From: Dehalococcoidia bacterium
GTDB lineage: Bacteria; Chloroflexota; Dehalococcoidia; SpSt-223
Reading direction: 5' to 3'
Length of the DNA: 64,000 bases
Assembly (NCBI GenBank): GCA_026003895.1
Contig: BPIC01000001.1
Location: forward strand, 560,128 to 624,127
A program made the translations under genes and the position numbers. Position 1 is the first letter of the stretch. Each line of letters begins with the position of its first letter. Positions 1-64,000 of this stretch are shown in pieces. The notes under the pieces were generated by a model that was not told the DNA's origin, searched no databases, and saw nothing but the letters and a program-made list of their open reading frames with translations.

Positions 1-87
1 AACGCCGTTTCCTTCCCCGTTGTTGGCGGTCAGGTCCAGATCACGGTGGGCGAGAGCCCGCTCTACATCGACGTCCTGCGCAAGTAG
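1..87 (+). CDS. 3' end of an unidentified CDS entering from upstream
   Basis: Frame +1 is open from the window edge to TAG 85-87 (...ITVGESPLYIDVLRK*). It is too short to assign. A perfect 10-bp inverted repeat (116-125 / 136-145) follows. Confidence 0.3.
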   Translation, partial: NAVSFPVVGGQVQITVGESPLYIDVLRK

Positions 88-319
88 GGCGCGACGCGCG
101 TTCGGGCGCCTCGGCGACGGCGATCGAGCCCGCTGGATCGCCGTCATCGTCGAAGGTAGAGCTCGCCAGAGCCGCCCGACCATTGCTTAAACCATGGTGC
201 GTGGCTGGCGAAGGGGATGGCAGTCGTCTGCGATCGCTGCGGGCGAACGCGATCTCTCGCGCGAGGTTGCGGCAGCGGGCTACGATTGAAGCGACGACAT
301 ACCCCGAGAAAGGCGCTTC

Positions 320-1255
320 ATGCGACGCGGTCTCCTCTGGATTTTCAGTCTCGTCGCCGTGACTGTCGTGGTGGTTGGGGCGTGCGGGTTCGGCTTTCTC
401 CTCGGCGCGGCGAGTGGAGGGCTGAGCAGTCCCTTCGGCGGCGGCTCGGTCGCCGTCATCGAGGTGACGGGGGTCATCGCCAGCGGCGACGGCAGCGATC
501 CGTTTGGCGCCGGCACGGCGGCGAGCGGAAAGATTGTTCGCTGGCTCACGCAGGCGGCGGATGACCCGCAGGTGCGCGCGATTGTCCTGCGCATCGACAG
601 CCCAGGCGGTGGGGTGACCGCCTCGGATGAGATCTACAACGCGGTCGTCAAAGCGAAAGCGAAGGGCAAAAAGGTCGTCGCGTCCTTTGGATCTACCGCG
701 GCGTCGGGCGGCTACTACATCGCTGCGCCGGCCGATCGCATCGTCGCCAACCCGACCTCGATTACCGGTAGCATCGGCGTCATCAGCGTCATCCCGAACG
801 TGTCGGGGCTGATGGAAAAGCTGGGTGTCGAGAGTTACGTCTTCAAGAGCGGGCCGCATAAGGATAGTTCGACCGGCTTGCGCCCTCTGACCGAGGCCGA
901 TCGCCGCATTTGGCAGTCGATCGTTGACGACAGCTACGAGCGATTCGTCGAGATCGTCGCCAAAGGTCGTGGAATGGACAGCGCCGCGGTCCGCGCCGTT
1001 GCCGACGGACGCATCTTCACCGGCCGGCAGGCGCTCGACGCCAAGCTGGTGGATGAGCTGGGCGACTTGCCGGAGGCGATCCAGGCTGCTGGCAAGCTCG
1101 CTGGCATCACTGGCGAACCAGCGGTCATCACTTACCGTGACCGCGGCTTCTTCTCTTCGCTTGCCTCCTCATGGTTGCGCCCGCCGTGGAGCGCCGCGGT
1201 GAGCGCGCTTGGCCTTGACCTTCGCGAGCCTGTGCACTACCGGCTCGTGTACTGA
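320..1255 (+). CDS. sppA: Signal peptide peptidase SppA (36K type, S49 family)
   Basis: 311-aa ORF with ATG 320 after GAGAAAGG. An N-terminal TM segment is followed by S49 motifs (IDSPGGGV, ASGGYYIAAPAD, ITGSIGV). Confidence 0.85.
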   Translation: MRRGLLWIFSLVAVTVVVVGACGFGFLLGAASGGLSSPFGGGSVAVIEVTGVIASGDGSDPFGAGTAASGKIVRWLTQAADDPQVRAIVLRIDSPGGGVTASDEIYNAVVKAKAKGKKVVASFGSTAASGGYYIAAPADRIVANPTSITGSIGVISVIPNVSGLMEKLGVESYVFKSGPHKDSSTGLRPLTEADRRIWQSIVDDSYERFVEIVAKGRGMDSAAVRAVADGRIFTGRQALDAKLVDELGDLPEAIQAAGKLAGITGEPAVITYRDRGFFSSLASSWLRPPWSAAVSALGLDLREPVHYRLVY

Positions 1256-1298
1256 GGAGGCCGTACAATGGCTGCCAGTACGATCGGAGGCAGCCATC

Positions 1299-2078
1299 AT
1301 GCGACGGATCGCCGTTCCTCCGACGCCGCTCGACGCATTCCCGGAGGAGCGCACCCCGCACGGCACGCTTCGCCGCGCCATCGTTGACGAGCCGGCGGGG
1401 CCAAAGACCCTCATCCTCACCTACCCTGCGGGCACGCGCAGCCGCTTCGCTGACCGCGGCTTCGAATATCACTCCGCGCACGAGGAGATCTTTCTGTTGG
1501 ATGGCGTTATCCAATTCGGGGAGTGGTACGACTGGAAGGCATTTGGCTACATCAACCATCCTCCGTATTGGGTGCACCCTGCCGATCAGAAGACGGACGT
1601 TGGGGCAACCATGCTGGCCAAGATCGACGGGGCCGTTGATTTCGGCTTCGAGCCGATCCCGCCTGACTGGGACGGCCGCGAGTACATCGTGGAAGGCACC
1701 CCGGTGAAATCCCGAGCACGCGGTGTGAGCAACGCCACCTTGAACGACATCCCGTGGGAGCCGGTCTTCCTGCCCGGCGGCCGCGACATGGGGTTCGAAG
1801 CGAAACACCTGAATGACGACCCCGAGAGCGGCTGGGTCACGTGGCTGATGCGTGCTCCGGCCGGCTGGCGCACCGAAGGCGGGCGTATCCGCGAGGGCGG
1901 CGAAGAAATCTTTCTCCTCGAGGGCGATCTGACGATCGAGGGCGTCGGTCGCTTGGAGGGGCGTGGCTACTATTGCGATCCCGAGAAGACAATCACGGGC
2001 AAGTCGACCGAGCGCGGCTGTTTGGCAATCCGCTGGACGCAAGGCGGTGACTATTTGCTGCCGCCGATCCGGTTTTGA
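1299..2078 (+). CDS. Cupin-fold protein (bicupin-like), function unknown
   Basis: ATG 1299 is preceded by GGAGG (1286-1290). The longer ORF start at 1209 would overlap sppA. Two cupin-like strands are present (HSAHEEIFLLDG, GGEEIFLLEGDL). Confidence 0.6.
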   Translation: MRRIAVPPTPLDAFPEERTPHGTLRRAIVDEPAGPKTLILTYPAGTRSRFADRGFEYHSAHEEIFLLDGVIQFGEWYDWKAFGYINHPPYWVHPADQKTDVGATMLAKIDGAVDFGFEPIPPDWDGREYIVEGTPVKSRARGVSNATLNDIPWEPVFLPGGRDMGFEAKHLNDDPESGWVTWLMRAPAGWRTEGGRIREGGEEIFLLEGDLTIEGVGRLEGRGYYCDPEKTITGKSTERGCLAIRWTQGGDYLLPPIRF

Positions 2079-2088
2079 AGGGAAGGCC

Positions 2089-3036
2089 ATGGTCGAGGGA
2101 ATGCTCCTCACCGTCGACGGGCCGCTGATCTCGGTCGCTGACTTCGCGCCACACCGGGCGCTCTTCGAGGGCGTGTTTGGCCTCGCGGACCGTGGCGGTG
2201 GGACGCTCGACGAATGGACGGTGGCGCGGCTCTGGGGTATTGCCGGCTACCGCGCCGAAACGCGGCTGCTGGAGACACCGGGCACGGCGGCTGGGGTGCT
2301 GCTGGTCCGCTTTGAGCCGATGTCGCCGATCGCCATTCGCGAGGGGACCGGCCCGACCGACAGCGGCGCATTGAAAGTGATCGACTTTGCGACTCCCGAC
2401 TTCGCTGCCGCGAGCGAGGCCCTCGCGCGGGCGGGCTTCCCCTTCAGCGCACGGCCCGCCGAGTACGCCGTGCCGGGCGGTGGGCGGTTCACCGAAGGGC
2501 ATCTCAAGGGGCCGGACGGGATTATCTGTGCGGTGCTCGCCTTTCAAGACGATCCCCTCGAGCGCTTCGTCCGCGTCGTCGATCGCCGATTTAGCGAAAT
2601 CGTGGGCGTCTCGGCGCCAGTCGAGGATCTGGCGGCAGTGCGCCGCTTCTACGACGCGCTCGGGGTAGCCGTGGTGTATGAGTATGCGATCGAAGACGCC
2701 AGCTTTGGCGCGATGATTGGCAAGGCAGAGCCGAGCGTCGTTCGAGGCATCAACTACGGCCTCTCTGAGCGGGATGTCATGATCGGCATCATCCATTATG
2801 GCCTGCCAGCGGGCGCAGCCGCGTCGCTCGCCGCGCGAGCGGTGCTGCCGAACCGTGGCCTCGCTGCGATCCGCTGCAGCGTCCAATCGGTGGAGGCGGC
2901 GGCCGTCGCCTGCGCGGCGGGGGGCGGGGAGGTTCTCGCGCCACCCGCGGAGGTGGAGGCGCCGCCGTGGGGCCGCGTCCGGTCGCTCACGGTTCGCGGT
3001 CCGCACGGGATCGTTCACCATTTCGTCGAACGCTGA
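2089..3036 (+). CDS. VOC (glyoxalase/dioxygenase-like) family protein, two-domain
   Basis: ATG 2089 lies 11 nt after the previous stop. The ORF is 315 aa with two similar halves of VOC-like composition. This is a weak family call. Confidence 0.5.
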   Translation: MVEGMLLTVDGPLISVADFAPHRALFEGVFGLADRGGGTLDEWTVARLWGIAGYRAETRLLETPGTAAGVLLVRFEPMSPIAIREGTGPTDSGALKVIDFATPDFAAASEALARAGFPFSARPAEYAVPGGGRFTEGHLKGPDGIICAVLAFQDDPLERFVRVVDRRFSEIVGVSAPVEDLAAVRRFYDALGVAVVYEYAIEDASFGAMIGKAEPSVVRGINYGLSERDVMIGIIHYGLPAGAAASLAARAVLPNRGLAAIRCSVQSVEAAAVACAAGGGEVLAPPAEVEAPPWGRVRSLTVRGPHGIVHHFVER

Positions 3037-3137
3037 CCGATCTCTCAAGCCGACGAGCAGCGCTGCCGAAACGATCGTCAGAACTCGTCTAACGAGCCGC
3101 GAGCCGCGAACACTGAGCCGCTCGCGCAGAGGCGTTC

Positions 3138-4994
3138 GTGTCGCTGCTCTATCGGCAACCTGTTGCCCGGGCAATCGCGCTTGTGGCCGGGTTGTACTTG
3201 GTCTACTACCTCTGGTGGCGCGCAACGGCGACGTTGAACCACGAGGTGATCGTCTTTTCGTTGGCCCTCCTGCTCGCTGAGATCCAAGGCGTCCTCAACT
3301 TCGGTCTGTTTGCCTTCATGGTGTGGGATGTTGACCGTCGTCCGCCGTTCCGGTTGCGGCCGGGGCTGACGGTCGATGTTTTCGTTCCGACCTACAACGA
3401 AAGTGTGGAGATCCTCGAGGCGACGCTGACGGGCTGCAATGCCATCACCTATCCGCACACGACGTATCTGCTGGACGATGGTCGCCGGCCGGAGGTAGCG
3501 CGTCTGGCGGCGGAGTTGGGGGTGGAGTATCTGACGCGGCCGGACAATCGGCATGCGAAAGCGGGGAACCTGAACGCGGCGCTTGCTCGGACGAGCGGGG
3601 AGTTCATTGTGGTGTTGGATGCGGACACGGTGCCGCAGCCGGACCTGTTGGAGAAGACGCTCGGCTATTTTGTCGACCCGAAGGTGGCGCTCGTTCAACT
3701 TCCGCAGGAGTTCTTCAATCAGGACTCGATCCAGCATGCCACCCGCGACGGAGATTGGCACGAGCAAGCGCTGTTTTATCGGCTGATTCAGCCGGGGAAG
3801 AACCGGTGGAACGCGGCGTTCTGGTGTGGGAGTCCGTCGGTGGTGCGGCGGGCGGCGCTGGAGGACGTAGGGGGCGTGGCCACCGACACGATCACCGAAG
3901 ATATTCACACCTCGTTGCGTCTGCATGCCCGCGGCTGGAGGACGGTCTACCATCTTGGCGATCTCGCCTTTGGCATTGCGCCGCAAACCTACGAGGCCTT
4001 TGCGGTGCAGCGGCTACGCTGGGCGCAGGGCACGATGCAGTTGTTGCGGAGCCGCGAGAACCCGTTGCTTGTTCGGGGTCTCACGCTCGCTCAGCGGCTG
4101 AACTACTTTGCCTCGATGTGGACTTATTTCGATTCCTACCAGAAGCTGATCTATTTGATCGCTCCGGCAATCGTCTTGTGTACAGGGTTGCTGCCGCTCG
4201 ATGTCGAGCCGTTCGATTTCCTGGTGCATTGGATCCCCTATTTTGCCCTTGGGACACTCGCCAACATCGCGCTGGGTCGCGGCCAATTTCGCTATCTGTT
4301 GGTCGAGGAGTACAACGTCCTCAAGATGTTTGTCTTCGTTTGGGCGTCGACCGTGTTGTTTTGGCCGCGAAAACTGAGCTTTAAGGTGACGCCCAAGCAA
4401 GCTGATTCCTCGGTAAAGCAGGTCGATCGGCGCCTGCTTCGTCCGCATTTCGTCACCGCGGCTGTTCTCGTCGCCAGCACGGTCGTTGGGGTGCTGAACC
4501 TCGCCTGGGGTCTGAGCACACAGTACAGCAGGCCCGACGTCTCCGTAGTGGCGCTGGTGTGGGCGTTGGCGAATACCGGGCTGATTGTGCTTGGCGTGCG
4601 CGAGGTGCTGCGGCGCCTCCACGCTCGCGCGGCCTACCGCTTTCCGGCGCGCCTGCCGGCGGCGCTGACCGATCGAGCCGGGAGGCTGGTACCGGGCACG
4701 TCCATCGACTTGTCCGCGAGCGGCGTGGGAATCGTGTTCAACGGGCCGGTGGATCTCCCCAAGCAGGTGACGGCGGTGATCGAACTGCCCGGCGTGCTGA
4801 TCGGTGCCCGTGGTGAGGTCCGCTACCTTGCTCGCCAGGCAGACGGGACCGTGAAAGCCGGCATCCGCTTCGCTGCCTTCGACCCCGCCGACCGCGAACG
4901 ACTGATTAGGTACTTGTTCGTGACTCTACCACGTCGCCGCACACTCGCGCCGAACGCACTTCCTGCGCCTGATCGGGCGAGTCTCGCTGCCTAG
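3138..4994 (+). CDS. Processive GT2 beta-glycan synthase with C-terminal PilZ domain (BcsA-like), copy 1
   Basis: GTG 3138 has GAGG 5 nt upstream. The 618-aa protein has TM segments flanking a GT2 core with LLDDG, VLDADT, TED and QRLRWAQG (QxxRW). The C-terminal PilZ carries RLHAR (RxxxR) and DLSASG (DxSxxG). Confidence 0.85.
   Translation: MSLLYRQPVARAIALVAGLYLVYYLWWRATATLNHEVIVFSLALLLAEIQGVLNFGLFAFMVWDVDRRPPFRLRPGLTVDVFVPTYNESVEILEATLTGCNAITYPHTTYLLDDGRRPEVARLAAELGVEYLTRPDNRHAKAGNLNAALARTSGEFIVVLDADTVPQPDLLEKTLGYFVDPKVALVQLPQEFFNQDSIQHATRDGDWHEQALFYRLIQPGKNRWNAAFWCGSPSVVRRAALEDVGGVATDTITEDIHTSLRLHARGWRTVYHLGDLAFGIAPQTYEAFAVQRLRWAQGTMQLLRSRENPLLVRGLTLAQRLNYFASMWTYFDSYQKLIYLIAPAIVLCTGLLPLDVEPFDFLVHWIPYFALGTLANIALGRGQFRYLLVEEYNVLKMFVFVWASTVLFWPRKLSFKVTPKQADSSVKQVDRRLLRPHFVTAAVLVASTVVGVLNLAWGLSTQYSRPDVSVVALVWALANTGLIVLGVREVLRRLHARAAYRFPARLPAALTDRAGRLVPGTSIDLSASGVGIVFNGPVDLPKQVTAVIELPGVLIGARGEVRYLARQADGTVKAGIRFAAFDPADRERLIRYLFVTLPRRRTLAPNALPAPDRASLAA
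3309..3688. repeat. Near-identical duplicated block A, copy 1 (pairs with 5403-5782)
   Basis: By-eye alignment at offset 2094 shows 380 bp with only 2 adjacent mismatches (3335-3336). Positions 3337-3688 are identical to 5431-5782 (352 bp). Confidence 0.95.
3756..3914. repeat. Identical duplicated block B, copy 1 (pairs with 5859-6017)
   Basis: 159 bp are identical at offset 2103, with a 9-nt insertion in copy 2 between blocks A and B. A third 50-bp identical block is 3994-4043 = 6097-6146. Confidence 0.9.
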
Positions 4995-5228
4995 GGCGGG
5001 TTCGCCGTTCCCCAAATCCGCCGTGCCACAGGTGGCGCCTCTCGCTCGGCTTCTCCCTTGCTCCGAGAGGCGGCAGGTGGCAATCGGGGTGAGTCAGCCG
5101 CTCGATAGGCTACTCCCCAATAGCGCCCCGGTCTGCCTCTCACTACAATCGCTCTGGCGACCGATATCCTTGAATGGGCGCCTTCGCGATTGTCGTCCGA
5201 CGCCAATCCGACTACGGACGTGCGAGGT

Positions 5229-7088
5229 ATGATCCGCTTGCTCTACCGCAACCGTGTGGCGCATGCGGTTGCTCTCGTCGCCGGGGTATTCCTCGTCTAC
5301 TACGTCTGGTGGCGCGCCACCCAGACGCTGAACCCGGATGCGTGGCTCTTCTCGCTGCTGCTTTTTGCCGCTGAGCTCCACGGGATCGTCAGTTTTTACC
5401 TCTTTGCCTTCATGGTGTGGGATGTTGATTGTCGTCCGCCGTTCCGGTTGCGGCCGGGGCTGACGGTCGATGTTTTCGTTCCGACCTACAACGAAAGTGT
5501 GGAGATCCTCGAGGCGACGCTGACGGGCTGCAATGCCATCACCTATCCGCACACGACGTATCTGCTGGACGATGGTCGCCGGCCGGAGGTAGCGCGTCTG
5601 GCGGCGGAGTTGGGGGTGGAGTATCTGACGCGGCCGGACAATCGGCATGCGAAAGCGGGGAACCTGAACGCGGCGCTTGCTCGGACGAGCGGGGAGTTCA
5701 TTGTGGTGTTGGATGCGGACACGGTGCCGCAGCCGGACCTGTTGGAGAAGACGCTCGGCTATTTTGTCGACCCGAAGGTGGCATTCGTTCAACTTCCCCA
5801 AGAGTTTTACAACCAGGATTCTGTCCAGCATGCCGATGACTCCCTCGAGGAAAGCGCGTGGCACGAGCAAGCGCTGTTTTATCGGCTGATTCAGCCGGGG
5901 AAGAACCGGTGGAACGCGGCGTTCTGGTGTGGGAGTCCGTCGGTGGTGCGGCGGGCGGCGCTGGAGGACGTAGGGGGCGTGGCCACCGACACGATCACCG
6001 AAGATATTCACACCTCGGTTCGGCTGCACGCCCGGGGCTGGAAGAGTGTGTATCACAACGAAACACTCGCCTACGGGATTGCCCCCCAGACCTTCCAGGC
6101 CTTTGCGGTGCAGCGGCTACGCTGGGCGCAGGGCACGATGCAGTTGCTGCGTACCCCGGACAATCCGCTTGTCAAGCCAGGCCTGACGCTGGCCCAGCGG
6201 CTGAATTACCTCGCGTCGATGATGACCTACTTCGATTCCTACCAGAAGCTGATCTACCTGCTTGCGCCGTCGATCGTGTTGTTCACTGGTATCCTGCCGC
6301 TCAACGTGCCGGGCGTTGAGTTTCTGATCAACTGGATTCCTTACTTTGTCCTGACGGCGCTGGCGAACATCGCATTGGGGCGGGGCCAATTCCGCTTTCT
6401 GCTCGTCGAGCAGTACAACTTGCTCAAGCTGTTCGTCTTCCTCTGGGCGACGACCATCTTATTCTGGCCGCGCAAGATCAGCTTTCAGGTTACGCCGAAA
6501 AACGTTGATACATCGGTGACCGAAACCGAGCGACTCCTGCTTCGACCGCAAGTTGCGGTGCTGGCGGTTATCGGGGTGAGCGTCGTGCTTGGCATCGTCA
6601 ACCTGATGTGGGGGGTAACGGCGTCGTACAGCCGCCCAGACATCGTGATCGCGACGGTCGTCTGGGCGCTGGCAAACGCGGGCCTGCTCGTGCTTGGGGT
6701 GCGGGCCGTGCTGCGTCGCCTGCACGCGCGGACGACGTACCGCTTTCCGGTGCGGGTGCCGATTGGGCTGACCGACGTCGCAGGAAGGATCGTTCCCGGC
6801 ACGGCGATCGATCTGTCGCCAGCAGGGGCGGGGGTACGGCTGGACGAACCGGCGCAGCTTGGCAAATCGGTCACCGCTATCGTCGAGCTGCCCTCTGGCC
6901 TAATCGGCGCCCGCGGCGAGGTGCGCTACGTCGTCCGCCAGCCCGACGGAAGCCTTAAGGCCGGCGTCCGCTTTATCGCGCTCGACCCCGCCGACCGCGA
7001 ACGGCTGGTCTTCTTCCTCTTTGTCGCGGTGCCGCGCTCGTTGAGCATCCAGCCGCCGGCGCTTGAGCCGGCGGCCCGCGTCGCCTGA
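5229..7088 (+). CDS. Processive GT2 beta-glycan synthase with C-terminal PilZ domain (BcsA-like), copy 2
   Basis: It is a paralog of 3138-4994 with the same GT2 motifs and a PilZ domain (RLHAR, DLSPAG). ATG 5229 aligns with the copy-1 start (MIRLLYRNRVAHA vs MSLLYRQPVARA). TTG 5190 is an alternative upstream start. Confidence 0.85.
   Translation: MIRLLYRNRVAHAVALVAGVFLVYYVWWRATQTLNPDAWLFSLLLFAAELHGIVSFYLFAFMVWDVDCRPPFRLRPGLTVDVFVPTYNESVEILEATLTGCNAITYPHTTYLLDDGRRPEVARLAAELGVEYLTRPDNRHAKAGNLNAALARTSGEFIVVLDADTVPQPDLLEKTLGYFVDPKVAFVQLPQEFYNQDSVQHADDSLEESAWHEQALFYRLIQPGKNRWNAAFWCGSPSVVRRAALEDVGGVATDTITEDIHTSVRLHARGWKSVYHNETLAYGIAPQTFQAFAVQRLRWAQGTMQLLRTPDNPLVKPGLTLAQRLNYLASMMTYFDSYQKLIYLLAPSIVLFTGILPLNVPGVEFLINWIPYFVLTALANIALGRGQFRFLLVEQYNLLKLFVFLWATTILFWPRKISFQVTPKNVDTSVTETERLLLRPQVAVLAVIGVSVVLGIVNLMWGVTASYSRPDIVIATVVWALANAGLLVLGVRAVLRRLHARTTYRFPVRVPIGLTDVAGRIVPGTAIDLSPAGAGVRLDEPAQLGKSVTAIVELPSGLIGARGEVRYVVRQPDGSLKAGVRFIALDPADRERLVFFLFVAVPRSLSIQPPALEPAARVA
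5403..5782. repeat. Near-identical duplicated block A, copy 2
   Basis: See 3309-3688. Confidence 0.95.
5859..6017. repeat. Identical duplicated block B, copy 2
   Basis: See 3756-3914. Confidence 0.9.
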
Positions 7089-7089
7089 C

Positions 7090-7125
7090 GCTGCTGCGCT
7101 GCGGGGCCACCACCGGCGCAGCAGC
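7090..7125. terminator. Hairpin between convergent genes (possible bidirectional terminator)
   Basis: A 10-bp perfect stem GCTGCTGCGC / GCGCAGCAGC (7090-7099 / 7116-7125) lies between the copy-2 synthase stop (7088) and the valS stop (7169). There is no clear U tract. A second short hairpin lies at 7149-7166. Confidence 0.3.
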
Positions 7126-7168
7126 TGATCGCCCGGGATCCACACGAAGACGCCTCCTGAGGCGTCGG

Positions 7169-9858
7169 TCAGCTGAACGCTGCCAACCGTTCGGCGATCT
7201 TGGCGAGGCGCGCTTCGGCAGCAGCGAGTTTGTCGCGCTCCTTGGCGACGACCGCCTCGGGCGCTTTCGCGAGGAACTGCTCGTTGGCGAGGCGCGCCCG
7301 TACCCGAGCGACCTCGTCCTCGGCTTTCGCGCGCCTCCTCGCGGAGGCGTGCTTTCTCCTCTTCGACGTCGACGAGCCCTTCGCGCGGCAAGTAGACCTC
7401 GGCGCCCCCCGTCGAGGATGAGCGCGATCGCATCCCGGGGGTGGCTCGGACAGAGTCTCAACGATAGTGAGGGGGTCGATGCGGGCCAACTGGCGGATCG
7501 CCGATGCCTTGGCGGCATACATGCCGGCGCGGTCGCCAGCGACGAAGGTCGCGGGAATCCAGCGCTTGGCTTCCACCTTCTCCTCGGTGCGGACGTTGCG
7601 CACCGCACGGATCGCCTCCATCACGGTGGTCCAACTGCGCTCGGCGTCATCGTCGAGCAGGCTCTTCGTCGGCTTGGGGATAGGGAGCGATGATTAGCGC
7701 CTCGCTGCAGCGAAACTCTCCGGTTGGGCGGTCGGCGGCTGCAAGGTAGCGCCAGATTTCCTCGGTGACGAAGGGAATGAACGGATGAAGCAAGCGCAGC
7801 ATGGTGTCGAGCACACTGCCAAGCCACTTCGGGCGCGGCAGTCGGCGTGCCGCGCTCCTCTCGCGTCGCGCGCCTCAACCTTGGCCACTTCGAGATAACC
7901 AAATCGCAGAACTCTTCCCAAAAGAAGGTCTCGGCGATGCGGCCTGCTTCGCCGAGGTTGAAATCCCCGAGGAGCCGGTTCACATCGGCGACTACACCGC
8001 TGCGTCCGGCTGAGGAATCCAACGATCAGCGAGCTTGAGCGGCAGGTCTTGGCGGTCTTCGCCGTCCTGCAGCGAGGATGACAAAAGGCGGGCGGCGTTC
8101 CACACCTTATTGACGAAGTTGCGCCCAGCCTCGAGGCGTGTCGTGGTGAGGCGCATGTCGTTCCCCGGGCTGGATCCCGTCGCGAGCGCAAAGCGCAACG
8201 CGTCGGTCCCGTAGGTCTCGATCAGATCAAGCGGGTTGACCCACATTGCCCAGGGATTTGGACATCTTGCGGCCGAACTCGTCGCGAACGAGGCCGTGGA
8301 GGTAGACATGGCGGAAGGGGATCTGACCGGTGTTCTCGATCCCCATCATCACCATGCGAATCACCCAGAAGAACAGGATGTCGTATCCGGTCTCCATCAC
8401 CGAGGTGGGGTAAAAGGTCCGGAAATCCTCGGTGTGTTCTGGCCAGCCGAGAGTCGAATGCGGCCAGAGCGCCGATGAGAACCACGTGTCGAGCGAATCC
8501 GGGTCTTGCTCGATCTCGGGCGAGCCGCACTCTGGGCATACCTCTGGGTCGTCGAGCGGGACGATCGTCGCGCTACAGGCGCGGCAATACCAGACGGGGA
8601 TGCGGAACCCCCACCAGATCTGGCGGGAGATACACCAGTCGCGGATGTTCTCAAGCCAGCGCAGGTAATCCTTGGTGAACCGCTCTGGGACGATCGCAAT
8701 CTCGCCGTTGCGCACTGCCGCGATAGCGGGGGCGGCGAGCGGCTTCATCGACATCCACCACTGGAGCGAAACGATCGGCTCGATCGGCTCGCCGGTTCGC
8801 TCGGAGTGGCCGACAGCATGGCGATAGTCCTCGATCTTCACGAGGAAGCCCTGAGCGGCGAGATCCTCGACGAGCCGGGCACGACATTCGTAGCGGTCGA
8901 GCCCTGCATACGGTCCTGCCTGCTCGTTCATCGTGGCATCGAGATTCATCACGAGGATTCGCGGCAGGTTGTGACGCTGGCCGATCTCAAAGTCAGTCGC
9001 ATCATGGGCTGGGGTCACTTTCACCGCGCCGGTGCCGAACGTCGGGTCCACCGCCTCATCGGCGACTATGGGAATGCGCCGTCCGAGGATCGGCAGGATG
9101 GCGTGTTTGCCGACAAGATGGCGGTAGCGATCGTCCTCCGGATGAACGGCGACGCCGGTGTCGCCAAGGATCGTCTCGGGTCGGGTGGTGGCCACGGTGA
9201 TGAACGTGTCTGGCTCGCCTTCGATCGGGTATCGCACGTACCAGAGATGGCCGTCCACCTCCTGAAAGTCCACTTCCAGATCGGAGAGGGCCGTTTGCGC
9301 TTTGGGGCTCCAGTTGATGATGCGCTCGCCGCGGTAGATCAGCCCTTTGTGGTACAGGTTGTAGAAGGTGTGACGCACCGCCCGTGTCGAGATGGGATCG
9401 AGGGTGAAGCGCTCGCGCGTCCAGTCGCAGGAAGCGCCGAGTTTGCGGTGCTGGAGGGAGATGATCTTGCCGTACTTCTCCATCCACTCCCACATCTTTT
9501 CGAGGAACTTTTCGCGGCCAAGCGCCTGCCGGGTGAGGCCTTCCTTGGCCAGCTCGCGTTCCACCACGATCTGAGCGTAGATGGCGGCGTGGTCGGTGCC
9601 GGGGAGCCAGAGGGTGACATCGCCGAGCATGCGGTGCCAGCGGGTGAGCGTGTCCTCGATCGTGGCGGTGAGCGCATGGCCGAGGTGTAGTTCTCCCGTC
9701 ACGTTTGGCGGCGGCATCACCATCGAGAAGGTCGGCCGCGCTGGGTCGATCGTCGGCGTGAACCAGCCACCGTCCATCCAGAACTGGTAAATCCGGTCTT
9801 CGACGGTGCGCGGATCGTAGGCTTTGTCCATCTGCAAGGCGCGCTCCGTCCCGGTCAT
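7169..9858 (-). pseudogene. valS: Valyl-tRNA synthetase, reading frame broken about 11 times in the 3' third
   Basis: ORF 8227-9858 (543 aa) is an intact ValS N-terminus with HIGH (GELHLGHA) and KMSKS. The rest is recovered only by stepping through frames 0>2>1>0>2>1>0>2>1>0>2>1 (end coordinate mod 3). The recovered pieces are [55 protein letters not shown] and the coiled-coil tail LANEQFLAKAPE...AFS*. Confidence 0.9.
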
Positions 9859-9861
9859 TGC

Positions 9862-10112
9862 GTCCTCCTGAATACGAAAACCCCCCGTCCGAAGGACGAG
9901 GGGTTGCCTCGTGGTACCACCTTTGGTTCGGCCAGCATCTGCCGGCCCTTTCGTTCGCGCTAACGGGCGACCCCGGGCGAGCCTCCGGGCGCGTGCCCCT
10001 CGACCCGCCAGCTCCCGAGCGACCTTCGGCGACGTCCTCCGGGCGGGCTTTCAGCCACGGACCCACCCTCTCTTGGGGAGGAGAGGCCGCCTACTCCTCT
10101 CGTTCTTCGCTT
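9862..10112 (-). promoter_or_regulatory. T-box leader (tRNA-sensing transcription attenuator) of valS, probable Val GUC specifier
   Basis: The elements lie on the minus strand. They are AGAGAG (10073-10068), GUC followed by a purine after GAAG (10023-10021; alternative GUC 10033-10031), the T-box sequence AAAGGUGGUACCACG (9924-9910), and a terminator CCCCUCGUCC-UUC-GGACGGGGGG plus UUUU (9903-9877). The terminator has a G-U pair that works only on this strand. GGAGG and ATG 9858 follow. Confidence 0.7.
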
Positions 10113-10147
10113 GCTGCCTTGAGTGTAGGTAGGCGCCCGATCTGCCG

Positions 10148-10654
10148 TCAACCGCGGGACGACGCCCCTTCTGGCACAGATTGCTCGAGGCAGCGCTCGA
10201 TTGTCTGAACCAGCTCGGGGTCGTCCGGTTGGGTGCGGGGGTCGAATTTGGCGACGACCTTTCCGCTCCGGTCGACGACGTACTTCTGGAAATTCCAGCG
10301 AACTTCACCGCCGATCGGCTCAGGCAGGCTGGTGATCTCGGCGTAAAGCGGGTGAATGTCGTCCCCTTTGACGCTGATCTTCGAAAACATCGGGAAGGTC
10401 ACACCGTAATTCAGCGAGCAGAATTCTGCGATCTCCGCGTCGCTTCCCGGCTCTTGGCCGCCGAAGTTATTGGCGGGGAAGCCAAGAACGCTAAATCCAC
10501 GGTCCTTGTACTGTTGATAGAGCGCTTCGAGCTTCGCGTATTGGGGTGTGTGACCGCACTTACTGGCGACATTCACCAAGAGCAAGACCTGCCCCGCGAA
10601 GTCGCGGAGCGATTGCTCTGTTCCATCCAAGCGCTTCATCGTTCGGTCGAGCAT
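10148..10654 (-). CDS. gpx: Glutathione peroxidase (Cys-type)
   Basis: 168 aa. Motifs LLVNVASKCGHTPQY (Cys rather than Sec) and LGFPANNFGGQEPG are present. GGAGG lies just upstream of ATG 10654. Confidence 0.85.
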   Translation of the reverse strand: MLDRTMKRLDGTEQSLRDFAGQVLLLVNVASKCGHTPQYAKLEALYQQYKDRGFSVLGFPANNFGGQEPGSDAEIAEFCSLNYGVTFPMFSKISVKGDDIHPLYAEITSLPEPIGGEVRWNFQKYVVDRSGKVVAKFDPRTQPDDPELVQTIERCLEQSVPEGASSRG

Positions 10655-10667
10655 GGTCCTCCCACAG

Positions 10668-11891
10668 TTATTCGAGCACGATCAGCTCGGTTTTTCCACT
10701 GGTCAAAAGCTCGTTGCCGCTCTCGCGGATCAGGAAGGTATCTTCCAGATGAAGTGCGCCAAAGCCAGCTTCCATATACACGATGTCGATGTTCATGGTC
10801 ATGTTGGCGCGGGCGACTTGGTTCGGTGTCCGCGGGTTGTCGGTGTGCTCGAGTCCCACGGAATGCGGTGTGGTGGCGACAAACTCGGGGAACCCTTCGC
10901 GCCGCGCCGTCTCGCGCACGGCCTCGCTGATTTCGGCAAACGGCACGCCCGGGCGCGCCGTTTCGTAGCCGGCCTCGAACCCACGCCGCATGGCATCGAA
11001 CCGTCGCCGCACCTTCGCTTCGGGTGCCCCCCACGACACGGTTCGACCGAAGTCGCCGTGATAGTGTTGCCACGTCCCGAGGGCATCGACCATGAGAAAG
11101 TCGCCAGGCGCCGCTGGGTAGTCCTTGAACTGGTGCTGGAAGGTGCCGGTGTGGTGCGGCGAGCCAGTGAGCAGGTATTTCGCTTCCCCGCCGCGCAGCG
11201 CAATGGCCGATCGATAACGGGCGACGACGTCCTCAATCGTCGGGAGCAGCGGGATCAGGCGCACGGCTTCGAGCGCCGCTTCCTCGTTGACGACGGCCGC
11301 TTTGCGCATCTTCTCAATCTCGGGTTCCGTCTTGATCATGCGAATGCTGCGCAGGACGTCGACGGCATCGAACGGTAGAAACCCGTCGAGCGGAATTCGG
11401 CCGGCCATGCCCGGCTCGTCGAAGCCGATCTTGCCATTCTGGAGGCCGCGGTCGGTCAATGCCTTGGCGACGGCGTCATACGGCGTCGGGCTCGCGGTGG
11501 GGACGAGCGCGTCGCGCAGCTCGCGAATGTAGCGCTCGGATTCGAGGAGCTCCTCGGCGAGGTAGAGGATCGAGTCGCCCCGGTAGACGAGGTAGACATC
11601 GCTGATCCAAGGGTCCATTTCGGCGGAGGAGTTCAACGTCAGAATCGAGCAGATCAGCGCCGGCTCGCCCTGCGCAGGCACGATGACGGTGGCGTAGCCG
11701 GGGAAGTGCCAAAGGGGCGGCGAATCGATGCCCGAGAAATAGTGGACATTGTGCGCGAGCGAACAGACGACCGCGTCGAGCCCGTGGCGGCGGATCTCTT
11801 CGCGCGCCCGGTCGAAATCGGCGAGTGGTGGGATGCGCCGCGGCGTAAAGGTCGTGCTCAAGGCCTCACCCCCAGGTCTCCCCATCGTCAT
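10668..11891 (-). CDS. M24 family Xaa-Pro peptidase / creatinase-like hydrolase
   Basis: It has a creatinase-like N-domain plus a pita-bread fold with metal-ligand context ([32 protein letters not shown]). Start is ATG 11891 or 11885. The longer ORF start at 11960 would overlap the methyltransferase by about 95 nt. Confidence 0.75.
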
Positions 11892-13014
11892 CCGCGAACG
11901 AGGACCGATCCGCCGCCAGTTCACCGCTTGGCGCGTTCCGCGAGGCGGCGAGCTCTGCACGTCGCAGGTGTTGGCGGAGCCGGTCGATCGGTTGCCAGCC
12001 GGTGACGGGATCGTGATAGAGCCAATGCTCCCAGCCGTTTGTCGGACCGCCGGCGATCATACGCCCAAGCTGGTGAATCGATCCTTGCTGGTCGCGCCAG
12101 CGCAGATGGCCCGTTGCCAAGACCGTTGCGGTTTCGGCGGGATGGTCGAAGCGCAGTTCGTCGCCAGGCTGCAAGAGGCCGGCTTCGAGCAGGGCGCCGA
12201 ACGGAATGCGCCGCTCGCGCGGTGGCGGCCAGTCGAGTGCGGAGGCGGGCGCCGGCGTGACGCCGGCGATGCGCTCGCGTGCCAGAGCTGCGTACCGAGC
12301 ATCCTGTTCGATGCCGATCCACCGCCGGCCGAGCTTCTTGGCGACGGCGCCGGTCGTTCCGGTGCCAAAAAAGGGATCGAGGACGACATCACCCGGGTTC
12401 GTCGTGGCAAGCAGGACGCGGTAGAGCAGCGCCTCCGGCTTTTGGGTCGAGTGCGCCTTCCGGCCATCGATTCGCAACCGCTCGCGTCCCGAGCAGATTG
12501 GCAGGCGCCAGTCGCTCCGCATCTGGAGGTCGTCGTTCAGCGCTTTCATCGCCTGATGGTTGAAGGTGTAGGGGGCACCGCGGTCGCGCTGCGCCCAGAT
12601 CAATGTCTCGTGGGCATTAGTGAAGCGGACACCGCGAAAGTTCGGCATGGGATTGGTCTTCACCATCACGATGTCGTTCAGGATCCAAAAACCGAGGTCC
12701 TGCAGGATGCTGCCAACGCGGTAGATGTTGTGATACGCGCCGATTACCCAGATCGTTCCGGTTGGCTTCAGCACGCGTCGGCAGGCGGTGAGCCAGCGGC
12801 GGGTAAACGCGTCGTAGGCAGCGAAGGAGCCGATCTGGTCCCAAGCGTCGTCAACTGCGTCCACGCGCGTGCCGTTTGGCCGGTAGAGGGTTCGCTGCAA
12901 CTGCAGGTTGTACGGCGGATCGGCGAAGACCAGATCGACCGATTCGGCGGGCAGGGTGTCGAGAACCACGGCGCAGTCGCCTTCGAGGACGAGGTCGAGC
13001 GGTAGCGCAGTCAC
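11866..13014 (-). CDS. Beta-class N6-adenine DNA methyltransferase, CcrM/M.HinfI-like, with C-terminal extension
   Basis: GTG 13014, 382 aa. Motif IV (FADPPYN) precedes motif I ([10 protein letters not shown]), which is the beta-class order. Further conserved stretches are [46 protein letters not shown] and [11 protein letters not shown] roughly 110-aa C-terminal domain resembles that of CcrM as I recall it. No endonuclease is adjacent. Confidence 0.85.
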
Positions 13015-13023
13015 GCCAAAGAT

Positions 13024-13042
13024 TGTAACGCTGAGCGTTACA
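13024..13042. promoter_or_regulatory. Perfect palindrome TGTAACGC-TGA-GCGTTACA in a 50-bp divergent promoter region
   Basis: The 8-bp arms (13024-13031 / 13035-13042) are centred between the methyltransferase start (13014, minus) and the epimerase start (13065, plus). Confidence 0.4.
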
Positions 13043-13064
13043 CTCCCGGCGCGTTGGAGGGCGG

Positions 13065-14180
13065 ATGAAGGTCTTGGTTACCGGCGGCGCAGGCTTCATC
13101 GGCAGCCACACCGTTGATCGGCTGCTGACACACGGCTACGAGGTGCGGGTGCTCGATGCGCTGCTTCCGCCGGTGCATCCGCAGCCGGTTTGGCCGCCTG
13201 ACCTGCCGGCCGACATCGAGCGGCTGCACGGCGATGTGCGCGACCGCGATGCCCTCGCCCGGGCGTTACGGGGGGTGGACGCGGTCATCCACCTCGCGGC
13301 CTATCAGGATTACCTTCCCGATTTCTCGACGTTCTTCCACACCAACGCGGTCGGCACCGCCCTCATCTACGAAATCGCCGTCGCCGAACGGCTGCCGATC
13401 CGGAAGATCGTGGTTGCCAGCTCGCAAGCGGTCTATGGCGAGGGGTGGTATCACTGCGACCGCGACGGCGACCAATACCCGCCGCCGCGGCCGGTGGAGC
13501 AGCTCGAACGGGGTGAGTGGGAGCCGCGCTGCCCTGTCTGCGGCGACACGATGAGCTGGCAGCCGACCGACGAGCGCCGCGTCGACCCGCACAACCAGTA
13601 TGCCCTCTCAAAGTACACCGAGGAACGCATCGCGCTCGTGCTAGGCGCACGCTGGGGGATTCCGTCGGTTGGGCTGCGTTATTCGATTACCCAAGGCGCG
13701 CGCCAGAGCTTTACCAACGCGTACAGCGGCATCTTGCGCTCCTTCAGTGTTCGGCTGCTGACCGGGAAGCGACCGATCGCCTATGAGGATGGCCAGCAAC
13801 TGCGCGACTATGTCTATGTCGGTGACGTGGCGCGGGCGAACGTCCTCGTTCTCGAGGACGACCGCGCGAACGGCCGGGCCTTCAACGTGGGAAGCGGCCG
13901 GCCGACCAGCGTCTTGGACTATGCCGAGCGGATCGCGCGTTATCTCGGGTCCGACCTGACCGCCGAAACGCCGGGGCTCTACCGCGCCGGCGATACTCGT
14001 CATATCGTTTCGGATGTCTCGGCGCTGCGGGCGCTCGGCTGGGAACCGGAAGGCACGCTCGACATGATCATTGCCGAGTATGTCGAGTGGGCGCGGCGTC
14101 AGCCGGCGCTGCGCGACCACTACGGCGAAGCGATGGCGCGGATGATTGCCAGCGGAACGCTTCGCCGCGCCCACGGCTGA
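13065..14180 (+). CDS. NAD-dependent epimerase/dehydratase (extended SDR) with a Cys-rich insert
   Basis: The N-terminus is [15 protein letters not shown], and the YxxxK context is YALSKY. An insert carries C-x-x-C ([10 protein letters not shown]) plus HC. GGAGGG lies upstream of ATG 13065. Confidence 0.8.
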
Positions 14181-14201
14181 TCCCGGCGGTGGGACGCCGG
14201 C

Positions 14202-17200
14202 CTAGGGCGCCCGTAGCGTGGCGATGGGCAGATAGCGGCGCGAGTCCGGCAGCGGCGGGCCGAGCGTCGAACTCGGCTTGGCGTTCAGCGCCGCGCTGGG
14301 ACGGCTGCGCGCCCCATCCGCACCGAGCGCTTCGAGGTAGTACCGGTAGGTGACGCCGTTACGCGCCGTCGTGTCGGTGAAGGTGCCGCTCGGTCCCACG
14401 CTGAACGTCACGACCGACGACGCGGTGGCGCTCGCCGCAGCGATTCCCGAAACCGGCGTTCGATAGAGGGTGGCGCCCACCGCGCCAGGGGGAAGCTCGT
14501 AGGTGACAACAACGTGGTTGTTGCCCGGGCGCGGCACGAGCCAGCGCGGCGGCCGAACACCGTCGTCGCTCTCGTCGAAGGGATTGTTCCGCCGGCGCAC
14601 TTCCGAGCCGTCGGATTCGCCGCCGCCGTCGGTGTCGGAGTCACGCGGGTTCGTTCCCAGCTGGAACTCGAGGAAATTGCTCAGTCCATCATCGTCGGAG
14701 TCAAGCACGCCGTCGTCGTTACCGAAGGGATTGAAGCCCCAGCGGATCTCCCAGAACGTGGACATTCCGTCGCCGTCGTGATCGGGACCGCCAAGCATGA
14801 AGATGGTGCGCTCCTCGTAGAGCGTAAACGGCTCGCCAGCGTGGTTGACCCCGCTCGCCTCGAATTCGAAGCGGTAGGAGCCGGCAAGCCGCGTCAGCGG
14901 ATAGACCGCCCCGTAGACGCCGTCGCGCGCTTTCCCATCGCCGTGCTGCCCGTCGTCGCGCAGCCGCAGCGTGATGCTCTGCCGTGGGTCGGGTCCTTGC
15001 ACCGTCACGCGCACTGTCGCACCGGTGATTGGCTGGGTATCGGCGAGCGCCGCCAAGAGTGGCACGTCCGCGCCGACGATGCGCTTCTCATAGGGAAGAC
15101 CGACGATTGGAAAGAGGTTCGTCCCGGTCTTGCCGGAGGCCACCACGAGATACTCCATGTCGCCTACCGGATTGAAGGTGAGCACCCAGGCGCCAGCAGC
15201 CGGGTTGGTCAGGCGATAGGCGCGGTTGGTGGAGCTGCTGGCGATTTCGACGACGTCTGGGTCGCTGGAAGTGACCAGTGTTCCATCGGGACGCCGCAGC
15301 GTCGGGTTGAGGTCGCCCCGGTCCCAATTGACCGCGATCACGAGCTCGCGCATCGCCATCGTCACCGTCACGGTCTCGGTCGCGCCGGCCCGTGGATAGA
15401 GGCCACGCTTTTCGAAGAAGCGCTCGTGACGCTCGATGCCTTCCCGGTTCGCTTTGTAAACGTTGGCGAGCCGGTTCGCGAGCGAGAGGTCGAGCGACGC
15501 GGCGCTCCGGCTGTTCAGCGAACTGGTGGTGATGTCCTCACTGTCGAGGAAGACGCGCGTGTAGGTGCCCCCAGTCTCCTTGGCGATGCGCTGCATCAGA
15601 AATTCGGCGGCGGCATCCGCCGGCCCGAGGAAGACCGTGTCGATGACCGTCTCGGTCGGGGTGATCGCGCCGCGGACATCGTTCCAGTAGGGCGCGACGT
15701 TCTCCATGCCGTCGGAAAGCAGAACGATGTTCCGAAAATGGCCGGTGCCGCCGTGCGTGGTGAGCTCTGTTTGCGCGGTGTCTGCGCCACAGCCGATACA
15801 GGTGTTGCCGTTCGCGGTCATCACGGCGGTCGCGAGGACGGCGAGGAGCTTGCCGACCGGATTCGCGGGTACGAGTGGCAGCGCCAGACGCGATGCGGTT
15901 GAGAACGTAACAACGCCGAGGAAGTCGTCCGGAGCGGCAACATCGATAAAGAGCTGGGCGGCGTTGCGCGCCGCGCCCAGCTTGTCCTCGTCGAGCATGC
16001 TGCCCGAGTTGTCGATGACGAGGATCTGGTCGGCGGTTGGCCGTGGGAGATAGCGTACCGCGTTGTTCACCGTCAGCGGGGAGAGGCCATTCAGCCCGAC
16101 GGTGAGCGAATAGGTGGTGGAAGCGGGCTGGGTGGGGGCCTGCACCACCAGCCAATACTGGTCTTGGACCGAGGCCGACGAGACGATTGATGCCGGCTTG
16201 CCTCCGATGGTGACGGTAAAGGCCGACGAGTCCAGTCCGGTGACCGGCTGGCCGTCGGCGAGCACTTGCAGCTCGATCAGGATGTTGTCGGGCGAGGCCG
16301 GGTCGCCGCCGTAGGCGACGTTGCCTGCGTTCGGCGCGAGAACGCTCAAGGTCGGGGTGAGGCAGCGCGAGGTAAGCGTGTAGGAGACCGGAGTGGCCTC
16401 GGAGCCTGCAGCGATTCCGACGCTCGTCACGTGGCCGCCGGCGTTGGCGTAGTAGGTCCGGTTGGCAGCGACACCGAGCAGCGTCTGAACGTCGAGGACG
16501 GAGGTGTCCTTCCGGCTGATCAGGTGGAAGAAGGGGTCGGACCCGTTGGTCGGGGTCGCCTCGACCTGCAGATAGAGACACCCGGGGCCGGCCACCATCT
16601 CGTAGTAGCGGGCACTCCACGGGCCGAGGCTTTCGCTCGGATACGAGACGATGGCGCCGGTCGGGCTGACGACGTGGACTCGACGGTAGGCTGGGGGATA
16701 AGGGGTGGTGTTGTCATCCCAGTAGGCATACTTTGCCGTGTAGGTGAGGTCCTTGGTGTAGTTGGCGATGGTGAAGTCGCGGAAGATCTCTTCGAACGAG
16801 ACGAGCGAGCCGAACGAGAAAACGGCGGCTTCGATGGCCGCCATCACTGGGGCATAGCGACGCGCCTCGTAATAGGCCTTGATGGCGTTGAAGCGAAAGC
16901 CGGGCTCGGTCGTGGGGCTGGTGCCGTAGCGCTCGCTGAAGTATTTCCAGAAGAGCGCCGCGCCGTACCAGTGGCCAGTCAAGCCCGATTGAAGCACCCC
17001 AAAGTCGTCGACGTACTGCATGTCTGGGTTGTCCAGAAAGATCTCGATGTGGTGAAGGTAGCTCGACGCCGGGTCATCGTCGAACACCGGGTGGACGTGA
17101 TCCTCGGCCAGCGCTGCTGTCCCCTCGAAGACCCAGTTCTCACCGGGGATCGGCGGGACGTAGGCGCGCTGCACCTCGTGAAACAGTTCATGCTGCGGCG

Positions 17201-17654
17201 TGCCCGTTGGGGGCTGGGCCAGCGACGCGCGCACGACCTGCGTGATCGGCAAGAGCTCGATCAGCCCGCCTTTCGAAACGCCGCCGGCGCGGTTGCCGCC
17301 ATCGGAGTTGACGGTCACCCACGTTTTGCCGGGTAGGTAGGGGGTCGGAGGCGGCAAAAAGCCCCAGAGATCGACGTAGACGAAGCGGGCGGCCTCGAGG
17401 TCGAGCGCGAGGAGGATCGCCTGCTCATCCGTAATCGAATGCTCCGGCTCGTTGACGAAGTCATTGACATAATCAATCCGAAAATGGGCGGTCTCGTAGG
17501 TGCGGGTGACCCGCGCGGCTTGCTCGACGGTTCGCCCGGTGACGGTAGTGGGCGAGGGCACCGTCTCGGCAGCCGTTGCCGGCCCGCTGAGACGTAGCGC
17601 AACGAGGACTGTGATCGTCGCGGCGGCTGCTGCAACCCATGGCATGCGTGTCAT
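14202..17654 (-). CDS. Large secreted multidomain protein: HExxH region, VWA domain, Ca-binding TSP3-like repeats, FN3-like C-terminus
   Basis: 1150 aa. The signal peptide is MTRMPWVAAAAATITVLVALRLSGPATAAE. HELFH (HExxH) lies in the N-terminal third. The VWA MIDAS motif is VIDNSGSM. Acidic repeats DHDGDGM...DSDDDGLSNFLE...DSDTDGGGESDG follow. The C-terminal beta module ends ...VTYRYYLEALG. GGAGGAAG precedes the ATG. Confidence 0.8.
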   Translation of the reverse strand: MTRMPWVAAAAATITVLVALRLSGPATAAETVPSPTTVTGRTVEQAARVTRTYETAHFRIDYVNDFVNEPEHSITDEQAILLALDLEAARFVYVDLWGFLPPPTPYLPGKTWVTVNSDGGNRAGGVSKGGLIELLPITQVVRASLAQPPTGTPQHELFHEVQRAYVPPIPGENWVFEGTAALAEDHVHPVFDDDPASSYLHHIEIFLDNPDMQYVDDFGVLQSGLTGHWYGAALFWKYFSERYGTSPTTEPGFRFNAIKAYYEARRYAPVMAAIEAAVFSFGSLVSFEEIFRDFTIANYTKDLTYTAKYAYWDDNTTPYPPAYRRVHVVSPTGAIVSYPSESLGPWSARYYEMVAGPGCLYLQVEATPTNGSDPFFHLISRKDTSVLDVQTLLGVAANRTYYANAGGHVTSVGIAAGSEATPVSYTLTSRCLTPTLSVLAPNAGNVAYGGDPASPDNILIELQVLADGQPVTGLDSSAFTVTIGGKPASIVSSASVQDQYWLVVQAPTQPASTTYSLTVGLNGLSPLTVNNAVRYLPRPTADQILVIDNSGSMLDEDKLGAARNAAQLFIDVAAPDDFLGVVTFSTASRLALPLVPANPVGKLLAVLATAVMTANGNTCIGCGADTAQTELTTHGGTGHFRNIVLLSDGMENVAPYWNDVRGAITPTETVIDTVFLGPADAAAEFLMQRIAKETGGTYTRVFLDSEDITTSSLNSRSAASLDLSLANRLANVYKANREGIERHERFFEKRGLYPRAGATETVTVTMAMRELVIAVNWDRGDLNPTLRRPDGTLVTSSDPDVVEIASSSTNRAYRLTNPAAGAWVLTFNPVGDMEYLVVASGKTGTNLFPIVGLPYEKRIVGADVPLLAALADTQPITGATVRVTVQGPDPRQSITLRLRDDGQHGDGKARDGVYGAVYPLTRLAGSYRFEFEASGVNHAGEPFTLYEERTIFMLGGPDHDGDGMSTFWEIRWGFNPFGNDDGVLDSDDDGLSNFLEFQLGTNPRDSDTDGGGESDGSEVRRRNNPFDESDDGVRPPRWLVPRPGNNHVVVTYELPPGAVGATLYRTPVSGIAAASATASSVVTFSVGPSGTFTDTTARNGVTYRYYLEALGADGARSRPSAALNAKPSSTLGPPLPDSRRYLPIATLRAP

Positions 17655-18272
17655 CGCTTCCTCCGTGGGCGCATCACGCCCCCGCAGGTCCCACGGCGGG
17701 ACAGGGCTGTTCGGTTCGTGGGAGGCCGCAGAACCTTAGTACCTTTGGGTCACCCCTTCCTGTGATTGTGGTCACACCTCGCGTAACGGCCCACGATTGG
17801 CAGAGCGTTTCTGAATGGATTGCGCCAAAGAGAGCGCGCTGTGCTGAGGGCGGCGGAAGCCGCGCGTGCATGACCCGGCGGTGTCAGAGGTCAGCAAGGC
17901 GGCAGGAGGAGGCCTTCGGCGCGACGGCGCAAGGAGCACAGCGACGGCGGGTCGTGCGAGGCCCTCGTCCGCTGGCGGCATGCTTCGTCGGCAGTGGCCG
18001 GAGAAGAGCGCGCCAACGATATTGCTTGCCGGAAGGGCCCCGGCGATCATACCCTTGACGATCTGGTAGACGAGGTCTCCGCTACGTTGGCGGTGGAGGC
18101 GGGTTGCCGGATGCGGCCAAGAGCGGCATCCTCCCTCGTCGGCGTACGACAGCTTGGTGATCGAACCCCGATGAAACTCTCCTCGAGGTTTCCTAGCCGA
18201 TTCGGTCTATGGATGTCTCATCGGTTGGTCAGTATAAAGGGCGCACAAAGGCATATAAGGAAGAAATAATCT

Positions 18273-20831
18273 TTGCCGTTTATCGTTCGTCGACAGCTGC
18301 CCATGCTTGACACTCATGAGCCTATCTTGCGTCGGCAGCCACGCTACGTCGTTTTTGGCGTGACAGTCCTGCTTGTGGCCTTTGGTCTGCGCGTCTTGAA
18401 CCTCGGCGGCGATAGCTTCTGGATGGACGAGCTCAACACGGCGCTTATCTCCTCGCGACCGGTGTCGTCCGTTCTCCACTGGAATATCACTGTCGGGGTT
18501 CACCCGCCTGGCCACTTGGTGCTTGTTCATTTTTGGCAAGCTCTGGTAGGGGGAAGCGAGTTTTCACTGCGCTTCCTGTCGGTGATCGCGGGCGTCCTCG
18601 CCATTGCGACGGCCTATCGGTTGGCGCGGGACCTCTTTCCGCTTCCTGCAGCCGAGCTCTCCGCATTGCTGCTAACGTTCTCGAGTATGATGATCCACTT
18701 CGCGCGCGAGAATCGAGCTTACGCGTGGCTTTCGCTCTTGGGCGTGCTCGGGGTATTACTGGCGTGGCGCGCTGTCCGCCGCGGCGGTGCCGCTGTCTGG
18801 CTCGCACTCGGTGGCGTCATCGCGATCGCCCCGTATCTTCATTACTACGGTGTGTTCGTTGCCGTGCTGGCCGGAGCGCTTGTTGTCGCGTCGCTCCCTG
18901 CGCTGGCTCGCCCTCAGCGCCCGACGGTTGTTGGGCGGTTCGTGCTGGTTGCGTTGGTGGCGGTGATTCTCTATCTGCCATGGGTATCCGGCGCGCTCCG
19001 TCAATTCCAAGACCGAGGCGACCTCGGCTATTTCTGGACCAATTCTCCCACCACCTTGATCGATACGTTGACAACGATCACGCCTGACTTGCCCGTCTGG
19101 TTGCCTTTGGCCATTCTCGCCTACGCTTTGATTCGGTGCTCGGACCGTCATATCTGGTTGCTTGCGGTTGTTCTGGTGGTTGGCTTGAGCGCCGTGTTCC
19201 TGCTGAACGCAGTCAAGCCGACGCTCTTTTATCGAAACGTGATCTCATTCTTACCAATTTACGCTGTGCTCTTTGGCGGTGCGCTGCTCGCCGCGGCGAG
19301 CGACTTTGGTAGTCGGATGAGTGCGTCCCCTCTGGTTCGGTTTCGGCCTGCAATCATCAGCCAAGGTGTGCTGGTGGGCATCGTGGCGCTTGCGCTCATC
19401 CAATCCCCGCCCCTTCACGCATGGGAAACCAGCCGACCGGATTGGCGAGGCGTTGCACGCTTGCTTGAGGCGGAGTCCGCCCCCACGGACCTGATCCTCG
19501 TCTCGCAATGGCCGTTTACGCTGACTTATTACCTCCGCGATCCGCGCCTTATCGACCGGGTGCACGATGCCCTGAATATCAACAACACTTTGGTGGAGAC
19601 GGAATGGACCATCGATGGTCCGGCGACGATCTGGTGGGTGATTCTTTGGCTCGACCCTGCGCGCCTCGAGACGTTCGCCGCTACTCTCGGCCCGGAATAT
19701 GCGGTGGACGACCGGTTCTTTGAGCTCACCGTCGTTAAGAGAGCCGGGGTCTCAAGCCGCGAGGAGGCACTCTACCGAGCTGGCGAAGTGCTCGAGGCAC
19801 TCGGCGTTGCCCAACCAACGTACGCGCATGATCCGTTGGCCCGCGGAATGGAATTGATTGAGCATTCGAAAGTGCCCCAAGCACCCGCGGTGCGGCTATT
19901 CCGTGCGACCCGTGCGGCAATGCTGAGGCCGGGCTCAGCCCAGCTGCAGCTTCGCCTCGGGGATGAACTGATGGCGAACGGTCTCGAGGATGACGCTGCC
20001 GCAGCGTTTGCGCGCGCGGTCGACCTGGAAATCAAAGGTGCAATTCGTCACGAGGCAGCACTAAAGCTCGGCCATCTTCAGTTGCGTCAAGCTCGGCCTG
20101 AGGAAGCGATCCAATGGTTCGAAGTCGCAATTGATGCCCAGCCCGAGTGGCAATTCTGGCCCTTGCTTGGACTTGGTGAAGCGCACCTCCTACACGGCGA
20201 TCGTGCCATTGCCGAGCAGGCGTTTGTGCAGGCCGCACATGACGAGGCACATCCGGACAGATTCGTTGCGGTCAAACGGCTCGTCACGTTCTACCTTAAC
20301 GACGGTCGGCCGTACGACGCGCGCGACGTGCTCGCTTGCTATCTAGAGGATCAGCCACGTGACCCTCGGGCGTGGTTGGAGTATGGTGAGGTGCTCGCCG
20401 CGCTCGGCAGCCGGGATGATGCCGAGATTGCATATCGCCGGACGGTGGAGACGGAGCCCGTCGGCGCACTCGCCTATGAGGCGGCAATGCGTCTTGGGAA
20501 TGCTGCTCGTGAGCGAGGCGATATGACGCAGGCGCTCCACTGGTATGCGACTGCCCGCGAGCGGCAGCCCGCTTGGGCGTTCTGGCCGAACCTTGCGCGC
20601 GGCGCGATTTTCCGTGACGCTGGCCGATTCGAGGAGGCTGAGGCCGAGATCCAGAGCGCATTGCTGATCGAGAATCATCCTGACCAAGTGTTCGGCATCG
20701 CCGAACTCGCGCTACTTCGCGCTGCCCAGGGCCGTGTTGATGAGGCGCGTGCACTCGCTACTCAAGTGATCGCTCACGGGGCAAACAGACCCGAGCTGGC
20801 AGAGCGGATGGGCACGCTCCTCACGTCGTGA
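18273..20831 (+). CDS. GT39/ArnT-like (PMT_2) membrane glycosyltransferase fused to a C-terminal TPR domain
   Basis: 852 aa. About 12 TM segments carry the N-terminal loop motif FWMDELNT. About 330 C-terminal residues form repeated Ala/Leu/Tyr-rich TPR-like units. TTG 18273 lies 8 nt after AAGGAAG. ATG 18303 is an alternative start. Confidence 0.75.
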   Translation: MPFIVRRQLPMLDTHEPILRRQPRYVVFGVTVLLVAFGLRVLNLGGDSFWMDELNTALISSRPVSSVLHWNITVGVHPPGHLVLVHFWQALVGGSEFSLRFLSVIAGVLAIATAYRLARDLFPLPAAELSALLLTFSSMMIHFARENRAYAWLSLLGVLGVLLAWRAVRRGGAAVWLALGGVIAIAPYLHYYGVFVAVLAGALVVASLPALARPQRPTVVGRFVLVALVAVILYLPWVSGALRQFQDRGDLGYFWTNSPTTLIDTLTTITPDLPVWLPLAILAYALIRCSDRHIWLLAVVLVVGLSAVFLLNAVKPTLFYRNVISFLPIYAVLFGGALLAAASDFGSRMSASPLVRFRPAIISQGVLVGIVALALIQSPPLHAWETSRPDWRGVARLLEAESAPTDLILVSQWPFTLTYYLRDPRLIDRVHDALNINNTLVETEWTIDGPATIWWVILWLDPARLETFAATLGPEYAVDDRFFELTVVKRAGVSSREEALYRAGEVLEALGVAQPTYAHDPLARGMELIEHSKVPQAPAVRLFRATRAAMLRPGSAQLQLRLGDELMANGLEDDAAAAFARAVDLEIKGAIRHEAALKLGHLQLRQARPEEAIQWFEVAIDAQPEWQFWPLLGLGEAHLLHGDRAIAEQAFVQAAHDEAHPDRFVAVKRLVTFYLNDGRPYDARDVLACYLEDQPRDPRAWLEYGEVLAALGSRDDAEIAYRRTVETEPVGALAYEAAMRLGNAARERGDMTQALHWYATARERQPAWAFWPNLARGAIFRDAGRFEEAEAEIQSALLIENHPDQVFGIAELALLRAAQGRVDEARALATQVIAHGANRPELAERMGTLLTS

Positions 20832-21210
20832 TACCACCGATTTGAGACAGCGGTACCGCGTGACCGCCTCACGCTGTCAGACGCAGTCCGTGCGGCATGT
20901 CGGACATCGCGGTTTCCGCGGCGCTGGTGGCGTCTAGGCTGTGGCGGCTTCGAAGAAACCAACAAGAAACCAACTAGGGTTTCGCCCGTTCCCTAGCAAT
21001 GATCCTCGGTCGTGCCGCGCCTCCGATCCATTCTACTTTCGCCGGCAGTGGCGTGACGCACGTGAGATCGCGGTCGGCGGGCCTGTTGGAGCTTCAAGAC
21101 ACCCTTGACCGTAATCCCATCTCCTGCGTGAGCGTGAAAGCTCTCTGGTAAAGGAAGCGACCGCGGCGCGTTGGCCCGAGCACATCTAACTAGCCGATGG
21201 CTCGGCCAGC

Positions 21211-22824
21211 TCAGAGGCTCTTCGTGATGCCCTGAACATTGAAACCGAAGGAGACGCCTTTCTTGAAGTCGTTGATCTTCGAAGAGTAGCCCCAGATCTG
21301 TGTGGGCTGGTAGAGCGGGGCGATTACGTGAAGATCGTTGATGATTCGGATGCATTCTTGGAGCAACGCAAGGCGCTTCGCCGGATCAAGCTCGGCGCGG
21401 GCAGCGAGCAGGGTCCGGTCAAACTCCGGGCTCTCCATGCGGCGTGTCGCTCCCTGCGAGGTCCAAAACTGGAGGGTCAGGTCGGCATCGAGCAAGGGTT
21501 GCACCAGCGAAAAGATGATCTGCATCGGCCCGAGCTGGCTGGCAAAAAACTTGGTATTCCAGACGTTGATGTCCATTGCGTCGATCTGGGCCTCGATGCC
21601 GACTTGGCGCAGTTGGTCGGCGACGTACTGTCCGACGTCGGTCACAAAGGGAATGCCAGTGTTGAACTCGAGGGTGGTCTTGAAACCGTTCGGATAGCCG
21701 GCCTCTGCCAACAGTTGGCGGGCGCGCCCCGGGTTGTACTCCGGGTCGCGGGCGTTGGGGTTGTGCCCGAAAGTCGCCTCGCCGACAAACTGGCCGCTGA
21801 TCGGCCGGTAAAAGCCGGAAAAGAGCGTGTCGATGATCGGCTTCTTGTCGATTGCCATCCGAACCGCTTGCCGTACCCGAATGTCCTTGAACGGTGAGTC
21901 GAGCAATGGGCTGAGATAGACCGAGACGACCGCCCCCGCCGGGATCGCGGCGACCTTGAAGTCAGGTGAAGCGGAAAGCGCCTTGGCGGCGTCGATCGAA
22001 AGGCCGGTCGCAATATCCGCTTGGCCAGTGCGCAGCGCGTTCAGCCGAGTGTTCGGCTCGGGCACCAGCAACCAGACCCACTCCTTGGTCTTGGAAGGAC
22101 CGCGCCACGATTCCGGCCATGCTTCCAACGTTACCGACGTATTGGCGACGAAGTTCGTGATGCGATAGGGACCGCTGCCGACCGGTCGCTGGGCGAATGC
22201 TGAATCGCCAACCTGTTCAAAATATTTCTGCGGAATGATGCGCATGTCGACGAGCCGCCCGGGAATGAGCGCATCGGGCGTCCGCGCCACCACCCGCACG
22301 GTGAGCGGATCGACCGCCACGACATCCTCGATCGTCGTCGCGATGCGGCTAAAGCCGGTCATGGGAGCGCCGTTTGGCCCGGACGAGATGCCGCGCTTGT
22401 AGGAGAAGACGACGTCGCTTGCCTGGAGCGGGTCGCCGTTCTGGAACCGTACGTTCGGGCGCAAGGTGAAGGTCCACGTCTTGCCACCATCGTCCGACCG
22501 CCAGGCGGTCGCCAGCCCGGGGGCGATCCTGTCGTTTTCCATCCGAACGAGGTTGTCGAAAGCGGAATCGATCACCTCGCCAGAATCCCCGACGAACAGC
22601 AGTCCCGGATCGAACGTCGGCGGAAAGAGTGACGTGGCCACCGTGATTCGGTCGGCGACCCGGGGGGCTTGTGGCGCGGTGCTGCCGGACGGTTGGGCCG
22701 GCGAGCTCGGCGTTGGTTGCGGCGCACAGGCGGCCAGCAGGCTGCCAGCAAGCGGGGCGCCTCCCGCTAGTGCCATGAATCGGATCAGGTCGCGACGCGA
22801 GAGAGGCACGGTTGGTTCGATCAT
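21211..22824 (-). CDS. ABC transporter substrate-binding protein, family 5 (peptide/nickel type), Tat-lipoprotein signal
   Basis: 537 aa. The N-terminus has SRRDLIRF (twin-Arg) and a LAAC lipobox. The body is typical of family 5 SBPs. No permease or ATPase gene is adjacent. Confidence 0.85.
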   Translation of the reverse strand: MIEPTVPLSRRDLIRFMALAGGAPLAGSLLAACAPQPTPSSPAQPSGSTAPQAPRVADRITVATSLFPPTFDPGLLFVGDSGEVIDSAFDNLVRMENDRIAPGLATAWRSDDGGKTWTFTLRPNVRFQNGDPLQASDVVFSYKRGISSGPNGAPMTGFSRIATTIEDVVAVDPLTVRVVARTPDALIPGRLVDMRIIPQKYFEQVGDSAFAQRPVGSGPYRITNFVANTSVTLEAWPESWRGPSKTKEWVWLLVPEPNTRLNALRTGQADIATGLSIDAAKALSASPDFKVAAIPAGAVVSVYLSPLLDSPFKDIRVRQAVRMAIDKKPIIDTLFSGFYRPISGQFVGEATFGHNPNARDPEYNPGRARQLLAEAGYPNGFKTTLEFNTGIPFVTDVGQYVADQLRQVGIEAQIDAMDINVWNTKFFASQLGPMQIIFSLVQPLLDADLTLQFWTSQGATRRMESPEFDRTLLAARAELDPAKRLALLQECIRIINDLHVIAPLYQPTQIWGYSSKINDFKKGVSFGFNVQGITKSL

Positions 22825-22951
22825 CGCTACCCTCCACCTGTGTCCACTGCATACGAAGTGTAGAGATCAATGATTCGCTGGTCAAAATGTTCGCAGTCGT
22901 GCAGGTGGTCGAGCGCAGGCTAGGATCGAGCAATTCGCGGGAGGGACGACA

Positions 22952-24391
22952 CTGTCCATCCGGTACCTGCCCCCTGAAGTTCGCGAGCGCATCGCCGCCG
23001 GCGAGGTGATCGAGCGGCCCGCCTCGGTCGTGAAAGAGCTTATTGAGAACGCGCTCGACGCTGGGGCGCGCCGGATCGTTGTCGAAACGCGTGCCGGCGG
23101 GCTGGGCGGCATCAGGGTCAGCGACGATGGCTGCGGCATCCCAGCCGACCAACTGCCGCTGGCGGTGGCGCGCCACGCGACCAGTAAGGTGCACGTCGCC
23201 GATGACCTCCATGCCATCGCCACGCTCGGCTTCCGGGGCGAGGCGTTGGCGAGCATCGCGGCGGTGAGCGAGTTGACGATCCGGTCGCGTCCGGCGGAGG
23301 CGCCAACAGGCGCACAGCTGACGGTGCGCGGCGGGCAACTCGGCGCGGCGGAATCTATCGGCGGTCCGGCGGGGACGACGGTGGAGGTACGCGACCTCTT
23401 CTTCAATATGCCGGCGCGGCGCACCGGCCCCGCCGACAGCCGGAAGATTGCCGAAGTTGTCGCGGCCTACACGCTGCTTCATCCCGAGGTCCGTTGGCGC
23501 CTCGTGAGCAATGGCGCGGTCGTCTTTGACACGCCCGGCACGGGGCTGACAGGCGCCCTCGCCGCCGTCTTCGGCCACGAGACAACGCGGCGACTGTTGC
23601 CCGTCGTCAGCACCGTCGTCGAGGGAGCGATCAGCCCGCCGGGGTTGACTCGGTCGGATCGCCGTCATCTCGTGATCGGCGTCAACGGCCGCCCGGTCCG
23701 CAATCCGCTGCTCCAGCGCGCCGTGGAGGCCGCCTATCGCTCGTTACTGCCGCGCGGCCGCGCCCCGCTCGGCGTGCTCGACCTGACGATCGACCGCGCC
23801 AAGGTCGATGCGAACGTCCATCCGGCCAAACTCGAGGTCGGCATCGCCGACGAGCGGGCCTTGGCCGACGGACTGCAACAGGCCGTGGAGACGGCGCTCA
23901 GCCGGCGTCTCGCAACGCCGGCGTGGCCCCGTCGGGCGGTCCTCGGGCTCGCGGGCGGCCAAGCCTCGTTCGGCCGCGACTTCGGTGTCGCCGAAGAACC
24001 CGTCCCATACGCCCCGGACGAGCCGGACCTGTCGCAGTTACGGGCCATCGGCCAGTTTGATGATGCGTTCATCATCGCGATCGGCCCAGACGGCCTCTAC
24101 CTTGTCGACCAGCACCGCGCCCACGAGCGCATTCTCTATGACGAACTGGTGCGTCGAGAAGCGGAAGGGGCGCAGCCCCCACTGTTTGAAGGACCGGGCA
24201 GCGACGAGACGCTGGCACGCGCTGCCTGCACGTCGGCCATCAAAGCGGGGCGCCCGCTCGATCCCGGCGAGCAACAGGAGTTGCTACGCCGGCTCGCGCT
24301 TGCCGACGTTCCCACCACCTGCCCCCACGGCGCACCGACGATCCTCCGCTTCGACCGCCGCTTTGTAAAACGCCAGTTTGGCCGGCGCTGA
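22952..24391 (+). CDS. mutL: DNA mismatch repair protein MutL (short form), apparent non-canonical start
   Basis: The conserved N-terminus IRYLPPEVRERIAAGEVIERPASVVKELIENALDAG begins upstream of the first ATG/GTG/TTG (GTG 23006). The frame is open from 22874. CTG 22952 lies 6 nt after GGGAGGG. The C-terminus carries the endonuclease motifs DQHRAHERILYDE, ACTSAIKAG and CPHGAP. Confidence 0.85.
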   Translation: MSIRYLPPEVRERIAAGEVIERPASVVKELIENALDAGARRIVVETRAGGLGGIRVSDDGCGIPADQLPLAVARHATSKVHVADDLHAIATLGFRGEALASIAAVSELTIRSRPAEAPTGAQLTVRGGQLGAAESIGGPAGTTVEVRDLFFNMPARRTGPADSRKIAEVVAAYTLLHPEVRWRLVSNGAVVFDTPGTGLTGALAAVFGHETTRRLLPVVSTVVEGAISPPGLTRSDRRHLVIGVNGRPVRNPLLQRAVEAAYRSLLPRGRAPLGVLDLTIDRAKVDANVHPAKLEVGIADERALADGLQQAVETALSRRLATPAWPRRAVLGLAGGQASFGRDFGVAEEPVPYAPDEPDLSQLRAIGQFDDAFIIAIGPDGLYLVDQHRAHERILYDELVRREAEGAQPPLFEGPGSDETLARAACTSAIKAGRPLDPGEQQELLRRLALADVPTTCPHGAPTILRFDRRFVKRQFGRR

Positions 24392-24526
24392 AAGGACCAA
24401 TCGCGCCAAGGGTGCTCACGCCAGGCAACTCCGAGGCGCCCGGCGACCGCCGATCTGCCTTCGGCCGGCACGGCCCTCGGTTGGACAGTGATGGCGAATC
24501 TCTCTCGGTCCTCCCGGCTGACGCCC

Positions 24527-25528
24527 TCAATACCCTTTCTCGGGATCGCACACGTTGACGAGCGGCTTGCCGGCGACGTAGCGCTCCAGATTGGCGATGA
24601 AGAAGCGCAGCACGCGGTGAAAATAGCCGGCATTCAGGCCGGAAACGTGGGGTGTCAGGATGACGTTATCGAGGTCCCAGAGCGGGCTGCTTGGCGGCAG
24701 CGGTTCGGTCTGGAAGACATCAAGCGCTGCGCCGGCGATGACGCCGTCTCGCAGCGCTTTCACCAGCGCATCCTCGTCTACTAGGGCGCCGCGGGCGAGG
24801 TTGACGAGATAGGCGCTTCGTTTCATCGCCCGAAGCTGCGCTTCGCCGATCAGGCCGCGTGTCTCGTGGGTGCTGGGCGCGGCAAGGACGACGAAATCCG
24901 CCTCGCCGAGGAGGCGGTCGAGGTCGGCGGGGCCTCCGAGCCACTCCACGCGAGGTGGCGGCGTCGCTGGCCCCGAGCGGCGCGTTCCGACGACACGCAT
25001 CCCGAGCGCGGCAGCAAGTTGGGCAAGTTCGTTGCCGATCGCGCCCATTCCGACAATCCCGACGGTCGCATCCTGCAAGTTGAGAGGAACATGGCGCTCC
25101 CAGCGCTTGTCGGGTTGTTGGCGGACGTAGCGCGGCAGGTGCTTGGCGAGCGCCACGATAGCGGCGAGGGCCCATTCGGCGACGTAGCGGGCGTTCAGCC
25201 CGCGGGCGTTTGTCACCGTGATGCCGCGCTCGAAGACGCCCGCTGAGGCGATCTGGTCCAAACCGGCCCACGGAATCTGGATCCACTTGAGATCGGGTGC
25301 GTAGTCCACAATCGGCCGTGCCGGTCCCATAAGGAGGATGGCCTCAACGCCAGCAAGCTGGGCCGGCAGCGCGGCGACGAGGGCGCGATATTCAGCGCTC
25401 TCTGGTGGTGCGGGCGGCCGCCAGTGCGCCCAGGCCGAGAGGTCGACGAGTTCAACTCCTTCGACGGCGCGCAGTAGCGCCCACTCCTCCGCGCTGAACG
25501 TTCCGGCGATCGCCGTCTTGACGGGCAT
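24527..25528 (-). CDS. D-isomer-specific 2-hydroxyacid dehydrogenase (NAD-binding)
   Basis: 333 aa. The Rossmann motif is GIVGMGAIGNELA, and the catalytic context is LVNLARG...D and PHVSG. Confidence 0.85.
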   Translation of the reverse strand: MPVKTAIAGTFSAEEWALLRAVEGVELVDLSAWAHWRPPAPPESAEYRALVAALPAQLAGVEAILLMGPARPIVDYAPDLKWIQIPWAGLDQIASAGVFERGITVTNARGLNARYVAEWALAAIVALAKHLPRYVRQQPDKRWERHVPLNLQDATVGIVGMGAIGNELAQLAAALGMRVVGTRRSGPATPPPRVEWLGGPADLDRLLGEADFVVLAAPSTHETRGLIGEAQLRAMKRSAYLVNLARGALVDEDALVKALRDGVIAGAALDVFQTEPLPPSSPLWDLDNVILTPHVSGLNAGYFHRVLRFFIANLERYVAGKPLVNVCDPEKGY

Positions 25529-25637
25529 GGGCGGCTCCAGAACTGAGGTCGGGCGGATTGTACCCCGGTTGCCCTTTTTCGGCGGGCGCGTCTATCATCG
25601 GCGGCTCGCCGTGCACCGGCGGGAATGGGAGGTGAAT

Positions 25638-26039
25638 ATGGCATCCAGTCGCGAACAGCTCGAGCGCGGGCGCAAGCGCATTGAAGAGGTGTTCGGAGAG
25701 TTCGCGCCCGACATCCGCGCTGGCTTCGAAGATGTCGCGCCCGATTTTTTCGAGTATGCGGACGAGTACGTCTTCGGTGGGCTTTGGTGTCGTGAAGGCA
25801 TCGATCTCAAGACCCGGATTCAAGTGGTGATTGGGGCACTGACGGTGCTCGGGCTGGAGTTCACGCTCGGCCACCACATTCGGGCGGCCCTCGTCCATGG
25901 CATCACGAAGCAGGAGATCATCGAAACGATTATGGCGGTCGCGCCCTACGGCGGCCATCCGCGCGCCATCGGTGGCTTCCGAGTCGCCAAAGCGGCGTTC
26001 ACGGAATGGGACCAGCGCCATCCCGACCAGCCGCGCTAG
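25638..26039 (+). CDS. Carboxymuconolactone decarboxylase (CMD/AhpD-like) family protein
   Basis: ATG 25638 follows GGGAGGTG. 133 aa. The CMD-like helices are DLKTRIQVVIGALTVLG and HIRAALVHGITKQEIIETI. Confidence 0.75.
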   Translation: MASSREQLERGRKRIEEVFGEFAPDIRAGFEDVAPDFFEYADEYVFGGLWCREGIDLKTRIQVVIGALTVLGLEFTLGHHIRAALVHGITKQEIIETIMAVAPYGGHPRAIGGFRVAKAAFTEWDQRHPDQPR

Positions 26040-26125
26040 CCCGAGCCCGCGCCGTCAGGCTGTCTTGCAGGCCACGCCTCGCTCGATACAATAGCGCTGT
26101 TGACCATCGCACCGCCGGAGGAGCT

Positions 26126-26959
26126 ATGACCGACCGTGTCGTCACGATGGAGTGCGCGATTTTCGAGCAGCGCGGCCCCATCGCAATTGTGACCCTCAAT
26201 CGACCGGAGGCGAAGAATTCGCTCAATACCGGGATGCACCGCGACGTCGTCTGGGCGTGGGACGAAATCAACTCCACCCCGGAGATCCGCGTGGCCATCG
26301 TGACCGGCGCCGGGGATCGGGCGTTTTGCGCGGGGCGTGACATCAAGGAATTCATCGAATACTACGGCGAGGGCGGCGCCGAGAAGATTCGGCCAATTGA
26401 CGACCCGAACCATCCGATGTTCGGCAAGTTGTGCAATCACTACATCGTCCGCAAGCCGCTTATCGCTGCCATCAACGGCTACGCCGTCGGCGGCGGGCTC
26501 GAGATCGTCCAAATGTGTGACTTGCGCGTGATGGCCGACGACACCTACATCGCCGACCTCCACGCCAAAGTGAACGTCTTCGGGATGAACTGCCTCGCCT
26601 ACGAACTGCCCTGGCCAATCGCGAACTACCTGACTATGGCGAATGGTCGGCTGACCGCTCAGGAATGCCTCCACTTCGGCTACGTCAATCGTGTTGTGCC
26701 GCGCTCCGAGCTGATGAAGGCGGCGCTCGAGCTTGCCGAAATGGTGATGACCAGCGGACCGGACTCGCTGCGTCACCTGAAGGAGGGGTCGATTCGCCGC
26801 CAGATCGAGAGCGGCAACCTCTTCACGGAGGAGTACCTCGAGAAGCGGCGGCAAGAAGCGCTCGAGCGTGTCAAGAACACAGCCAAATCGCACGATCTGA
26901 TGGAAGGCATGCGCGCCTTTGTTGAAAAGCGCAGCGCCACCTACGAGCGCCCGTCCTAG
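26126..26959 (+). CDS. Enoyl-CoA hydratase/isomerase (crotonase) family protein
   Basis: ATG 26126 follows GGAGGAG. Motifs are IAIVTLNRPEAKNSL, VTGAGDRAFCAGRDIKE and AAINGYAVGGGLEI. Confidence 0.85.
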   Translation: MTDRVVTMECAIFEQRGPIAIVTLNRPEAKNSLNTGMHRDVVWAWDEINSTPEIRVAIVTGAGDRAFCAGRDIKEFIEYYGEGGAEKIRPIDDPNHPMFGKLCNHYIVRKPLIAAINGYAVGGGLEIVQMCDLRVMADDTYIADLHAKVNVFGMNCLAYELPWPIANYLTMANGRLTAQECLHFGYVNRVVPRSELMKAALELAEMVMTSGPDSLRHLKEGSIRRQIESGNLFTEEYLEKRRQEALERVKNTAKSHDLMEGMRAFVEKRSATYERPS

Positions 26960-28155
26960 GCGACCGAGTCGACCAGGGCCGACCGAGGCGAGCATCGCCG
27001 CTGCCTGGGCCGGCCGCCACGTCGACCAGCCCCTCGTTGACTCCGCTGGCCGGCGGATCCACGTCATCTACCCCGGCCGGCGTTCTGGCCTGCCCGGCCC
27101 CGACTTCCGCGATGCCATCCTCGCCTATGAGGACGGCACCCTGTTGCGCGGCGACCTCGAGCTCCATGTCCGTGCCGCCGACTGGTACGCCCACCGACAC
27201 GACCGCGACCCCGCCTACGCTGGCGTTGTCCTTCACCTCGTCGCGGTCGGTCCCGCCGCGCCGGTGCGACTTCCCTCGGGCGCACTGGTCCCCTCGGCGC
27301 TCGTCCGAGCCGCGCCGTACCAGCCGCCAGCGCCGCTCGGTATCGTGTGCCCGGCCAACGAGATCGACGCCGCAGCGTCGGCGGTTGACGCCGCCGGGAA
27401 CGCTTGGCTCGCCGACCGGGCGCTCCGTCTCGCGAGCCAGATCGACGCGCTCGGAGAGGACGAAGCCGCTTGGCGGGCGCTTGCTGAAGCGATGGGCTAT
27501 GGCGGCAACGGGACGGCCTTTTTGGCGCTCGCCGACAGCCTTCCGTGGTCCCACCTTGCAGGGGTGATCGGACGCGGCTCGGACACGCTCGAGCGCGCCG
27601 AGGCGCTCTTGCTCGGCGCGGCGGGACTGGCACACGACCCGACGGTAGCCGGGCGCTGGCGGGCGCTCGGCGCTCCGGCGCCCCTTACGCCAATTCGCTG
27701 GACGGTGACGGCGGTGCGGCCCGCCAACCGGCCGGCGGCCCGGATCCGGGCGCTCGCGGCGATCGTCGCTGCTTGCCGCGCGGAAGGCCCGGCAGTCTGG
27801 CTGCGTCGGCTGGCGACACTCCGGCCCAGTGTGGCGGTCGCGGAGATCGTCGCCGCCGCCGGCGGGTTGCTCGGTCAGGAGCGGGGCGCGCACCATCCTC
27901 GTCAACGTCGCGCTGCCGCTCGCGGTCGCCGAAGACCCCGCGCCGGCGTTCCCACCGCTCCCTCCCCTCCCCGAGAACGCGATTACCCGCGCGATGGGCG
28001 AGCTCGTCTTCACCCCGGCTGGTCGCCATCTCGTTGCAACGGCGCAGCGGCAGCAGGGCCTGCTCTATCTCCACCGCCGGTGGTGCCGCGACAAGGACTG
28101 CGCCGCGTGCCCGGTCGCCCAGCGCGTTCTCGTCGACGGCCCTGCTGCCGACTGA
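26919..28155 (+). pseudogene. DUF2851-like protein, frame broken once near 27885
   Basis: The N-terminal part (IHVIYPGRRSGLPGPDFRDAIL, DLELHVRAADWYAHRH) is in frame 0. The C-terminal part (ARTILVNVALPLAV...LHRRWCRDKDCAACPV) is in frame +1. The join lies at a GGGG run (gagcggggcgcg), consistent with one extra G. Confidence 0.6.
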
Positions 28156-28159
28156 GCGG

Positions 28160-29039
28160 CTAGTCGCCGTGGGTGATGACGGGAAGTGGGCCGGGGCGCG
28201 GTGCGGGCACCTTGGGGCGGGCGGTGAGCAGCCGATCGATCGCAGCGAAGACGATGGCGTCCGGCAACAGCTTGCGCAGGGACAGGGGAGAGCCGAGCGT
28301 CCGGGCCAACAGGCATGCGGAACGGGACGCGCGGATCAGTGAGGGCGCGGTAGACGGCCGCTGCGACCGTGCTGGGCGGCGCTCCACCTTCGGCGGCGCG
28401 CTCGATGCGAGGAAGGAGCGCGGCTTCCTCGGCGGCGTACGGGGAGTCGGGCGCAATCTGCACCGACTGGCGCCGTCGAAGGAAGGGGGTCAGCACAAAC
28501 CCCGGCTCAATAACGACGACGCGAACGCCAAATGGCTTGACCTCGGCACGGAGCGCCTCCGAAAACGCTTCAAGCGCCCACTTGCTCGCAGCATAGAGCC
28601 CGGCGAACGGCGCGACGAGTCGGCCTTGCACCGAACTGATCTGGACGACCGTTCCAGCCGTGCGTCGGAGGTAGGGGAGCGCGGCGCGGGTGAGCCGCCA
28701 CGCGCCGAGCACGTTGGTCTCGAAGATGCGGCGGATTTGGTCGTCCGTTGTTAGTTCGACGGGGCCGAAAAAGCCGACCGCGGCGTTGTTGATGACGGCA
28801 TCGAGCCGCCCGGCGCGGGAGACGACCCGCTCGACAGCGCGGGCGACCGACTCCGGGTCGTCGACGTCGAGGGGGACGACTTCGAGCGGGAGGCCGAGGC
28901 GGCGGCCGGTTTCGGCGAGGACGGCGGCGCGCGCCGGCTGGCGGGCGCCAGCGAACACCCGGAATCCCCGCTTGGCCAAATAATCGGCGGTCTCGCGACC
29001 GATACCGCTGCTTGTGCCCGAGATCAGGACAACCTGCAT
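28160..29039 (-). pseudogene. Short-chain dehydrogenase/reductase (classical SDR), C-terminus shifted near 28297
   Basis: Motifs are MQVVLISGTSSGIGRE, NNAAV and YAASKWA. After ...MPVGPDARL the long ORF becomes Arg/Pro-rich nonsense. The neighbouring frame gives a sensible tail (SLRKLLPDAIVFAAIDRLL...) ending at 28160. The join lies at a C4 run on the coding strand. Confidence 0.75.
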
Positions 29040-29100
29040 CGTTCCTCCGCTGGTATGATAGCTCCGGCGTGCCGCGCCCCAAGCGGCTAGAATTTCGTTT

Positions 29101-29370
29101 GTGACACCGCCCCTCGTCGTGACGCTGATCGCTGCGGCGCTCTTCGTCGCAGTCGAGATCGCCTTTGTGGTTGGCTACCTCCGCAGACGAGGCCAGCAGG
29201 CCCCCTCCGCCGTCGCGGGACGGTCCAACCCAGCGCTCGAGCTGATTTGGGCGGTGCTGCCGGTGCTCCTGTTGGGGCTGCTTGTGCTGATGACCGTTCG
29301 CGTCGCGTCGGGCGCTGGAATCGCGCTGGCAGACATCCCAGTTGCTATTCAAGGAGGGATCCAGCCGTGA
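29101..29370 (+). CDS. Small two-TM protein resembling the N-terminal membrane domain of cytochrome oxidase subunit II (no cupredoxin domain)
   Basis: GTG 29101, 89 aa. TM1 is followed by a basic loop, then NPALELIWAVLPVLLLGLLVL (compare the COX2 LEIIWT.IP signature). Its stop overlaps the ctaA start (GTGA at 29367-29370). Confidence 0.5.
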   Translation: MTPPLVVTLIAAALFVAVEIAFVVGYLRRRGQQAPSAVAGRSNPALELIWAVLPVLLLGLLVLMTVRVASGAGIALADIPVAIQGGIQP

Positions 29371-30284
29371 AGCCGTATACCTGGCTGATCGCGGCGTCCG
29401 CCCTGTCGACCTACCTGCTGATCGTCGTTGGTGGCATCGTGCGGGTTACGGGGTCCGGGCTGGGCTGCCCCGATTGGCCGCTTTGCGAGGGGCAAGTCGT
29501 TCCACCGCCGCGCACGGACGCCTGGATCGAGTTTTCCCATCGGTTCTCGGCGATGGCGATGTCGACCGTTAGCCTCGCCGCGCTTATCGGCGCCTATTGG
29601 CCGCGCCGCCGGGCTGCCGCGCCGTGGCTGACAACGGCCGCCATTCTCCTCGTCGTCCAGATCTTGCTCGGCGCTGTCGTCGTCCTGACCGAGTTGCCAG
29701 GGCTGGCGGTCAACCTGCACTTGCTGTTCGCCATGACCATCATGGGGCTGATCCTTGTCGGCGTGGTGACATCGCTCCCGGCGACGTGGCGGCCGCCGAC
29801 GGTGGACCCAGGGTTGCGCCGGCTTGCGCTCGGCACGACACTCGCCCTCTTTCTGCTCATTGTGAGCGGATCCTACGTCTTCGGCTCGGGCACCTCGCTC
29901 GCCTGCAATGGCTGGCCGTTCTGCGAATCGGGCATCATCCCCGGCCGGCCGAGCGATTGGGTCAACTACTCCCACCGCCTCGTGGCAGCGGTGGTCGGGG
30001 TGGCCGTGCTCTGGACCTGCCTGCGCGTCTGGCAGCAGCGTGGTCGCTCGCCGGCGCTCGGTTGGGCTGCTGGCACAACTGCCGTCGTGTTCGTCCTCCA
30101 AATCGCTGTTGGGGCCTTCGTCGTCCTCGAACGCCTGAACGGGCCGTGGCCGGCGCTGCATCTGGCCTTCGCCGCCGCCGTGTGGGCGGCGTTCGTAATG
30201 ATGACGGCGTTCATCGCACTGCCCCGGCCCACGGACGCGCCGGCGCCGGCCGCCGCTCCGGCTCGGCTCCGCCCAACCGCATGA
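29367..30284 (+). CDS. ctaA: Heme A synthase (COX15/CtaA)
   Basis: GTG 29367 follows AAGGAGGG. The motif is GGIVRVTGSGLGCPDWPLCEG, with a second Cys pair (CNGWPFCE). There are 8 TM segments with conserved His residues (SHR twice). Confidence 0.85.
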   Translation: MKPYTWLIAASALSTYLLIVVGGIVRVTGSGLGCPDWPLCEGQVVPPPRTDAWIEFSHRFSAMAMSTVSLAALIGAYWPRRRAAAPWLTTAAILLVVQILLGAVVVLTELPGLAVNLHLLFAMTIMGLILVGVVTSLPATWRPPTVDPGLRRLALGTTLALFLLIVSGSYVFGSGTSLACNGWPFCESGIIPGRPSDWVNYSHRLVAAVVGVAVLWTCLRVWQQRGRSPALGWAAGTTAVVFVLQIAVGAFVVLERLNGPWPALHLAFAAAVWAAFVMMTAFIALPRPTDAPAPAAAPARLRPTA

Positions 30285-31138
30285 TCCGTCGCTACCTGCC
30301 GCTTACCAAGCCGGTCGTCGTGCTGCTCCTCCTCTGCACGACCGTCATGACGATGCTCTTCGCCGCTGGCGAGTTTCCTCCTTGGCCGGTCATCGTGGCG
30401 ACCATCGTCGGCGGCGCGTTTGCCGCTGGTGGCGCGAATGCCATCAACTGCTACTTCGACCGGGATATCGATCCAGTAATGGCGCGTACGCGGCGCCGGC
30501 CGACGGCGAGCGGGGCGGTCCCGCCTCACCGGGCTCTCTGGTTTGGCGTCGCGCTGGTGGCGCTGGCAGTGCTGATGCTCGGGCTGTTCGTGAACTGGTT
30601 GACCGCGCTGTTGGCGCTCAGCGGCGCCCTGTTCTACGTGCTGGTCTACACGCTCCTGCTGAAGCGATCGACCATCCACAACATCGTCATCGGCGGAGCA
30701 GCGGGATCGATCCCGCCGCTGGTCGGCTGGGCAGCGGCGACCGGGCGGCTCGACTTGCCGGCTTGGTATCTCTTCGCGATCATCTTCTTCTGGACACCGC
30801 CCCACTTTTGGGCGCTCGCCCTGATGGCCAAGCGAGATTACGCCGCTGCCGGCGTGCCGATGCTGCCGGTCGTGCGCGGCGACGACGAGACGCGCCGTCA
30901 GATCTTGCTCTACGCCATCTTGATGCTTCCGGTCACAATGCTGCTGTTCGGCGGTGGCGCGATGGGCTGGATCTACCTCGCTGTCGCGGTGCTGGCGACG
31001 CTGCTTTTCATCTGGTACGCCGTGTTGCTCTACCGCGACAAGACGGCGCGGCGCGCCCGATCCCTCTTCACCTACTCGAACAACTACCTCGCGCTACTCT
31101 TTGTCGCGATGCTCGCCGATCGGCTTCTCCTCCGCTAG
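30281..31138 (+). CDS. ctaB: Protoheme IX farnesyltransferase (heme O synthase)
   Basis: ATG 30281 overlaps the ctaA stop (ATGA). UbiA-family motifs are NCYFDRDIDPVMARTRRRP and WTPPHFWALA. Confidence 0.9.
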   Translation: MIRRYLPLTKPVVVLLLLCTTVMTMLFAAGEFPPWPVIVATIVGGAFAAGGANAINCYFDRDIDPVMARTRRRPTASGAVPPHRALWFGVALVALAVLMLGLFVNWLTALLALSGALFYVLVYTLLLKRSTIHNIVIGGAAGSIPPLVGWAAATGRLDLPAWYLFAIIFFWTPPHFWALALMAKRDYAAAGVPMLPVVRGDDETRRQILLYAILMLPVTMLLFGGGAMGWIYLAVAVLATLLFIWYAVLLYRDKTARRARSLFTYSNNYLALLFVAMLADRLLLR

Positions 31139-31310
31139 CTCATCACGGGTCGAGGACCGGCTCGCTCGCCGTGGGGCCGGCGCAGACGACGACAAGCCCT
31201 CTGAGAGAACCCGCTCCCTCATCGCTTGGTTAGGCGCACTGAAGCGAATCGGTTGGATCTAGACTAAACGGGGGCCTCGTCCGCTAGGCTAGCGGTTCGG
31301 AGGCGCCTCG

Positions 31311-31823
31311 ATGCGTGCGTTTTGGGAATGGTATAACCGGCACTATCTGGCCAATCTGATTGTTTCGTCCGGCATCTTCTTGCTCCAGATCATTCACCTG
31401 TATTGGCTTACGGGCTATGTCGTCGAGAAGCTGTTCGGCTGGCACATTCTTGTCATTCCCGAAAGCAGCCCGCTCTATGCAATCCCGGACTATCTTGAGT
31501 TTCCGACACTCATCTCGGTGTCGCTGCTGTATATCAATCAACTGCGCATCCGGCTTCATTGGCGGCCGCTGCTCTACCTCATCCTGCTGAACACCCAGTA
31601 CATCCACATCTTTTGGGTGACGGATGAGCTGGTGGTGAAGACGTTCGCCGAGCAATCACTGTTCACCTGGACCTCGTGGGTGGCCTGGGTCGCGATCGCG
31701 ATTGACTATCTCGAAGTGCCGGTGATCATCGACACGCTGCGTCAAGTGTGGAACGAGCGCGGCACGATTGTGGCGAAGCTCCGCGGTCAGGACAGTCCAG
31801 AGTTAGCACCAGCCGCGGAGTAA
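31311..31823 (+). CDS. Hypothetical 4-TM membrane protein with internal two-fold repeat
   Basis: ATG 31311 follows GGAGG (31299-31303). 170 aa. The two halves share LLQIIHLYWLTGYVVEKLF...AIPDYLEFPTLI versus LLNTQYIHIFWVTDELVVKTF...AIAIDYLEVPVII. It sits in a visibly lower-GC stretch. Confidence 0.6.
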   Translation: MRAFWEWYNRHYLANLIVSSGIFLLQIIHLYWLTGYVVEKLFGWHILVIPESSPLYAIPDYLEFPTLISVSLLYINQLRIRLHWRPLLYLILLNTQYIHIFWVTDELVVKTFAEQSLFTWTSWVAWVAIAIDYLEVPVIIDTLRQVWNERGTIVAKLRGQDSPELAPAAE

Positions 31824-31905
31824 GTCTGGTACTATTGGAATGAGCCGCCGGACCCCGCGGCGATGAGCCCGTTGGAGTGCCGGCGTCTTCCAAGGAGTAT
31901 CGACC

Positions 31906-32655
31906 ATGGCCCAGTCTCACCGACCTGCGGCGGAGAGGGGCACGAACGGCGCGGCCGGACGCGCCAAGATCACGCCGGCGACGGAAAATTATCTCCAAGC
32001 CATTTACGCCCTGACCGCCGAACGAAAATCGCTGATCGGGGCGCGGCTTGCCGAGCACCTGCGGGTCTCCCCGCCGTCAATCACGCAGACTCTTCAACGG
32101 CTTGCCAAGGCCGGCTACGTTGAACTGATCGACCGAGGCGATCGCAAAGAGATCGTGTTGACCGAGGCTGGCCGAGCGATTGGCGAAGCGGCAACCCGCA
32201 AGCACCGCTTGATCGAGCGCTGGCTTCAGGGCGAGTTGCGCCTTAGCTCGACCGAGGCGCACGAAGCGGCGCATGGGCTCGAGGCCGGCTTCAACGACGA
32301 ACTGCTCGATCGCCTTTTCGAGTCCATCGGTCGGCCGACCCACTGTCCCCATGGCAATCCGATCCCTGGCAGCGGTGCGGAGCTGGATCACAGCGGCACC
32401 TACCTCGACGACGTCAAGCCCGGCGAGCGCGTCTGGCTGGCACGGATTACCGAAGAAGCGGAAGCCGACCTCGATCTGTTGGAATACTTGGAGCGGAACG
32501 AGGTGAAGCCAGGGACGCCGCTCGACATCATCGCCGTCGACCGGAAGACAGGCGCGGTGACGGCGCGCACAGGGTCGGGAAGGGAGATCCGGCTCGAGCT
32601 CCGCTCGGCGGCGCTGATCTACGTCCGGCGCGAAGAGAGCGCGGCAGCCGCGTAG
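31906..32655 (+). CDS. DtxR/MntR-family metal-dependent transcriptional regulator with C-terminal FeoA/SH3-like domain
   Basis: The winged HTH is TENYLQAIYAL...LAEHLRVSPPSITQTLQRLAKAGYV. The metal-site region is RKHRLIERWL...EAHEAAHGLEAG and CPHGNPIP. The C-terminal part is a beta domain. Confidence 0.85.
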   Translation: MAQSHRPAAERGTNGAAGRAKITPATENYLQAIYALTAERKSLIGARLAEHLRVSPPSITQTLQRLAKAGYVELIDRGDRKEIVLTEAGRAIGEAATRKHRLIERWLQGELRLSSTEAHEAAHGLEAGFNDELLDRLFESIGRPTHCPHGNPIPGSGAELDHSGTYLDDVKPGERVWLARITEEAEADLDLLEYLERNEVKPGTPLDIIAVDRKTGAVTARTGSGREIRLELRSAALIYVRREESAAAA

Positions 32656-33324
32656 AACGTCCGCCCTCGCAGCAGGCTGCGGAGCCACGTCTCGATCAGC
32701 TCAAGGCCAGCAATCTTGCGCGGGGTGAGCGTGGAGGGCATAGCGCGGCTCCTCAATGCGCTTTACTAGCAATCTTAACCTATCCTAAACCTCAGAGTCA
32801 ACAGGGTTTTAGCCTGCCGCCGTTTGCTTAGCGAAGGCAAGCAGCCGCCGAACGGCGTCGCTCCTCACCCAGGCGATCAGCCTTTCCACGAAGTCGAGCG
32901 CCGCGATGCCCTTGCGCTGGCGAGCGAGAGGGCAGGGCTGGCGCCCGCGGGGAGCGCGACCGCCGGCACGAGGGGAGCAAGCCCGCGATCGCGCCGGACG
33001 CGCTATCAATGCGGCGACGTGCCGCCCGACGACGCCGAGCTTGAGGACGAGGGCGATGAAACGCGTCATGCCGAAGCGGCGCGGCGGGGGAGCAGAGGCG
33101 GCCGAGTAGGACGGAACCATCGCTGCTCGTCCAATACACGTTTGGATGTATGGTAGGGTCGCGATCTCGCCGAGCCGCCGCGAGCGTGCCCTCGCCCCCG
33201 GGCGAGGCCCCGCGCTCCCGTCGTCGGGCCAGCTCAGACGGTTGCTCGTGCTTGCGGCGACGCCGCTTAGCGCTGCGATTCCGTGGCTGAGGTGAAGAAC
33301 GCTGCTGGCTGGTACGCTGGGGTG

Positions 33325-34749
33325 ATGACGGAGACTCGGGCCAACGCGCCGGTGCGCGGCCGCTGGTGGCTGCCGCTGCTGGTCGCTGGGATCGGTTCGT
33401 TCGTCTCGGCGACGGGGTTTGGCGCGGCCGGGCTGGCGCTTCCCCGCATTGCCGAGGTGTTCCGGATCGACCTCGCGGTTGCTCAATGGGTGCCGCTTCT
33501 CCAAAACCTCGTCATGACGTCGGCGTTGCTGCCAGCCGGCTGGCTGGCGGACCGCATCGGCACTCGTCGGATCTTCACGGTTGGCACCCTCCTCTACGCT
33601 GCGGGATCGTTGGCCTCGGCGGTCGCGCCGGACTTTCTTTTCCTCCTCGCTGCGCGGGCCGTGGTGATCCTCGGCACGTCGATGGCCACCGCGACCAGCC
33701 CGGCGATCACGATTGCCGTCGTGCCAGCCGAGCGGCGCGGCCAGGCGCTCGGCTGGACCGTCACCTTTACCTACGTTGGGCTGGCGGTCGGGCCGGCTCT
33801 TGCGGGAATCGCGATGGCGCTCGGCGACTGGCCGGCGGCGTTCTGGTTCGTCGTCCCCTTCGCACTCGGGGTCGCGGCGGCGGCGGGGCGCTGGTTGCCG
33901 GCTGATGTGGGTGCGCAGGGCAATCGGCGCTTTGACGCGCTCGGCGCCATCTTGCTGACGGTGGCGGTCGGTGCACTGCTGCTTGCGCTCACCCAAGGAT
34001 CTGGCTGGGGGTGGGGGTCGCCAGCCGTGCTTGGCCTCGTGGCTGCCGGCGTAGCGGCCTCGGCCGGCTTTGTCGCGCGCGAGCTGCGCGTTGCCGATCC
34101 GCTCCTCGACCTGCGCCTGTTCCGCTCGCGCGTCTTCGCCTCGGCAAACGCCAGCGCGATTTTGCTCTATCTCGGCGGCTGGGTCCCCCCGTTCTTGATG
34201 CCGTTCTTCTTGATCGACGGCCAAGGCGTCGGACCGGCACAAGCCGGACTATTGCTCAGCCTGATTCCGCTGACGACGATGGTAACCGCACCCGTGGCCG
34301 GGATGCTCACCGACCGCTGGGGCTCGACCGGACTGACGGCCTGTGGCGTCGGGCTGGTGGCAGCCGGTCTCGGCTTGCTTGGGGCGCTCGCGCCGACCGC
34401 GCCAGCGCTCGATGTAGCGTGGCGGCTCGTCATCGTTGGGATCGGGATCGGACTCTTCACGACGCCGAATAACGCCGCCGCGCTTGTCGCCGTGCCGGAG
34501 CGAAGCCGGGGAACGGCAGCGGCCCTCGCGGGCGCGACGCGGAACATCGGGATGGCGCTCGGCGTGGCCCTCGCCGGGACGGTCTATGTCGAAGTCAGCC
34601 GGCTCACCGCGCCGGCAGATGCCCCGTTCGTGGCAATCCGTTGGGCGTTTTGGGCCGTCGCGGCAGTGACGGCCAGCGGGGTGGCCGTGTCGCTGCTGCG
34701 CGGCCGGCACGCACACGCAGGCCGGGACGCCGCCGGCTCCTCACGGTGA
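33325..34749 (+). CDS. MFS transporter, 14-TM DHA2-like
   Basis: There are about 14 hydrophobic segments. The loop 2-3 motif is LPAGWLADRIGTRR. GTG 33283 is an alternative upstream start. Confidence 0.8.
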   Translation: MTETRANAPVRGRWWLPLLVAGIGSFVSATGFGAAGLALPRIAEVFRIDLAVAQWVPLLQNLVMTSALLPAGWLADRIGTRRIFTVGTLLYAAGSLASAVAPDFLFLLAARAVVILGTSMATATSPAITIAVVPAERRGQALGWTVTFTYVGLAVGPALAGIAMALGDWPAAFWFVVPFALGVAAAAGRWLPADVGAQGNRRFDALGAILLTVAVGALLLALTQGSGWGWGSPAVLGLVAAGVAASAGFVARELRVADPLLDLRLFRSRVFASANASAILLYLGGWVPPFLMPFFLIDGQGVGPAQAGLLLSLIPLTTMVTAPVAGMLTDRWGSTGLTACGVGLVAAGLGLLGALAPTAPALDVAWRLVIVGIGIGLFTTPNNAAALVAVPERSRGTAAALAGATRNIGMALGVALAGTVYVEVSRLTAPADAPFVAIRWAFWAVAAVTASGVAVSLLRGRHAHAGRDAAGSSR

Positions 34750-34771
34750 GCCTGTTCGGTGAGAGCGAGAC

Positions 34772-35185
34772 CTACCAGCGCCCGCCGCGCGACCCGCGTT
34801 GATTCGCCCCCGAGGGGCGGTGCGACTCGAAACAATCGGAGCAGTAGACCGGCTTGTCCGAGCGGGGCTGGAAGGGGACCCGTGCCTCATTGCCGCACGA
34901 TGAGCAGGTGGCGGAAAACATCTCGCGGCGCGTTCCGCCGGAGGCGGCGTACGATGAGCCATAGCTGGTCGAGCTGTAGCCACCGGTGCTGTACGATCCG
35001 CCACCGCTATAGCCGCTCTCGGAGGAAGCGCGGCGCTTCGCGCGGCATTCCCGACAGCGGGTCGGCTCGTGCGAGAACCCCTTGCTGGCATAGAACTCTT
35101 GCTCACCGACGGTGAACAGGAACGCCGACCCACAGTCGCGGCAGGTGAGGGTCTTATCCATGAGTGGGGTCATAGCCTTCTCCAT
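34772..35185 (-). CDS. Double zinc-ribbon protein (N-terminal CxxC...CxxC and C-terminal CxxC-x17-CxxC) with Ser/Gly/Tyr-rich linker
   Basis: 137 aa. The ribbons are CRDCGS...CRECR and CSSCGNEARVPFQPRSDKPVYCSDC. The linker is SGYSGGGSYSTGGYSSTSYGSSYAASGG. GAAGGAG lies upstream of ATG 35185. Confidence 0.75.
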   Translation of the reverse strand: MEKAMTPLMDKTLTCRDCGSAFLFTVGEQEFYASKGFSHEPTRCRECRAKRRASSESGYSGGGSYSTGGYSSTSYGSSYAASGGTRREMFSATCSSCGNEARVPFQPRSDKPVYCSDCFESHRPSGANQRGSRGGRW

Positions 35186-35496
35186 GGTTGCGCTGGCTCC
35201 TTCAGCCGAGTCTCTGAGCGGTCAGCGCGACGCGGAGTGGCGATCGGCCCTTCAGTCGGGTCGGAGTTGCTACTTGGCGGGCCGCTGAACGTGCTCTTGA
35301 GGTGCAGTATATCACATACCTCGACTGCGGATGCATCAATTTTTGCCCACAGCGAGCGCCCCATACATCAATTCCACTGAATGTTCGCGTCATTTGGATT
35401 GTTCATTCGCACACGAGCCGCGCCCTCACGTTCGGCTACCACAACCCGAGCACCTCAGGTCGCGGCGTTAAACGGGACCGCCGCTCCTCGACGTGC

Positions 35497-35525
35497 TTGC
35501 CCTGCCGCGTCTTTCCGGATAAAAT
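35497..35525 (+). promoter_or_regulatory. Candidate recA promoter (TTGCCC-17 nt-TAAAAT)
   Basis: The -35-like TTGCCC is at 35497-35502 and the -10-like TAAAAT at 35520-35525, with a 17-nt spacer. It lies about 40 nt upstream of the recA ATG. Confidence 0.45.
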
Positions 35526-35540
35526 AGAACACACGTTCTA
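35525..35540. promoter_or_regulatory. LexA operator (Cheo-type SOS box) TAGAAC-ACAC-GTTCTA
   Basis: A perfect GAAC-N4-GTTC palindrome (35527-35538) abuts the -10 element, 27 nt upstream of the recA ATG. Confidence 0.7.
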
Positions 35541-35566
35541 CGCTAGGCGACTCAAGGAGGGACGCG

Positions 35567-36670
35567 ATGCCAGGGGTGAGCACGGCTTCGACTGATGAGC
35601 GGACGAAAGCGCTCGAGGCGGCGCTCTTGCAGATTGAGAAGGCGTTTGGCAAGGGTGCGGTGATGCGCCTCGGCGAGCGAGCGCTCCGTACCCCGATCGA
35701 GGCCATCCCCACCGGGGCGCTCTCGCTGGACCTCGCGCTCGGTGTCGGCGGCGTGCCGCGCGGGCGCGTCATCGAAATCTACGGTCCCGAGAGCAGCGGC
35801 AAGACCACCCTCGCCTCCACCATCGTCGCTCAAGCCCAAAAGCGCGGCGGCACCGCCGCCTACATCGACGTCGAGCATGCGCTCGATCCCCAATACTGCG
35901 CCACCTTGGGGGTCGACATCGACCGGCTGCTCATCAGCCAGCCCGACAGCGCCGAGCAGGCGATGGAGATCGCCGAAGCCTTGGTTCGCAGCAACGCAAT
36001 CGACGTCTTGGTGATCGACAGCGTGGCGGCCTTGGCGCCGCGGGCTGAGATCGAAGGGGAGATGGGCGACGCCCATGTTGGCTTGCAGGCACGGCTGATG
36101 AGCCAAGCGCTGCGCAAGCTGACGGCAGCGATTGCCAAGAGCCGGACGGTGGTGATCTTCATCAACCAACTGCGCGAGAAGGTGGGGGTGATGTTCGGCA
36201 ACCCGGAGGTCACACCGGGAGGCCGAGCGTTGAAGTTCTATGCCAGCGTGCGCTTGGAGATCCGGCGGACCGAGACGCTCAAGGTGGGAAGTGAGCAGGT
36301 GGGGAGCCGGGTGAAGGTGAAGGTGGTGAAGAACAAGGTGGCGCCGCCCTTCCGGCAAGCGGAGTTCGACCTGCTGTTTGGGAGTGGGATCAGCCGGGAG
36401 GGCGACATTCTGGACTTGGCGGTGGAAGCGGGGATCGTGAAGAAGAGTGGCAGCTTCTACAGCTATGGCGAGCAGCGGATTGGCCAAGGCCGCGAGAACG
36501 CCCGTGAGTATCTGAAGGCCCATCCCGACCTCACCGACCAACTCGAAGCCGAGATCCGGGCGCTACAGGCGCCCGCCGCGGTCGAGAGCCAGAACGGCGG
36601 TGCTGGCGTCGGCGTCGTCGAGCCAGTCTCCTCCAAACCCCAAGCGTCCTTCCTCGCGGACGAGGCGTGA
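35567..36670 (+). CDS. recA: Recombinase RecA
   Basis: AAGGAGGGA lies upstream of ATG 35567. Motifs are [23 protein letters not shown], Walker [12 protein letters not shown], and IDSVAAL and [17 protein letters not shown]. Confidence 0.97.
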
Positions 36671-37095
36671 TTCCGCCGGTCGACGTCGCGGCGCGCGCTC
36701 AACGCGCCGTTCGCCGCGACCTGCCTGCAATCGCCAGCTACGACTACGAGTGGGCGCGCGTGCTGCTCGAGCCAACCGCCCTGCCGGCTGGGCTGGTGGC
36801 GCTGCTCGCCCTCGAAGCGGCCGCCGGGGCGCTTCCTCCAACCCCCTGCCTCTCGGCTTGGCTGCAACTGCTCGCCGCCGCGTTGGGCAGGGACCCGGTC
36901 GCCGTGCAGCTGCGAGAATCACTCGCGCTGGCGATCGATGCTCGCCAAGCGATCCGCGAGCGCCGGCCGGACAGCACCGGTGCGCCGGATGGCGTGGAGG
37001 CGGTCCGAGTTATCGTCGGTGAGGCGTGGCGGGCCGCACGCTGCGCCGAGCTGCTCGCGCGTCGCCGGCCAAATTGCTTGCTTGTTGGCGGCTAA
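36667..37095 (+). CDS. Hypothetical Ala/Leu-rich protein translationally coupled to recA
   Basis: GTG 36667 overlaps the recA stop (GTGA). 142 aa with high third-position GC consistent with coding. I see no RecX-like repeats, so the call is tentative. Confidence 0.45.
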
Positions 37096-37125
37096 GCGCT
37101 ACCATCGCGCCCTGTCGCTCGTTAT

Positions 37126-37271
37126 AACAGAGGCGTCTCCAAGAGGGTGGGTTGAGCACCGGGCCGTTAGACCGGAATCGGGTCCACCGGTCGAGGAGCC
37201 CCGAACCGCCCGCAACCTTCGGGGTTCGGCGGCACGGTCGCTGATCCAGTCACTCGGAGGAGGCGCCTGTT
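37126..37271 (+). ncRNA. Helix-closed structured RNA element of unknown class (leader, riboswitch candidate or 3' UTR)
   Basis: The closing helix pairs AACA..GGCGUCUCC (37126-37140) with GGAGGCGCC-UGUU (37259-37271). Internal hairpins are GACCGG/CCGGUC (37170-37175 / 37187-37192) and CCCCGAA/UUCGGGG (37199-37205 / 37218-37224). An intrinsic terminator follows immediately. Confidence 0.4.
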
Positions 37272-37272
37272 A

Positions 37273-37309
37273 CCGAGGGTCGAGCCCGCTCGACCCTCGG
37301 TTTCTTTTT
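37273..37309 (+). terminator. Rho-independent terminator
   Basis: A perfect 12-bp stem CCGAGGGTCGAG / CTCGACCCTCGG has loop CCCG and is followed by TTTCTTTTT. Confidence 0.8.
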
Positions 37310-37373
37310 CGGCCCGGTTCCGCCGTATAGTACACGCCATCCTGGTCCGGTTGGACAGCCTCCGGGAGGATGG

Positions 37374-39113
37374 ATGGCGCGCACAATCACCATCGCGACC
37401 AGTCAATATCCGGTCACCTACGACGTGACCGAAAATCTCCATGCGATCCTCTCGCGCATTGCCGAAGCGGCTGACCATGGCGCCGACCTCGTGATGTTCC
37501 CCGAGTTCAGCAACCATGCCGCGCTCTATCGGGATCAGGAGCATTGCTGGGAAGTCGCTGTCGATCCCGCTGGCGACTGGGTTGGAGCGATCCGCGAGGC
37601 GGCGCGTCGGCACAAGATCTGGGTGGTGTTCAACGCCACGACGCGCGGTGAGAAGCCGGCGGTCTATCTTCAGAACTACCTGATCGACCGCCACGGCGAG
37701 GTCGTCGGCACGGCGCGCAAGCAGGTGCTGATCTACCTCGAGAACGACTTTATTCAACCTTCTGATGCTGAGGCGACGGTGTTCGACACCGAGCTCGGTC
37801 GCATCGGGCTGTATAGCTGTATGGATGGCATCGTTCCCGAGACGGCGCGCAATCTCGCGCTGCGCGGCGCCCAACTGTTGCTGAACACGCTCAGCTCCAA
37901 TGCCCGAGACGAGGGAGCGCTCCACATTCCCGTGCGCGCTGCCGAGAACCATGTCTGGGTTGCGTCGTCGTGCAAGTCCGGGCCGCTCGCGCCCCACACC
38001 GAAGTTGTGGATATCATCCTTGAACAAACCGGGATGAAGCGGCATCTCTGGAACGCGCCGGGCGAAAGCCAGATCGTCGACCCGAGCGGGACGCCGGTTG
38101 CCAAGGGTGGCTACGACACCACCGAGCTGGTCTACGCGACGATCCAGCCGGACCTGGCCGACGAGAAGCGCATTCCCGGTGTTGGCGACCTGTTCGCCGA
38201 CCGCCGGCCGGATGTCTACCAGCTCCTGATCGAGCCAAACGACCGGCTGCCGATTGTTACCAATCCGTCGCGGCGACCCGTTGCGCCGCTCCGGGCGGCG
38301 GCGATTCAGGTCGGTCTTGGCAAGAGCGTTGAAGCGACGGTGCTGCGCGCCACCGATCTCGCCCACGAGGCGGCTGACAACGGCGCGACGCTTGTCGTCT
38401 TCCCGGAACTGTTCCCCTTCGCCCCCGGCGCCCCGGGCGCCGATCCGGCGCGCGCCGCCGCCGAGAGCGAGGCGGTGCGCCTCTATCTCGAGCGGTTCAG
38501 CGTCGAGCGCGGCGCAATCGTCGTAGCGAGCCTTGTCGAGCGAGAAGGTGACCACTTCTATCACACCGCTTTCCTCTGGGAGAACGGTGCGCTCGTTGGG
38601 ACGTATCGTCAGGTGCACCTGCGCGAGCCGGATCGCGCGTGGGCGACGGCGGGCGACGACGTTCGCGCCTTCGACACCGCTGCTGGCCGGATCGGGCTGA
38701 TGGTGGGCTACGACGGCCTCTTTCCCGAGATGCCGCGCATGTTGGCGCTGCTCGGCAGCGACCTGGTTCTCTACCCGACGACGTGGTTCGTTGACTGGGA
38801 GCCGGACCTCGCCGTGCCAGAGCGAGCAGCGGAGAACCACCTAAGCATCGTGGCGGCGGTCCGTCCGGATTCGCCCATCGCGCGCGGGAGCATCGTTGCC
38901 ACTGTGCCACGCTTCCCGCAGCCGTTCCGAGGTAAGCTGAACCCCTCGTACCTTACGCTCGCCCCTGCCGGATGCGAGGCGATTCTGTTCCAAACTGTCG
39001 ATCCCGAGGCCTCGCGCAATAAAGTGATGCTCCCGCAGACCGACGCCGTCCTCAACCGGCGCCCCCACCTTTATCGGCCGCTCGTCGAGCCGGCCGTTGG
39101 GATCGCACGGTGA
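37374..39113 (+). CDS. Tandem carbon-nitrogen hydrolase (nitrilase superfamily) protein; domain 1 catalytic, domain 2 lacks Lys and Cys
   Basis: 579 aa. Domain 1 has MFPEF (Glu), ARKQVLI (Lys) and IGLYSCMDG (Cys codon 37818-37820). Domain 2 has VFPELF (Glu), but YRQVHL (Gln codon 38610-38612 in place of Lys) and IGLMVGYDG (Gly codon 38706-38708 in place of Cys). Confidence 0.85.
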   Translation: MARTITIATSQYPVTYDVTENLHAILSRIAEAADHGADLVMFPEFSNHAALYRDQEHCWEVAVDPAGDWVGAIREAARRHKIWVVFNATTRGEKPAVYLQNYLIDRHGEVVGTARKQVLIYLENDFIQPSDAEATVFDTELGRIGLYSCMDGIVPETARNLALRGAQLLLNTLSSNARDEGALHIPVRAAENHVWVASSCKSGPLAPHTEVVDIILEQTGMKRHLWNAPGESQIVDPSGTPVAKGGYDTTELVYATIQPDLADEKRIPGVGDLFADRRPDVYQLLIEPNDRLPIVTNPSRRPVAPLRAAAIQVGLGKSVEATVLRATDLAHEAADNGATLVVFPELFPFAPGAPGADPARAAAESEAVRLYLERFSVERGAIVVASLVEREGDHFYHTAFLWENGALVGTYRQVHLREPDRAWATAGDDVRAFDTAAGRIGLMVGYDGLFPEMPRMLALLGSDLVLYPTTWFVDWEPDLAVPERAAENHLSIVAAVRPDSPIARGSIVATVPRFPQPFRGKLNPSYLTLAPAGCEAILFQTVDPEASRNKVMLPQTDAVLNRRPHLYRPLVEPAVGIAR

Positions 39114-39430
39114 GCCGTTCCTGTGCCGAGACGGTCGCCTGCGCGGTCGCGGTGGTCGGTGCGCCCGGCAACCCGGTCGCGTTCCGGCCTCGGGATGGGC
39201 TGCCAATCGCCGAGCCGATCGCCGAGGCCGATCGGTGGCCGCAGGCTGCCCAGTCGAGGATTACCGACCCGGGTAGCGTGTGGATCGGGCCGAACGGCGG
39301 CTTGCCGCTCTTCCGAGACGGCAAGCTGGTCGGCGGTGTCGGCGGCTTGAAAGGGACGGGCGGCGAGACGATCGCGTGCCCAGCATCCGGCCGGCAGGTA
39401 GCTCATCGGGGAGGGAAAGGAGCACTATGA
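39110..39430 (+). CDS. Short GlcG/HbpS-like (DUF336) protein
   Basis: GTG 39110 overlaps the upstream stop (GTGA). 106 aa. The DUF336-like core is VACAVAVVG..GNPVAF and GGLPLFRDGKLVGGVGG. It is shorter and more divergent than typical members. Confidence 0.55.
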   Translation: MSRSCAETVACAVAVVGAPGNPVAFRPRDGLPIAEPIAEADRWPQAAQSRITDPGSVWIGPNGGLPLFRDGKLVGGVGGLKGTGGETIACPASGRQVAHRGGKGAL

Positions 39431-40305
39431 CCCAGCTCGACGAACAGATCATCGCGTTGCCCGGCGACGATAGCGAGCCGCTCGACGAACGGCTGGACGG
39501 CGGAATCCCTGCGTGGCTCGTTCAGACCCGCGTCGGAGGGATGGGCTATCGCCACGTCGGTGACGAGCAGGCGCCGGTTGTCGTCCTCGTTCACGCGGTG
39601 CCACTCTCCTCGCTGGCCTGGGTGAGCGTGCTGCCACACCTCGCCGCGCGGGGCCTCCAAGTCTATGCGGTGGACATGCCGGGCAGCGGCGCGACGCCAC
39701 CAGCGCCTCAGCCGCTCTCGGTGCAAGGCTACGCTGATGCGCTCGGCGCCTTTGTCGATGCGCTCGGCCTCGAGCGATTCGGCTTGATCGGTCACGCCTC
39801 CCATGCAGCGGCGGCGCTCCGCTACACCGTAGACCACCCGGAGCGTGTCGCGGGACTGGTGCTCTCCAAGCTCCCCTATGTCGACGAGGCCGGGAAGGAG
39901 CGGATGGGCCGCGCCACCGCAACGTGGTATCACGCCGACGGCTCGGCAGCGATGCCGCCGATCGACCAATGGAACCCGCGGCCTCAGGTGAACGAGCAGC
40001 GATTTCGAGTCATGACGATGCGGATGAACTTCGACATGTACCGCGCCGGGCCGCGCTCCGCCGAGGGACACAACGCGCTGGCGAGCTACGACTTCTTGCC
40101 GGATCTGGCAGCGCTCCGTGTGCCGACCCGCTTCGTCTGGGCCTCTGGCGATCACTTCATGGCGCACCGCGACCTGATCCTCAACGCGGCAGCGCACCTG
40201 CGTCCATCAATCCGAATCGTCGAGGGTGCTACCTCGTGGCCGATGTATGAACGACCGCGTGCCTGGGCGGAGGCGACCGGCTCGTTCTTCGCGAAAGGGG
40301 GCTGA
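39427..40305 (+). CDS. Alpha/beta-fold hydrolase
   Basis: ATG 39427 overlaps the upstream stop (ATGA). The oxyanion region is VVLVHAVP. The nucleophile elbow is GHASHAAA (GxSxG-like G-H-A-S-H-A). A C-terminal His is present (GDHFMAHRD). Confidence 0.8.
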   Translation: MTQLDEQIIALPGDDSEPLDERLDGGIPAWLVQTRVGGMGYRHVGDEQAPVVVLVHAVPLSSLAWVSVLPHLAARGLQVYAVDMPGSGATPPAPQPLSVQGYADALGAFVDALGLERFGLIGHASHAAAALRYTVDHPERVAGLVLSKLPYVDEAGKERMGRATATWYHADGSAAMPPIDQWNPRPQVNEQRFRVMTMRMNFDMYRAGPRSAEGHNALASYDFLPDLAALRVPTRFVWASGDHFMAHRDLILNAAAHLRPSIRIVEGATSWPMYERPRAWAEATGSFFAKGG

Positions 40306-40645
40306 CGGGGCGCCGCTGACGAACGAACCGTCCGCAGGCAAGGCAGTGACGAGATGCGCCTGCTGCCACGCGGCTTCGGCATGCGGACGTCTCGTCGCGA
40401 CCAGCAGGCAGCGCCGTCGTGCGTGAGGTGGGGTTAAACGAAAGCGCCCCGAGTGACCGGTTTCCGTTTCGAGGACTTCAGAGCATTCGACTTCGGGGAA
40501 AACTCCCCAACCTCGGTTTGCTCAGCTGACCTCGATTGGCTCCTTGCCACTCGGGACATCCTCAGTATCGCAGGTTGCTGGGGCAGGCGCAAGGGGCTGA
40601 GACGATCGGATAGTTATACGAAATATCCTCTGCATGAATAACTGC

Positions 40646-42262
40646 TTATGGTTGTCTCAGCACCTCGTCGATGCGCAGTGCGAGGTGAAAGGCGAGCTGG
40701 GCGCGCGGGTCGTCCGGGTCGCGGCCGGTGATTTCGCGAATGCGCTGCAGCCGGTAGAGCAGCGTATTGCGATGGAGATGAAGCCGTTCGGCGGCTTCAG
40801 TCGGGCTGGCGTGCGCGTCAAAATAGACAGCGAGCGTCTGGACGAGCTGCGTTTTATTGCGCCGGTCGTAGGCGGCGAGCCGCTCCAGCCAATCGTCGCG
40901 GAACGCTTGGAGCAGCGGCGAAGGCCCGAGGCTCATCAGCAGCTCGTCTGCCCCGAGATCGCTGACCAAGCACCACGCGTCCGGGCCAGCGGTCCGGACC
41001 GCGTAGTCGAGCGTCCGGCGGGCGATCCGAAGTGCATCACGCAGGCCGTCCGCGCCGCTCGCCGGACGAGACAGCGCCGCTGCGAGATGGCCGCCCAGCC
41101 CTGCGAGCCCGTCGCGCAGTTGACCAACGACCAGTTGTACCGCCTCGGGCGTCAGGCTCACGGGCAGCAGCACAAGCGCGCCCGTCGCGTCGAGCCGAAT
41201 CGCGGCCGGCAGCGAACGGCGCGCCAGCTCACGCCGGAGCAGCCGCTCGAGGGCGCGCGTCGCCGGCGCTCCTTCAGCGTCGATGCCCCGGAGTGCCAGT
41301 GCCCGCTGCGGCGCGGTCAGGTCGCAGCCCAGCCGTTGCGCTCGCCCGAGAATCGCCGCCTCGCTCGGGTAGCTGCCGGCAAGCAATTCGTCGAGCACCT
41401 CGGCGAGGCGGAGGTCGCTGTCGGAGCGAGCGGCTCGCTCGCGGGCAAAGTCGATGGCGCAGGCCGCGGCAGCCCGGCTGACCGCCAAGCGCTCGAACGC
41501 GCCGAGCTCAGACGGCGCCCCGATGACGGAGAGATAGCCGTCACGGCCATGCGGGCCGCCGATCGGGGCGACGATCCGCGCCAGCCCATCCTGCGGGAGC
41601 GGTAGGCGGATCGTCGGCGGGTCGGAGGCGTTGGCCGCCATGGCGTGCAACCGGGCGATGTCCTCCGCTCGCTGACCGCCGACGAGCGCCGCGAGATCGC
41701 CGCGAGGGCTGCCGCCCGGCGGCAGGCGGATCGCGAGCAGGTTGAGCGCAGGATCTTGCAGCACCGCCGGACGGCTGGTTAGTGCGGCAAGCTTGGCAAC
41801 GACCGCCTCGACGCCCCGCCCGGCGACGACGATCTCGAGGAGTTGGTGATAGAGGTCTTGGCCGACGCGCTGGAGTTCGGCGCGCCGCTCGACGATCGCA
41901 CGCGTCACCCGGGCCTCAAGGTCGCGGGCGCTGACCGTTTCTGGGATTTGGATCACCGGCAAACCGAGCCGGCTGGCGGCACGCCGGGCGTCGTCGTCGA
42001 CCGTCCCGGCGACTGCCACCGCCGCCACGCCGAGGCCCGCGATCTGCTCGATCAGCCGGGCGAGCGTCAGGCGGTCATCCAATTGGTGCATGGTGGCGAG
42101 CGACACGATCGCCAACTCGCCGCCCTTCAGTCCCTCGAATGCCGGCGGGCGCGAGCGCAGCGCCGCCGCCCACGAAACATCGACGCCAAGATGGTCCGCT
42201 CCGGTGACGACGGTCGCATCCGGCGCGAGGGTGGTGTGAAGCAGGTCGTCGATCGTCAGCAT
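40646..42262 (-). CDS. PucR/CdaR-family transcriptional regulator
   Basis: 538 aa. An N-terminal PucR-like sensor region is followed by a GGDEF-like middle region. The C-terminal HTH is AAERLHLHRNTLLYRLQRIREITGRD. GGGAGGAAAG lies upstream of ATG 42262. Confidence 0.85.
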   Translation of the reverse strand: MLTIDDLLHTTLAPDATVVTGADHLGVDVSWAAALRSRPPAFEGLKGGELAIVSLATMHQLDDRLTLARLIEQIAGLGVAAVAVAGTVDDDARRAASRLGLPVIQIPETVSARDLEARVTRAIVERRAELQRVGQDLYHQLLEIVVAGRGVEAVVAKLAALTSRPAVLQDPALNLLAIRLPPGGSPRGDLAALVGGQRAEDIARLHAMAANASDPPTIRLPLPQDGLARIVAPIGGPHGRDGYLSVIGAPSELGAFERLAVSRAAAACAIDFARERAARSDSDLRLAEVLDELLAGSYPSEAAILGRAQRLGCDLTAPQRALALRGIDAEGAPATRALERLLRRELARRSLPAAIRLDATGALVLLPVSLTPEAVQLVVGQLRDGLAGLGGHLAAALSRPASGADGLRDALRIARRTLDYAVRTAGPDAWCLVSDLGADELLMSLGPSPLLQAFRDDWLERLAAYDRRNKTQLVQTLAVYFDAHASPTEAAERLHLHRNTLLYRLQRIREITGRDPDDPRAQLAFHLALRIDEVLRQP

Positions 42263-42290
42263 GGCGTCGCTTTCCTCCCTCGACAGGACC

Positions 42291-42327
42291 GCGAAAGGCG
42301 GAAGAGCGCTCGCGCCCTTCCGCCTTT
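42291..42327 (-). terminator. Intrinsic terminator after glnA
   Basis: On the minus strand, AAAGGCGGAAG-12 nt-CTTCCGCCTTT (an 11-bp stem) is followed by TTTCG. A second 8-bp hairpin TCGAGGGC/GCCCTCGA lies directly after the glnA stop. Confidence 0.6.
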
Positions 42328-42357
42328 TGGTGTCGCGGTCGAGGGCAACGCCCTCGA

Positions 42358-43806
42358 TTAGACGTCGTAGTAGAGATGGAACTCGTACGGATGCGGGCGC
42401 AGGGCGACGGGGTCGACCTCCCGCTCGCGCTTGTACTCGATGTAGGTCTCGATCAGGTCCTTCGTGAACACGCCGCCCTTCAGCAGGTATTCATGGTCCT
42501 TTTCGAGCGCATCGAGCGACTCGGCGAGCGAGCCCGGTGTGCTCTGGACGTTCATCGCCTCCTCGGGCTCCAACTCGTAGAGGTCCTTGTCCAGCGGTGC
42601 GGGTGGCTCGATCCGGTTCTGGATGCCGTCGAGGCCGGCCATCAACATCGCCGAGAAGGCAAGGTACGGGTTGCAGGAGGGGTCCGGCGCTCGGAACTCG
42701 ACGCGGCGCGCCTTGGGGCTGTTGGAGTAGGTCGGGATGCGGCAAATCGCCGAGCGGTTGCGCTGAGAATAGATCAGGTTGACCGGCGCTTCGTATCCCG
42801 GTACCAACCGGCGGTAGCTGTTTGTCGTCGGTGCGGCGAAGGCGAGGATCGAGGCGGCGTGCTTCAGCAGCCCGCCGATGTACCAGCGAGCGGTATCGGA
42901 AAGCAGCGCATAGCCGTTCGGGTCGTAGAAGAGCGGCTGGCCGTTCTTCCAGAGGCTCTGATGGGTGTGCATCCCGGAGCCGTTGTCACCAAACATCGGC
43001 TTCGGCATGAACGTCGCGGTGTAGCCGTTCTGGAAGCAGACGTTCTTGACAATGTGCTTGTACTTGCAGACATTGTCGGCCATCTTGACCAACGTCGCGA
43101 AGCGCATGTCGATCTCGGCTTGGCCAGCGGTCGCCACCTCGTGGTGGTGCACTTCGACCTCGATGCCAGCTTCGATCATCGCCAGCACGATCTTGGACCG
43201 AAGGTCTTGCAACCGGTCAACCGGCGGGGTCGGGAAGTAGCCTCCCTTTTCGCGCGGCCGGTAGCCAAGGTTCGGTGCGCCACCATCCAAGCCGCTATTC
43301 CAAATACCTTCCTCGGAGTCGATGAAGTAGAAGGCGCTCTGGGTGTTGGAGCCAAAGCGAATGTTGTTGAAGATGAAGAACTCGGCCTCGGGGCCCCAGT
43401 AGCTGGTGTCGGCAATCCCGGTGGTTGTCAGGTACTGTTCGGCTTTCAGCGCGACATAGCGCGGGTCGCGGCTATACGCCTCACCAGTGATCGGGTCCTT
43501 GATCGTGCAGATCAGCGACAGCGTCGGGATCTCGCAGGCCGGATCCATGAACGCGGTCGTCGGGTCGGGAATGAGCAGCATGTCGCTTTCGTTGATCTTC
43601 TGGAACCCGCGGATCGATGAGCCGTCGAATCCCAATCCTTCGGTAAAGACGTCCTCATCGAGCGTGTGCGCCGGGATCGAGAAGTGCTGCCACGTGCCCG
43701 GCAGGTCGATGAATTTCACATCGACGAACTTGACGTCGCTCTTGCGGATGAACTCGACGACGTCCTTGGGGGTGGAGAGCCCCTGAACCTTCGCTTCAAC
43801 AACCAT
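42358..43806 (-). CDS. glnA: Glutamine synthetase type I
   Basis: ATG 43806 follows GGGAGA. Motifs are [37 protein letters not shown] and [13 protein letters not shown]. The longer ORF start at 43851 lacks an RBS. Confidence 0.95.
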
Positions 43807-43840
43807 TGATCGGTTCTCCCTTGCCCTGGGCATTCGCCCA

Positions 43841-43869
43841 ACTTCGTACACTGGAAGTTTCTACGAAGT
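43841..43869. promoter_or_regulatory. Inverted repeat ACTTCGTA-N13-TACGAAGT upstream of glnA
   Basis: 8-bp perfect arms (43841-43848 / 43862-43869) lie 35-63 nt upstream of the glnA ATG on the minus strand. It could be an operator or a 5' UTR hairpin. Confidence 0.3.
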
Positions 43870-43986
43870 CAGGACCGAGCACTACTGGCACATTCCCTAG
43901 AAACTCCAGCTCATCTTTGTGCAATACGCCCAAATTAAGCCTAGCCGAACGTCTGACCACCGTGCCAGCCCGCGCTGGGCGGCCCG

Positions 43987-44502
43987 TCAGGGGACGTGCG
44001 ACGTATTGTATTCTGGCGATTTGCCCAAAGCCTGGGACTCAAGAGGTCGCCGAAGGGGGCCAAAGACGTTGGCAACGATATAGCGCGGAATCTCCCAGAC
44101 AGACTGTGGGAGGCTGCGTCGGACCGGCCTTGTGCGGATCGCCCGAAGGGAAAAGCCCCGCCGGGCGCGCCACGCAAAGGAGAAAAACCGGGCTGGGACG
44201 CGGTTGCCCCAGATGTCGAGCAGCAAATGGAGAACGGGCGAGCCAACACTGGCGAGTGCCAGCCGGCTGCCGCCCCGCGCCCACGCTGCCACCGCGACAA
44301 CCGCCCACAGCTCCCACGAGTGAAGGACAAAGGTCAGCCGGATCTCCTCACGACGCGCGTTCAAGATGTAGTCGGGAAGGTGATCGAGATCGATCAGCGT
44401 ACCGGAAAGGAACGTCCAGAGCGCGGCCCGGCGATCGCCGGTCAGCCCCCACTGGGCAAGGGCCAGGGCACCGCTGACGGCGACATGATACACCGGGCGC
44501 AT
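43987..44502 (-). CDS. Membrane-bound metal-dependent hydrolase (YdjM/DUF457-like)
   Basis: 171 aa with hydrophobic segments and His-rich motifs (LIDLDHLPDY, VLHSWE, HLLLDIW). Confidence 0.6.
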   Translation of the reverse strand: MRPVYHVAVSGALALAQWGLTGDRRAALWTFLSGTLIDLDHLPDYILNARREEIRLTFVLHSWELWAVVAVAAWARGGSRLALASVGSPVLHLLLDIWGNRVPARFFSFAWRARRGFSLRAIRTRPVRRSLPQSVWEIPRYIVANVFGPLRRPLESQALGKSPEYNTSHVP

Positions 44503-44537
44503 GGGCCTCCTCGCTGGCCTCGAGAGGGTAGCTCGGC

Positions 44538-45641
44538 TTACTCGGCCGGCCGCGCCGGCGCTTGGAATACCTCATCCAACACGCGCCGCAGGCCGGCCGT
44601 GTCAATCAGCTGGATCGCGGCCCCTTGCGAGGTCGTGAAGCTGTGGCTTGGCACCGTGCGGATAACCATGTTGCGGGTTTCGATGGTAGCGGCAAGGCGG
44701 GCAAGGGCCAAGATTTCCGCAGGCTTCATGTCGGTCTGGACGGTGTCCTTCATCTCGACCATCAGTCGCGGCAGTTTGGGCAGCAGGTCGAGCGTCAGCG
44801 CCTTTTCCCGCGCCGCAATCATCAGTTGCTGCTGGCGGCTGGCACGGTAAATGTCGGAGTCCTGATGCCGGGAGCGCGCGTACATCAGGGCGCGTGCGCC
44901 ATCCATATGCTGCAACCCCGGCGCAAAATAGATGCGCTGATACCCGTAATACTCGGTTGGGTACTCGTTGTCTTTCAGCGGTCGCGGCACGTCAACGGTC
45001 AGCCCGCCGAGCGTGTCGACGACCTTGATGAAGCCATTGAAGTCGATATAGGCAACGAAGTGAATCGGGATGCCGAGGTTGTAGGAAACGACGCGTTTGG
45101 CGAGCGCTGGTCCGCCGCCCGGGTAGCGCGTGGCGCGCGCGTGCACCCACGTGGCGTTGATGCGGTCCTCGCGCCAGCCGCCGCTAATCGGGTAGACCAC
45201 CCAAACGTCGCGCGGGATCGAGAGGATGCCAGCGGAGCCCGTCGCCGGGTCGATGGTCACCACCATGTTGGTGTCGGCGCGGGCCCAATCGCCGCCTTCA
45301 TCCTCGCGGTTATCCAGCCCGATGAGCAGAATATTGACCCGCTCGCGTCCGCCCCAGACCGGCCCGGTGTCGGGCTGCGGCCCGCCGGGGGCATTGAAGG
45401 CCGTTTGGGCCTGTTCGGCGGCGCGGCGGGCGACGTCGGCCCAAGCAACGGCGATCGTCCCGGTCCGCTGCACAAAGGTCGCGCCGAACAAGAGGCTCCC
45501 GCTGAAGAAGAACGAGAGACTCGTGGCGATGACGATGCGGATCGCCCAACGCCCGAGCCGGCGGCGCGTTTCTGGTGATAGCCCGCCAGCGGTTCGGCGG
45601 CGGGGCGGTTTTGGGTGAGACTGCTTGCGATGTGGTTTCAT
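44538..45641 (-). CDS. LytR-CpsA-Psr (LCP) family cell-envelope glycopolymer transferase
   Basis: Start is ATG 45641 (MKPHRKQ...). A basic tail and one TM segment precede the LCP core NILLIGLDNR...RADTNMVVTIDP...ILSIPRDVWV. Confidence 0.8.
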   Translation of the reverse strand: MKPHRKQSHPKPPRRRTAGGLSPETRRRLGRWAIRIVIATSLSFFFSGSLLFGATFVQRTGTIAVAWADVARRAAEQAQTAFNAPGGPQPDTGPVWGGRERVNILLIGLDNREDEGGDWARADTNMVVTIDPATGSAGILSIPRDVWVVYPISGGWREDRINATWVHARATRYPGGGPALAKRVVSYNLGIPIHFVAYIDFNGFIKVVDTLGGLTVDVPRPLKDNEYPTEYYGYQRIYFAPGLQHMDGARALMYARSRHQDSDIYRASRQQQLMIAAREKALTLDLLPKLPRLMVEMKDTVQTDMKPAEILALARLAATIETRNMVIRTVPSHSFTTSQGAAIQLIDTAGLRRVLDEVFQAPARPAE

Positions 45642-46303
45642 ACGCGCTACCGCGGCGTTGCCCCGGTTGCGGGAGTATATACGGCCCGCGAGGCATCTCG
45701 GCGAGGCGGTGGGGCGCGTCGCTGTCGCTCGGGACGAGACGATTGCTGCCAGCGTTGTCCTCCGCCGTCGACGTGGCAGGACGGCGGCCGCACACTCCGC
45801 GAGGAGGAACGCCGAGAGGGTCAATCTTCCGAGCCCGGTTGCGAGCGAGACCTGTTCGGGGAGCGTGCTGCACCACTTGCGGACGATCGCCGGCGTAGGC
45901 GCTTCCCGTCGGAATGATTGGCGAGCGTGCGCACTGTGCTCTCACCTCGCGGCGATGTGGGGAATCGCGCGTCGTTGGGCGACGCATTGTTCCTCCCGCA
46001 CTGCAGCCTTGCGGCCATCCGCCGGGTCCCCCGGCTGGTGACGCCGCCTCGCTCGCTTTGCCGAAGCAGCCGGCGCCTCGGGCGGTAACCGGACGTTCGC
46101 TGCCCCGCGGCGTCGCGTGTGACGTTCCTGATCGCCGTCGTTGCGCCGAAGCCGCACGTGTCTCGCAGGCATGAGCAGGCCTCCGGCGCCGCACGCGCGC
46201 GTCAAGCCGTCCGTTGGATCAGCGCAACCCCTGCAGGACCCTCTCCGTCTTAACACTCAGTTTCCCGTGGCATGCTCGCAGCGCCACCCTCAGGAGAAGA
46301 ACA

Positions 46304-47032
46304 ATGACCACGCTACGCCCTTCCTTCATCGCTGGCCTTGCGGCCGTAGCCGCGCTCGCGGCCGGTACGCTCGTCCTCGCTCCGCTGCTCGGTTCCGCCC
46401 GGGCACAGGGGACCGCTGGCGTCGAGCCACGCACGATCACCGTCACTGGAAGTGGTCAGGTGAGCGCTGCACCGGAGATCGCCACGGTCCGGCTTGGCGT
46501 CCAAGAGCGAGCGTCCACCGCGCAGGACGCCCTCGGCGCGGTGAGCGCCAAGATTGAGCGCGTCGTCGCCGCGCTGCGGGCGCTCGGGGTTCCCGAGGCG
46601 AAAATCCAGACCCAGTCGTTGAACGTGTATCCCGTGCAGGATCGATCGGACCCCGCCGGTACGACGCCGCCGACAAGCTACCAAGCGAGCAGCATCCTCG
46701 CCATCGAGCTCGATAGCGTGCAACAGGTCGGCCCGACGATCGACGCGGCAATTCAGGCGGGCGCGAATCAAGTTCAAGGTGTGCAGTTTGGGCTGCGCGA
46801 CGAGTCGGCGGCGCGCCAGCGCGCGATCGATGCTGCGGTACGGCAGGCACGCACCGAGGCGCAGGCGCTCGCTGGTTCGCTCGGTGTGACCTTGGGCGCG
46901 GTGCACCATTCGACCGTGCTCGGCGGTGCCTCGCCGGCGGTTGCGATGGTGCGAGCCGACACCGCCACTGCCGTGCAGCCTGGTCAGATCGACGTGACGG
47001 TGCAGGTGCAGGTGACGTTCGTCATCGCCTAG
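46304..47032 (+). CDS. SIMPL/DUF541 family periplasmic protein
   Basis: ATG 46304 follows AGGAGAAG. A signal peptide is followed by ITVTGSGQVSAAPEIATVRLGV and the C-terminal PGQIDVTVQVQVTFVIA. Confidence 0.8.
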   Translation: MTTLRPSFIAGLAAVAALAAGTLVLAPLLGSARAQGTAGVEPRTITVTGSGQVSAAPEIATVRLGVQERASTAQDALGAVSAKIERVVAALRALGVPEAKIQTQSLNVYPVQDRSDPAGTTPPTSYQASSILAIELDSVQQVGPTIDAAIQAGANQVQGVQFGLRDESAARQRAIDAAVRQARTEAQALAGSLGVTLGAVHHSTVLGGASPAVAMVRADTATAVQPGQIDVTVQVQVTFVIA

Positions 47033-47129
47033 CGCTCCCGTCAGCGCGAGGCGGGCGCCATCCTCGAGCGGGCGCAGCGCCGATGGATGGTGCCGGCTAC
47101 CGGATTGCCCGGGCAGTTTGCCAGCAGCG

Positions 47130-47933
47130 TTAGCGACCGAGCCGCGGAAAGGCGCCGGTCGGTAACAAGGGAAAGGGAATCGGCGCGGGGTCTGGCGACG
47201 TTTCGGGCAGCGCCGAAGGCGGCACGGTCACGGTGGCGGGCACGGTCGGTGCTCCCGCGAGCAACGCGATGGCAAGGACGCTCGCGGGACGCCCACCGAG
47301 CGGTGTCAGCCGTGCGCCTCCCTCAGCGGGAATTGTCGTAACGGAGCCGGCGCGCAGTACGCTGCCGCCGTCCGGGACGCGGAGGGAGAGCGCTCCCTCG
47401 ATCACGTAAAGTGTGATCGTGCCGGCGGTCTCTGCGGGCGGCAGATCTCCCGATCCGGCGAGGTCGATGCGACTCAGCCGATAGACGAACGAGCCGCCGC
47501 CGGGCGGCACGATCGGTTCGCTTCGGAAGACGAGCCGCGGCGGCATCTGAAACGCGCCGGGCGTCGGCCCGCCCAGTCCGATGACCCAGACGACCGCGCC
47601 GGTTGGGTCGACGCCGCCGAGGCCGCGCCGGACGCCGCTGGCGGTCGCGACCGCCGATCCAGCAGGCACGGCAGCGCGAGGCTGGCCTTCGAGTTGGAGT
47701 TGCGCGACCCCGTCCACCACCCACGTGAATCCAGCATCCTCGCCGACCACTTGAGAACGGTCGCCGGGGTGAAAGATGTGCTCAAACCCCTGCCAGACGA
47801 GCGGTCCGACCGGCAGCGTGCCCTGACTGCCCTCCGCCAAGGTTCGGACGGTCATGCCCGGACTTTGGGCCGCTGCCGGCGCGACGACCAGTCCCGCTGC
47901 CAGCAGACCGAAAAGTGCCCGCCAGACGATCAT
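47130..47933 (-). CDS. Secreted hypothetical protein (cupin-like beta-rich)
   Basis: Start is ATG 47933 (MIVWRALFGLLAAGLVVAPAAAQ signal). It has two beta-rich halves and a Pro-rich tail. There is no confident family. Confidence 0.5.
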   Translation of the reverse strand: MIVWRALFGLLAAGLVVAPAAAQSPGMTVRTLAEGSQGTLPVGPLVWQGFEHIFHPGDRSQVVGEDAGFTWVVDGVAQLQLEGQPRAAVPAGSAVATASGVRRGLGGVDPTGAVVWVIGLGGPTPGAFQMPPRLVFRSEPIVPPGGGSFVYRLSRIDLAGSGDLPPAETAGTITLYVIEGALSLRVPDGGSVLRAGSVTTIPAEGGARLTPLGGRPASVLAIALLAGAPTVPATVTVPPSALPETSPDPAPIPFPLLPTGAFPRLGR

Positions 47934-48079
47934 CACCGCTCCCTCGTGGGCAGTCTCACCGCCGGGGGCGTAGTGTAGCCGAGCGTCCTCGCCCAAGGGA
48001 ATGCCCGCGAGAACGTCGGCAACGGCCGTGTCCGACGCGGTATGACACAATTCCGCCAGCCCTCCCGGGCGGAGGACCG

Positions 48080-50695
48080 GTGATCGTCGTACTCCTGCTC
48101 CTCGCCTACGCCCTGCGTCTGTTCCGGCTTGGCGCCCAAAGCTTCTGGGCCGACGAAGGCTACGGTCTTTACCTTGCCAGCCAATCGCTCCCTGTCCTCT
48201 CCCGTGACATCTTTGTCGATCTGAACCATGTCCCGCTCTACTTCTTCGCGCTCCATTTCTGGATTCGGGTCGCCGGCGACGGCGAGCTAGCGGTGCGCTA
48301 TTTTTCGCTCGCTGGCGGCATCTTGACCGTTGTCCTTACCTATCGGCTCGGCCGGGTGCTGTTTGGCCGGCCGGTGGGGCTGATCGCGGCGGCGATCGCT
48401 GCCATTGCCCCCTTCCAGGTCTACTACTCCCAAGAAGCGCGGATGCACATTTGGACGACCGCGCTCTGCCTCCTCGCGGCGAACGCGCTCGTGTGGGCGC
48501 TGGACCGGCCGAGCGACTGGGAGCGGTGGGCGCTTTTCTCGTTTGCCGGTGTCCTTGGGCTCTACACGTTCTACTACGCCGGGTTTGCGCTCGCCGGGCT
48601 GTCGTTGGCAGGAGGCGGGGCGCTGCTGGCACGGCGTGACCAGCGCTCTGTCGCCGCGCTCGTCGCCGCGAACGTCGTCATCCTCGCTGCCTTTGCGCCA
48701 TGGGCGGCCCTCGCCGCCGTTCGCTTGGCCGAACAGGCGCAGCACAAAGGAAAGGACTTCGTCACCTACGATCTGCCGAGCTTTCTCTCCTTGAACTGGA
48801 AAACGTTCGTCGCGGGAGTCACGGCCGAGCCGGACCGGCTGGCGTGGCCGATTTGGCCGGTTGCGCTCGCTGCGATCCTCGGCCTCGTGGGGGTGGCCCG
48901 CGGGCGCTATCGTCTTCTCCTGCCGCTCTACCTCGTCGTCCCACTGCTCGGTGTCTTCGTGATCAACCTGCGCTATCCCCATTTCCTCCCGCGCTATCTC
49001 TTGCTCGCTACCCCAGCGTTTTACCTGCTGATCGCTGCCGGGATCGCCCTGCCGCTGCTCTGGCCGCGGCGCGCGGCCCGGCTAGCGGCGCCGCTTGCCC
49101 TCGCGGGCGGATTGGTCTTTCTGGCGACAGCGGGACGTTCGCTCGCCAACAATTACTTCGATCCGGCGTACTTCCGTGACGACTACCGCGGCGTTGCTCG
49201 GACGATCGCCGCGAACGCCCAGCCCGACGATACGATCGTTCTGAACGCGCCGTGGCAGATCTACAACTTCCCGTACTACTACAAGGGCGATCTGCCGATC
49301 GTCGGTCTTCCCTACGAGGACCCCCTCGACCCAGCGATCACCGAGCCGAAGTTACGGGCCCTCGTCCAGCAGCATCCTGGCATCTGGCTCGTCCTCTACG
49401 GCAACGCCAGCATGGACCCCACCAGCTTTGTGGAGGGGTGGCTCGACGAGCATGCTTACAAGGTCGACGATGCGTGGTATGGCACGGTGCGTCTGGTGCG
49501 CTACATCACCGCGCCGCCCCCCGGAATCCGGCCGACTGTCGCAGTGCAACGTGACTATCCTGGCGGGCTGCGCCTCACGGGTTACGAGCTGGCCGGGCCA
49601 CCGCCCCGTTCCGGCGAGCCGTTGGCGGTGCGCCTGTTCTGGCAGGCGAGCCAGCGCCCCGATGCCGCCTATCGAGTCTCGCTCCGTCTGCTCGATTCCG
49701 CCGGGAGGCTGTGGGCGCAGGCCGACGCCCAGCCGCTTGAGGGGGCGCTGCCGACCGACGTCTGGCGGCCGGGCACCGTCTATCGCGACCCGCGGCTGCT
49801 CGCCCTGCCGGTTGGTCTCCCGCCGGGCCGCTACGAGTTGGCCGTCGTCGTTTACGGCGAGCGCGGGGAGCAGCCCCCAGCCGGCGGGACTGTTGTGGGG
49901 GCAATCGACGTTGCCCCCGATCCCCGCGCTGACCGGCCGCTGCCGGCGGTTGATCGCCAAGCGAGCGGCAGCATCGGCGCGGCCGTCGACGTGATCGGCG
50001 CCGATCTCGATGTCGAACGGCTCCAATCCGGACAGCCGCTCGCGGGCCGCTTGCTCGTGCGTGGCGGCGAGGGGGGACGGCCGGTTGACGCGAGGCTGGT
50101 GCTGCAGGTCGCCGGCGAGCCGGTTGAGACGCCGGTCACCATCCCGCTGCTCGGGCGCGGAGAGCTGCGGCTGATTCCTTTCCGGCTGCCTCCCGGCCGC
50201 TGGCAGCTCGCGAACGGCAGCACAGCGCCCGGGGCGTTGTCGCTGGTCGGGCCGTCGGGAACAGCGACACTTGGCACGATTGAGGTGGTCGACCGCCCGC
50301 GCCGCACGAGCGTACCGCCGGAGGTCCAACGCGTGGACGTTGACGCTGGCGAAGGCATCCGGCTGGCCGGGGCGCTGGTGCGCTCAGACGGTGAGCGGAT
50401 CTACGTCCGGCTCGTCTGGCAGGCGGTCGGTGAGCCAGCCCGGGATCTGATCGCCTTCCTTCACCTCGTCGATGCTGGCGACCGGATCGTTGCCCAACGG
50501 GACGCGCCGCCCGGCGGCGCGGTTCCGACTACCGGTTGGACGCGCGGCGAGGTCGTCATCGACGATCGGGAGTTGGCGATCGATCGGCTGCCCGCCGGCG
50601 ACTATCGGCTCTGGGCGGGCCTGTACACCCAAGACGGCGTGCGGGTCGGCCCGAACGATGGCCGTTTGCCGCTCGGCGTGATCCGCCTCCCGTGA
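48080..50695 (+). CDS. GT39/ArnT-like membrane glycosyltransferase with a large C-terminal extracytoplasmic domain containing two repeated modules
   Basis: GTG 48080 follows GGAGGA. The N-terminus is RLFRLGAQSFWADEGY, followed by about 11 TM segments. The C-terminal roughly 400 aa carry two ~100-aa modules (about 49560-49865 and 50355-50640) that share the pattern L.GY/A.L...RL.WQA...D..GR..AQ.DA.P....PT..W..G.V......L...LP.G.Y.L...Y. Confidence 0.8.
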   Translation: MIVVLLLLAYALRLFRLGAQSFWADEGYGLYLASQSLPVLSRDIFVDLNHVPLYFFALHFWIRVAGDGELAVRYFSLAGGILTVVLTYRLGRVLFGRPVGLIAAAIAAIAPFQVYYSQEARMHIWTTALCLLAANALVWALDRPSDWERWALFSFAGVLGLYTFYYAGFALAGLSLAGGGALLARRDQRSVAALVAANVVILAAFAPWAALAAVRLAEQAQHKGKDFVTYDLPSFLSLNWKTFVAGVTAEPDRLAWPIWPVALAAILGLVGVARGRYRLLLPLYLVVPLLGVFVINLRYPHFLPRYLLLATPAFYLLIAAGIALPLLWPRRAARLAAPLALAGGLVFLATAGRSLANNYFDPAYFRDDYRGVARTIAANAQPDDTIVLNAPWQIYNFPYYYKGDLPIVGLPYEDPLDPAITEPKLRALVQQHPGIWLVLYGNASMDPTSFVEGWLDEHAYKVDDAWYGTVRLVRYITAPPPGIRPTVAVQRDYPGGLRLTGYELAGPPPRSGEPLAVRLFWQASQRPDAAYRVSLRLLDSAGRLWAQADAQPLEGALPTDVWRPGTVYRDPRLLALPVGLPPGRYELAVVVYGERGEQPPAGGTVVGAIDVAPDPRADRPLPAVDRQASGSIGAAVDVIGADLDVERLQSGQPLAGRLLVRGGEGGRPVDARLVLQVAGEPVETPVTIPLLGRGELRLIPFRLPPGRWQLANGSTAPGALSLVGPSGTATLGTIEVVDRPRRTSVPPEVQRVDVDAGEGIRLAGALVRSDGERIYVRLVWQAVGEPARDLIAFLHLVDAGDRIVAQRDAPPGGAVPTTGWTRGEVVIDDRELAIDRLPAGDYRLWAGLYTQDGVRVGPNDGRLPLGVIRLP

Positions 50696-50877
50696 CGGAG
50701 GGGGTCCGCCGCGCTGTGCGGCTGCTGGCTCGCTGGTTGGCGGGAGCGGCGGTGGGGGCCGCGCTGGGCGGCGCCCTCCAACTCGCGACTGGTGTCGCCG
50801 GCTGGACCCTCGTCGGTGCGGCGCTTGGGTTTGCTTCCGTTGTCTTCTGGATCGCGCTGCGTGACCCACGCACCTAG
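50692..50877 (+). CDS. Possible small membrane protein
   Basis: GTG 50692 overlaps the upstream stop (GTGA). The 61-aa product has two Gly/Ala-rich hydrophobic segments. It could be a GC-rich artefact. Confidence 0.3.
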   Translation: MTEGVRRAVRLLARWLAGAAVGAALGGALQLATGVAGWTLVGAALGFASVVFWIALRDPRT

Positions 50878-50919
50878 GATGCGCTCGCATTCGCCCGGCG
50901 CGTCCATTACAACCCCCCT

Positions 50920-52095
50920 ATGAGTCCACTCCGTGAGATGGTCGTCGCCGAGATCGCGGCCCACGGGCCCTTGACCTTCGCGAAGTTCATGGCCTTGGCG
51001 CTTTACCACCCGGCGCTCGGCTATTACAGCCGGGGCGCGGGAATCGGCCGCGACTTCCACACGTCGCCCGAGCTGCATCCGCTTTTCGGGGCGCTGCTTG
51101 CCCGGCAAGTGATCGACTGCTGGGAGAAACTGGACCGTCCGGCGACCTTCACCGTCGTAGAGCTCGGGGGTGGGACCGGCAGCCTTGCCGCAAGTCTCAT
51201 CACCGAGTTGCGTCACCTTTCGCCCGCCGCTGCGACAGCGCTGCGGTATCGGATCGTCGAGACGAGTGCGGCGCTCCGGGCACGCCAGCGGGTGCGGCTC
51301 GCCGGCCTCGGTGTCCACTGGGGTGGGCTGCCGCGCGTCGTCGAGGGGGTGGTGCTGGCGAACGAGTTCTTCGACGCGCTGCCGGTCCACCTCGTGACGG
51401 TGCGGGACGGACACCTGCGCGAGCGCTACGTCACCGTCGAAGCGGATGCCCTCCGGCTCGTGGATGGTCCGCCGTCAACCCCGCTGCTCGCGGCCTACTT
51501 TCGGCGTGTCGGCGTCACGCTCCCCGAGGGGTATCAGACGGAAGTCAACCTTGCCGCCACGCGCGCTATCCGACGGATTGGCCGGTCGTTGCGGCGAGGC
51601 TGGGTGATCACGATCGACTACGGCTATCCCGCGGCGCAGCGCTACCATCCCGAGCGCGCCGCTGGCACTCTCACCTGTTACCACGGCGGCACCTTCAATT
51701 ACGATCCGCTTGCCTGGGTCGGCGAGCAGGACCTGACGGCGCATGTCGACTTTACTGCTCTCAGCCGTTGGGGAGCGGATGTCGGCTTGCAGCCGGTCGG
51801 GCTCGTCCTCCAGCGGGAGTTTTTGCGCAACCTCGGGCTGGATGCGTACCTCCATGCGCTCGGGGCGCGCCCACTGGACTTGGCGACGTGGGAGTGGAAC
51901 CGTGAGGCGATCACCCAGCTTGCCGCGCCGGGCGGGTTGGGGCGGTTCCTCGTGCTCGGGCAGGTAAAAGGCGGCGTCCCGTTTGCGCTCGAGGGCTTCA
52001 CCGGCGAGGCGCGTGGCCGGCTCCTCCGGGAGCGCGATCGCCTCCGTGTCCCGTTGCTTGGCGGCGGCTATTCCGAGCCTGGAGCGAATGAATGA
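50920..52095 (+). CDS. Class I SAM-dependent methyltransferase, DUF185/NDUFAF7 (MidA)-like
   Basis: 391 aa. Motifs are FAKFMALALYHPALGYYS, FHTSPELHPLFG, VVELGGGTGSLA and ANEFFDALPVH. Confidence 0.75.
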   Translation: MSPLREMVVAEIAAHGPLTFAKFMALALYHPALGYYSRGAGIGRDFHTSPELHPLFGALLARQVIDCWEKLDRPATFTVVELGGGTGSLAASLITELRHLSPAAATALRYRIVETSAALRARQRVRLAGLGVHWGGLPRVVEGVVLANEFFDALPVHLVTVRDGHLRERYVTVEADALRLVDGPPSTPLLAAYFRRVGVTLPEGYQTEVNLAATRAIRRIGRSLRRGWVITIDYGYPAAQRYHPERAAGTLTCYHGGTFNYDPLAWVGEQDLTAHVDFTALSRWGADVGLQPVGLVLQREFLRNLGLDAYLHALGARPLDLATWEWNREAITQLAAPGGLGRFLVLGQVKGGVPFALEGFTGEARGRLLRERDRLRVPLLGGGYSEPGANE

Positions 52096-52322
52096 GTGGG
52101 GCGCCTACCTTGCTGGACCTGCTGTTCCGCCTCGCGACCGAGATCGTCTCTCAGCGCGTCCGGACACGGGCGCTGCTGGAGCTGTTGGAAGAGAAAGGCG
52201 TCCTGATGCCGGGTGAGTTCGAAGAGCGAGGGCAAGCCGTCTGGGAACGCGACTGGCCGGAAATCGCCGCCGAAGTCGCGCCGGAACTGCTGGGACCCGA
52301 GGAGGCGAGTGATGCGCCCTGA
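52092..52322 (+). CDS. Small hypothetical acidic protein
   Basis: ATG 52092 overlaps the upstream stop (ATGA) and its 3' end overlaps the rph start by 11 nt. 76 aa, predicted helical. Confidence 0.35.
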
Positions 52323-53037
52323 TGGCCGCCCTGCCGATGCGCTGCGACCGGTCCGGATCGTCCCGGGCTTCATCGAACACGCCGAGGGATCAGTCCTGAT
52401 CGAATGCGGAAAGACGCGCGTCATCTGCACGGCGAGCATCGAGGATCGCGTTCCCGCGTTTCGACTCGGCAAAGGAGGTTGGCTCACCGCCGAATATGGG
52501 ATGCTCCCGCGCGCGACCCACACGCGCTCCGAGCGGGAGGCAGCACGCGGCAAGCAGGGCGGTCGCACGGTGGAGATCCAGCGCCTCATCGGCCGCTCCC
52601 TGCGTGCCGTCGTCGACTTGGCGGCGCTGGGAGAGCGGACGCTGCTGGTTGATTGCGATGTCATCCAAGCCGATGGCGGGACACGCACCGCCGCGATCAC
52701 CGGCGCGTTCGTCGCCGTCGTGCTGGCGCTCCGGGCGCTGCCAGCAGAGTCCTTCCTGCACTGGCCGATCAAGGAAGCAGTCGCCGCCGTCTCGGTCGGC
52801 ATCGTCGAGGGAGAACTGCGACTCGATCTCGCCTACGAAGAAGATTCGGGCGCTGCGGTCGACTTCAATGTCGTGATGACCTCGAGCGGCCGCTTCGTCG
52901 AGCTGCAAGGCACCGCCGAGGGCGAGCCGTTCGATCGCGCCGCCGCCAACCAGCTCATCGACCTTGCCGAGCAGGGCATCCGACGGCTGATTGCCATCCA
53001 GCGCGCCGCGCTCGGCGGCGGCTGGGACGCGCAATAA
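52312..53037 (+). CDS. rph: Ribonuclease PH
   Basis: ATG 52312 follows GGAGG. Motifs are [50 protein letters not shown] and [16 protein letters not shown]. Confidence 0.92.
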
Positions 53038-53113
53038 TCTGGCCGGCACGGGGGCGGTTTCCGATATACTGGATGCTTGCTACACAGCAACTGAGGTTGC
53101 CGGAGGTTCCCGT

Positions 53114-54670
53114 ATGGCGCTTGTCAGTCGGATCACCCCGTATCTCGCCTTGGTGGCCATCCTTGCCGGCTGTGCCCCGAGCCCATCCGCTGCGCCAACC
53201 GGCGGCAGCGCTCCCGCTCCGCCTGCCGAGCAGCGCTTTGTTTGGGGCTTTTCCTTCCTTCAGCCGACCCTTCACCCGTTCATCTCGATCGGCATGGAAG
53301 GGCGCCGCTTCGACATCTTCGAGCAGCTACTGACCCAAGACCCGACCGGTCGCGACGTTCAGCCGATGCTCGCTGCTAGTTGGAAAGTGATCGACCCCCA
53401 GACCTACGAGTTCACCTTGCGGGGCGATGGCCGGTTCCATGACGGGACGCCGCTGACGGCGACCGATGTGGCGTTCTCGGTGAACCGGGCGATTGACCCG
53501 GAGAAGCGCTACCCCATCGGCGCCTCGCGCTTTCCGACCATCGACGGCGCGGAGGCCGTAGATGACAAGACGGTGCGCGTCAAGACCAAGACCGTCGATG
53601 TGCTGCTCCTGAAGCGAATGGCCTATCTGTCGATTCTGCCGAAGGGGTATCTTGAGCGCGTGGGGGACGAAGAGTTCACCATCAAGCCGGTTGGTAGCGG
53701 TCCCTACAAGGTCAAGGAGTTCATCACCGGCGACCGGCTGGTGCTCGTTCCCCATACTGAGCACGCCTGGCGCAAGGGCAAGTTCAGCGAGGTCGTTATC
53801 AAGAACGTGCCGGAAGCGTCGGCGCGCGTCGCTGGGCTGCGGACCGGTGAGCTGCACTACATCAGCGCGACTCCGATCGACCAGGTGGATACCCTCAAGG
53901 CTGCCGGGTTTCAGGCCGTGCAGCTCGATGCCGGCTCCTCCGGTGGGTACCGCATGACCGCAATCAACTACGAGCCGCTGCGCGATAAGCGCGTGCGCCA
54001 AGCGATCAACTACGCCATCGACAAAGACGCGATCGTCAAGAGCATCTATCGGGGCTACACGCAGGTGGAGCAGGGGCAGTTCCTGCAGCCCGGCGTGTTT
54101 GGCTATCACCCGAACCTGAAGCCCTATCCCTACGATCCCGCGAAGGCGAAGCAACTGCTTGCCGAAGCGGGGTATCCGAACGGCTTCGACCTCAAGCTCG
54201 AAGCGAAAGTGGACCGGGCCGATATCGCTCAGGTCGGGCAGTTCGTTCAGGGCCAATTGGGGGCGATTGGCATCCGCGCGACGTTCGAGCAGATCGTTGA
54301 CCAAGCGGCGGCTGAGGACAAGATCTTCGGTCGGGTGCAGCGCGCGCCGCTCTGGGCCTCCGGGCTGATCACCACGCCGTACATGGACGCCGACGCGGCG
54401 CTCGTTTGGTTCTGGTCCGGGCAGCCGCCGGCCACTCGCTACTATGAGAACCCAGAGTTCGACCAGTATTTCCTCCCGTCGCGCACAGAAACCGACCCGA
54501 AGAAGCGGGAGGAGCTGATCTGGAAGGCACTGGAAGTGCTGCGTGAAGACCCGCCGTATCTCTATCTCATTCAGACAACCGAGATCCACATGTACACCCC
54601 GAAACTTCAAGGGGTAGTGAAGCGCTACGATCGGGCGCCGATGCTCGACACGCTATCGTTGACGAACTGA
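53114..54670 (+). CDS. ABC transporter substrate-binding lipoprotein, family 5 (peptide/nickel type)
   Basis: ATG 53114 follows GGAGG. The lipobox is LAGC and the body is typical of family 5. No adjacent permease or ATPase genes are present. Confidence 0.85.
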   Translation: MALVSRITPYLALVAILAGCAPSPSAAPTGGSAPAPPAEQRFVWGFSFLQPTLHPFISIGMEGRRFDIFEQLLTQDPTGRDVQPMLAASWKVIDPQTYEFTLRGDGRFHDGTPLTATDVAFSVNRAIDPEKRYPIGASRFPTIDGAEAVDDKTVRVKTKTVDVLLLKRMAYLSILPKGYLERVGDEEFTIKPVGSGPYKVKEFITGDRLVLVPHTEHAWRKGKFSEVVIKNVPEASARVAGLRTGELHYISATPIDQVDTLKAAGFQAVQLDAGSSGGYRMTAINYEPLRDKRVRQAINYAIDKDAIVKSIYRGYTQVEQGQFLQPGVFGYHPNLKPYPYDPAKAKQLLAEAGYPNGFDLKLEAKVDRADIAQVGQFVQGQLGAIGIRATFEQIVDQAAAEDKIFGRVQRAPLWASGLITTPYMDADAALVWFWSGQPPATRYYENPEFDQYFLPSRTETDPKKREELIWKALEVLREDPPYLYLIQTTEIHMYTPKLQGVVKRYDRAPMLDTLSLTN

Positions 54671-54800
54671 TCTCGGTACCTGGAGACGAAATACGAAATG
54701 TCGGGTAGCGAGAAGGCTTCCTCGCGTCGCTGACGTCAACAAATCGAACAGCGGTTGCTTGATCGCGTTGGAAAGTGACTGCTACTCTTTGGTAAACCTC

Positions 54801-54833
54801 GCTCCCGGACGGCATCGCACGCCGTCCGGGAGC
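54801..54833 (+). terminator. Strong hairpin downstream of the SBP gene (possible U-tract-less terminator)
   Basis: A 12-bp perfect stem GCTCCCGGACGG / CCGTCCGGGAGC has a 9-nt loop and lies 130 nt after stop 54670. No T run follows. Confidence 0.35.
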
Positions 54834-54968
54834 GCTGTCCGGGCCGCTCGTCGTCGAGTCGGCGCTCCGTGTATCGCTGAAGAGACTCAACTTGCGGCAG
54901 AGCGCACCGCCGCGCTGAATACTGTTCCCGATCGAGCAGCGTGACATGCGCTGAAGGAGGATGTCCGA

Positions 54969-56693
54969 GTGCCACAGTCCGATCTCGTGATCCGCCTTGG
55001 CGGCGAAGGCGGCGAAGGTGTGATCAGCGCCAGCGACATGTTTACCGCCGGTGCGGCGCGTGCCGGTTACGACATCTTTACCTTTCGAACCTATCCGGCC
55101 GAGATCAAGGGCGGACACGCCTGGTATCAGATTCGCATCGGCAAAGGAAAGGTCGGCTCGCTCGGCGACGCACCGGACATTCTCGTCTGCTTCAACCAAG
55201 AGGCATACGAGATTCACAAGGATCAACTGCGCGACGGCGGCGTGCTCGTGTATGACCCCGACCAGGTCAAGCCCGAGGCCAACGGCCACAACCACAAGCA
55301 CTACCCCGTGCCAATGACCGCGATCGCCAAGCAGCAAGACTTCATGCGCGGGAAGAACCTGATCCTGCTTGGTGCGCTCTGCCAACTCTTCGGACTTGAG
55401 CCGGCGGAACTCGAAGGCGTCGTTCGCAGCCGCCTTGCCCGTCGTGCTGAGTTGCTTCAGAAGAACCTTGAATCGCTGCAGATCGGCTACGACTTCGCGA
55501 AGCAGAACCTCGTCAAAGACGATCCGTACTACCTGCCGCATATCCAGAAGCGCGAGGGGACCCTCGTCATGAGCGGGAACGAGGCCATCGTCGCCGGAGC
55601 GCTCTACGCTGGCTGCCGCTTCTTCGCGGGCTATCCGATCACGCCGGCTTCCGACATCATGGAGGCCATGGCCCGCGAGTTGCCGAAGCTGGGCGGCGTG
55701 ATGCTGCAAGCCGAAGACGAGATGGCCGCTGCGAGTATGGTCGTCGGCGCGAGCTACGGCGGTGTCAAGGCAATGACCGCGACCTCCGGTCCTGGCTACA
55801 CCCTGATGGCTGAGGTGACCGGCCTCGCGGGCATGTCGGAAATCCCGCTCGTCATTGTCGATGCCCAGCGCTCTGGCCCGAGCACCGGCATGCCGACCAA
55901 GCTCGAACAGTCGGATCTCAATCATGCCCTCTTCGGCGGCCACGGAGACTTCCCGCGCGTCGTCATTGCGCCGGGATCCGTCGAGGACTGCTTCCGCCAA
56001 ATTGTCCGGGCCTTCAACATTGCCTGGAAGTATCAGGTGCCGGTCATCTTTCTCTCGGACCAGTCGCTTTCGCACCGGACGGAGTCGCTTCAAGCGCCGG
56101 ATCTCTCGACGATCCCGGTTTACGAGCGCGAGGCGCCGACGGCCGAGGACTTGGCGCACTACGCCCGTTACAAGATCACACCGAGCGGCATCTCGCCGAT
56201 GGCGATCCCAGGCGAAAAGAACGGGATGTTCGTCTCGGCCGGCCTCGAGCACGACGAATACGGCCACCCCGATCTCGATGCCGACAATCACGTCGCGATG
56301 ACGCTCAAGCGCTTCCGGAAGTTGGATACGCTGCGCGCCGAGCTGGAGCAGGAACCGCTGCCGCTCCATGGCGACCCGAACGCGTCGCTCGTCGTCGTCG
56401 GCTGGGGGGCGAGCGAGGGCGCGATCCTCGAGGCGGTCGATCGGGCGAACGCCAAGGGGATCCCGACGGTGTCGCTCCACCTGCGCGTACTGAACCCGCT
56501 CCCGGAGAATCAGCTGCGGCCGTTCTTCGCCGGCAAGAAGATTCTCGTCGTCGAGCATAATTATTCGGGCCAGTTGGCGCGTCACCTGCGCGCGACGCTC
56601 GGCATCGTAACGGTCAACGTCAACAAGTTCGGCGGGCTGCCATTCACCGCCGGCGAAATTTTGGCTCGCATTGAGGAGGAAGCCCGTGGTTGA
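54969..56693 (+). CDS. korA: 2-oxoacid:ferredoxin oxidoreductase, fused gamma-alpha subunit
   Basis: GTG 54969 lies 8 nt after GAAGGAGGA. The N-terminal gamma-like part is IRLGGEGGEGVISA. The alpha part carries GNEAIVAGALYAGCRFFAGYPITPAS. Confidence 0.88.
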   Translation: MPQSDLVIRLGGEGGEGVISASDMFTAGAARAGYDIFTFRTYPAEIKGGHAWYQIRIGKGKVGSLGDAPDILVCFNQEAYEIHKDQLRDGGVLVYDPDQVKPEANGHNHKHYPVPMTAIAKQQDFMRGKNLILLGALCQLFGLEPAELEGVVRSRLARRAELLQKNLESLQIGYDFAKQNLVKDDPYYLPHIQKREGTLVMSGNEAIVAGALYAGCRFFAGYPITPASDIMEAMARELPKLGGVMLQAEDEMAAASMVVGASYGGVKAMTATSGPGYTLMAEVTGLAGMSEIPLVIVDAQRSGPSTGMPTKLEQSDLNHALFGGHGDFPRVVIAPGSVEDCFRQIVRAFNIAWKYQVPVIFLSDQSLSHRTESLQAPDLSTIPVYEREAPTAEDLAHYARYKITPSGISPMAIPGEKNGMFVSAGLEHDEYGHPDLDADNHVAMTLKRFRKLDTLRAELEQEPLPLHGDPNASLVVVGWGASEGAILEAVDRANAKGIPTVSLHLRVLNPLPENQLRPFFAGKKILVVEHNYSGQLARHLRATLGIVTVNVNKFGGLPFTAGEILARIEEEARG

Positions 56694-57540
56694 AGTCGCC
56701 CCTGCCCCGCTGACCATGAAAGACTACCGCAGCGAGGTGAAGCCGGTTTGGTGTCCCGGCTGCGGCGACTTCGCAGTGCTTTCTGCCACCTATAAGGCGA
56801 TGGCCCGCCTCGGCCTGCGGCGCGAAGACACCGTCGTCGTCTCCGGCATTGGCTGCTCGTCCCGCTTGCCCTACTTCGTCAAGACCTACGGGATGCACAC
56901 GCTCCACGGCCGGGCGCTGCCGGTGGCGACGGGCCTGAAACTGGCAAGGCCGGACCTGTCGGTCTTCGTCTTCGGCGGTGATGGCGACCTCTTTTCGATC
57001 GGCGCAGGCCACACCCCGCACGGCGCGGCGCGCGACATCGACCTCACCGTGATCTGCATGGACAATTCGACCTACGGGCTGACCAAGGGGCAAACCTCGC
57101 CGACCAGCCCGCTCGGCCGGAAGACGAAGAGCACGCCGTATGGGGCAGTGGTGCAGCCGCTCTCGCCTGTGCTGTTGGCGCTCGCCTTCGGCGCCGGCTG
57201 GGTTGGCCGCGCCTACAGCGCCAAGCCGAAGCAGCTCGAAGACCTGATCGTTGAGGCGTACAACCACAAGGGCTTTAGCTTCCTCCACGTCGAAAGTCCC
57301 TGCACCGAGTTCAACAACACCTACAACTACTTCGACGCGTTGGTGCAGGACTTGCCCGAGGATCACGACCCGACCGATCGCGAGGCGGCCATCCGGCTTG
57401 CGCTCACCGAAGAGAAAGTGAACCTCGGCGTCTTCTATCGGGATGACAGCCGCCAAGACTACCGCTCGAAGATCGACGCTTGGACCGCCAACCGCGGCCA
57501 GCCGTTCGACCCGGTCGCCTATTTGCAGCAGTACGCCTAG
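56686..57540 (+). CDS. korB: 2-oxoacid:ferredoxin oxidoreductase, beta (TPP-binding) subunit
   Basis: GTG 56686 follows GAGGAGGAAG and overlaps the korA stop. Motifs are WCPGCGDFAVL, GIGCSSR and GGDGDLFSIG. ATG 56716 is an alternative start. Confidence 0.88.
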   Translation: MVEVAPAPLTMKDYRSEVKPVWCPGCGDFAVLSATYKAMARLGLRREDTVVVSGIGCSSRLPYFVKTYGMHTLHGRALPVATGLKLARPDLSVFVFGGDGDLFSIGAGHTPHGAARDIDLTVICMDNSTYGLTKGQTSPTSPLGRKTKSTPYGAVVQPLSPVLLALAFGAGWVGRAYSAKPKQLEDLIVEAYNHKGFSFLHVESPCTEFNNTYNYFDALVQDLPEDHDPTDREAAIRLALTEEKVNLGVFYRDDSRQDYRSKIDAWTANRGQPFDPVAYLQQYA

Positions 57541-57567
57541 CCCGCGAACGAATCCGTTCCCTTTCCG

Positions 57568-57600
57568 CCCCCTTTCCGCAAGGAGAGGGGGTTGTCATTT
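57568..57600 (+). terminator. Intrinsic terminator after korB
   Basis: The stem CCCCCTTTCC-GCAA-GGAGAGGGGG has one G-U pair and is followed by the T-rich TTGTCATTT. Confidence 0.6.
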
Positions 57601-57853
57601 CCATCGCGCAACGGTGGAACGGACTTCGGTCCTGACGCGCTGACACCGCTCCGCCGACGGTGCCGCACCGGTCATCGGGCGGACGACCCCGTCGAACGCC
57701 AGTCAATACGCGCGAACAGAGGGTGTCGGACGCGGGGGCGGCCAGCGACCGAGGGCGCGAACCGGCAGGCGTTCATCACGGGGTCCGGTAGGCGTCGCGC
57801 ATCGATCCCGCCATCGCGCGACCAGTGTTCGCTCCTGCCCGAGTCGCCGGCGT

Positions 57854-59311
57854 TCAGTCCGGTGCTGGCCAGACCCGCACTCCCGCGAGGTAGGTTTCGA
57901 GGACGCGAATGGTCGCCAGCGCGTCGTGCGGGGTAGTGAAGGGATCGCGATCGAGGACGACGAAATCGGCGGCGGCGCCGACCCGGAGAGCGCCATCGCG
58001 GGACACGGGATCAAGCGCGGCGCGACCGGCGACGCTGGCGCGGAGCGCGGCGAGCAGCGGCAGCGCCTCAGAGGGCGAGAGCAGCGTCCCGTCGGCAGCG
58101 CACCGGGTAACGGCGGTCGCAAGCGCCCCGATCGGGTCCGGCTCGCTTGCCGGCGCGTCCGAACCGAACAGGAAGGGAATACCGGCGTCGAGGAAGCCAC
58201 GGCCACGGTGGAGCCACGGGATGAGTACCGGGTCGACTTCTGCAAGGTAGCGTGCTGCCCGCTCGCGCACCCACCCAGGGTGGACGACCACCGTGAGGCC
58301 CGCCGATCGCGCTGGCGCGAAGAGATTGGGCGGCCACTCCGCGGCATGCTCGATCCGTGCCTGCACGTTGGCAGCGGCCACCGCCTCCACGGCCAGCCGC
58401 ACCGCCTGATGGATGACGGCGTGGATCGCAACCGGCCCGCCGAGATTGCGCAGCCGCTCGACGAGCGCCTTCAATGATGGCAGCTCCTCCACCGTATCGG
58501 GCAGCATCACCTTTGTCGGCCCGATGGCGAGGCGCTCCGTATTCCTCCCGCTCGTCGTAGGCGAGCGATGAGCGGGAAGCCGGTGGGGTGAGGGTTCTCC
58601 CGGCAGCAGCAGGAGGCGAAACGGCGGGGCAAGCCGTTCCCAGAGCGCGAACCGCGCCCCGTCGTTGGTCGGGCTGGCGTCGTGGACGGCGGTGATCCCG
58701 AGCGACAGAAGCCGGGCTCCGACATCGGCGAGCCCCCGGCGAAGCTCCTCCTCACCAAGCGGCGGCACCACCGCGCCCGACAGCCAGATCGCAGGCTCCC
58801 AAAGGCGGCCCGTTGGCTCGCCTGTCGGGTCATACTCGACATAACCTAGCTCGTGTCCACGTTCCCAGACCGCAGGGGGGATGGCGCGCAACCCTGGAGT
58901 ATTCATGACGGCCACGTGGCCGGTGCGGTGGAGGAGACGGACTGGACGCGAGGTGGCTGCGTCCAAGTCGGCCCGGGTGGGGTGGATCGCCCCGAGGTCA
59001 TACCCGGTGGCGCGTACCCAGCCGCTGCCTCGCGCGGCGGCAAGCCGGGCGAGCAGCGCCGGCAGGGAGGGCGCGTCGCGGCAGTCGACCCCAACCGCCC
59101 GCTCGATGAGCGGCAAGAGGTGGAGATGGGCGTCGGCAAACGCCGGAAGCACGGCTGCGCCAGGCAGCCGAACGGTGGGAACGCTCGGGACCTCACGAAA
59201 GCCGACGATGCGGCCCTCCCGCACGAGCAGAGCGGCGCGGGGCGGGCCTGCCAGTGTAATGATCCGCGGATGGACGAAGCAGACCGAGGTTGACCTGGTA
59301 TCTTTAGCCAT
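57854..59311 (-). CDS. Amidohydrolase-family metal-dependent hydrolase (Amidohydro_3-like)
   Basis: Start is ATG 59311 (MAKDTRSTSVCFVHPRIITL...LVREGRIVGF). The metal motif is AFADAHLHL, followed by AIHAV and the C-terminal FGSDAP. The longer ORF start at 59521 gives a non-homologous Ser/Pro-rich extension. Confidence 0.75.
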   Translation of the reverse strand: MAKDTRSTSVCFVHPRIITLAGPPRAALLVREGRIVGFREVPSVPTVRLPGAAVLPAFADAHLHLLPLIERAVGVDCRDAPSLPALLARLAAARGSGWVRATGYDLGAIHPTRADLDAATSRPVRLLHRTGHVAVMNTPGLRAIPPAVWERGHELGYVEYDPTGEPTGRLWEPAIWLSGAVVPPLGEEELRRGLADVGARLLSLGITAVHDASPTNDGARFALWERLAPPFRLLLLPGEPSPHRLPAHRSPTTSGRNTERLAIGPTKVMLPDTVEELPSLKALVERLRNLGGPVAIHAVIHQAVRLAVEAVAAANVQARIEHAAEWPPNLFAPARSAGLTVVVHPGWVRERAARYLAEVDPVLIPWLHRGRGFLDAGIPFLFGSDAPASEPDPIGALATAVTRCAADGTLLSPSEALPLLAALRASVAGRAALDPVSRDGALRVGAAADFVVLDRDPFTTPHDALATIRVLETYLAGVRVWPAPD

Positions 59312-60830
59312 GGCGGTGGGAACTATGGGCGATACGCCGCGAACCCGCGAGGGCGCGGTCGCCGGAGCCTTCGGCGCTGCGCTATCCGTCGCCGTCGTCA
59401 TTGGGCTTGGTCTGGCCTTCGGCACGCCCTCGCTGCCGGAGCTGATCTCTGATCGCGTCCTCGAGTTAACGCCAGGCCCAGTCTTTTCGTTCGTCCTCGA
59501 CCGATTGCAGACCGGGGCCAAGCCGCTCTTTTACCTCTCCATCGTGCTGGCGCTGGTCGTGATCGGTGCGGCGCTCGGCGGCTGGTTTGGCCGGCGGCAG
59601 CCTTCATCGCTGCTCGGCGGTGCGCTCCTTCTCGCGTTGGGGCTCTGGGGCGTGCAAGAGCTGCTCGTGCTCCCCCTCTTTGGGGCTGGAGTTTTTGGGC
59701 AAGATAGCCGAGGCGCCGGCCCGCTTGGTCCCACCGTCCGGCTCGTGGGGATGCTCGTCTACGGTGCGGGGCTCGCTGGGGTGTTGGCGCTGCTCCGGCC
59801 CGACAGCCGGTTTCTTCCCGAACGGCGATCTGCGCTCCGCATCGGCGTCCTCGGGGTGCTCGGACTGGTTGGGGGAGGGGCGCTGGCGCGAGCGCTAACC
59901 GGCGCCCGCGACATGGGCGCCCTCTCGCGCGTTCCCGGACGCTCGGGGACAGGCTTGCCCGAGCCGGTCACGCCAGTCGGCCAGTTCTACAGTATCTCGA
60001 AGAACTTCTTCGATCCCGTCGTCGACCGGGCGACCTGGCGGCTTGAGGTCAGCGGGCTCGTCCAGACTCGGCTTGAGCTGACGCTCGACCAGCTCCGCGC
60101 CTTGCCGCAGTACGACCAACTCCAGACCCTGATCTGCATTTCGAACGAAGTTGGCGGCGACTTGATCTCGAATGGCGCGTGGCGTGGTGTCCGGCTGGGC
60201 GAGCTCCTGAGTCGCGCCGGCGTCCAAGCGGGTGCGGTGGATGTCGTCTTCACCTGCGCCGATGACTACACCGACAGCATCACGATTGCCAAGGCACTCC
60301 AGCCAGAGACATTGCTTGCGCTCGAGATGAATGGCCAACCGCTCACCGAGAAGCACGGCGCACCGCTGCGCTGCCTCGTGCCCGACATCTACGGGATGAA
60401 GAACGCCAAGTGGATCCGCAAGATTGAGGTGGTCGGGACCGACTACCAAGGATTCTGGCAACGCCAAGGGTGGAGCGATAGCGCTGAGATTCAGACGATG
60501 TCCCGCATCGACTACCCGGTAAGCGGCGCACAGGTTCCGTTCGACGACATCGAGCTTGGGGGAATTGCCTTCGCCGGGGCGCGCGGCATTCGCGCGGTCG
60601 AGGTTTCGTTCGACGATGGCGCGAGTTGGCGGCCGGCCACGCTGCAAGACGAAATCGCGCCGCTCAGTTGGCGCTTCTGGACAATCCGTTGGAGACCGGA
60701 GCGCAGTGGGTCGCTGAGCGTGCTCGTTCGGGCGATCGACGGACGGGGTGAGCGGCAATCGGCCGTCCGCACCGACCCCTTCCCCAATGGGGCGAGTGGC
60801 TATCACCGAATCTTCCTACGCGTGGCGTAG
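59310..60830 (+). CDS. Membrane-anchored sulfite-oxidase-family molybdopterin oxidoreductase
   Basis: Start is ATG 59310 (alternative ATG 59325). About 6 N-terminal TM segments precede the Mo-domain motifs TWRLEVSGLV, LICISNEVGG (Cys ligand) and HGAPLRCLVPDIYGMKNAKWI, followed by an Ig-like dimerisation domain. Confidence 0.8.
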   Translation: MAVGTMGDTPRTREGAVAGAFGAALSVAVVIGLGLAFGTPSLPELISDRVLELTPGPVFSFVLDRLQTGAKPLFYLSIVLALVVIGAALGGWFGRRQPSSLLGGALLLALGLWGVQELLVLPLFGAGVFGQDSRGAGPLGPTVRLVGMLVYGAGLAGVLALLRPDSRFLPERRSALRIGVLGVLGLVGGGALARALTGARDMGALSRVPGRSGTGLPEPVTPVGQFYSISKNFFDPVVDRATWRLEVSGLVQTRLELTLDQLRALPQYDQLQTLICISNEVGGDLISNGAWRGVRLGELLSRAGVQAGAVDVVFTCADDYTDSITIAKALQPETLLALEMNGQPLTEKHGAPLRCLVPDIYGMKNAKWIRKIEVVGTDYQGFWQRQGWSDSAEIQTMSRIDYPVSGAQVPFDDIELGGIAFAGARGIRAVEVSFDDGASWRPATLQDEIAPLSWRFWTIRWRPERSGSLSVLVRAIDGRGERQSAVRTDPFPNGASGYHRIFLRVA

Positions 60831-60926
60831 CGGGGAGGAGATCCAGTTGGCTTGCTCGGTCGTAGACTTGACGAACGCGAAAGTCGACGGGCCGATCGGC
60901 GAAAAATCTCGCCGGACGAGCCGCCG

Positions 60927-61517
60927 ATGATCGATTATCAAGGAGCCGACGACGAGGCGCTGGTCGCCCGGTTGGCCGAGAAAGACGCGGATGCGCTCGA
61001 GGCGCTCTACGACCGGCATTCGCGCCCGGTCTTCTCCCTTGCATTGAAGATGCTGGGTGAGGTGACCGCCGCGGAGGAAGTCGTCCAAGAGGTGTTCCTC
61101 AAGCTTTGGAGGAGCCCCGAGCGCTTTGTCGCCGGCCGCGGCAAGTTCCGGTCGTGGCTCCTTGGTGTAACGCACCACCGCGCGGTGGACGAGCTTCGGT
61201 CGCGGCGCTCGGACACCAGCCGGCGCGTTGCTGGGGACGCCGAAGCGGAGACGCTGCGCATCCCAGATGGGGGGCCTGACCCCGCTGAGGTAGCGTGGCT
61301 GGGGGTGCAACACGACATCGTTCAGCGGGCGTTGGACACCTTACCGCCGGAGCAGCGCGAGGTCATCGACCTCGCCTACTTCAAAGGATTGACTCATTCC
61401 GAGATCGCAGCGGCGCTCGGAGAGCCACTCGGCACCGTCAAGACACGGCTCCGGCTGGCAATCCAAAAGCTCCGGAGCGCCCTCGAGACGGAGCGACTTT
61501 GGGCAGTGAAGCCATGA
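60927..61517 (+). CDS. ECF-type RNA polymerase sigma-70 factor
   Basis: Region 2 is LYDRHSRPVFSLALKMLG...EVVQEVFLKLW. Region 4 is LPPEQREVIDLAYFKGLTHSEIAAALGEPLGTVKTRL. Confidence 0.85.
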   Translation: MIDYQGADDEALVARLAEKDADALEALYDRHSRPVFSLALKMLGEVTAAEEVVQEVFLKLWRSPERFVAGRGKFRSWLLGVTHHRAVDELRSRRSDTSRRVAGDAEAETLRIPDGGPDPAEVAWLGVQHDIVQRALDTLPPEQREVIDLAYFKGLTHSEIAAALGEPLGTVKTRLRLAIQKLRSALETERLWAVKP

Positions 61518-62293
61518 GCTGTACCGAATCACGTGAGCTGTCTGAAGCGGCAGCCCTCGGGGCGCTTGATCCAGCCGACCAAGCGCGGCTCGAGCAGCAC
61601 CTCGCCGGCTGCGCAGCCTGCCGGCGTGAACTTGGCGCGACCGAAGCGATTGCGGAAGCCCTTGCGCTGACGGCGCAGCAGGTGACCCCGCCCGACCGCT
61701 TGAAGGCAAGGATCATGCAGGTCGTCCGGCTGGAGGCACGTCCTCAGCCTGTCGCTGCCATCCGCCGGCCGTTTTTGCGCCTGCCGGCCCTTCCGCTTGG
61801 CCGCCTGAGCTCCTTGGGCGCCGCTGCCGGTCTCGTCGCTGCGCTTGGCGTCGGTCTCTGGGCGTTCTCGCTCGCCAGCGAACTCGAAAGCCAACGGCAG
61901 TTGAACGCCAGCCTCATTCAAGGGCTCCAAGGACGCGACGACCTCGTTCAGTTGGTTTCTTCCCAGCCAGAGTTGATGAGTTTCTTGAACGGCACACCGG
62001 AGGCGCCGACCGCGCGCGGCCGGATGTATGCCTCCACCATCAATGACACGGCCTTGCTGCTGGTCGACGGCTTGAAGCCGTTGCCCTCGGACCGGGTCTA
62101 TCAGGTCTGGCTGATGCAGGCGGGTCAGCCACGCAGCGGCGGCACGTTCACCGTCGATGGAAACGGCCAAGGCCGCTGGGTCATTCGCGCGGACGAGCCC
62201 CTCAGCCGCTACCAAGCGATCATCGTCACCGAGGAGCCTTCGGGCGGCTCACCAGCGCCGACCACGCCTCGCCTCCTGACCGGTCTGTTCTAG
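61514..62293 (+). CDS. Anti-sigma factor (zf-HC2 N-terminus, one TM, RskA-like C-terminal domain)
   Basis: ATG 61514 overlaps the sigma stop (ATGA). The zinc motif is H-x3-C-x2-C ([11 protein letters not shown]). A TM segment follows. The C-terminus is [18 protein letters not shown]...EEPSGG. Confidence 0.75.
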
Positions 62294-62322
62294 TCGCGCG
62301 GACCTGCTATGCTCGCGGTCCG

Positions 62323-62871
62323 ATGACGGATCTGCCCCACGTCGCCATCTACACCGACGGCGCATGCCTTGGAAATCCCGGCCCCGGCGGCTATGGCGTC
62401 GTGCTCCTTCACGGCGGGAAGCGAAAAGAGCTGTCCGGCGGGCGCCGCCGGACCACCAACAACCGGATGGAACTCCTCGCCGCGATCGTCGGGCTAGCGA
62501 CACTGAAACGCCCGTGCCGTGTCGATCTCTACACCGACTCGCAATACGTGTACAACGGGATCGCCCTTGGGTGGGCGGCTGGCTGGCAGCGCAATGGCTG
62601 GCGCAAGGCGGACAAGGCACCCGTCAAGAACGTCGATCTCTGGGAGCGGCTGCTGGCTGAGTTGGCGCGCCACGACGTGACGCTCCATTGGGTCCGCGGC
62701 CATGCCGGCAACGCGGAGAATGAACGCGCTGACCAGTTGTCGGTCGCTGCCGCCCAGCAGCCGGACCTTCCAGCCGACACTGGCTTCGACGCGGGAAGCG
62801 AGCAGGGCAAACCGCGCTCTACTTCAACCCAGAGCGAAGAAACGCCTCGACGACCTGCCGCTGCAGAATGA
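62323..62871 (+). CDS. rnhA: Ribonuclease HI with a low-complexity C-terminal tail
   Basis: Motifs are [34 protein letters not shown] and [17 protein letters not shown]. The ~35-aa tail overlaps the convergent permease gene by 53 nt. Confidence 0.9.
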
Positions 62872-63640
62872 CGTAAAGCACGAACACCGGGAGGCTCGCC
62901 AAGGCTGCTGCCGCCATCAGGGCGCCCCATTGATTGCCTTCCTGAGTCAGGAACATTTGCAGACCGACTTGCACGACCGTCTGTTCTGGCTTGTTGCTGA
63001 CAAGCAGCGGCCAGAAATATTCGTTCCAGCCGCCGATGAAATACAGAATCGCGAGCGCAGCAAGCGGCGCACGGAGATTCGGTACGACGATGCTCCAAAG
63101 GACACGCCAGCTCCCCGCGCCGTCAATCCGGGCGGCATCCAACAACTCACGGGGAAACGCCTTCATGTGCTGGCGAAGCAAGATGATCCCAAACGCTGTC
63201 GCCAACTGCGGCACCACCAATCCTTGAAGCGTGTTCAACCAGCCAAGCCGCGACAGCAACACGTAATTCGGTATCATGATCACTTGGAAGGGGATAAGCC
63301 AAGTACCGAGGAAGAGAAAGAAGAAGAGCCGACTTCCGCGAAACTCCCAGCGCGCCAGCGCATATCCAGCAAGCAGGCAGATCATCAACTGGCCGATCGT
63401 GATCAGCGCTGCCATCAGAAAAGTGTTCGCGAGCATATTGCCGATGGGAATGCTTTGCCACACGAAGATGTAGTTTTCGAGCGAGATCGATGATGGCAGC
63501 GGATTCGTCGAATAGATCTCGTTTTCTGGGCGGAGCGACGACAGAAACATCCAATAGATGGGACCGATGGAGATCAGCGAGAGCAAGACAAGGACCGCGT
63601 GGCCGAAGATCGAGCTTGCTGTCAGTCGTTTAGGAGTCAT
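62819..63640 (-). CDS. ABC sugar transporter permease (MalG/CUT1-type)
   Basis: 273 aa with 6 TM segments. The EAA loop is [22 protein letters not shown]. Confidence 0.85.
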
Positions 63641-64000
63641 AGATGGAGAACCTATCGATCAGTCGTACCGCGATGAAGGCAATGATGCCGAAGCCGGCGA
63701 AAAACAGCACCGCCGCCGCCGAACTCCATCCGACATTGAACGAGCGAAATCCGAATTGCCAGAGAATGTAATACAGATTGGTCGTCGCATCCTGCGGCCC
63801 ACCTTGGGTCAACACATTGACCAAGGGAAACACCCATTGAGCGCCGAGCAACACGGTCATGATAACCATGAAGGAAATTGTTGGAGTGAGGAGCGGCAGC
63901 ATGACATAGCGCGTAATCTGCCACTGCGTTGCGCCATCGATGCGAGCGGCTTCGGTGTATTCCTTGGGGATGTTCGCCAAGCCGGCGGAGAAGATGAGGA
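63630..64000 (-). CDS. ABC sugar transporter permease (MalF/CUT1-type), 5' end beyond the window
   Basis: The frame is open to the window edge. The EAA loop is EAARIDGATQWQITRYVMLP. Its stop overlaps the downstream permease start by 11 nt. Confidence 0.8.
   Translation of the reverse strand, partial: LIFSAGLANIPKEYTEAARIDGATQWQITRYVMLPLLTPTISFMVIMTVLLGAQWVFPLVNVLTQGGPQDATTNLYYILWQFGFRSFNVGWSSAAAVLFFAGFGIIAFIAVRLIDRFSIYDS

What the first reader, a model, noticed from the sequence alone, without database searches (positions are those of the whole stretch)
3138..7088. Tandem c-di-GMP-gated GT2 synthase paralogs with a nucleotide-identical catalytic core but diverged membrane and PilZ parts
Two adjacent same-strand genes encode BcsA-like proteins, each a GT2 with D,D,D,QxxRW followed by a PilZ domain with RxxxR and DxSxxG.

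The identity between them is mosaic:
- 3309-3688 equals 5403-5782 except for 2 adjacent bases.
- 3756-3914 equals 5859-6017.
- 3994-4043 equals 6097-6146.
- The 5' TM-coding region, the segment between blocks (9-nt indel) and everything downstream of about 4044 differ at many positions, at both the DNA and protein level.

This pattern suggests recent or ongoing gene conversion that homogenises only the catalytic core. The parts that set membrane channel and regulatory properties stay free to diverge. I see no BcsB-like or other accessory gene and no diguanylate cyclase in the window, so the synthases look stand-alone. Their polymer product is unknown.
Basis: partly seen in the sequence, partly recalled or inferred. 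Interest (0 to 1): 0.7.

Follow-up and report, generated by a model that had tools for sequence, protein, structure and literature searches.

The report
Tandem glucan synthases sharing a converted core
Two neighbouring genes for cellulose-synthase-like enzymes in an uncultured Chloroflexota bacterium keep their catalytic middle part identical by repeatedly copying it from one gene to the other, while their membrane and regulatory ends evolve apart: a clean but not unprecedented case of partial gene conversion.

Summary
Window 3309-3688 equals 5403-5782 except for 2 bases, 3756-3914 equals 5859-6017, and 3994-4043 equals 6097-6146. The rest of the two genes is 50-80% identical.

Both genes encode BcsA-like GT2 + PilZ synthases with every catalytic, gating-loop and PilZ motif. 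The AF2 model superposes on BcsA at TM 0.82.

The tandem pair is conserved and syntenic in three divergent Chloroflexota lineages.
- In each lineage the paralogs are about 96-100% identical in the core (dS 0.01-0.08). Orthologous cores differ by dS about 0.6.
- The core tree groups by genome (100% bootstrap three times). The flank tree groups by paralog type (97%).
- The tract boundaries recur in all three lineages. An island of about 80 nt (aa 260-285) stays A- or B-specific in all three. It holds a Glu274-to-Gly change in copy A, at a site that is Glu in 50 of 52 relatives.

Assembly artefact is excluded. Three independent short-read contigs stop exactly k or k-1 bases from the nearest A/B mismatch. 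Another independent contig crosses copy B's core and differs from the window only at four sites at the tract edge, all carrying copy A alleles, so conversion is ongoing.

No BcsB, Ccs partner or GGDEF/EAL gene lies in the window. The product (cellulose or mixed-linkage glucan) and c-di-GMP dependence remain untested.

Verdict: real, well supported, and a new member of a known kind.

The parts
3138..4994 (+). Copy A: BcsA-like GT2 + PilZ synthase, 618 aa, deposited as GIW05688.1
   Evidence: ORF and Pfam/NCBIfam hits. PDB BcsA matches at E about 1e-85. AF2 model pLDDT 91.5, Foldseek TM 0.82 to 9b8v_E and 4p00_A. Accession.
5229..7088 (+). Copy B: BcsA-like GT2 + PilZ synthase, 619 aa, deposited as GIW05689.1 (the ORF opens at TTG 5190)
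   Evidence: It is 100% identical to P0003.
3309..3688 (+). Conversion tract 1, copy A side (aa 58-184: start of the GT domain, with the DDG and DAD motifs). Partner is 5403-5782.
   Evidence: 380 nt with 2 mismatches. The 5' boundary falls at aa 57-59 in all three lineages. The Logan contig L166 ends 30 nt after the last mismatch at 3336.
5403..5782 (+). Conversion tract 1, copy B side
   Evidence: Independently assembled without any mismatch in L165.
3689..3755 (+). Unconverted gap in the window lineage (aa 185-206). It is a variable-length surface loop of the GT domain. Partner is 5783-5858, which holds the extra 9 nt.
   Evidence: The same stretch is converted (identical) in L001, and it is length-variable in the single-copy outgroups. 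The model has lower pLDDT here.
3756..3914 (+). Conversion tract 2, copy A side (aa 207-259: FWCGS and TED motifs). Partner is 5859-6017.
   Evidence: 159 nt, 0 mismatches.
5859..6017 (+). Conversion tract 2, copy B side
3915..3993 (+). Island that resists conversion, copy A side (aa 260-285: the beta-hairpin between TED and QxxRW). Copy A has a derived L273-G274-D275.
   Evidence: The island is A- or B-specific in all three lineages. E274 is Glu in 50 of 52 other family members and Gly in the A copies. Q283 aligns with RsBcsA E371.
6018..6096 (+). Island, copy B side (ancestral-type N-E-T). The sites 6018, 6020, 6023 and 6029 are polymorphic between strains.
   Evidence: At exactly these four sites L165 carries the copy A alleles. 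It carries B alleles at all 172 other discriminating sites.
3994..4043 (+). Conversion mini-tract 3, copy A side (aa 286-302: the interface helix with QRLRW). Partner is 6097-6146.
   Evidence: 50 nt identical. The block is identical within each genome but differs between genomes at synonymous sites.
6097..6146 (+). Conversion mini-tract 3, copy B side
4626..4919 (+). PilZ domain of copy A (aa 497-594), with RxxxR = R497-R501 and DxSxxG = D524-G529
   Evidence: Pfam PF07238. Alignment to RsBcsA R580/R584. Invariant columns.
6729..7022 (+). PilZ domain of copy B (RTTYR, DLSPAG)
   Evidence: Pfam PF07238. Protein alignment.
4995..5228 (+). A-B intergenic region. It is not conserved between lineages and has no recognised RNA element, promoter or terminator.

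Best explanation
**What is shown.** The locus holds two tandem paralogous genes for stand-alone BcsA-type membrane glycan synthases. [quoted passage not shown]

The duplication predates the split of at least three Chloroflexota lineages. Since then, non-reciprocal homologous recombination (interlocus gene conversion) between the two direct repeats, which lie 2.1 kb apart, has repeatedly overwritten one copy's GT-domain core with the other's. Each genome therefore has a nearly identical core of about 600-700 nt. The N-terminal TM pair, an 80-nt island inside the GT domain, the C-terminal TM/gating region and the PilZ domain keep separate A and B lineages under purifying selection. Conversion is still going on, because two near-identical strains differ only in where the tract ends.

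**What is inferred.**
- The core is the stretch with the highest nucleotide conservation, so it keeps enough identity for RecA-mediated exchange. The more diverged flanks block heteroduplex extension, which makes the process self-reinforcing.
- Selection against converting A/B-specific functional residues, such as Gly274 of copy A, probably sharpens the boundaries and preserves the island.
- With identical donor- and acceptor-binding motifs, the two enzymes most likely make the same beta-glucan. They would differ in regulation (PilZ, gating loop) or in translocation or partnering (TM parts).
For: **Anatomy**
- Exact blocks and mosaic identity profile.
- Synteny: S49 peptidase, cupin, glyoxalase, A, B, then ValRS in L001, L002, L083 and L084.

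**Concerted evolution**
- In the core, nucleotide identity is 96-100% within a genome and about 85% between genomes. In the flanks, A groups with A and B with B.
- Paralog core dS is 0.07, 0.01 and 0.08. Ortholog core dS is 0.61-0.64. Flank dN/dS is 0.1-0.3.
- Bootstrap support is 100/100/100 for the genome clades in the core and 97.5/97 for the A and B clades in the flanks.
- Run test: 0 of 10,000 permutations reach the observed run.
- The boundaries and the island recur in three lineages.

**Not an assembly artefact**
- The L002 contig ends 77 nt after the last A/B mismatch, and the L084 contig starts 77 nt before the next one.
- The Logan k=31 contig L166 equals window 1-3366 and ends 30 nt after the last mismatch.
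- L165 independently assembles the end of A, the intergenic region and B's core. Its only differences from the window are 4 copy A alleles at the tract edge.

**Family and context**
- Family assignment and motifs.
- No BcsB, GGDEF or EAL domain in the window.
Against: - Only three lineages carry the pair: 164 related loci yielded no more. The recurrence of the boundaries and of the island therefore rests on n=3.
- Nothing here separates a purely mechanical (homology-limited) boundary from a selected one.
- GC3 shows no GC-biased conversion signature.
- Ortholog dS in the core (0.61) is lower than in the neighbouring single-copy genes (0.87-1.33). This is unexplained and could mean extra nucleotide-level constraint on the core.
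- Enzyme activity, product, c-di-GMP binding and expression of either copy are untested.
- The window assembly has a cluster of about 8 frameshifts in valS directly 3' of copy B, so local consensus quality there is imperfect.
Confidence: 0.9

Rival explanations
1. Assembly artefact: the identical blocks arise from collapse, chimerism or cross-polishing of two paralogs that really differ.
For: - The window comes from a MAG.
- A cluster of about 8 frameshifts lies in valS immediately downstream of copy B, so the consensus is locally poor.
Against: - The same pattern appears in three lineages from separate assemblies.
- Short-read contigs break exactly k or k-1 bases from the nearest A/B mismatch, as expected only if the repeat is truly exact: L002 and L084 at 77 nt, L166 at 30 nt.
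- L165, from another sample, crosses B's core with unique sequence on both sides and has 0 mismatches inside the blocks.
Confidence: 0.02
2. There is no conversion. The core is identical simply because purifying selection on the catalytic domain is extreme.
For: The core is the most conserved part between orthologues too: dN about 0.05 and 84-86% nucleotide identity.
Against: - Synonymous sites are homogenised within genomes (dS 0.01-0.08) but diverged between genomes (dS 0.61-0.64).
- The core tree groups by genome with 100% bootstrap.
- The run test on third positions alone is significant.
Confidence: 0.01
3. Independent recent tandem duplications, or partial duplications, occurred in each lineage, rather than one old duplication followed by conversion.
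For: Tandem arrangement is what fresh duplications produce.
Against: - The flanks form A and B orthologue clades across genomes (97.5% and 97% bootstrap).
- A/B flank dN is 0.25-0.30, larger than the orthologue dN of 0.135-0.20.
- Synteny and gene order are conserved.
- The A-specific LGD island is shared by all three A copies.
Confidence: 0.02
4. The tract limits are purely mechanical, with no selection involved. Conversion happens wherever A/B identity is high enough for strand exchange. The island and flanks persist only because their mismatch density blocks heteroduplex extension or triggers mismatch-repair rejection.
For: - The boundaries coincide with drops of A/B identity to 55-75%.
- The island's centre has about 12 mismatches within 25 nt.
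- The gap at aa 185-206 is unconverted in the window but converted in L001, so boundaries can move.
- L165 shows the edge shifting by only four sites.
Against: - The island is flanked on both sides by converted sequence in all three lineages.
- It contains a derived substitution in copy A at a site that is Glu in 50 of 52 relatives. That looks like a maintained functional difference.
- The flanks are under purifying selection in both paralog lineages.
Confidence: 0.4
5. One copy is a decaying or silent duplicate whose core merely looks intact because the functional copy keeps overwriting it.
For: Conversion can rescue or mask pseudogenes. No expression data exist.
Against: - Both ORFs are intact in all lineages.
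- The unconverted flanks of both A and B have dN/dS of 0.11-0.17 between orthologues.
- All PilZ, gating-loop and TM features are kept in both copies.
Confidence: 0.04

Closest known systems
Concerted evolution of bacterial paralogs by interlocus gene conversion. Examples: tufA/tufB and the 26 long-lasting cases surveyed in PMC6053082. From my own knowledge, not checked here: partial conversions in H. pylori bab genes and in M. tuberculosis PE/PPE and esx genes.
   Same: - Paralogs are more alike within a genome than orthologues are between genomes, at synonymous sites too.
- The duplication predates speciation.
- Synteny is conserved.
- Conversion recurs independently in each lineage.
   Different: - Here only a sub-genic module, the GT core, is homogenised, and its boundaries are reproducible.
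- An internal island is left unconverted.
- The gene family, a glycan synthase, is not among the 26 genes listed in PMC6053082; a text search for 'cellulose' and 'glycosyltransferase' gave 0 hits.
- The time depth shown here is three related lineages at dS about 1, not whole orders.
BcsA, the catalytic subunit of bacterial cellulose synthase (R. sphaeroides 4HG6/4P00; E. coli 9B8V/9FMV)
   Same: - GT2 fold with D, DxD, TED and QxxRW, plus an FFCGS-like motif.
- Interface helices, an FxVTxK gating loop and a C-terminal PilZ with RxxxR and DxSxxG.
- Foldseek TM 0.82.
   Different: - 618 aa and 6 TM helices; the N-terminal TM helices of BcsA are missing.
- No bcsB, bcsC or bcsZ nearby.
- TIGR03030 scores 455 bits against a cutoff of 699.
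- The Glu371 salt-bridge position is an invariant Gln.
- The product is unknown.
RiGT2/Cgs, the stand-alone GT2-PilZ (1,3;1,4)-beta-glucan synthase of Romboutsia ilealis (PMC10374906)
   Same: - Monoderm host and about 600 aa.
- Six TM helices equivalent to TM3-8 of BcsA.
- No BcsB partner gene.
- D, D, D, QxxRW plus the PilZ motifs.
   Different: - Sequence relationship was not measured here, because the RiGT2 sequence was not on hand.
- RiGT2 is a single gene.
- Its activity was c-di-GMP-independent in vitro.
CcsA of the clostridial ccsZABHI cellulose synthase cluster (PMC7710045)
   Same: GT2 + PilZ synthase in a monoderm lineage without BcsB or BcsC.
   Different: No CcsB (CBM11-like), GH5 CcsZ, MBOAT or DHHW genes were found among the window's ORFs.

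Membership tests
BcsA-type processive GT2 beta-glycan synthase | GT2 catalytic domain with D, DxD, TED and Q(Q/R)xRW | tested here: met
   Pfam GT2 families at 1e-23 to 1e-28. D113/D114, D161/D163, T253/D255 and Q291-R292-x-R294-W295 are invariant in 56 homologues. They align with the motifs of E. coli and R. sphaeroides BcsA.
BcsA-type processive GT2 beta-glycan synthase | Membrane channel of TM helices with amphipathic interface helices and an FxVTxK gating loop | tested here: met
   The AF2 model (pLDDT 91.5) has 6 TM helices, IF helices at 285-304 and 386-408, and the loop F415-x-V417-T418-x-K420. Foldseek TM 0.82 to 9b8v_E and 4p00_A. It has 6 TM helices rather than 8.
BcsA-type processive GT2 beta-glycan synthase | C-terminal PilZ domain with RxxxR and D/NxSxxG | tested here: met
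   PF07238 at 1.7e-12 and 5.9e-13. R497 and R501 align with RsBcsA R580 and R584. The second motif is DLSASG in A and DLSPAG in B. Binding of c-di-GMP itself is not testable here.
BcsA (UDP-forming cellulose synthase, NCBIfam equivalog TIGR03030 / PRK11498) | Score at or above the curated equivalog cutoff | tested here: not met
   TIGR03030: 455.9 and 455.5 bits against a cutoff of 699.1. NF008558: about 350 bits against 992.
Bcs cellulose secretion system (proteobacterial type) | Adjacent bcsB, which is obligatory for BcsA activity, usually with bcsZ and bcsC | tested here: not met
   No BcsB, GH8 or BcsC-type hits among the 42 ORFs scanned across the 64-kb window, nor in the gene tables of L001 and L002.
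Clostridial ccsZABHI cluster | ccsA accompanied by ccsB, a GH5 ccsZ, and MBOAT and DHHW genes | tested here: not met
   None of these domains is present in the window's ORFs. The cluster definition is from PMC7710045.
Stand-alone Gram-positive GT2-PilZ glucan synthases (RiGT2/Cgs) | About 600 aa, six TM helices lacking the BcsB-contacting N-terminal helices, and no bcsB neighbour | tested here: met
   The description of RiGT2 is from PMC10374906.
Stand-alone Gram-positive GT2-PilZ glucan synthases (RiGT2/Cgs) | Phylogenetic placement in the Cgs clade, and a (1,3;1,4)-beta-glucan product | not tested
The product needs biochemistry.
Concerted evolution by interlocus gene conversion | Paralogs are closer to each other than to their orthologues in the tract, at synonymous sites too, while the flanks show orthology | tested here: met
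Concerted evolution by interlocus gene conversion | Statistically significant conversion tract, beyond what conservation alone would give | tested here: met
   Sawyer-type permutation test on variable sites and on third positions: 0 of 10,000.
Concerted evolution by interlocus gene conversion | The duplication predates the lineages, with conserved synteny and no independent duplications | tested here: met
Concerted evolution by interlocus gene conversion | Evidence of recent or ongoing events within a population | tested here: met
   L165 against the window: the only 4 differences in 1,690 nt are copy A alleles at the 3' edge of tract 2.

The most novel reading that the evidence does not exclude
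The mosaic is maintained by selection, not just by recombination mechanics. On this reading the organism needs two synthase isoforms that share one identical catalytic cassette. It keeps a distinct 'chassis' for each: the N-terminal TM pair, the GT-domain hairpin island with Glu274-to-Gly in copy A, the channel and gating region, and PilZ. Possible reasons are that the two isoforms work together as a hetero-oligomer, or that they add different linkages or respond to different c-di-GMP thresholds while building one polymer.
Probability: 0.12. Interest if true: 0.7.

Novelty: new member of a known kind. Interest (0 to 1): 0.4.

Why it matters
- It is an unusually clean natural example of sub-genic, domain-restricted concerted evolution in bacteria. 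There are three lineage replicates, reproducible tract boundaries, an internal island that resists conversion, and a boundary polymorphism caught between near-identical strains.
- Such a system could be used to ask whether conversion tracts are limited by homology or by selection.
- It flags an uncharacterised pair of stand-alone BcsA-like synthases in uncultured Chloroflexota whose differences are confined to the regulatory and channel parts.
- It is a practical warning for metagenomics: exact repeats of 400-600 nt inside genes break short-read contigs. Three of the related contigs end inside this gene.

Tried and rejected
- **Regulatory RNA.** I looked for a c-di-GMP riboswitch or any other Rfam family near the pair. 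The whole window gave 0 hits at gathering thresholds.
- **Transcription signals.** The scan over 2900-7400 found no promoter-like site, and terminator-like sites only inside the coding sequence.
- **Intergenic conservation.** The A-B intergenic regions of the three lineages are not conserved.
- **GC-biased conversion.** GC3 of the core is not elevated over the flanks.
- **More lineages.** Scans of GTDB representative genomes (80 loci) and of JGI metagenomes (80 loci) found no further tandem pairs. All relatives at 60% identity or less are single-copy within the flanks fetched.
- **Contact test.** I wanted to test whether the island contacts the PilZ or TM parts in the AF2 model, but model coordinates are not exposed. 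Only a homology mapping onto RsBcsA E371 and R580 was possible. That position turned out to be an invariant Gln in both copies, so the idea that the island co-evolves with PilZ stays speculative.
- **Look-up of copy A.** The first exact look-up failed. In the protein collection it is clustered under an unrelated 47-aa representative.

Full report
**1. The observation**

- 3309-3688 matches 5403-5782 over 380 nt with 2 mismatches, at 3335 and 3336.
- 3756-3914 matches 5859-6017 over 159 nt with none.
- 3994-4043 matches 6097-6146 over 50 nt with none.

A codon-aware sliding window gives 100% identity inside the blocks and 47-82% outside, 0.77 overall. There is a 9-nt indel between blocks 1 and 2. 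The repeat finder reports the same families at spacings of 2094 and 2103 nt.

I ran a run test restricted to sites that vary among the six gene copies, so that plain conservation cannot mimic a tract. The longest run of matching variable sites was 74 in the window and 82 in L001. The maxima in 10,000 permutations were 21 and 19. The test also holds on third codon positions alone.

**2. What the genes are**

Gene A is 3138-4994 (618 aa). Gene B is 5229-7088 (619 aa), with the ORF opening at 5190. They are deposited as the adjacent records GIW05688.1 and GIW05689.1, 'MAG: UDP-glucose-beta-D-glucan glucosyltransferase [Dehalococcoidia bacterium]', on a contig of 1,021,795 bp.

Both have GT2 and PilZ Pfam domains. 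Both match NCBIfam CelA (TIGR03030) at about 455 bits, below the equivalog cutoff of 699. The best solved relatives are E. coli and R. sphaeroides BcsA, at E about 1e-85 and 1e-82.

An AlphaFold2 model built on a 56-sequence alignment is confident, with pLDDT 91.5 and pTM 0.89. Its layout is as follows.
- Two N-terminal TM helices (7-31, 35-61).
- The GT domain (79-304), ending in the interface helix that carries Q291-R-L-R-W295.
- Two TM helices, a second interface helix, and the gating loop with F415-K-V-T-P-K420.
- Two more TM helices, a PilZ beta-barrel (507-581) and a C-terminal helix.

Foldseek places the model on BcsA at TM 0.82. By alignment to R. sphaeroides BcsA, the PilZ RxxxR is R497-R501, reading RAAYR in A and RTTYR in B. 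The autoinhibitory Glu371 position is Gln283, which is invariant in this family.

**3. Context**

Pfam scans covered 42 ORFs in total: the two synthases plus 40 others chosen by codon-position GC. They found no BcsB, GH8, BcsC, CcsB/Z/H/I-type, GGDEF or EAL domain. The single GGDEF_2 hit is the non-catalytic domain of a PucR-type regulator at 40646-42262. There is no Rfam element, promoter or terminator of note around the pair. The enzymes therefore look stand-alone within this window.

The literature shows that such monoderm GT2-PilZ synthases vary in what they make.
- CcsA, in a ccsZABHI cluster, is proposed to make cellulose (PMC7710045).
- RiGT2, which is stand-alone, makes (1,3;1,4)-beta-glucan. 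It was c-di-GMP-independent in vitro although it has the PilZ motifs (PMC10374906).

For that reason both the product and the c-di-GMP gating remain inferences here.

**4. Concerted evolution in three lineages**

The nearest homologues are Chloroflexota MAG proteins.
- L001 (GCA_033578755.1) has the same synteny: S49 peptidase, cupin, glyoxalase, A, B and then ValRS.
- L002 (JGI 3300044959) has A plus the first 129 aa of B at its contig end.
- L083 (GCA_025054935.1) is the same strain as L001, in an independent assembly.
- L084 (JGI 3300044939) supplies the other half of the L002-type copy B.

In the core (aa 58-256), nucleotide identity between paralogs of one genome is 96.3% in the window, 99.7% in L001 and 98-100% in L002/L084. 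Between genomes it is 84-86%. In the flanks, A orthologues are 64-80% identical and B orthologues 72-78%. Both are closer than A is to B, at 56-75%.

| Comparison (Nei-Gojobori) | Value |
|---|---|
| Core dS, paralogs within a genome | 0.07, 0.01, 0.08 |
| Core dS, orthologues | 0.61-0.64 |
| Flank dS | 0.8 or more, near saturation |
| Flank dN, A against B (aa 257-618) | 0.25-0.30 |
| Flank dN, orthologues (aa 257-618) | 0.135-0.20 |
| Flank dN/dS | 0.1-0.3 |

Neighbour-joining trees are incongruent.
- The core groups by genome, with 100% bootstrap for each of the three pairs.
- The flanks group by paralog type, at 97.5% and 97%.

Among 164 related loci from GTDB genomes and JGI metagenomes, only this clade has the tandem pair.

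**5. Tract anatomy**

| Lineage | Identical stretches, in copy A residue numbers |
|---|---|
| Window | 58-184, 207-259, 286-302 |
| L001 | 57-257 with 2 mismatches, 287-304 |
| L002/L084 | 59-125 up to the contig end; then from the contig start 236-272, 293-301 |

The 5' boundary is therefore the same to within two codons in all three lineages.

The window's gap at aa 185-206 is a length-variable surface loop. It is converted in L001.

In contrast, the island at aa 260-285 is A- or B-specific in all three lineages, although converted sequence flanks it on both sides. In the island tree the A copies group together at 88% bootstrap.
- Copy A has a derived L273-G274-D275.
- Copy B and the single-copy outgroups have (N/D)-E-(T/V).
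- Position 274 is Glu in 50 of 52 other family members.

Copy B has its own derived changes at conserved sites: Y20F, H364N and S404T. In all, 28 positions are fixed differently between A and B across the three lineages, and none of them lies in the converted core.

**6. Assembly artefact excluded, and conversion is ongoing**

- The L002 contig ends exactly 77 nt after its last A/B mismatch. The L084 contig begins exactly 77 nt before the next one. This is the signature of a k=77 de Bruijn assembler meeting a true exact repeat of about 485 nt.
- L166 is a Logan k=31 contig from run DRR290133. It is 100% identical to window 1-3366 and ends 30 nt (k-1) after the last mismatch at 3336.
- L165 is a 1,690-nt contig from a third JGI sample (3300044960). 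It equals window 4753-6442 without gaps, so it independently assembles the end of A, the intergenic region and B's whole core.

L165 differs from the window at only four sites: 6018, 6020, 6023 and 6029. These lie immediately after the 3' end of tract 2, and all four carry the copy A alleles. All 106 later and 66 earlier discriminating sites are B-type. Only 5 shared bases separate the last A-type site from the first B-type site, so an assembler path switch cannot explain this. Orthologous B copies carry the window's alleles at these sites. L165's copy B has therefore been converted a little further, which makes this a tract-boundary polymorphism between near-identical strains.

**7. Mechanism**

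Shown:
- The duplication is old.
- Non-reciprocal homogenisation of the GT core is recurrent and continuing.
- Purifying selection acts on both sets of flanks.

Inferred:
- The process is RecA-type recombination between direct repeats 2.1 kb apart.
- It is confined to the stretch where nucleotide identity stays high enough, and it reinforces itself there.
- Selection against converting A/B-specific residues probably contributes, because the island persists between converted stretches and holds a radical change at a conserved site.
- With only three lineages, I cannot separate selection from a mismatch-density barrier.

I found no GC-biased conversion signal. Core dS between orthologues (0.61) is lower than in the neighbouring single-copy genes (0.87-1.33), and I have no explanation for this.

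Functionally, identical donor and acceptor motifs argue for the same chemistry in both enzymes. The differences lie in the TM pair, the channel and gating region, and PilZ. That suggests different regulation, translocation or partnering.

**8. Comparison and novelty**

Concerted evolution of bacterial paralogs by gene conversion is well known. Examples are tuf and the 26 long-lasting cases in PMC6053082, which include no glycosyltransferase or cellulose synthase. BcsA-like GT2-PilZ synthases without BcsB are also known in monoderms.

This case is a new member of known kinds. What is notable is that the conversion is limited to one domain, that the boundaries are reproducible, that an internal island is protected, and that a boundary polymorphism was caught directly. 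I score interest at 0.4.

Noticed in passing
window 7170-8240 (minus strand; valS spans 7170-9858): The first 542 aa of ValRS are intact, at 91% identity to L001's ValRS. The last third changes reading frame about 8 times within about 1.07 kb, while each piece keeps 60-100% identity (most 86-100%) to L001. One junction sits at a C6 homopolymer at 7405. This looks like uncorrected indel errors in the assembly rather than decay of an essential gene. It lies directly 3' of copy B.
   Followed up: partly
window 7089-7168, compared with L001 13979-17148, L083 1271-4440 and L084 1177-4353: The related genomes carry an ABC transporter pair (an ABC_tran ATPase and a BPD_transp_1 permease) between copy B and valS. 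The window has only 80 nt there, which points to a deletion, or to an insertion in the relatives. It is next to the frameshift-rich stretch.
   Followed up: no
window 3309-3914 compared with the neighbouring genes 320-3036 and 8239-9858: Between lineages, synonymous divergence of the converted core (dS 0.61-0.64) is clearly lower than that of the neighbouring single-copy genes (0.87-1.33) and of the synthases' own flanks (about 0.8-1.3). I have no explanation. It may reflect extra nucleotide-level constraint.
   Followed up: partly
L166 1-6435 (DRR290133_47557), just upstream of the window's first base: Immediately upstream of the window lies a glycosyltransferase cluster: three GT4-type genes plus a further Glycos_transf_1 (GT4-clan) gene, a 505-aa GT2 and an LPG_synthase_TM protein. 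L001 and L002 have unrelated genes at this position, so a link to the synthase pair is doubtful.
   Followed up: no
window 18273-20831 (+), 47915-50695 (+), 44538-45824 (-), 13065-14180 (+), 14202-17654 (-): Other cell-envelope genes lie in the window: two PMT_2 (GT-C) membrane glycosyltransferases, one of them fused to TPR repeats; a LytR_cpsA_psr protein; an NAD-dependent sugar epimerase; and a 1,150-aa VWA-domain protein.
   Followed up: no
window 23006-24391 (+) and 35567-36670 (+): MutL and RecA are both encoded in the window. The MutL ORF is only 461 aa, and its C-terminal dimerisation domain matches just positions 1-46 of the 142-position Pfam model. I did not check whether it is truncated. 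That would be relevant to homeologous recombination.
   Followed up: no
protein collection entry for window 3138-4991 (GIW05688.1): Copy A is filed in a 90% cluster whose representative is an unrelated 47-aa peptide (P0137). As a result, homology searches and the first exact look-up did not return it, although it is in the collection.
   Followed up: yes
window 11866-13014 (-) and 10668-11960 (-): An N6/N4 DNA methylase ORF with a RAMA domain overlaps the M24 peptidase ORF by about 95 nt, so its true stop or start is probably different. No restriction partner was looked for.
   Followed up: no
L083 1-155 compared with L001 10619 and 12709: The copy B contig of the second assembly of the L001 strain carries the copy A allele at the single site where L001's A and B differ in that stretch. 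This is another possible within-population conversion difference.
   Followed up: partly

What the first reader, a model, noticed from the sequence alone, without database searches (positions are those of the whole stretch)
37374..40305. Coupled three-gene operon: tandem C-N hydrolase with a dead second domain, DUF336 protein and alpha/beta hydrolase
The three genes overlap start to stop (GTGA at 39110, ATGA at 39427).

The first protein is two nitrilase-superfamily domains in tandem. Domain 1 keeps the Glu-Lys-Cys triad (Cys codon 37818-37820). Domain 2 keeps the Glu but has Gln for Lys (38610-38612) and Gly for Cys (38706-38708). Domain 2 is therefore a built-in pseudoenzyme that probably serves as the obligatory dimer partner or as a regulatory or binding module.

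The locus also has a structured leader upstream and a convergent PucR-type regulator and glnA downstream. It looks like an uncharacterised amide, nitrile or carbamoyl nitrogen-scavenging pathway.
Basis: partly seen in the sequence, partly recalled or inferred. Interest (0 to 1): 0.6.

Follow-up and report, generated by a model that had tools for sequence, protein, structure and literature searches.

The report
Two-domain amidase with dead half
The first gene encodes a real, widespread but unstudied enzyme type made of one working amide-splitting domain fused to a permanently inactivated copy of itself, but the proposed three-gene nitrogen-scavenging operon around it does not hold up.

Summary
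Confirmed: 37374-39113 encodes a 579-aa protein with two nitrilase-superfamily (PF00795) domains. D1 keeps Glu44-Lys116-Glu123-Cys149. D2 keeps Glu345 but has Gln413 for Lys and Gly445 for Cys, at the stated codons.

This holds family-wide. In 119 full-length homologues from many phyla, D1's Glu44, Lys116 and Cys149 are invariant and D2 never has Cys. D2 is under the same purifying selection as D1 (dN/dS about 0.1). AlphaFold gives one rigid two-domain body (pLDDT 94.9, pTM 0.93). A single-chain pseudo-dimer amidase is the best reading.

Not confirmed: the three-gene pathway.
- The "DUF336 gene" (39110-39430) is a decaying remnant. It is truncated and internally deleted here, stop-broken in one relative and absent in two others.
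- The alpha/beta-fold protein lacks the canonical Ser and His of the triad.
- In two of three same-genus genomes this protein follows recA-ORF142 directly, with no C-N hydrolase.
- The PucR regulator travels with glnA, not with the hydrolase.
- The upstream structured RNA is real (covariation) but also precedes the alpha/beta gene where the hydrolase is absent.

The substrate is unknown. Two paralogues in the genome sit next to family-5 solute-binding proteins, and one also next to aromatic/N-heterocycle catabolic genes. No paper on this architecture was found.

The parts
37374..39113 (+). Tandem nitrilase-superfamily (C-N hydrolase) protein, 579 aa. It is a member of a widespread uncharacterised two-domain family.
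   Evidence: PF00795 hit twice, 219.8 bits. There are 485 homologues with E<=1e-10, and 119 of the best 120 are 520-620 aa. AF2 pLDDT 94.9, pTM 0.93.
37374..38243 (+). Domain 1 (res 1-290), catalytically competent: Glu44 (37503-37505), Lys116 (37719-37721), Glu123 (37740-37742), Cys149 (37818-37820).
   Evidence: Glu44, Lys116 and Cys149 are 119/119 and Glu123 is 118/119 in homologues. Foldseek to the P. horikoshii amidase 6ypa gives TM 0.92.
38286..39098 (+). Domain 2 (res 305-575), a conserved pseudo-enzyme domain: Glu345 (38406-38408) is kept, Gln413 (38610-38612) replaces Lys, Asp420 replaces the second Glu, and Gly445 (38706-38708) replaces Cys.
   Evidence: Alignment to 1j31. Family counts. 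dN/dS 0.08-0.12.
39110..39430 (+). Open 106-codon remnant of a DUF336/HbpS-like gene, a probable pseudogene.
   Evidence: Below the Pfam cut-off. N-terminal truncation and a 20-aa internal deletion compared with genuine paralogues. The homologous region in L114/L115 carries an in-frame TAG and a garbled segment, and it is reduced to 136-150 bp in L116 and G003. Not found beside any of 85 related loci.
39427..40305 (+). Alpha/beta-hydrolase-fold protein, 292 aa, lacking the canonical triad: Ala124 (39796-39798) at the nucleophile position, Ser270 (40234-40236) at the His position, Asp242 kept. It has its own conserved Shine-Dalgarno sequence GAAAGGAG at 39415-39422.
   Evidence: PF00561 64.5 bits. 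Alignments to four solved hydrolases. The motifs GHASHA and GATSWP/GASAWP are conserved in all 7 orthologues.
37134..37311 (+). Conserved structured RNA ending in an intrinsic terminator (stem 37272-37301), followed by a conserved TATAGT (37326-37331). It is not specific to the C-N hydrolase.
   Evidence: Terminator scan. The 4-genome alignment and consensus fold show 14 of 57 pairs with compensatory changes. The same element precedes the ABH gene in G001 and G002, which lack the hydrolase. No Rfam match.
40646..42262 (-). PucR-family regulator. It is a neighbour and belongs with glnA (42358-43851, minus strand), not with the hydrolase.
   Evidence: Pfam PucR/GGDEF_2/HTH_30. The PucR-glnA-LCP block is conserved on other contigs in G001 and G002, away from recA-ABH.

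Best explanation
The 579-aa protein is a single-chain pseudo-homodimer of the nitrilase superfamily. D1 is a working thiol amidase or carbamoylase with the full Glu-Lys-Glu-Cys set. D2 is an ancient internal duplicate that lost its nucleophile (Gly) and Lys (Gln) before the family radiated. D2 is kept under selection because it supplies in cis the partner subunit that these enzymes need (inferred). The result is one active site per chain. The gene is one of three paralogues in this genome. This copy lies between a promoter-like element and a resident triad-less alpha/beta-fold gene, and is probably co-transcribed with it. The DUF336 ORF between them is a decaying pseudogene, and the PucR/glnA genes are unrelated neighbours. 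The substrate is unknown. The paralogues' neighbours suggest an imported small amide from peptide-like or aromatic/N-heterocyclic catabolism.
For: Shown:
- Two PF00795 domains.
- Catalytic positions mapped on solved amidases.
- D1 residues Glu44, Lys116 and Cys149 are invariant and D2 has no Cys in 119 homologues.
- Purifying selection is equal on both domains.
- AF2 pLDDT 94.9 and pTM 0.93.
- Each domain matches single-domain amidases structurally (TM 0.92), and no solved chain covers both domains.
- D1 and D2 both score best against the same NCBIfam models (archaeal 'nitrilase'/AguB), far below their cut-offs.
- The family is widespread: all 80 best genome loci are full-length tandem genes from Chloroflexota, Actinomycetota, Pseudomonadota, Acidobacteriota, Myxococcota and Cyanobacteriota.
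- DUF336 decay series.
- No terminator-like site between the hydrolase and ABH.
- A conserved TATAGT lies upstream of the hydrolase here and upstream of ABH in G002.
- Paralogues lie next to SBP_bac_5. One also lies next to IclR, a NicC/3-hydroxybenzoate-6-hydroxylase-like monooxygenase and a bicupin.

Inferred:
- D2 occupies the canonical dimer interface.
- The enzyme acts on amides rather than nitriles.
- The hydrolase and ABH are co-transcribed.
Against:
- Glu345 is 91% conserved and Gln413 is the majority residue, which could also mean a retained ligand pocket.
- 12 of 119 homologues have Ser at position 445.
- The substrate inference rests on paralogues only 62% identical, not on this copy's own neighbours.
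Confidence: 0.68

Rival explanations
1. One reading: a translationally coupled three-gene operon (tandem hydrolase, DUF336 protein, alpha/beta hydrolase) forms an amide/nitrile nitrogen-scavenging pathway. It is controlled by the upstream leader and the PucR regulator and feeds glnA.
For: - The reading frames abut through GTGA and ATGA.
- All three genes are on the same strand with no terminator-like site between them.
- The nearest relatives keep hydrolase-ABH-PucR-glnA.
- An amidase releases ammonia, which is the substrate of GlnA (general knowledge).
Against: - DUF336 is truncated here, stop-broken in L114/L115 and deleted in G003/L116.
- ABH lacks Ser and His of the triad.
- G001 and G002 have ABH without the hydrolase, and keep PucR-glnA-LCP elsewhere.
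- The RNA element precedes ABH in those genomes.
- No DUF336 and no PucR were found beside 85 other family loci.
Confidence: 0.07
2. D2 is not only a structural partner. It is a ligand-binding or allosteric module that uses its degenerate active-site pocket (Glu345, Gln413, His415) to sense or hold substrate or product.
For: - Glu345 is kept in 108/119, Gln413 in 80/119 and His415 in 119/119.
- D2 is under purifying selection equal to D1.
Against: - The invariant D2 residues (His415, Glu452, Arg484, Glu487, Asn488) have direct counterparts in D1 and in single-domain relatives, so they look like fold motifs.
- The position of the second Glu is highly variable (H47/D25/E21/Y12/F8).
- The Lys position also takes Leu, Met or Pro.
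Confidence: 0.17
3. The hydrolase and the alpha/beta protein carry out two consecutive hydrolytic steps of a maleamate-type ring-cleavage pathway (a deformylase followed by an amidase, as NicD and NicF do).
For: Family members in other phyla and the C4 paralogue lie near alpha/beta-fold genes, NicC-like FAD monooxygenases, isochorismatase-family amidases and maleate-isomerase-like genes.
Against: - The window's ABH has no nucleophile or His.
- It is only 32% identical to the ABH of the C4 cluster and ranks third among 30 paralogues, so the link is generic.
- It occurs without the hydrolase in G001 and G002.
- No monooxygenase or dioxygenase gene is visible among the ORFs of 34-45 kb of the window (only five of them were scanned against Pfam).
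Confidence: 0.08

Closest known systems
Pyrococcus horikoshii PH0642 amidase (PDB 1j31, 6ypa, 3ivz) and the Nesterenkonia AN1 amidase, which are single-domain 'class 13'-type nitrilase-superfamily amidases
   Same: The alpha-beta-beta-alpha fold matches (Foldseek TM 0.92). D1 has the same Glu-Lys-Glu-Cys set and both domains have the same RRPxxY C-terminal tail. These are the best sequence matches for D2 (E 1e-23).
   Different: They are about 260-aa single-domain proteins that form homodimers with two active sites (my knowledge). Here two domains are fused in one chain and the second has Gln and Gly in place of Lys and Cys.
N-carbamoylputrescine amidohydrolase (AguB/CPA, PDB 5h8i; TIGR03381)
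   Same: It is the second-best profile and structure match for both domains.
   Different: The score is 154 bits against a 410-bit cut-off, so this is not an orthologue. There are no agmatine or polyamine genes nearby.
CDD subgroup 'nitrilase_1_R1/R2' (proteins with two nitrilase domains), recalled from memory and not checkable with these tools
   Same: It has the same two-domain architecture, catalogued as uncharacterised.
   Different: I could not verify the entry or whether it notes the dead second domain. No paper on the architecture was found.
Tandem catalytic/pseudo-catalytic domain proteins (receptor tyrosine phosphatase D1-D2, JAK kinase-pseudokinase)
   Same: They work alike: an active domain is fused to an inactivated duplicate that is retained under selection.
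   Different: They are unrelated folds and are eukaryotic signalling proteins. Here the likely role of the dead domain is to replace an obligate homodimer partner.
DUF336 / HbpS-like / GlcG (PF03928)
   Same: ORF106 keeps the VAVV...G and GG.PL...G.LVGG.G motifs and is 44% identical over residues 38-99 to the genuine copy on contig C5.
   Different: It scores below the Pfam cut-off, and is truncated and internally deleted. Its counterparts in relatives are broken or gone.

Membership tests
Nitrilase superfamily (PF00795, C-N hydrolase) | Profile match above the curated cut-off | tested here: met
   219.8 bits against a 23.2-bit cut-off, two stretches.
Nitrilase superfamily (PF00795, C-N hydrolase) | Alpha-beta-beta-alpha sandwich fold | tested here: met
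   The AF2 model (pLDDT 94.9) matches 6ypa, 3ivz and 1j31 with target TM 0.91-0.92.
Nitrilase superfamily (PF00795, C-N hydrolase) | Glu-Lys-Cys triad (plus second Glu) in domain 1 | tested here: met
   Glu44, Lys116, Glu123 and Cys149. They are invariant or nearly so in 119 homologues.
Nitrilase superfamily (PF00795, C-N hydrolase) | Glu-Lys-Cys triad in domain 2 | tested here: not met
   Glu345, Gln413 and Gly445. 0/119 homologues have Cys here and there is no conserved Cys elsewhere in D2.
Nitrilase superfamily (PF00795, C-N hydrolase) | Dimer through the canonical two-fold interface (here D1 with D2 in cis) | tested here: inconclusive
   pTM 0.93 shows a fixed domain arrangement, and the helices after the Cys position are the best conserved in D1 and among the best conserved in D2.
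Branch-1 nitrilase / named amidase equivalogs (NF040852, TIGR04048, TIGR03381, NF009802, NF009803, NF033621) | Score above the curated equivalog cut-off | tested here: not met
   The best is NF040852 at 170.5 bits against 500. All others are far below their cut-offs.
DUF336 / HbpS-like (PF03928) | Full-length profile match above the cut-off | tested here: not met
   19.6 bits against 25, covering profile positions 84-110 of 128 only. The genome-wide PF03928 search finds three other genes but not this ORF.
Alpha/beta hydrolase (PF00561) | Fold-level profile match | tested here: met
   64.5 bits against 25.8.
Alpha/beta hydrolase (PF00561) | Nucleophile-His-acid triad (G-x-S/D-x-G elbow and C-terminal His) | tested here: not met
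   The elbow reads G-H-A-S-H-A, with Ala124 aligned to Ser or Asp of four solved hydrolases. Ser270 is aligned to the catalytic His and Asp242 is kept. This is conserved in 7 orthologues.
Conserved operon (hydrolase-DUF336-ABH) | Same gene order in relatives | tested here: not met
   No intact trio exists anywhere. The hydrolase-ABH pair occurs only in G003, L114-L116. G001 and G002 lack the hydrolase at this site.
Conserved operon (hydrolase-DUF336-ABH) | Co-transcription | not testable with these tools
The only indirect evidence is that no terminator-like site lies between the genes.

The most novel reading that the evidence does not exclude
The tandem live/dead C-N hydrolases are a distinct, ancient enzyme class. 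Fusion to a dead partner fixes a one-active-site pseudo-dimer whose degenerate second pocket helps bind large or bidentate substrates. The family's main clade would be the amide- or lactam-opening enzyme of an undescribed, widely distributed bacterial pathway. That pathway's gene cluster carries two RCC-reductase/bilin-reductase-like proteins, a Rieske oxygenase, an acyl-CoA-dehydrogenase-like flavoenzyme and maleamate-pathway-like enzymes, which would suit degradation of tetrapyrrole-derived or other N-heterocyclic compounds.
Probability: 0.12. Interest if true: 0.75.

Novelty: new variant of a known kind. Interest (0 to 1): 0.42.

Why it matters
Nitrilase-superfamily enzymes are used as biocatalysts and are known as homo-oligomers built from two-fold dimers. 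A large natural family replaces one subunit of that dimer with a fused, permanently inactive copy, and the copy is kept under selection as strong as on the active domain. This gives a clean system for asking what the partner subunit contributes to catalysis and assembly. It also marks hundreds of proteins annotated only as "carbon-nitrogen hydrolase family protein" as one-active-site enzymes. For annotation, the locus is a caution: an open, frame-abutting ORF is a pseudogene remnant, and the neighbouring "hydrolase" has no catalytic triad.

Tried and rejected
- Rfam scan of 36500-44500 at E<=1 gave no hit, so the upstream RNA belongs to no described family.
- The search for related loci with the 32-sequence alignment failed because it had no conserved stretch. 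It worked with an 11-sequence alignment.
- An exact-sequence look-up of P0005 found nothing, because records of the window's own genome are withheld.
- I first considered the ABH a conserved partner of the hydrolase, because single-linkage clustering put it with ABH genes in about 18 family loci. I rejected this. It is only 25-32% identical to them, ranks them no better than other paralogues, has a different elbow motif (GHASHA vs GHHTGA) and lacks His.
- I considered that the RCC-reductase/Rieske cluster explains this gene and rejected that for the window copy. The cluster is confined to the other major clade of the family tree.
- Literature searches for tandem or two-domain nitrilases, CDD identifiers, and bilin-reductase-like clusters in heterotrophs found nothing relevant.
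- No solved structure matches the bicupin of the paralogue cluster.
Full report
**Observation**

The window holds three same-strand ORFs at 37374-39113 (579 aa), 39110-39430 (106 aa) and 39427-40305 (292 aa from the ATG). The overlaps GTGA (39110-39113) and ATGA (39427-39430) are there.

The first protein matches Pfam CN_hydrolase twice (219.8 bits). Its halves are 29% identical (E 2e-19).

HMMER alignments to the P. horikoshii amidase (1j31/6ypa) place Gln413 on the catalytic Lys and Gly445 on the catalytic Cys. Glu345 is retained and Asp420 takes the place of the second Glu. D1 has Glu44, Lys116, Glu123 and Cys149.

**The dead second domain is a family trait, not a local accident**

A protein search returned 485 relatives with E<=1e-10. 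Of the best 120, 119 are 520-620 aa.
- D1: Glu44, Lys116 and Cys149 are 119/119 and Glu123 is 118/119.
- D2, Cys position: G100, S12, A4, D1, T1, P1, and never Cys.
- D2, Lys position: Q80, K24, L8, M6, P1.
- D2, Glu345: 108/119.
- No other D2 column carries a conserved Cys, so there is no shifted nucleophile.

All 80 best loci are full-length tandem genes from Chloroflexota, Actinomycetota, Pseudomonadota, Acidobacteriota, Myxococcota and Cyanobacteriota.

D2 is less conserved than D1 (mean pairwise identity 34% vs 47.5%), but it is not decaying. Among the window gene and its three orthologues, dN/dS is 0.07-0.11 for D1 and 0.08-0.12 for D2.

**Structure**

AlphaFold2 on a 32-sequence alignment gives mean pLDDT 94.9 and pTM 0.93, with each half an alpha-beta-beta-alpha unit. 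For a two-domain chain, this pTM means a fixed mutual arrangement.

Foldseek finds only single-domain amidases. These include the P. horikoshii amidase (target TM 0.92), plant N-carbamoylputrescine amidohydrolase and the Nesterenkonia amidase. Query TM never exceeds 0.44, so no solved chain covers both domains.

Both domains score best against the same NCBIfam models (archaeal 'nitrilase' and AguB), far below their cut-offs. This fits an internal duplication of an unclassified amidase-type ancestor.

The two helices after the Cys position (155-163 and 179-192 in D1; 452-459 and 475-488 in D2) are highly conserved in both domains. In D1 only the short 149-152 helix and strand 233-235 score higher; in D2 they are two of the three best-conserved elements. 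In solved superfamily members these helices make the two-fold dimer interface (my knowledge).

I therefore read the protein as a single-chain pseudo-dimer with one active site.

**The middle ORF is a pseudogene remnant**

- Its Pfam match to HbpS-like/DUF336 is 19.6 bits, below the 25-bit cut-off, and covers only profile positions 84-110.
- The genome has three genuine DUF336 genes. The profile search of the genome does not pick up ORF106.
- Against those genes, ORF106 lacks the first helix and about 20 internal residues.
- In metagenomic contigs whose hydrolase is 86% identical (L114, L115), the same position holds a nearly full-length DUF336 homologue. It is 47% identical to the contig-C5 copy but has an in-frame TAG and a garbled segment.
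- In G003 (84% identical hydrolase) and L116 (85%), only 150 and 136 bp remain, with no similarity.
- No DUF336 gene lies beside any of 85 other family loci.
- The frame still shows a GC3 bias (0.78) but an abnormal GC2 (0.63 vs 0.47-0.50 in real genes).
- Long open frames are common in this 65-70% GC DNA.

The start/stop overlaps are therefore a lineage-specific leftover of an ancestral hydrolase-DUF336 pair, not evidence of a working coupled gene.

**The third gene is an alpha/beta-fold protein without the triad**

Alignments to four solved hydrolases put Ala124 on the nucleophile (the elbow reads G-H-A-S-H-A) and Ser270 on the catalytic His. Asp242 is kept. All seven orthologues share GHASHA/GHATHA and GATSWP/GASAWP. 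It is well conserved (77-89% among the one-to-one orthologues; 52% for G002's adjacent tandem duplicate), so it is presumably functional. It is unlikely to be a classical serine hydrolase.

**Synteny**

The window's genus has four genomes in the collection.
- G003 has recA-ORF142-hydrolase-ABH-PucR-glnA-LCP, like the window.
- G001 and G002 have recA-ORF142-ABH followed by a PDZ protein, with no hydrolase.
- G001 and G002 keep PucR-glnA (with LCP also matched in G002; the G001 contig ends inside glnA) on other contigs. The regulator therefore belongs with glnA.
- Across 201 genomes of the class, the family was found in only five: the four of this genus and one other.
- The genome has three paralogues (62% identical).

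A maximum-likelihood tree places the window copy with its G003 orthologue. This pair is sister to the other Chloroflexota copies, inside a 24-row clade.

The paralogues sit next to SBP_bac_5 solute-binding genes. The C4 copy also sits next to IclR, an ABH with a GHHTGA elbow, a NicC/3-hydroxybenzoate-6-hydroxylase-like FAD monooxygenase and a bicupin. That hints at small imported amides from peptide-like or aromatic/N-heterocyclic catabolism. It does not fix the substrate of the window copy.

**The 'structured leader'**

The 37134-37311 element is real. It is 80-90% conserved in all four genus genomes, while the flanking ORF142 protein is only 48-67% identical. The consensus fold has 57 pairs, 14 of them with compensatory changes, and it ends in a terminator (stem 37272-37301). 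It has no Rfam match.

The element precedes ABH directly where the hydrolase is absent. A conserved TATAGT follows it in three of the four genomes. It is therefore not a hydrolase-specific leader.

The shared promoter-like element upstream of the hydrolase here and of ABH in G002, together with the absence of a terminator-like site between hydrolase and ABH, makes co-transcription plausible.

**Comparison with what is known, and verdict**

The protein is a member of the nitrilase superfamily by profile, fold and D1 chemistry. It passes no named equivalog.

No paper on two-domain nitrilase-superfamily proteins was found in the library. From memory, CDD lists an uncharacterised subgroup with two nitrilase domains, so the architecture as such is probably catalogued.

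What appears undescribed is that the second domain is universally dead yet as constrained as the first. I rate this a new variant of a known kind, of moderate interest.

The operon/pathway part of the finding is not supported.

Noticed in passing
window 39427-40305 (codons 39796-39798 and 40234-40236): The alpha/beta-hydrolase-fold protein has Ala at the nucleophile position (elbow GHASHA) and Ser at the catalytic His position. This is conserved in all seven orthologues, so the protein is probably a non-catalytic or non-canonical member of the fold.
   Followed up: partly
window 37134-37311: A conserved structured RNA of about 175 nt with its own terminator lies downstream of recA-ORF142. Among four genomes, 14 of 57 pairs show compensatory changes. 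It has no Rfam match. It precedes ABH in genomes that lack the hydrolase, and a TTATAA box lies just upstream of its closing helix. It may be an sRNA gene or a leader for the downstream gene.
   Followed up: partly
L020, L021, L022, L032, L045, L055 (gammaproteobacteria); L052, L060, L066, L074 (actinomycetes); L025 (Chloroflexota): The larger clade of the tandem-hydrolase family sits in a conserved cluster of 12-15 genes. The cluster includes RCC-reductase-like and bilin-reductase-like proteins (usually directly downstream), a Rieske/VanA-type oxygenase, a 320-aa protein with no Pfam match, an acyl-CoA-dehydrogenase-like protein, two aldehyde dehydrogenases, an ABH, an isochorismatase-family protein, a FAD monooxygenase, a maleate-isomerase/Amdase-like protein and an MFS transporter. 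I found no paper describing it.
   Followed up: partly
G000:C4:440289-442007 (L010) and G000:C8:74768-76480 (L011): There are two further paralogues of the tandem hydrolase in the same genome (62% identical). The C4 copy is next to an SBP_bac_5 gene. For the C8 copy this is inferred from its orthologue in L003; the ORF at that position in L011 was not checked. The C4 copy also neighbours IclR, an ABH, a NicC-like monooxygenase and a bicupin with no PDB or NCBIfam match.
   Followed up: partly
L010:13660-14487, L012:5929-6750, L064:14575-15402: The ABH genes that accompany other family members have the elbow G-H-H-T-G-A, with His at the usual nucleophile position. This is another non-canonical motif.
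   Followed up: no
window 40646-45824; L119, L120: The PucR-type regulator, glnA and the LCP gene form a block. It is conserved in G003 and G002 and, as far as the contig reaches (PucR-glnA), in G001, regardless of what lies beside it. The regulator is probably tied to glnA.
   Followed up: partly
window 36667-37095: The 142-aa ORF overlapping the recA stop is conserved after recA in G001-G003 and in metagenomic contigs (48-67% identity). It is therefore a real gene, with no Pfam match.
   Followed up: partly
L111:10876-12625 (G002): G002 carries a tandem duplicate of the triad-less ABH (51% identical) directly after the first copy.
   Followed up: no
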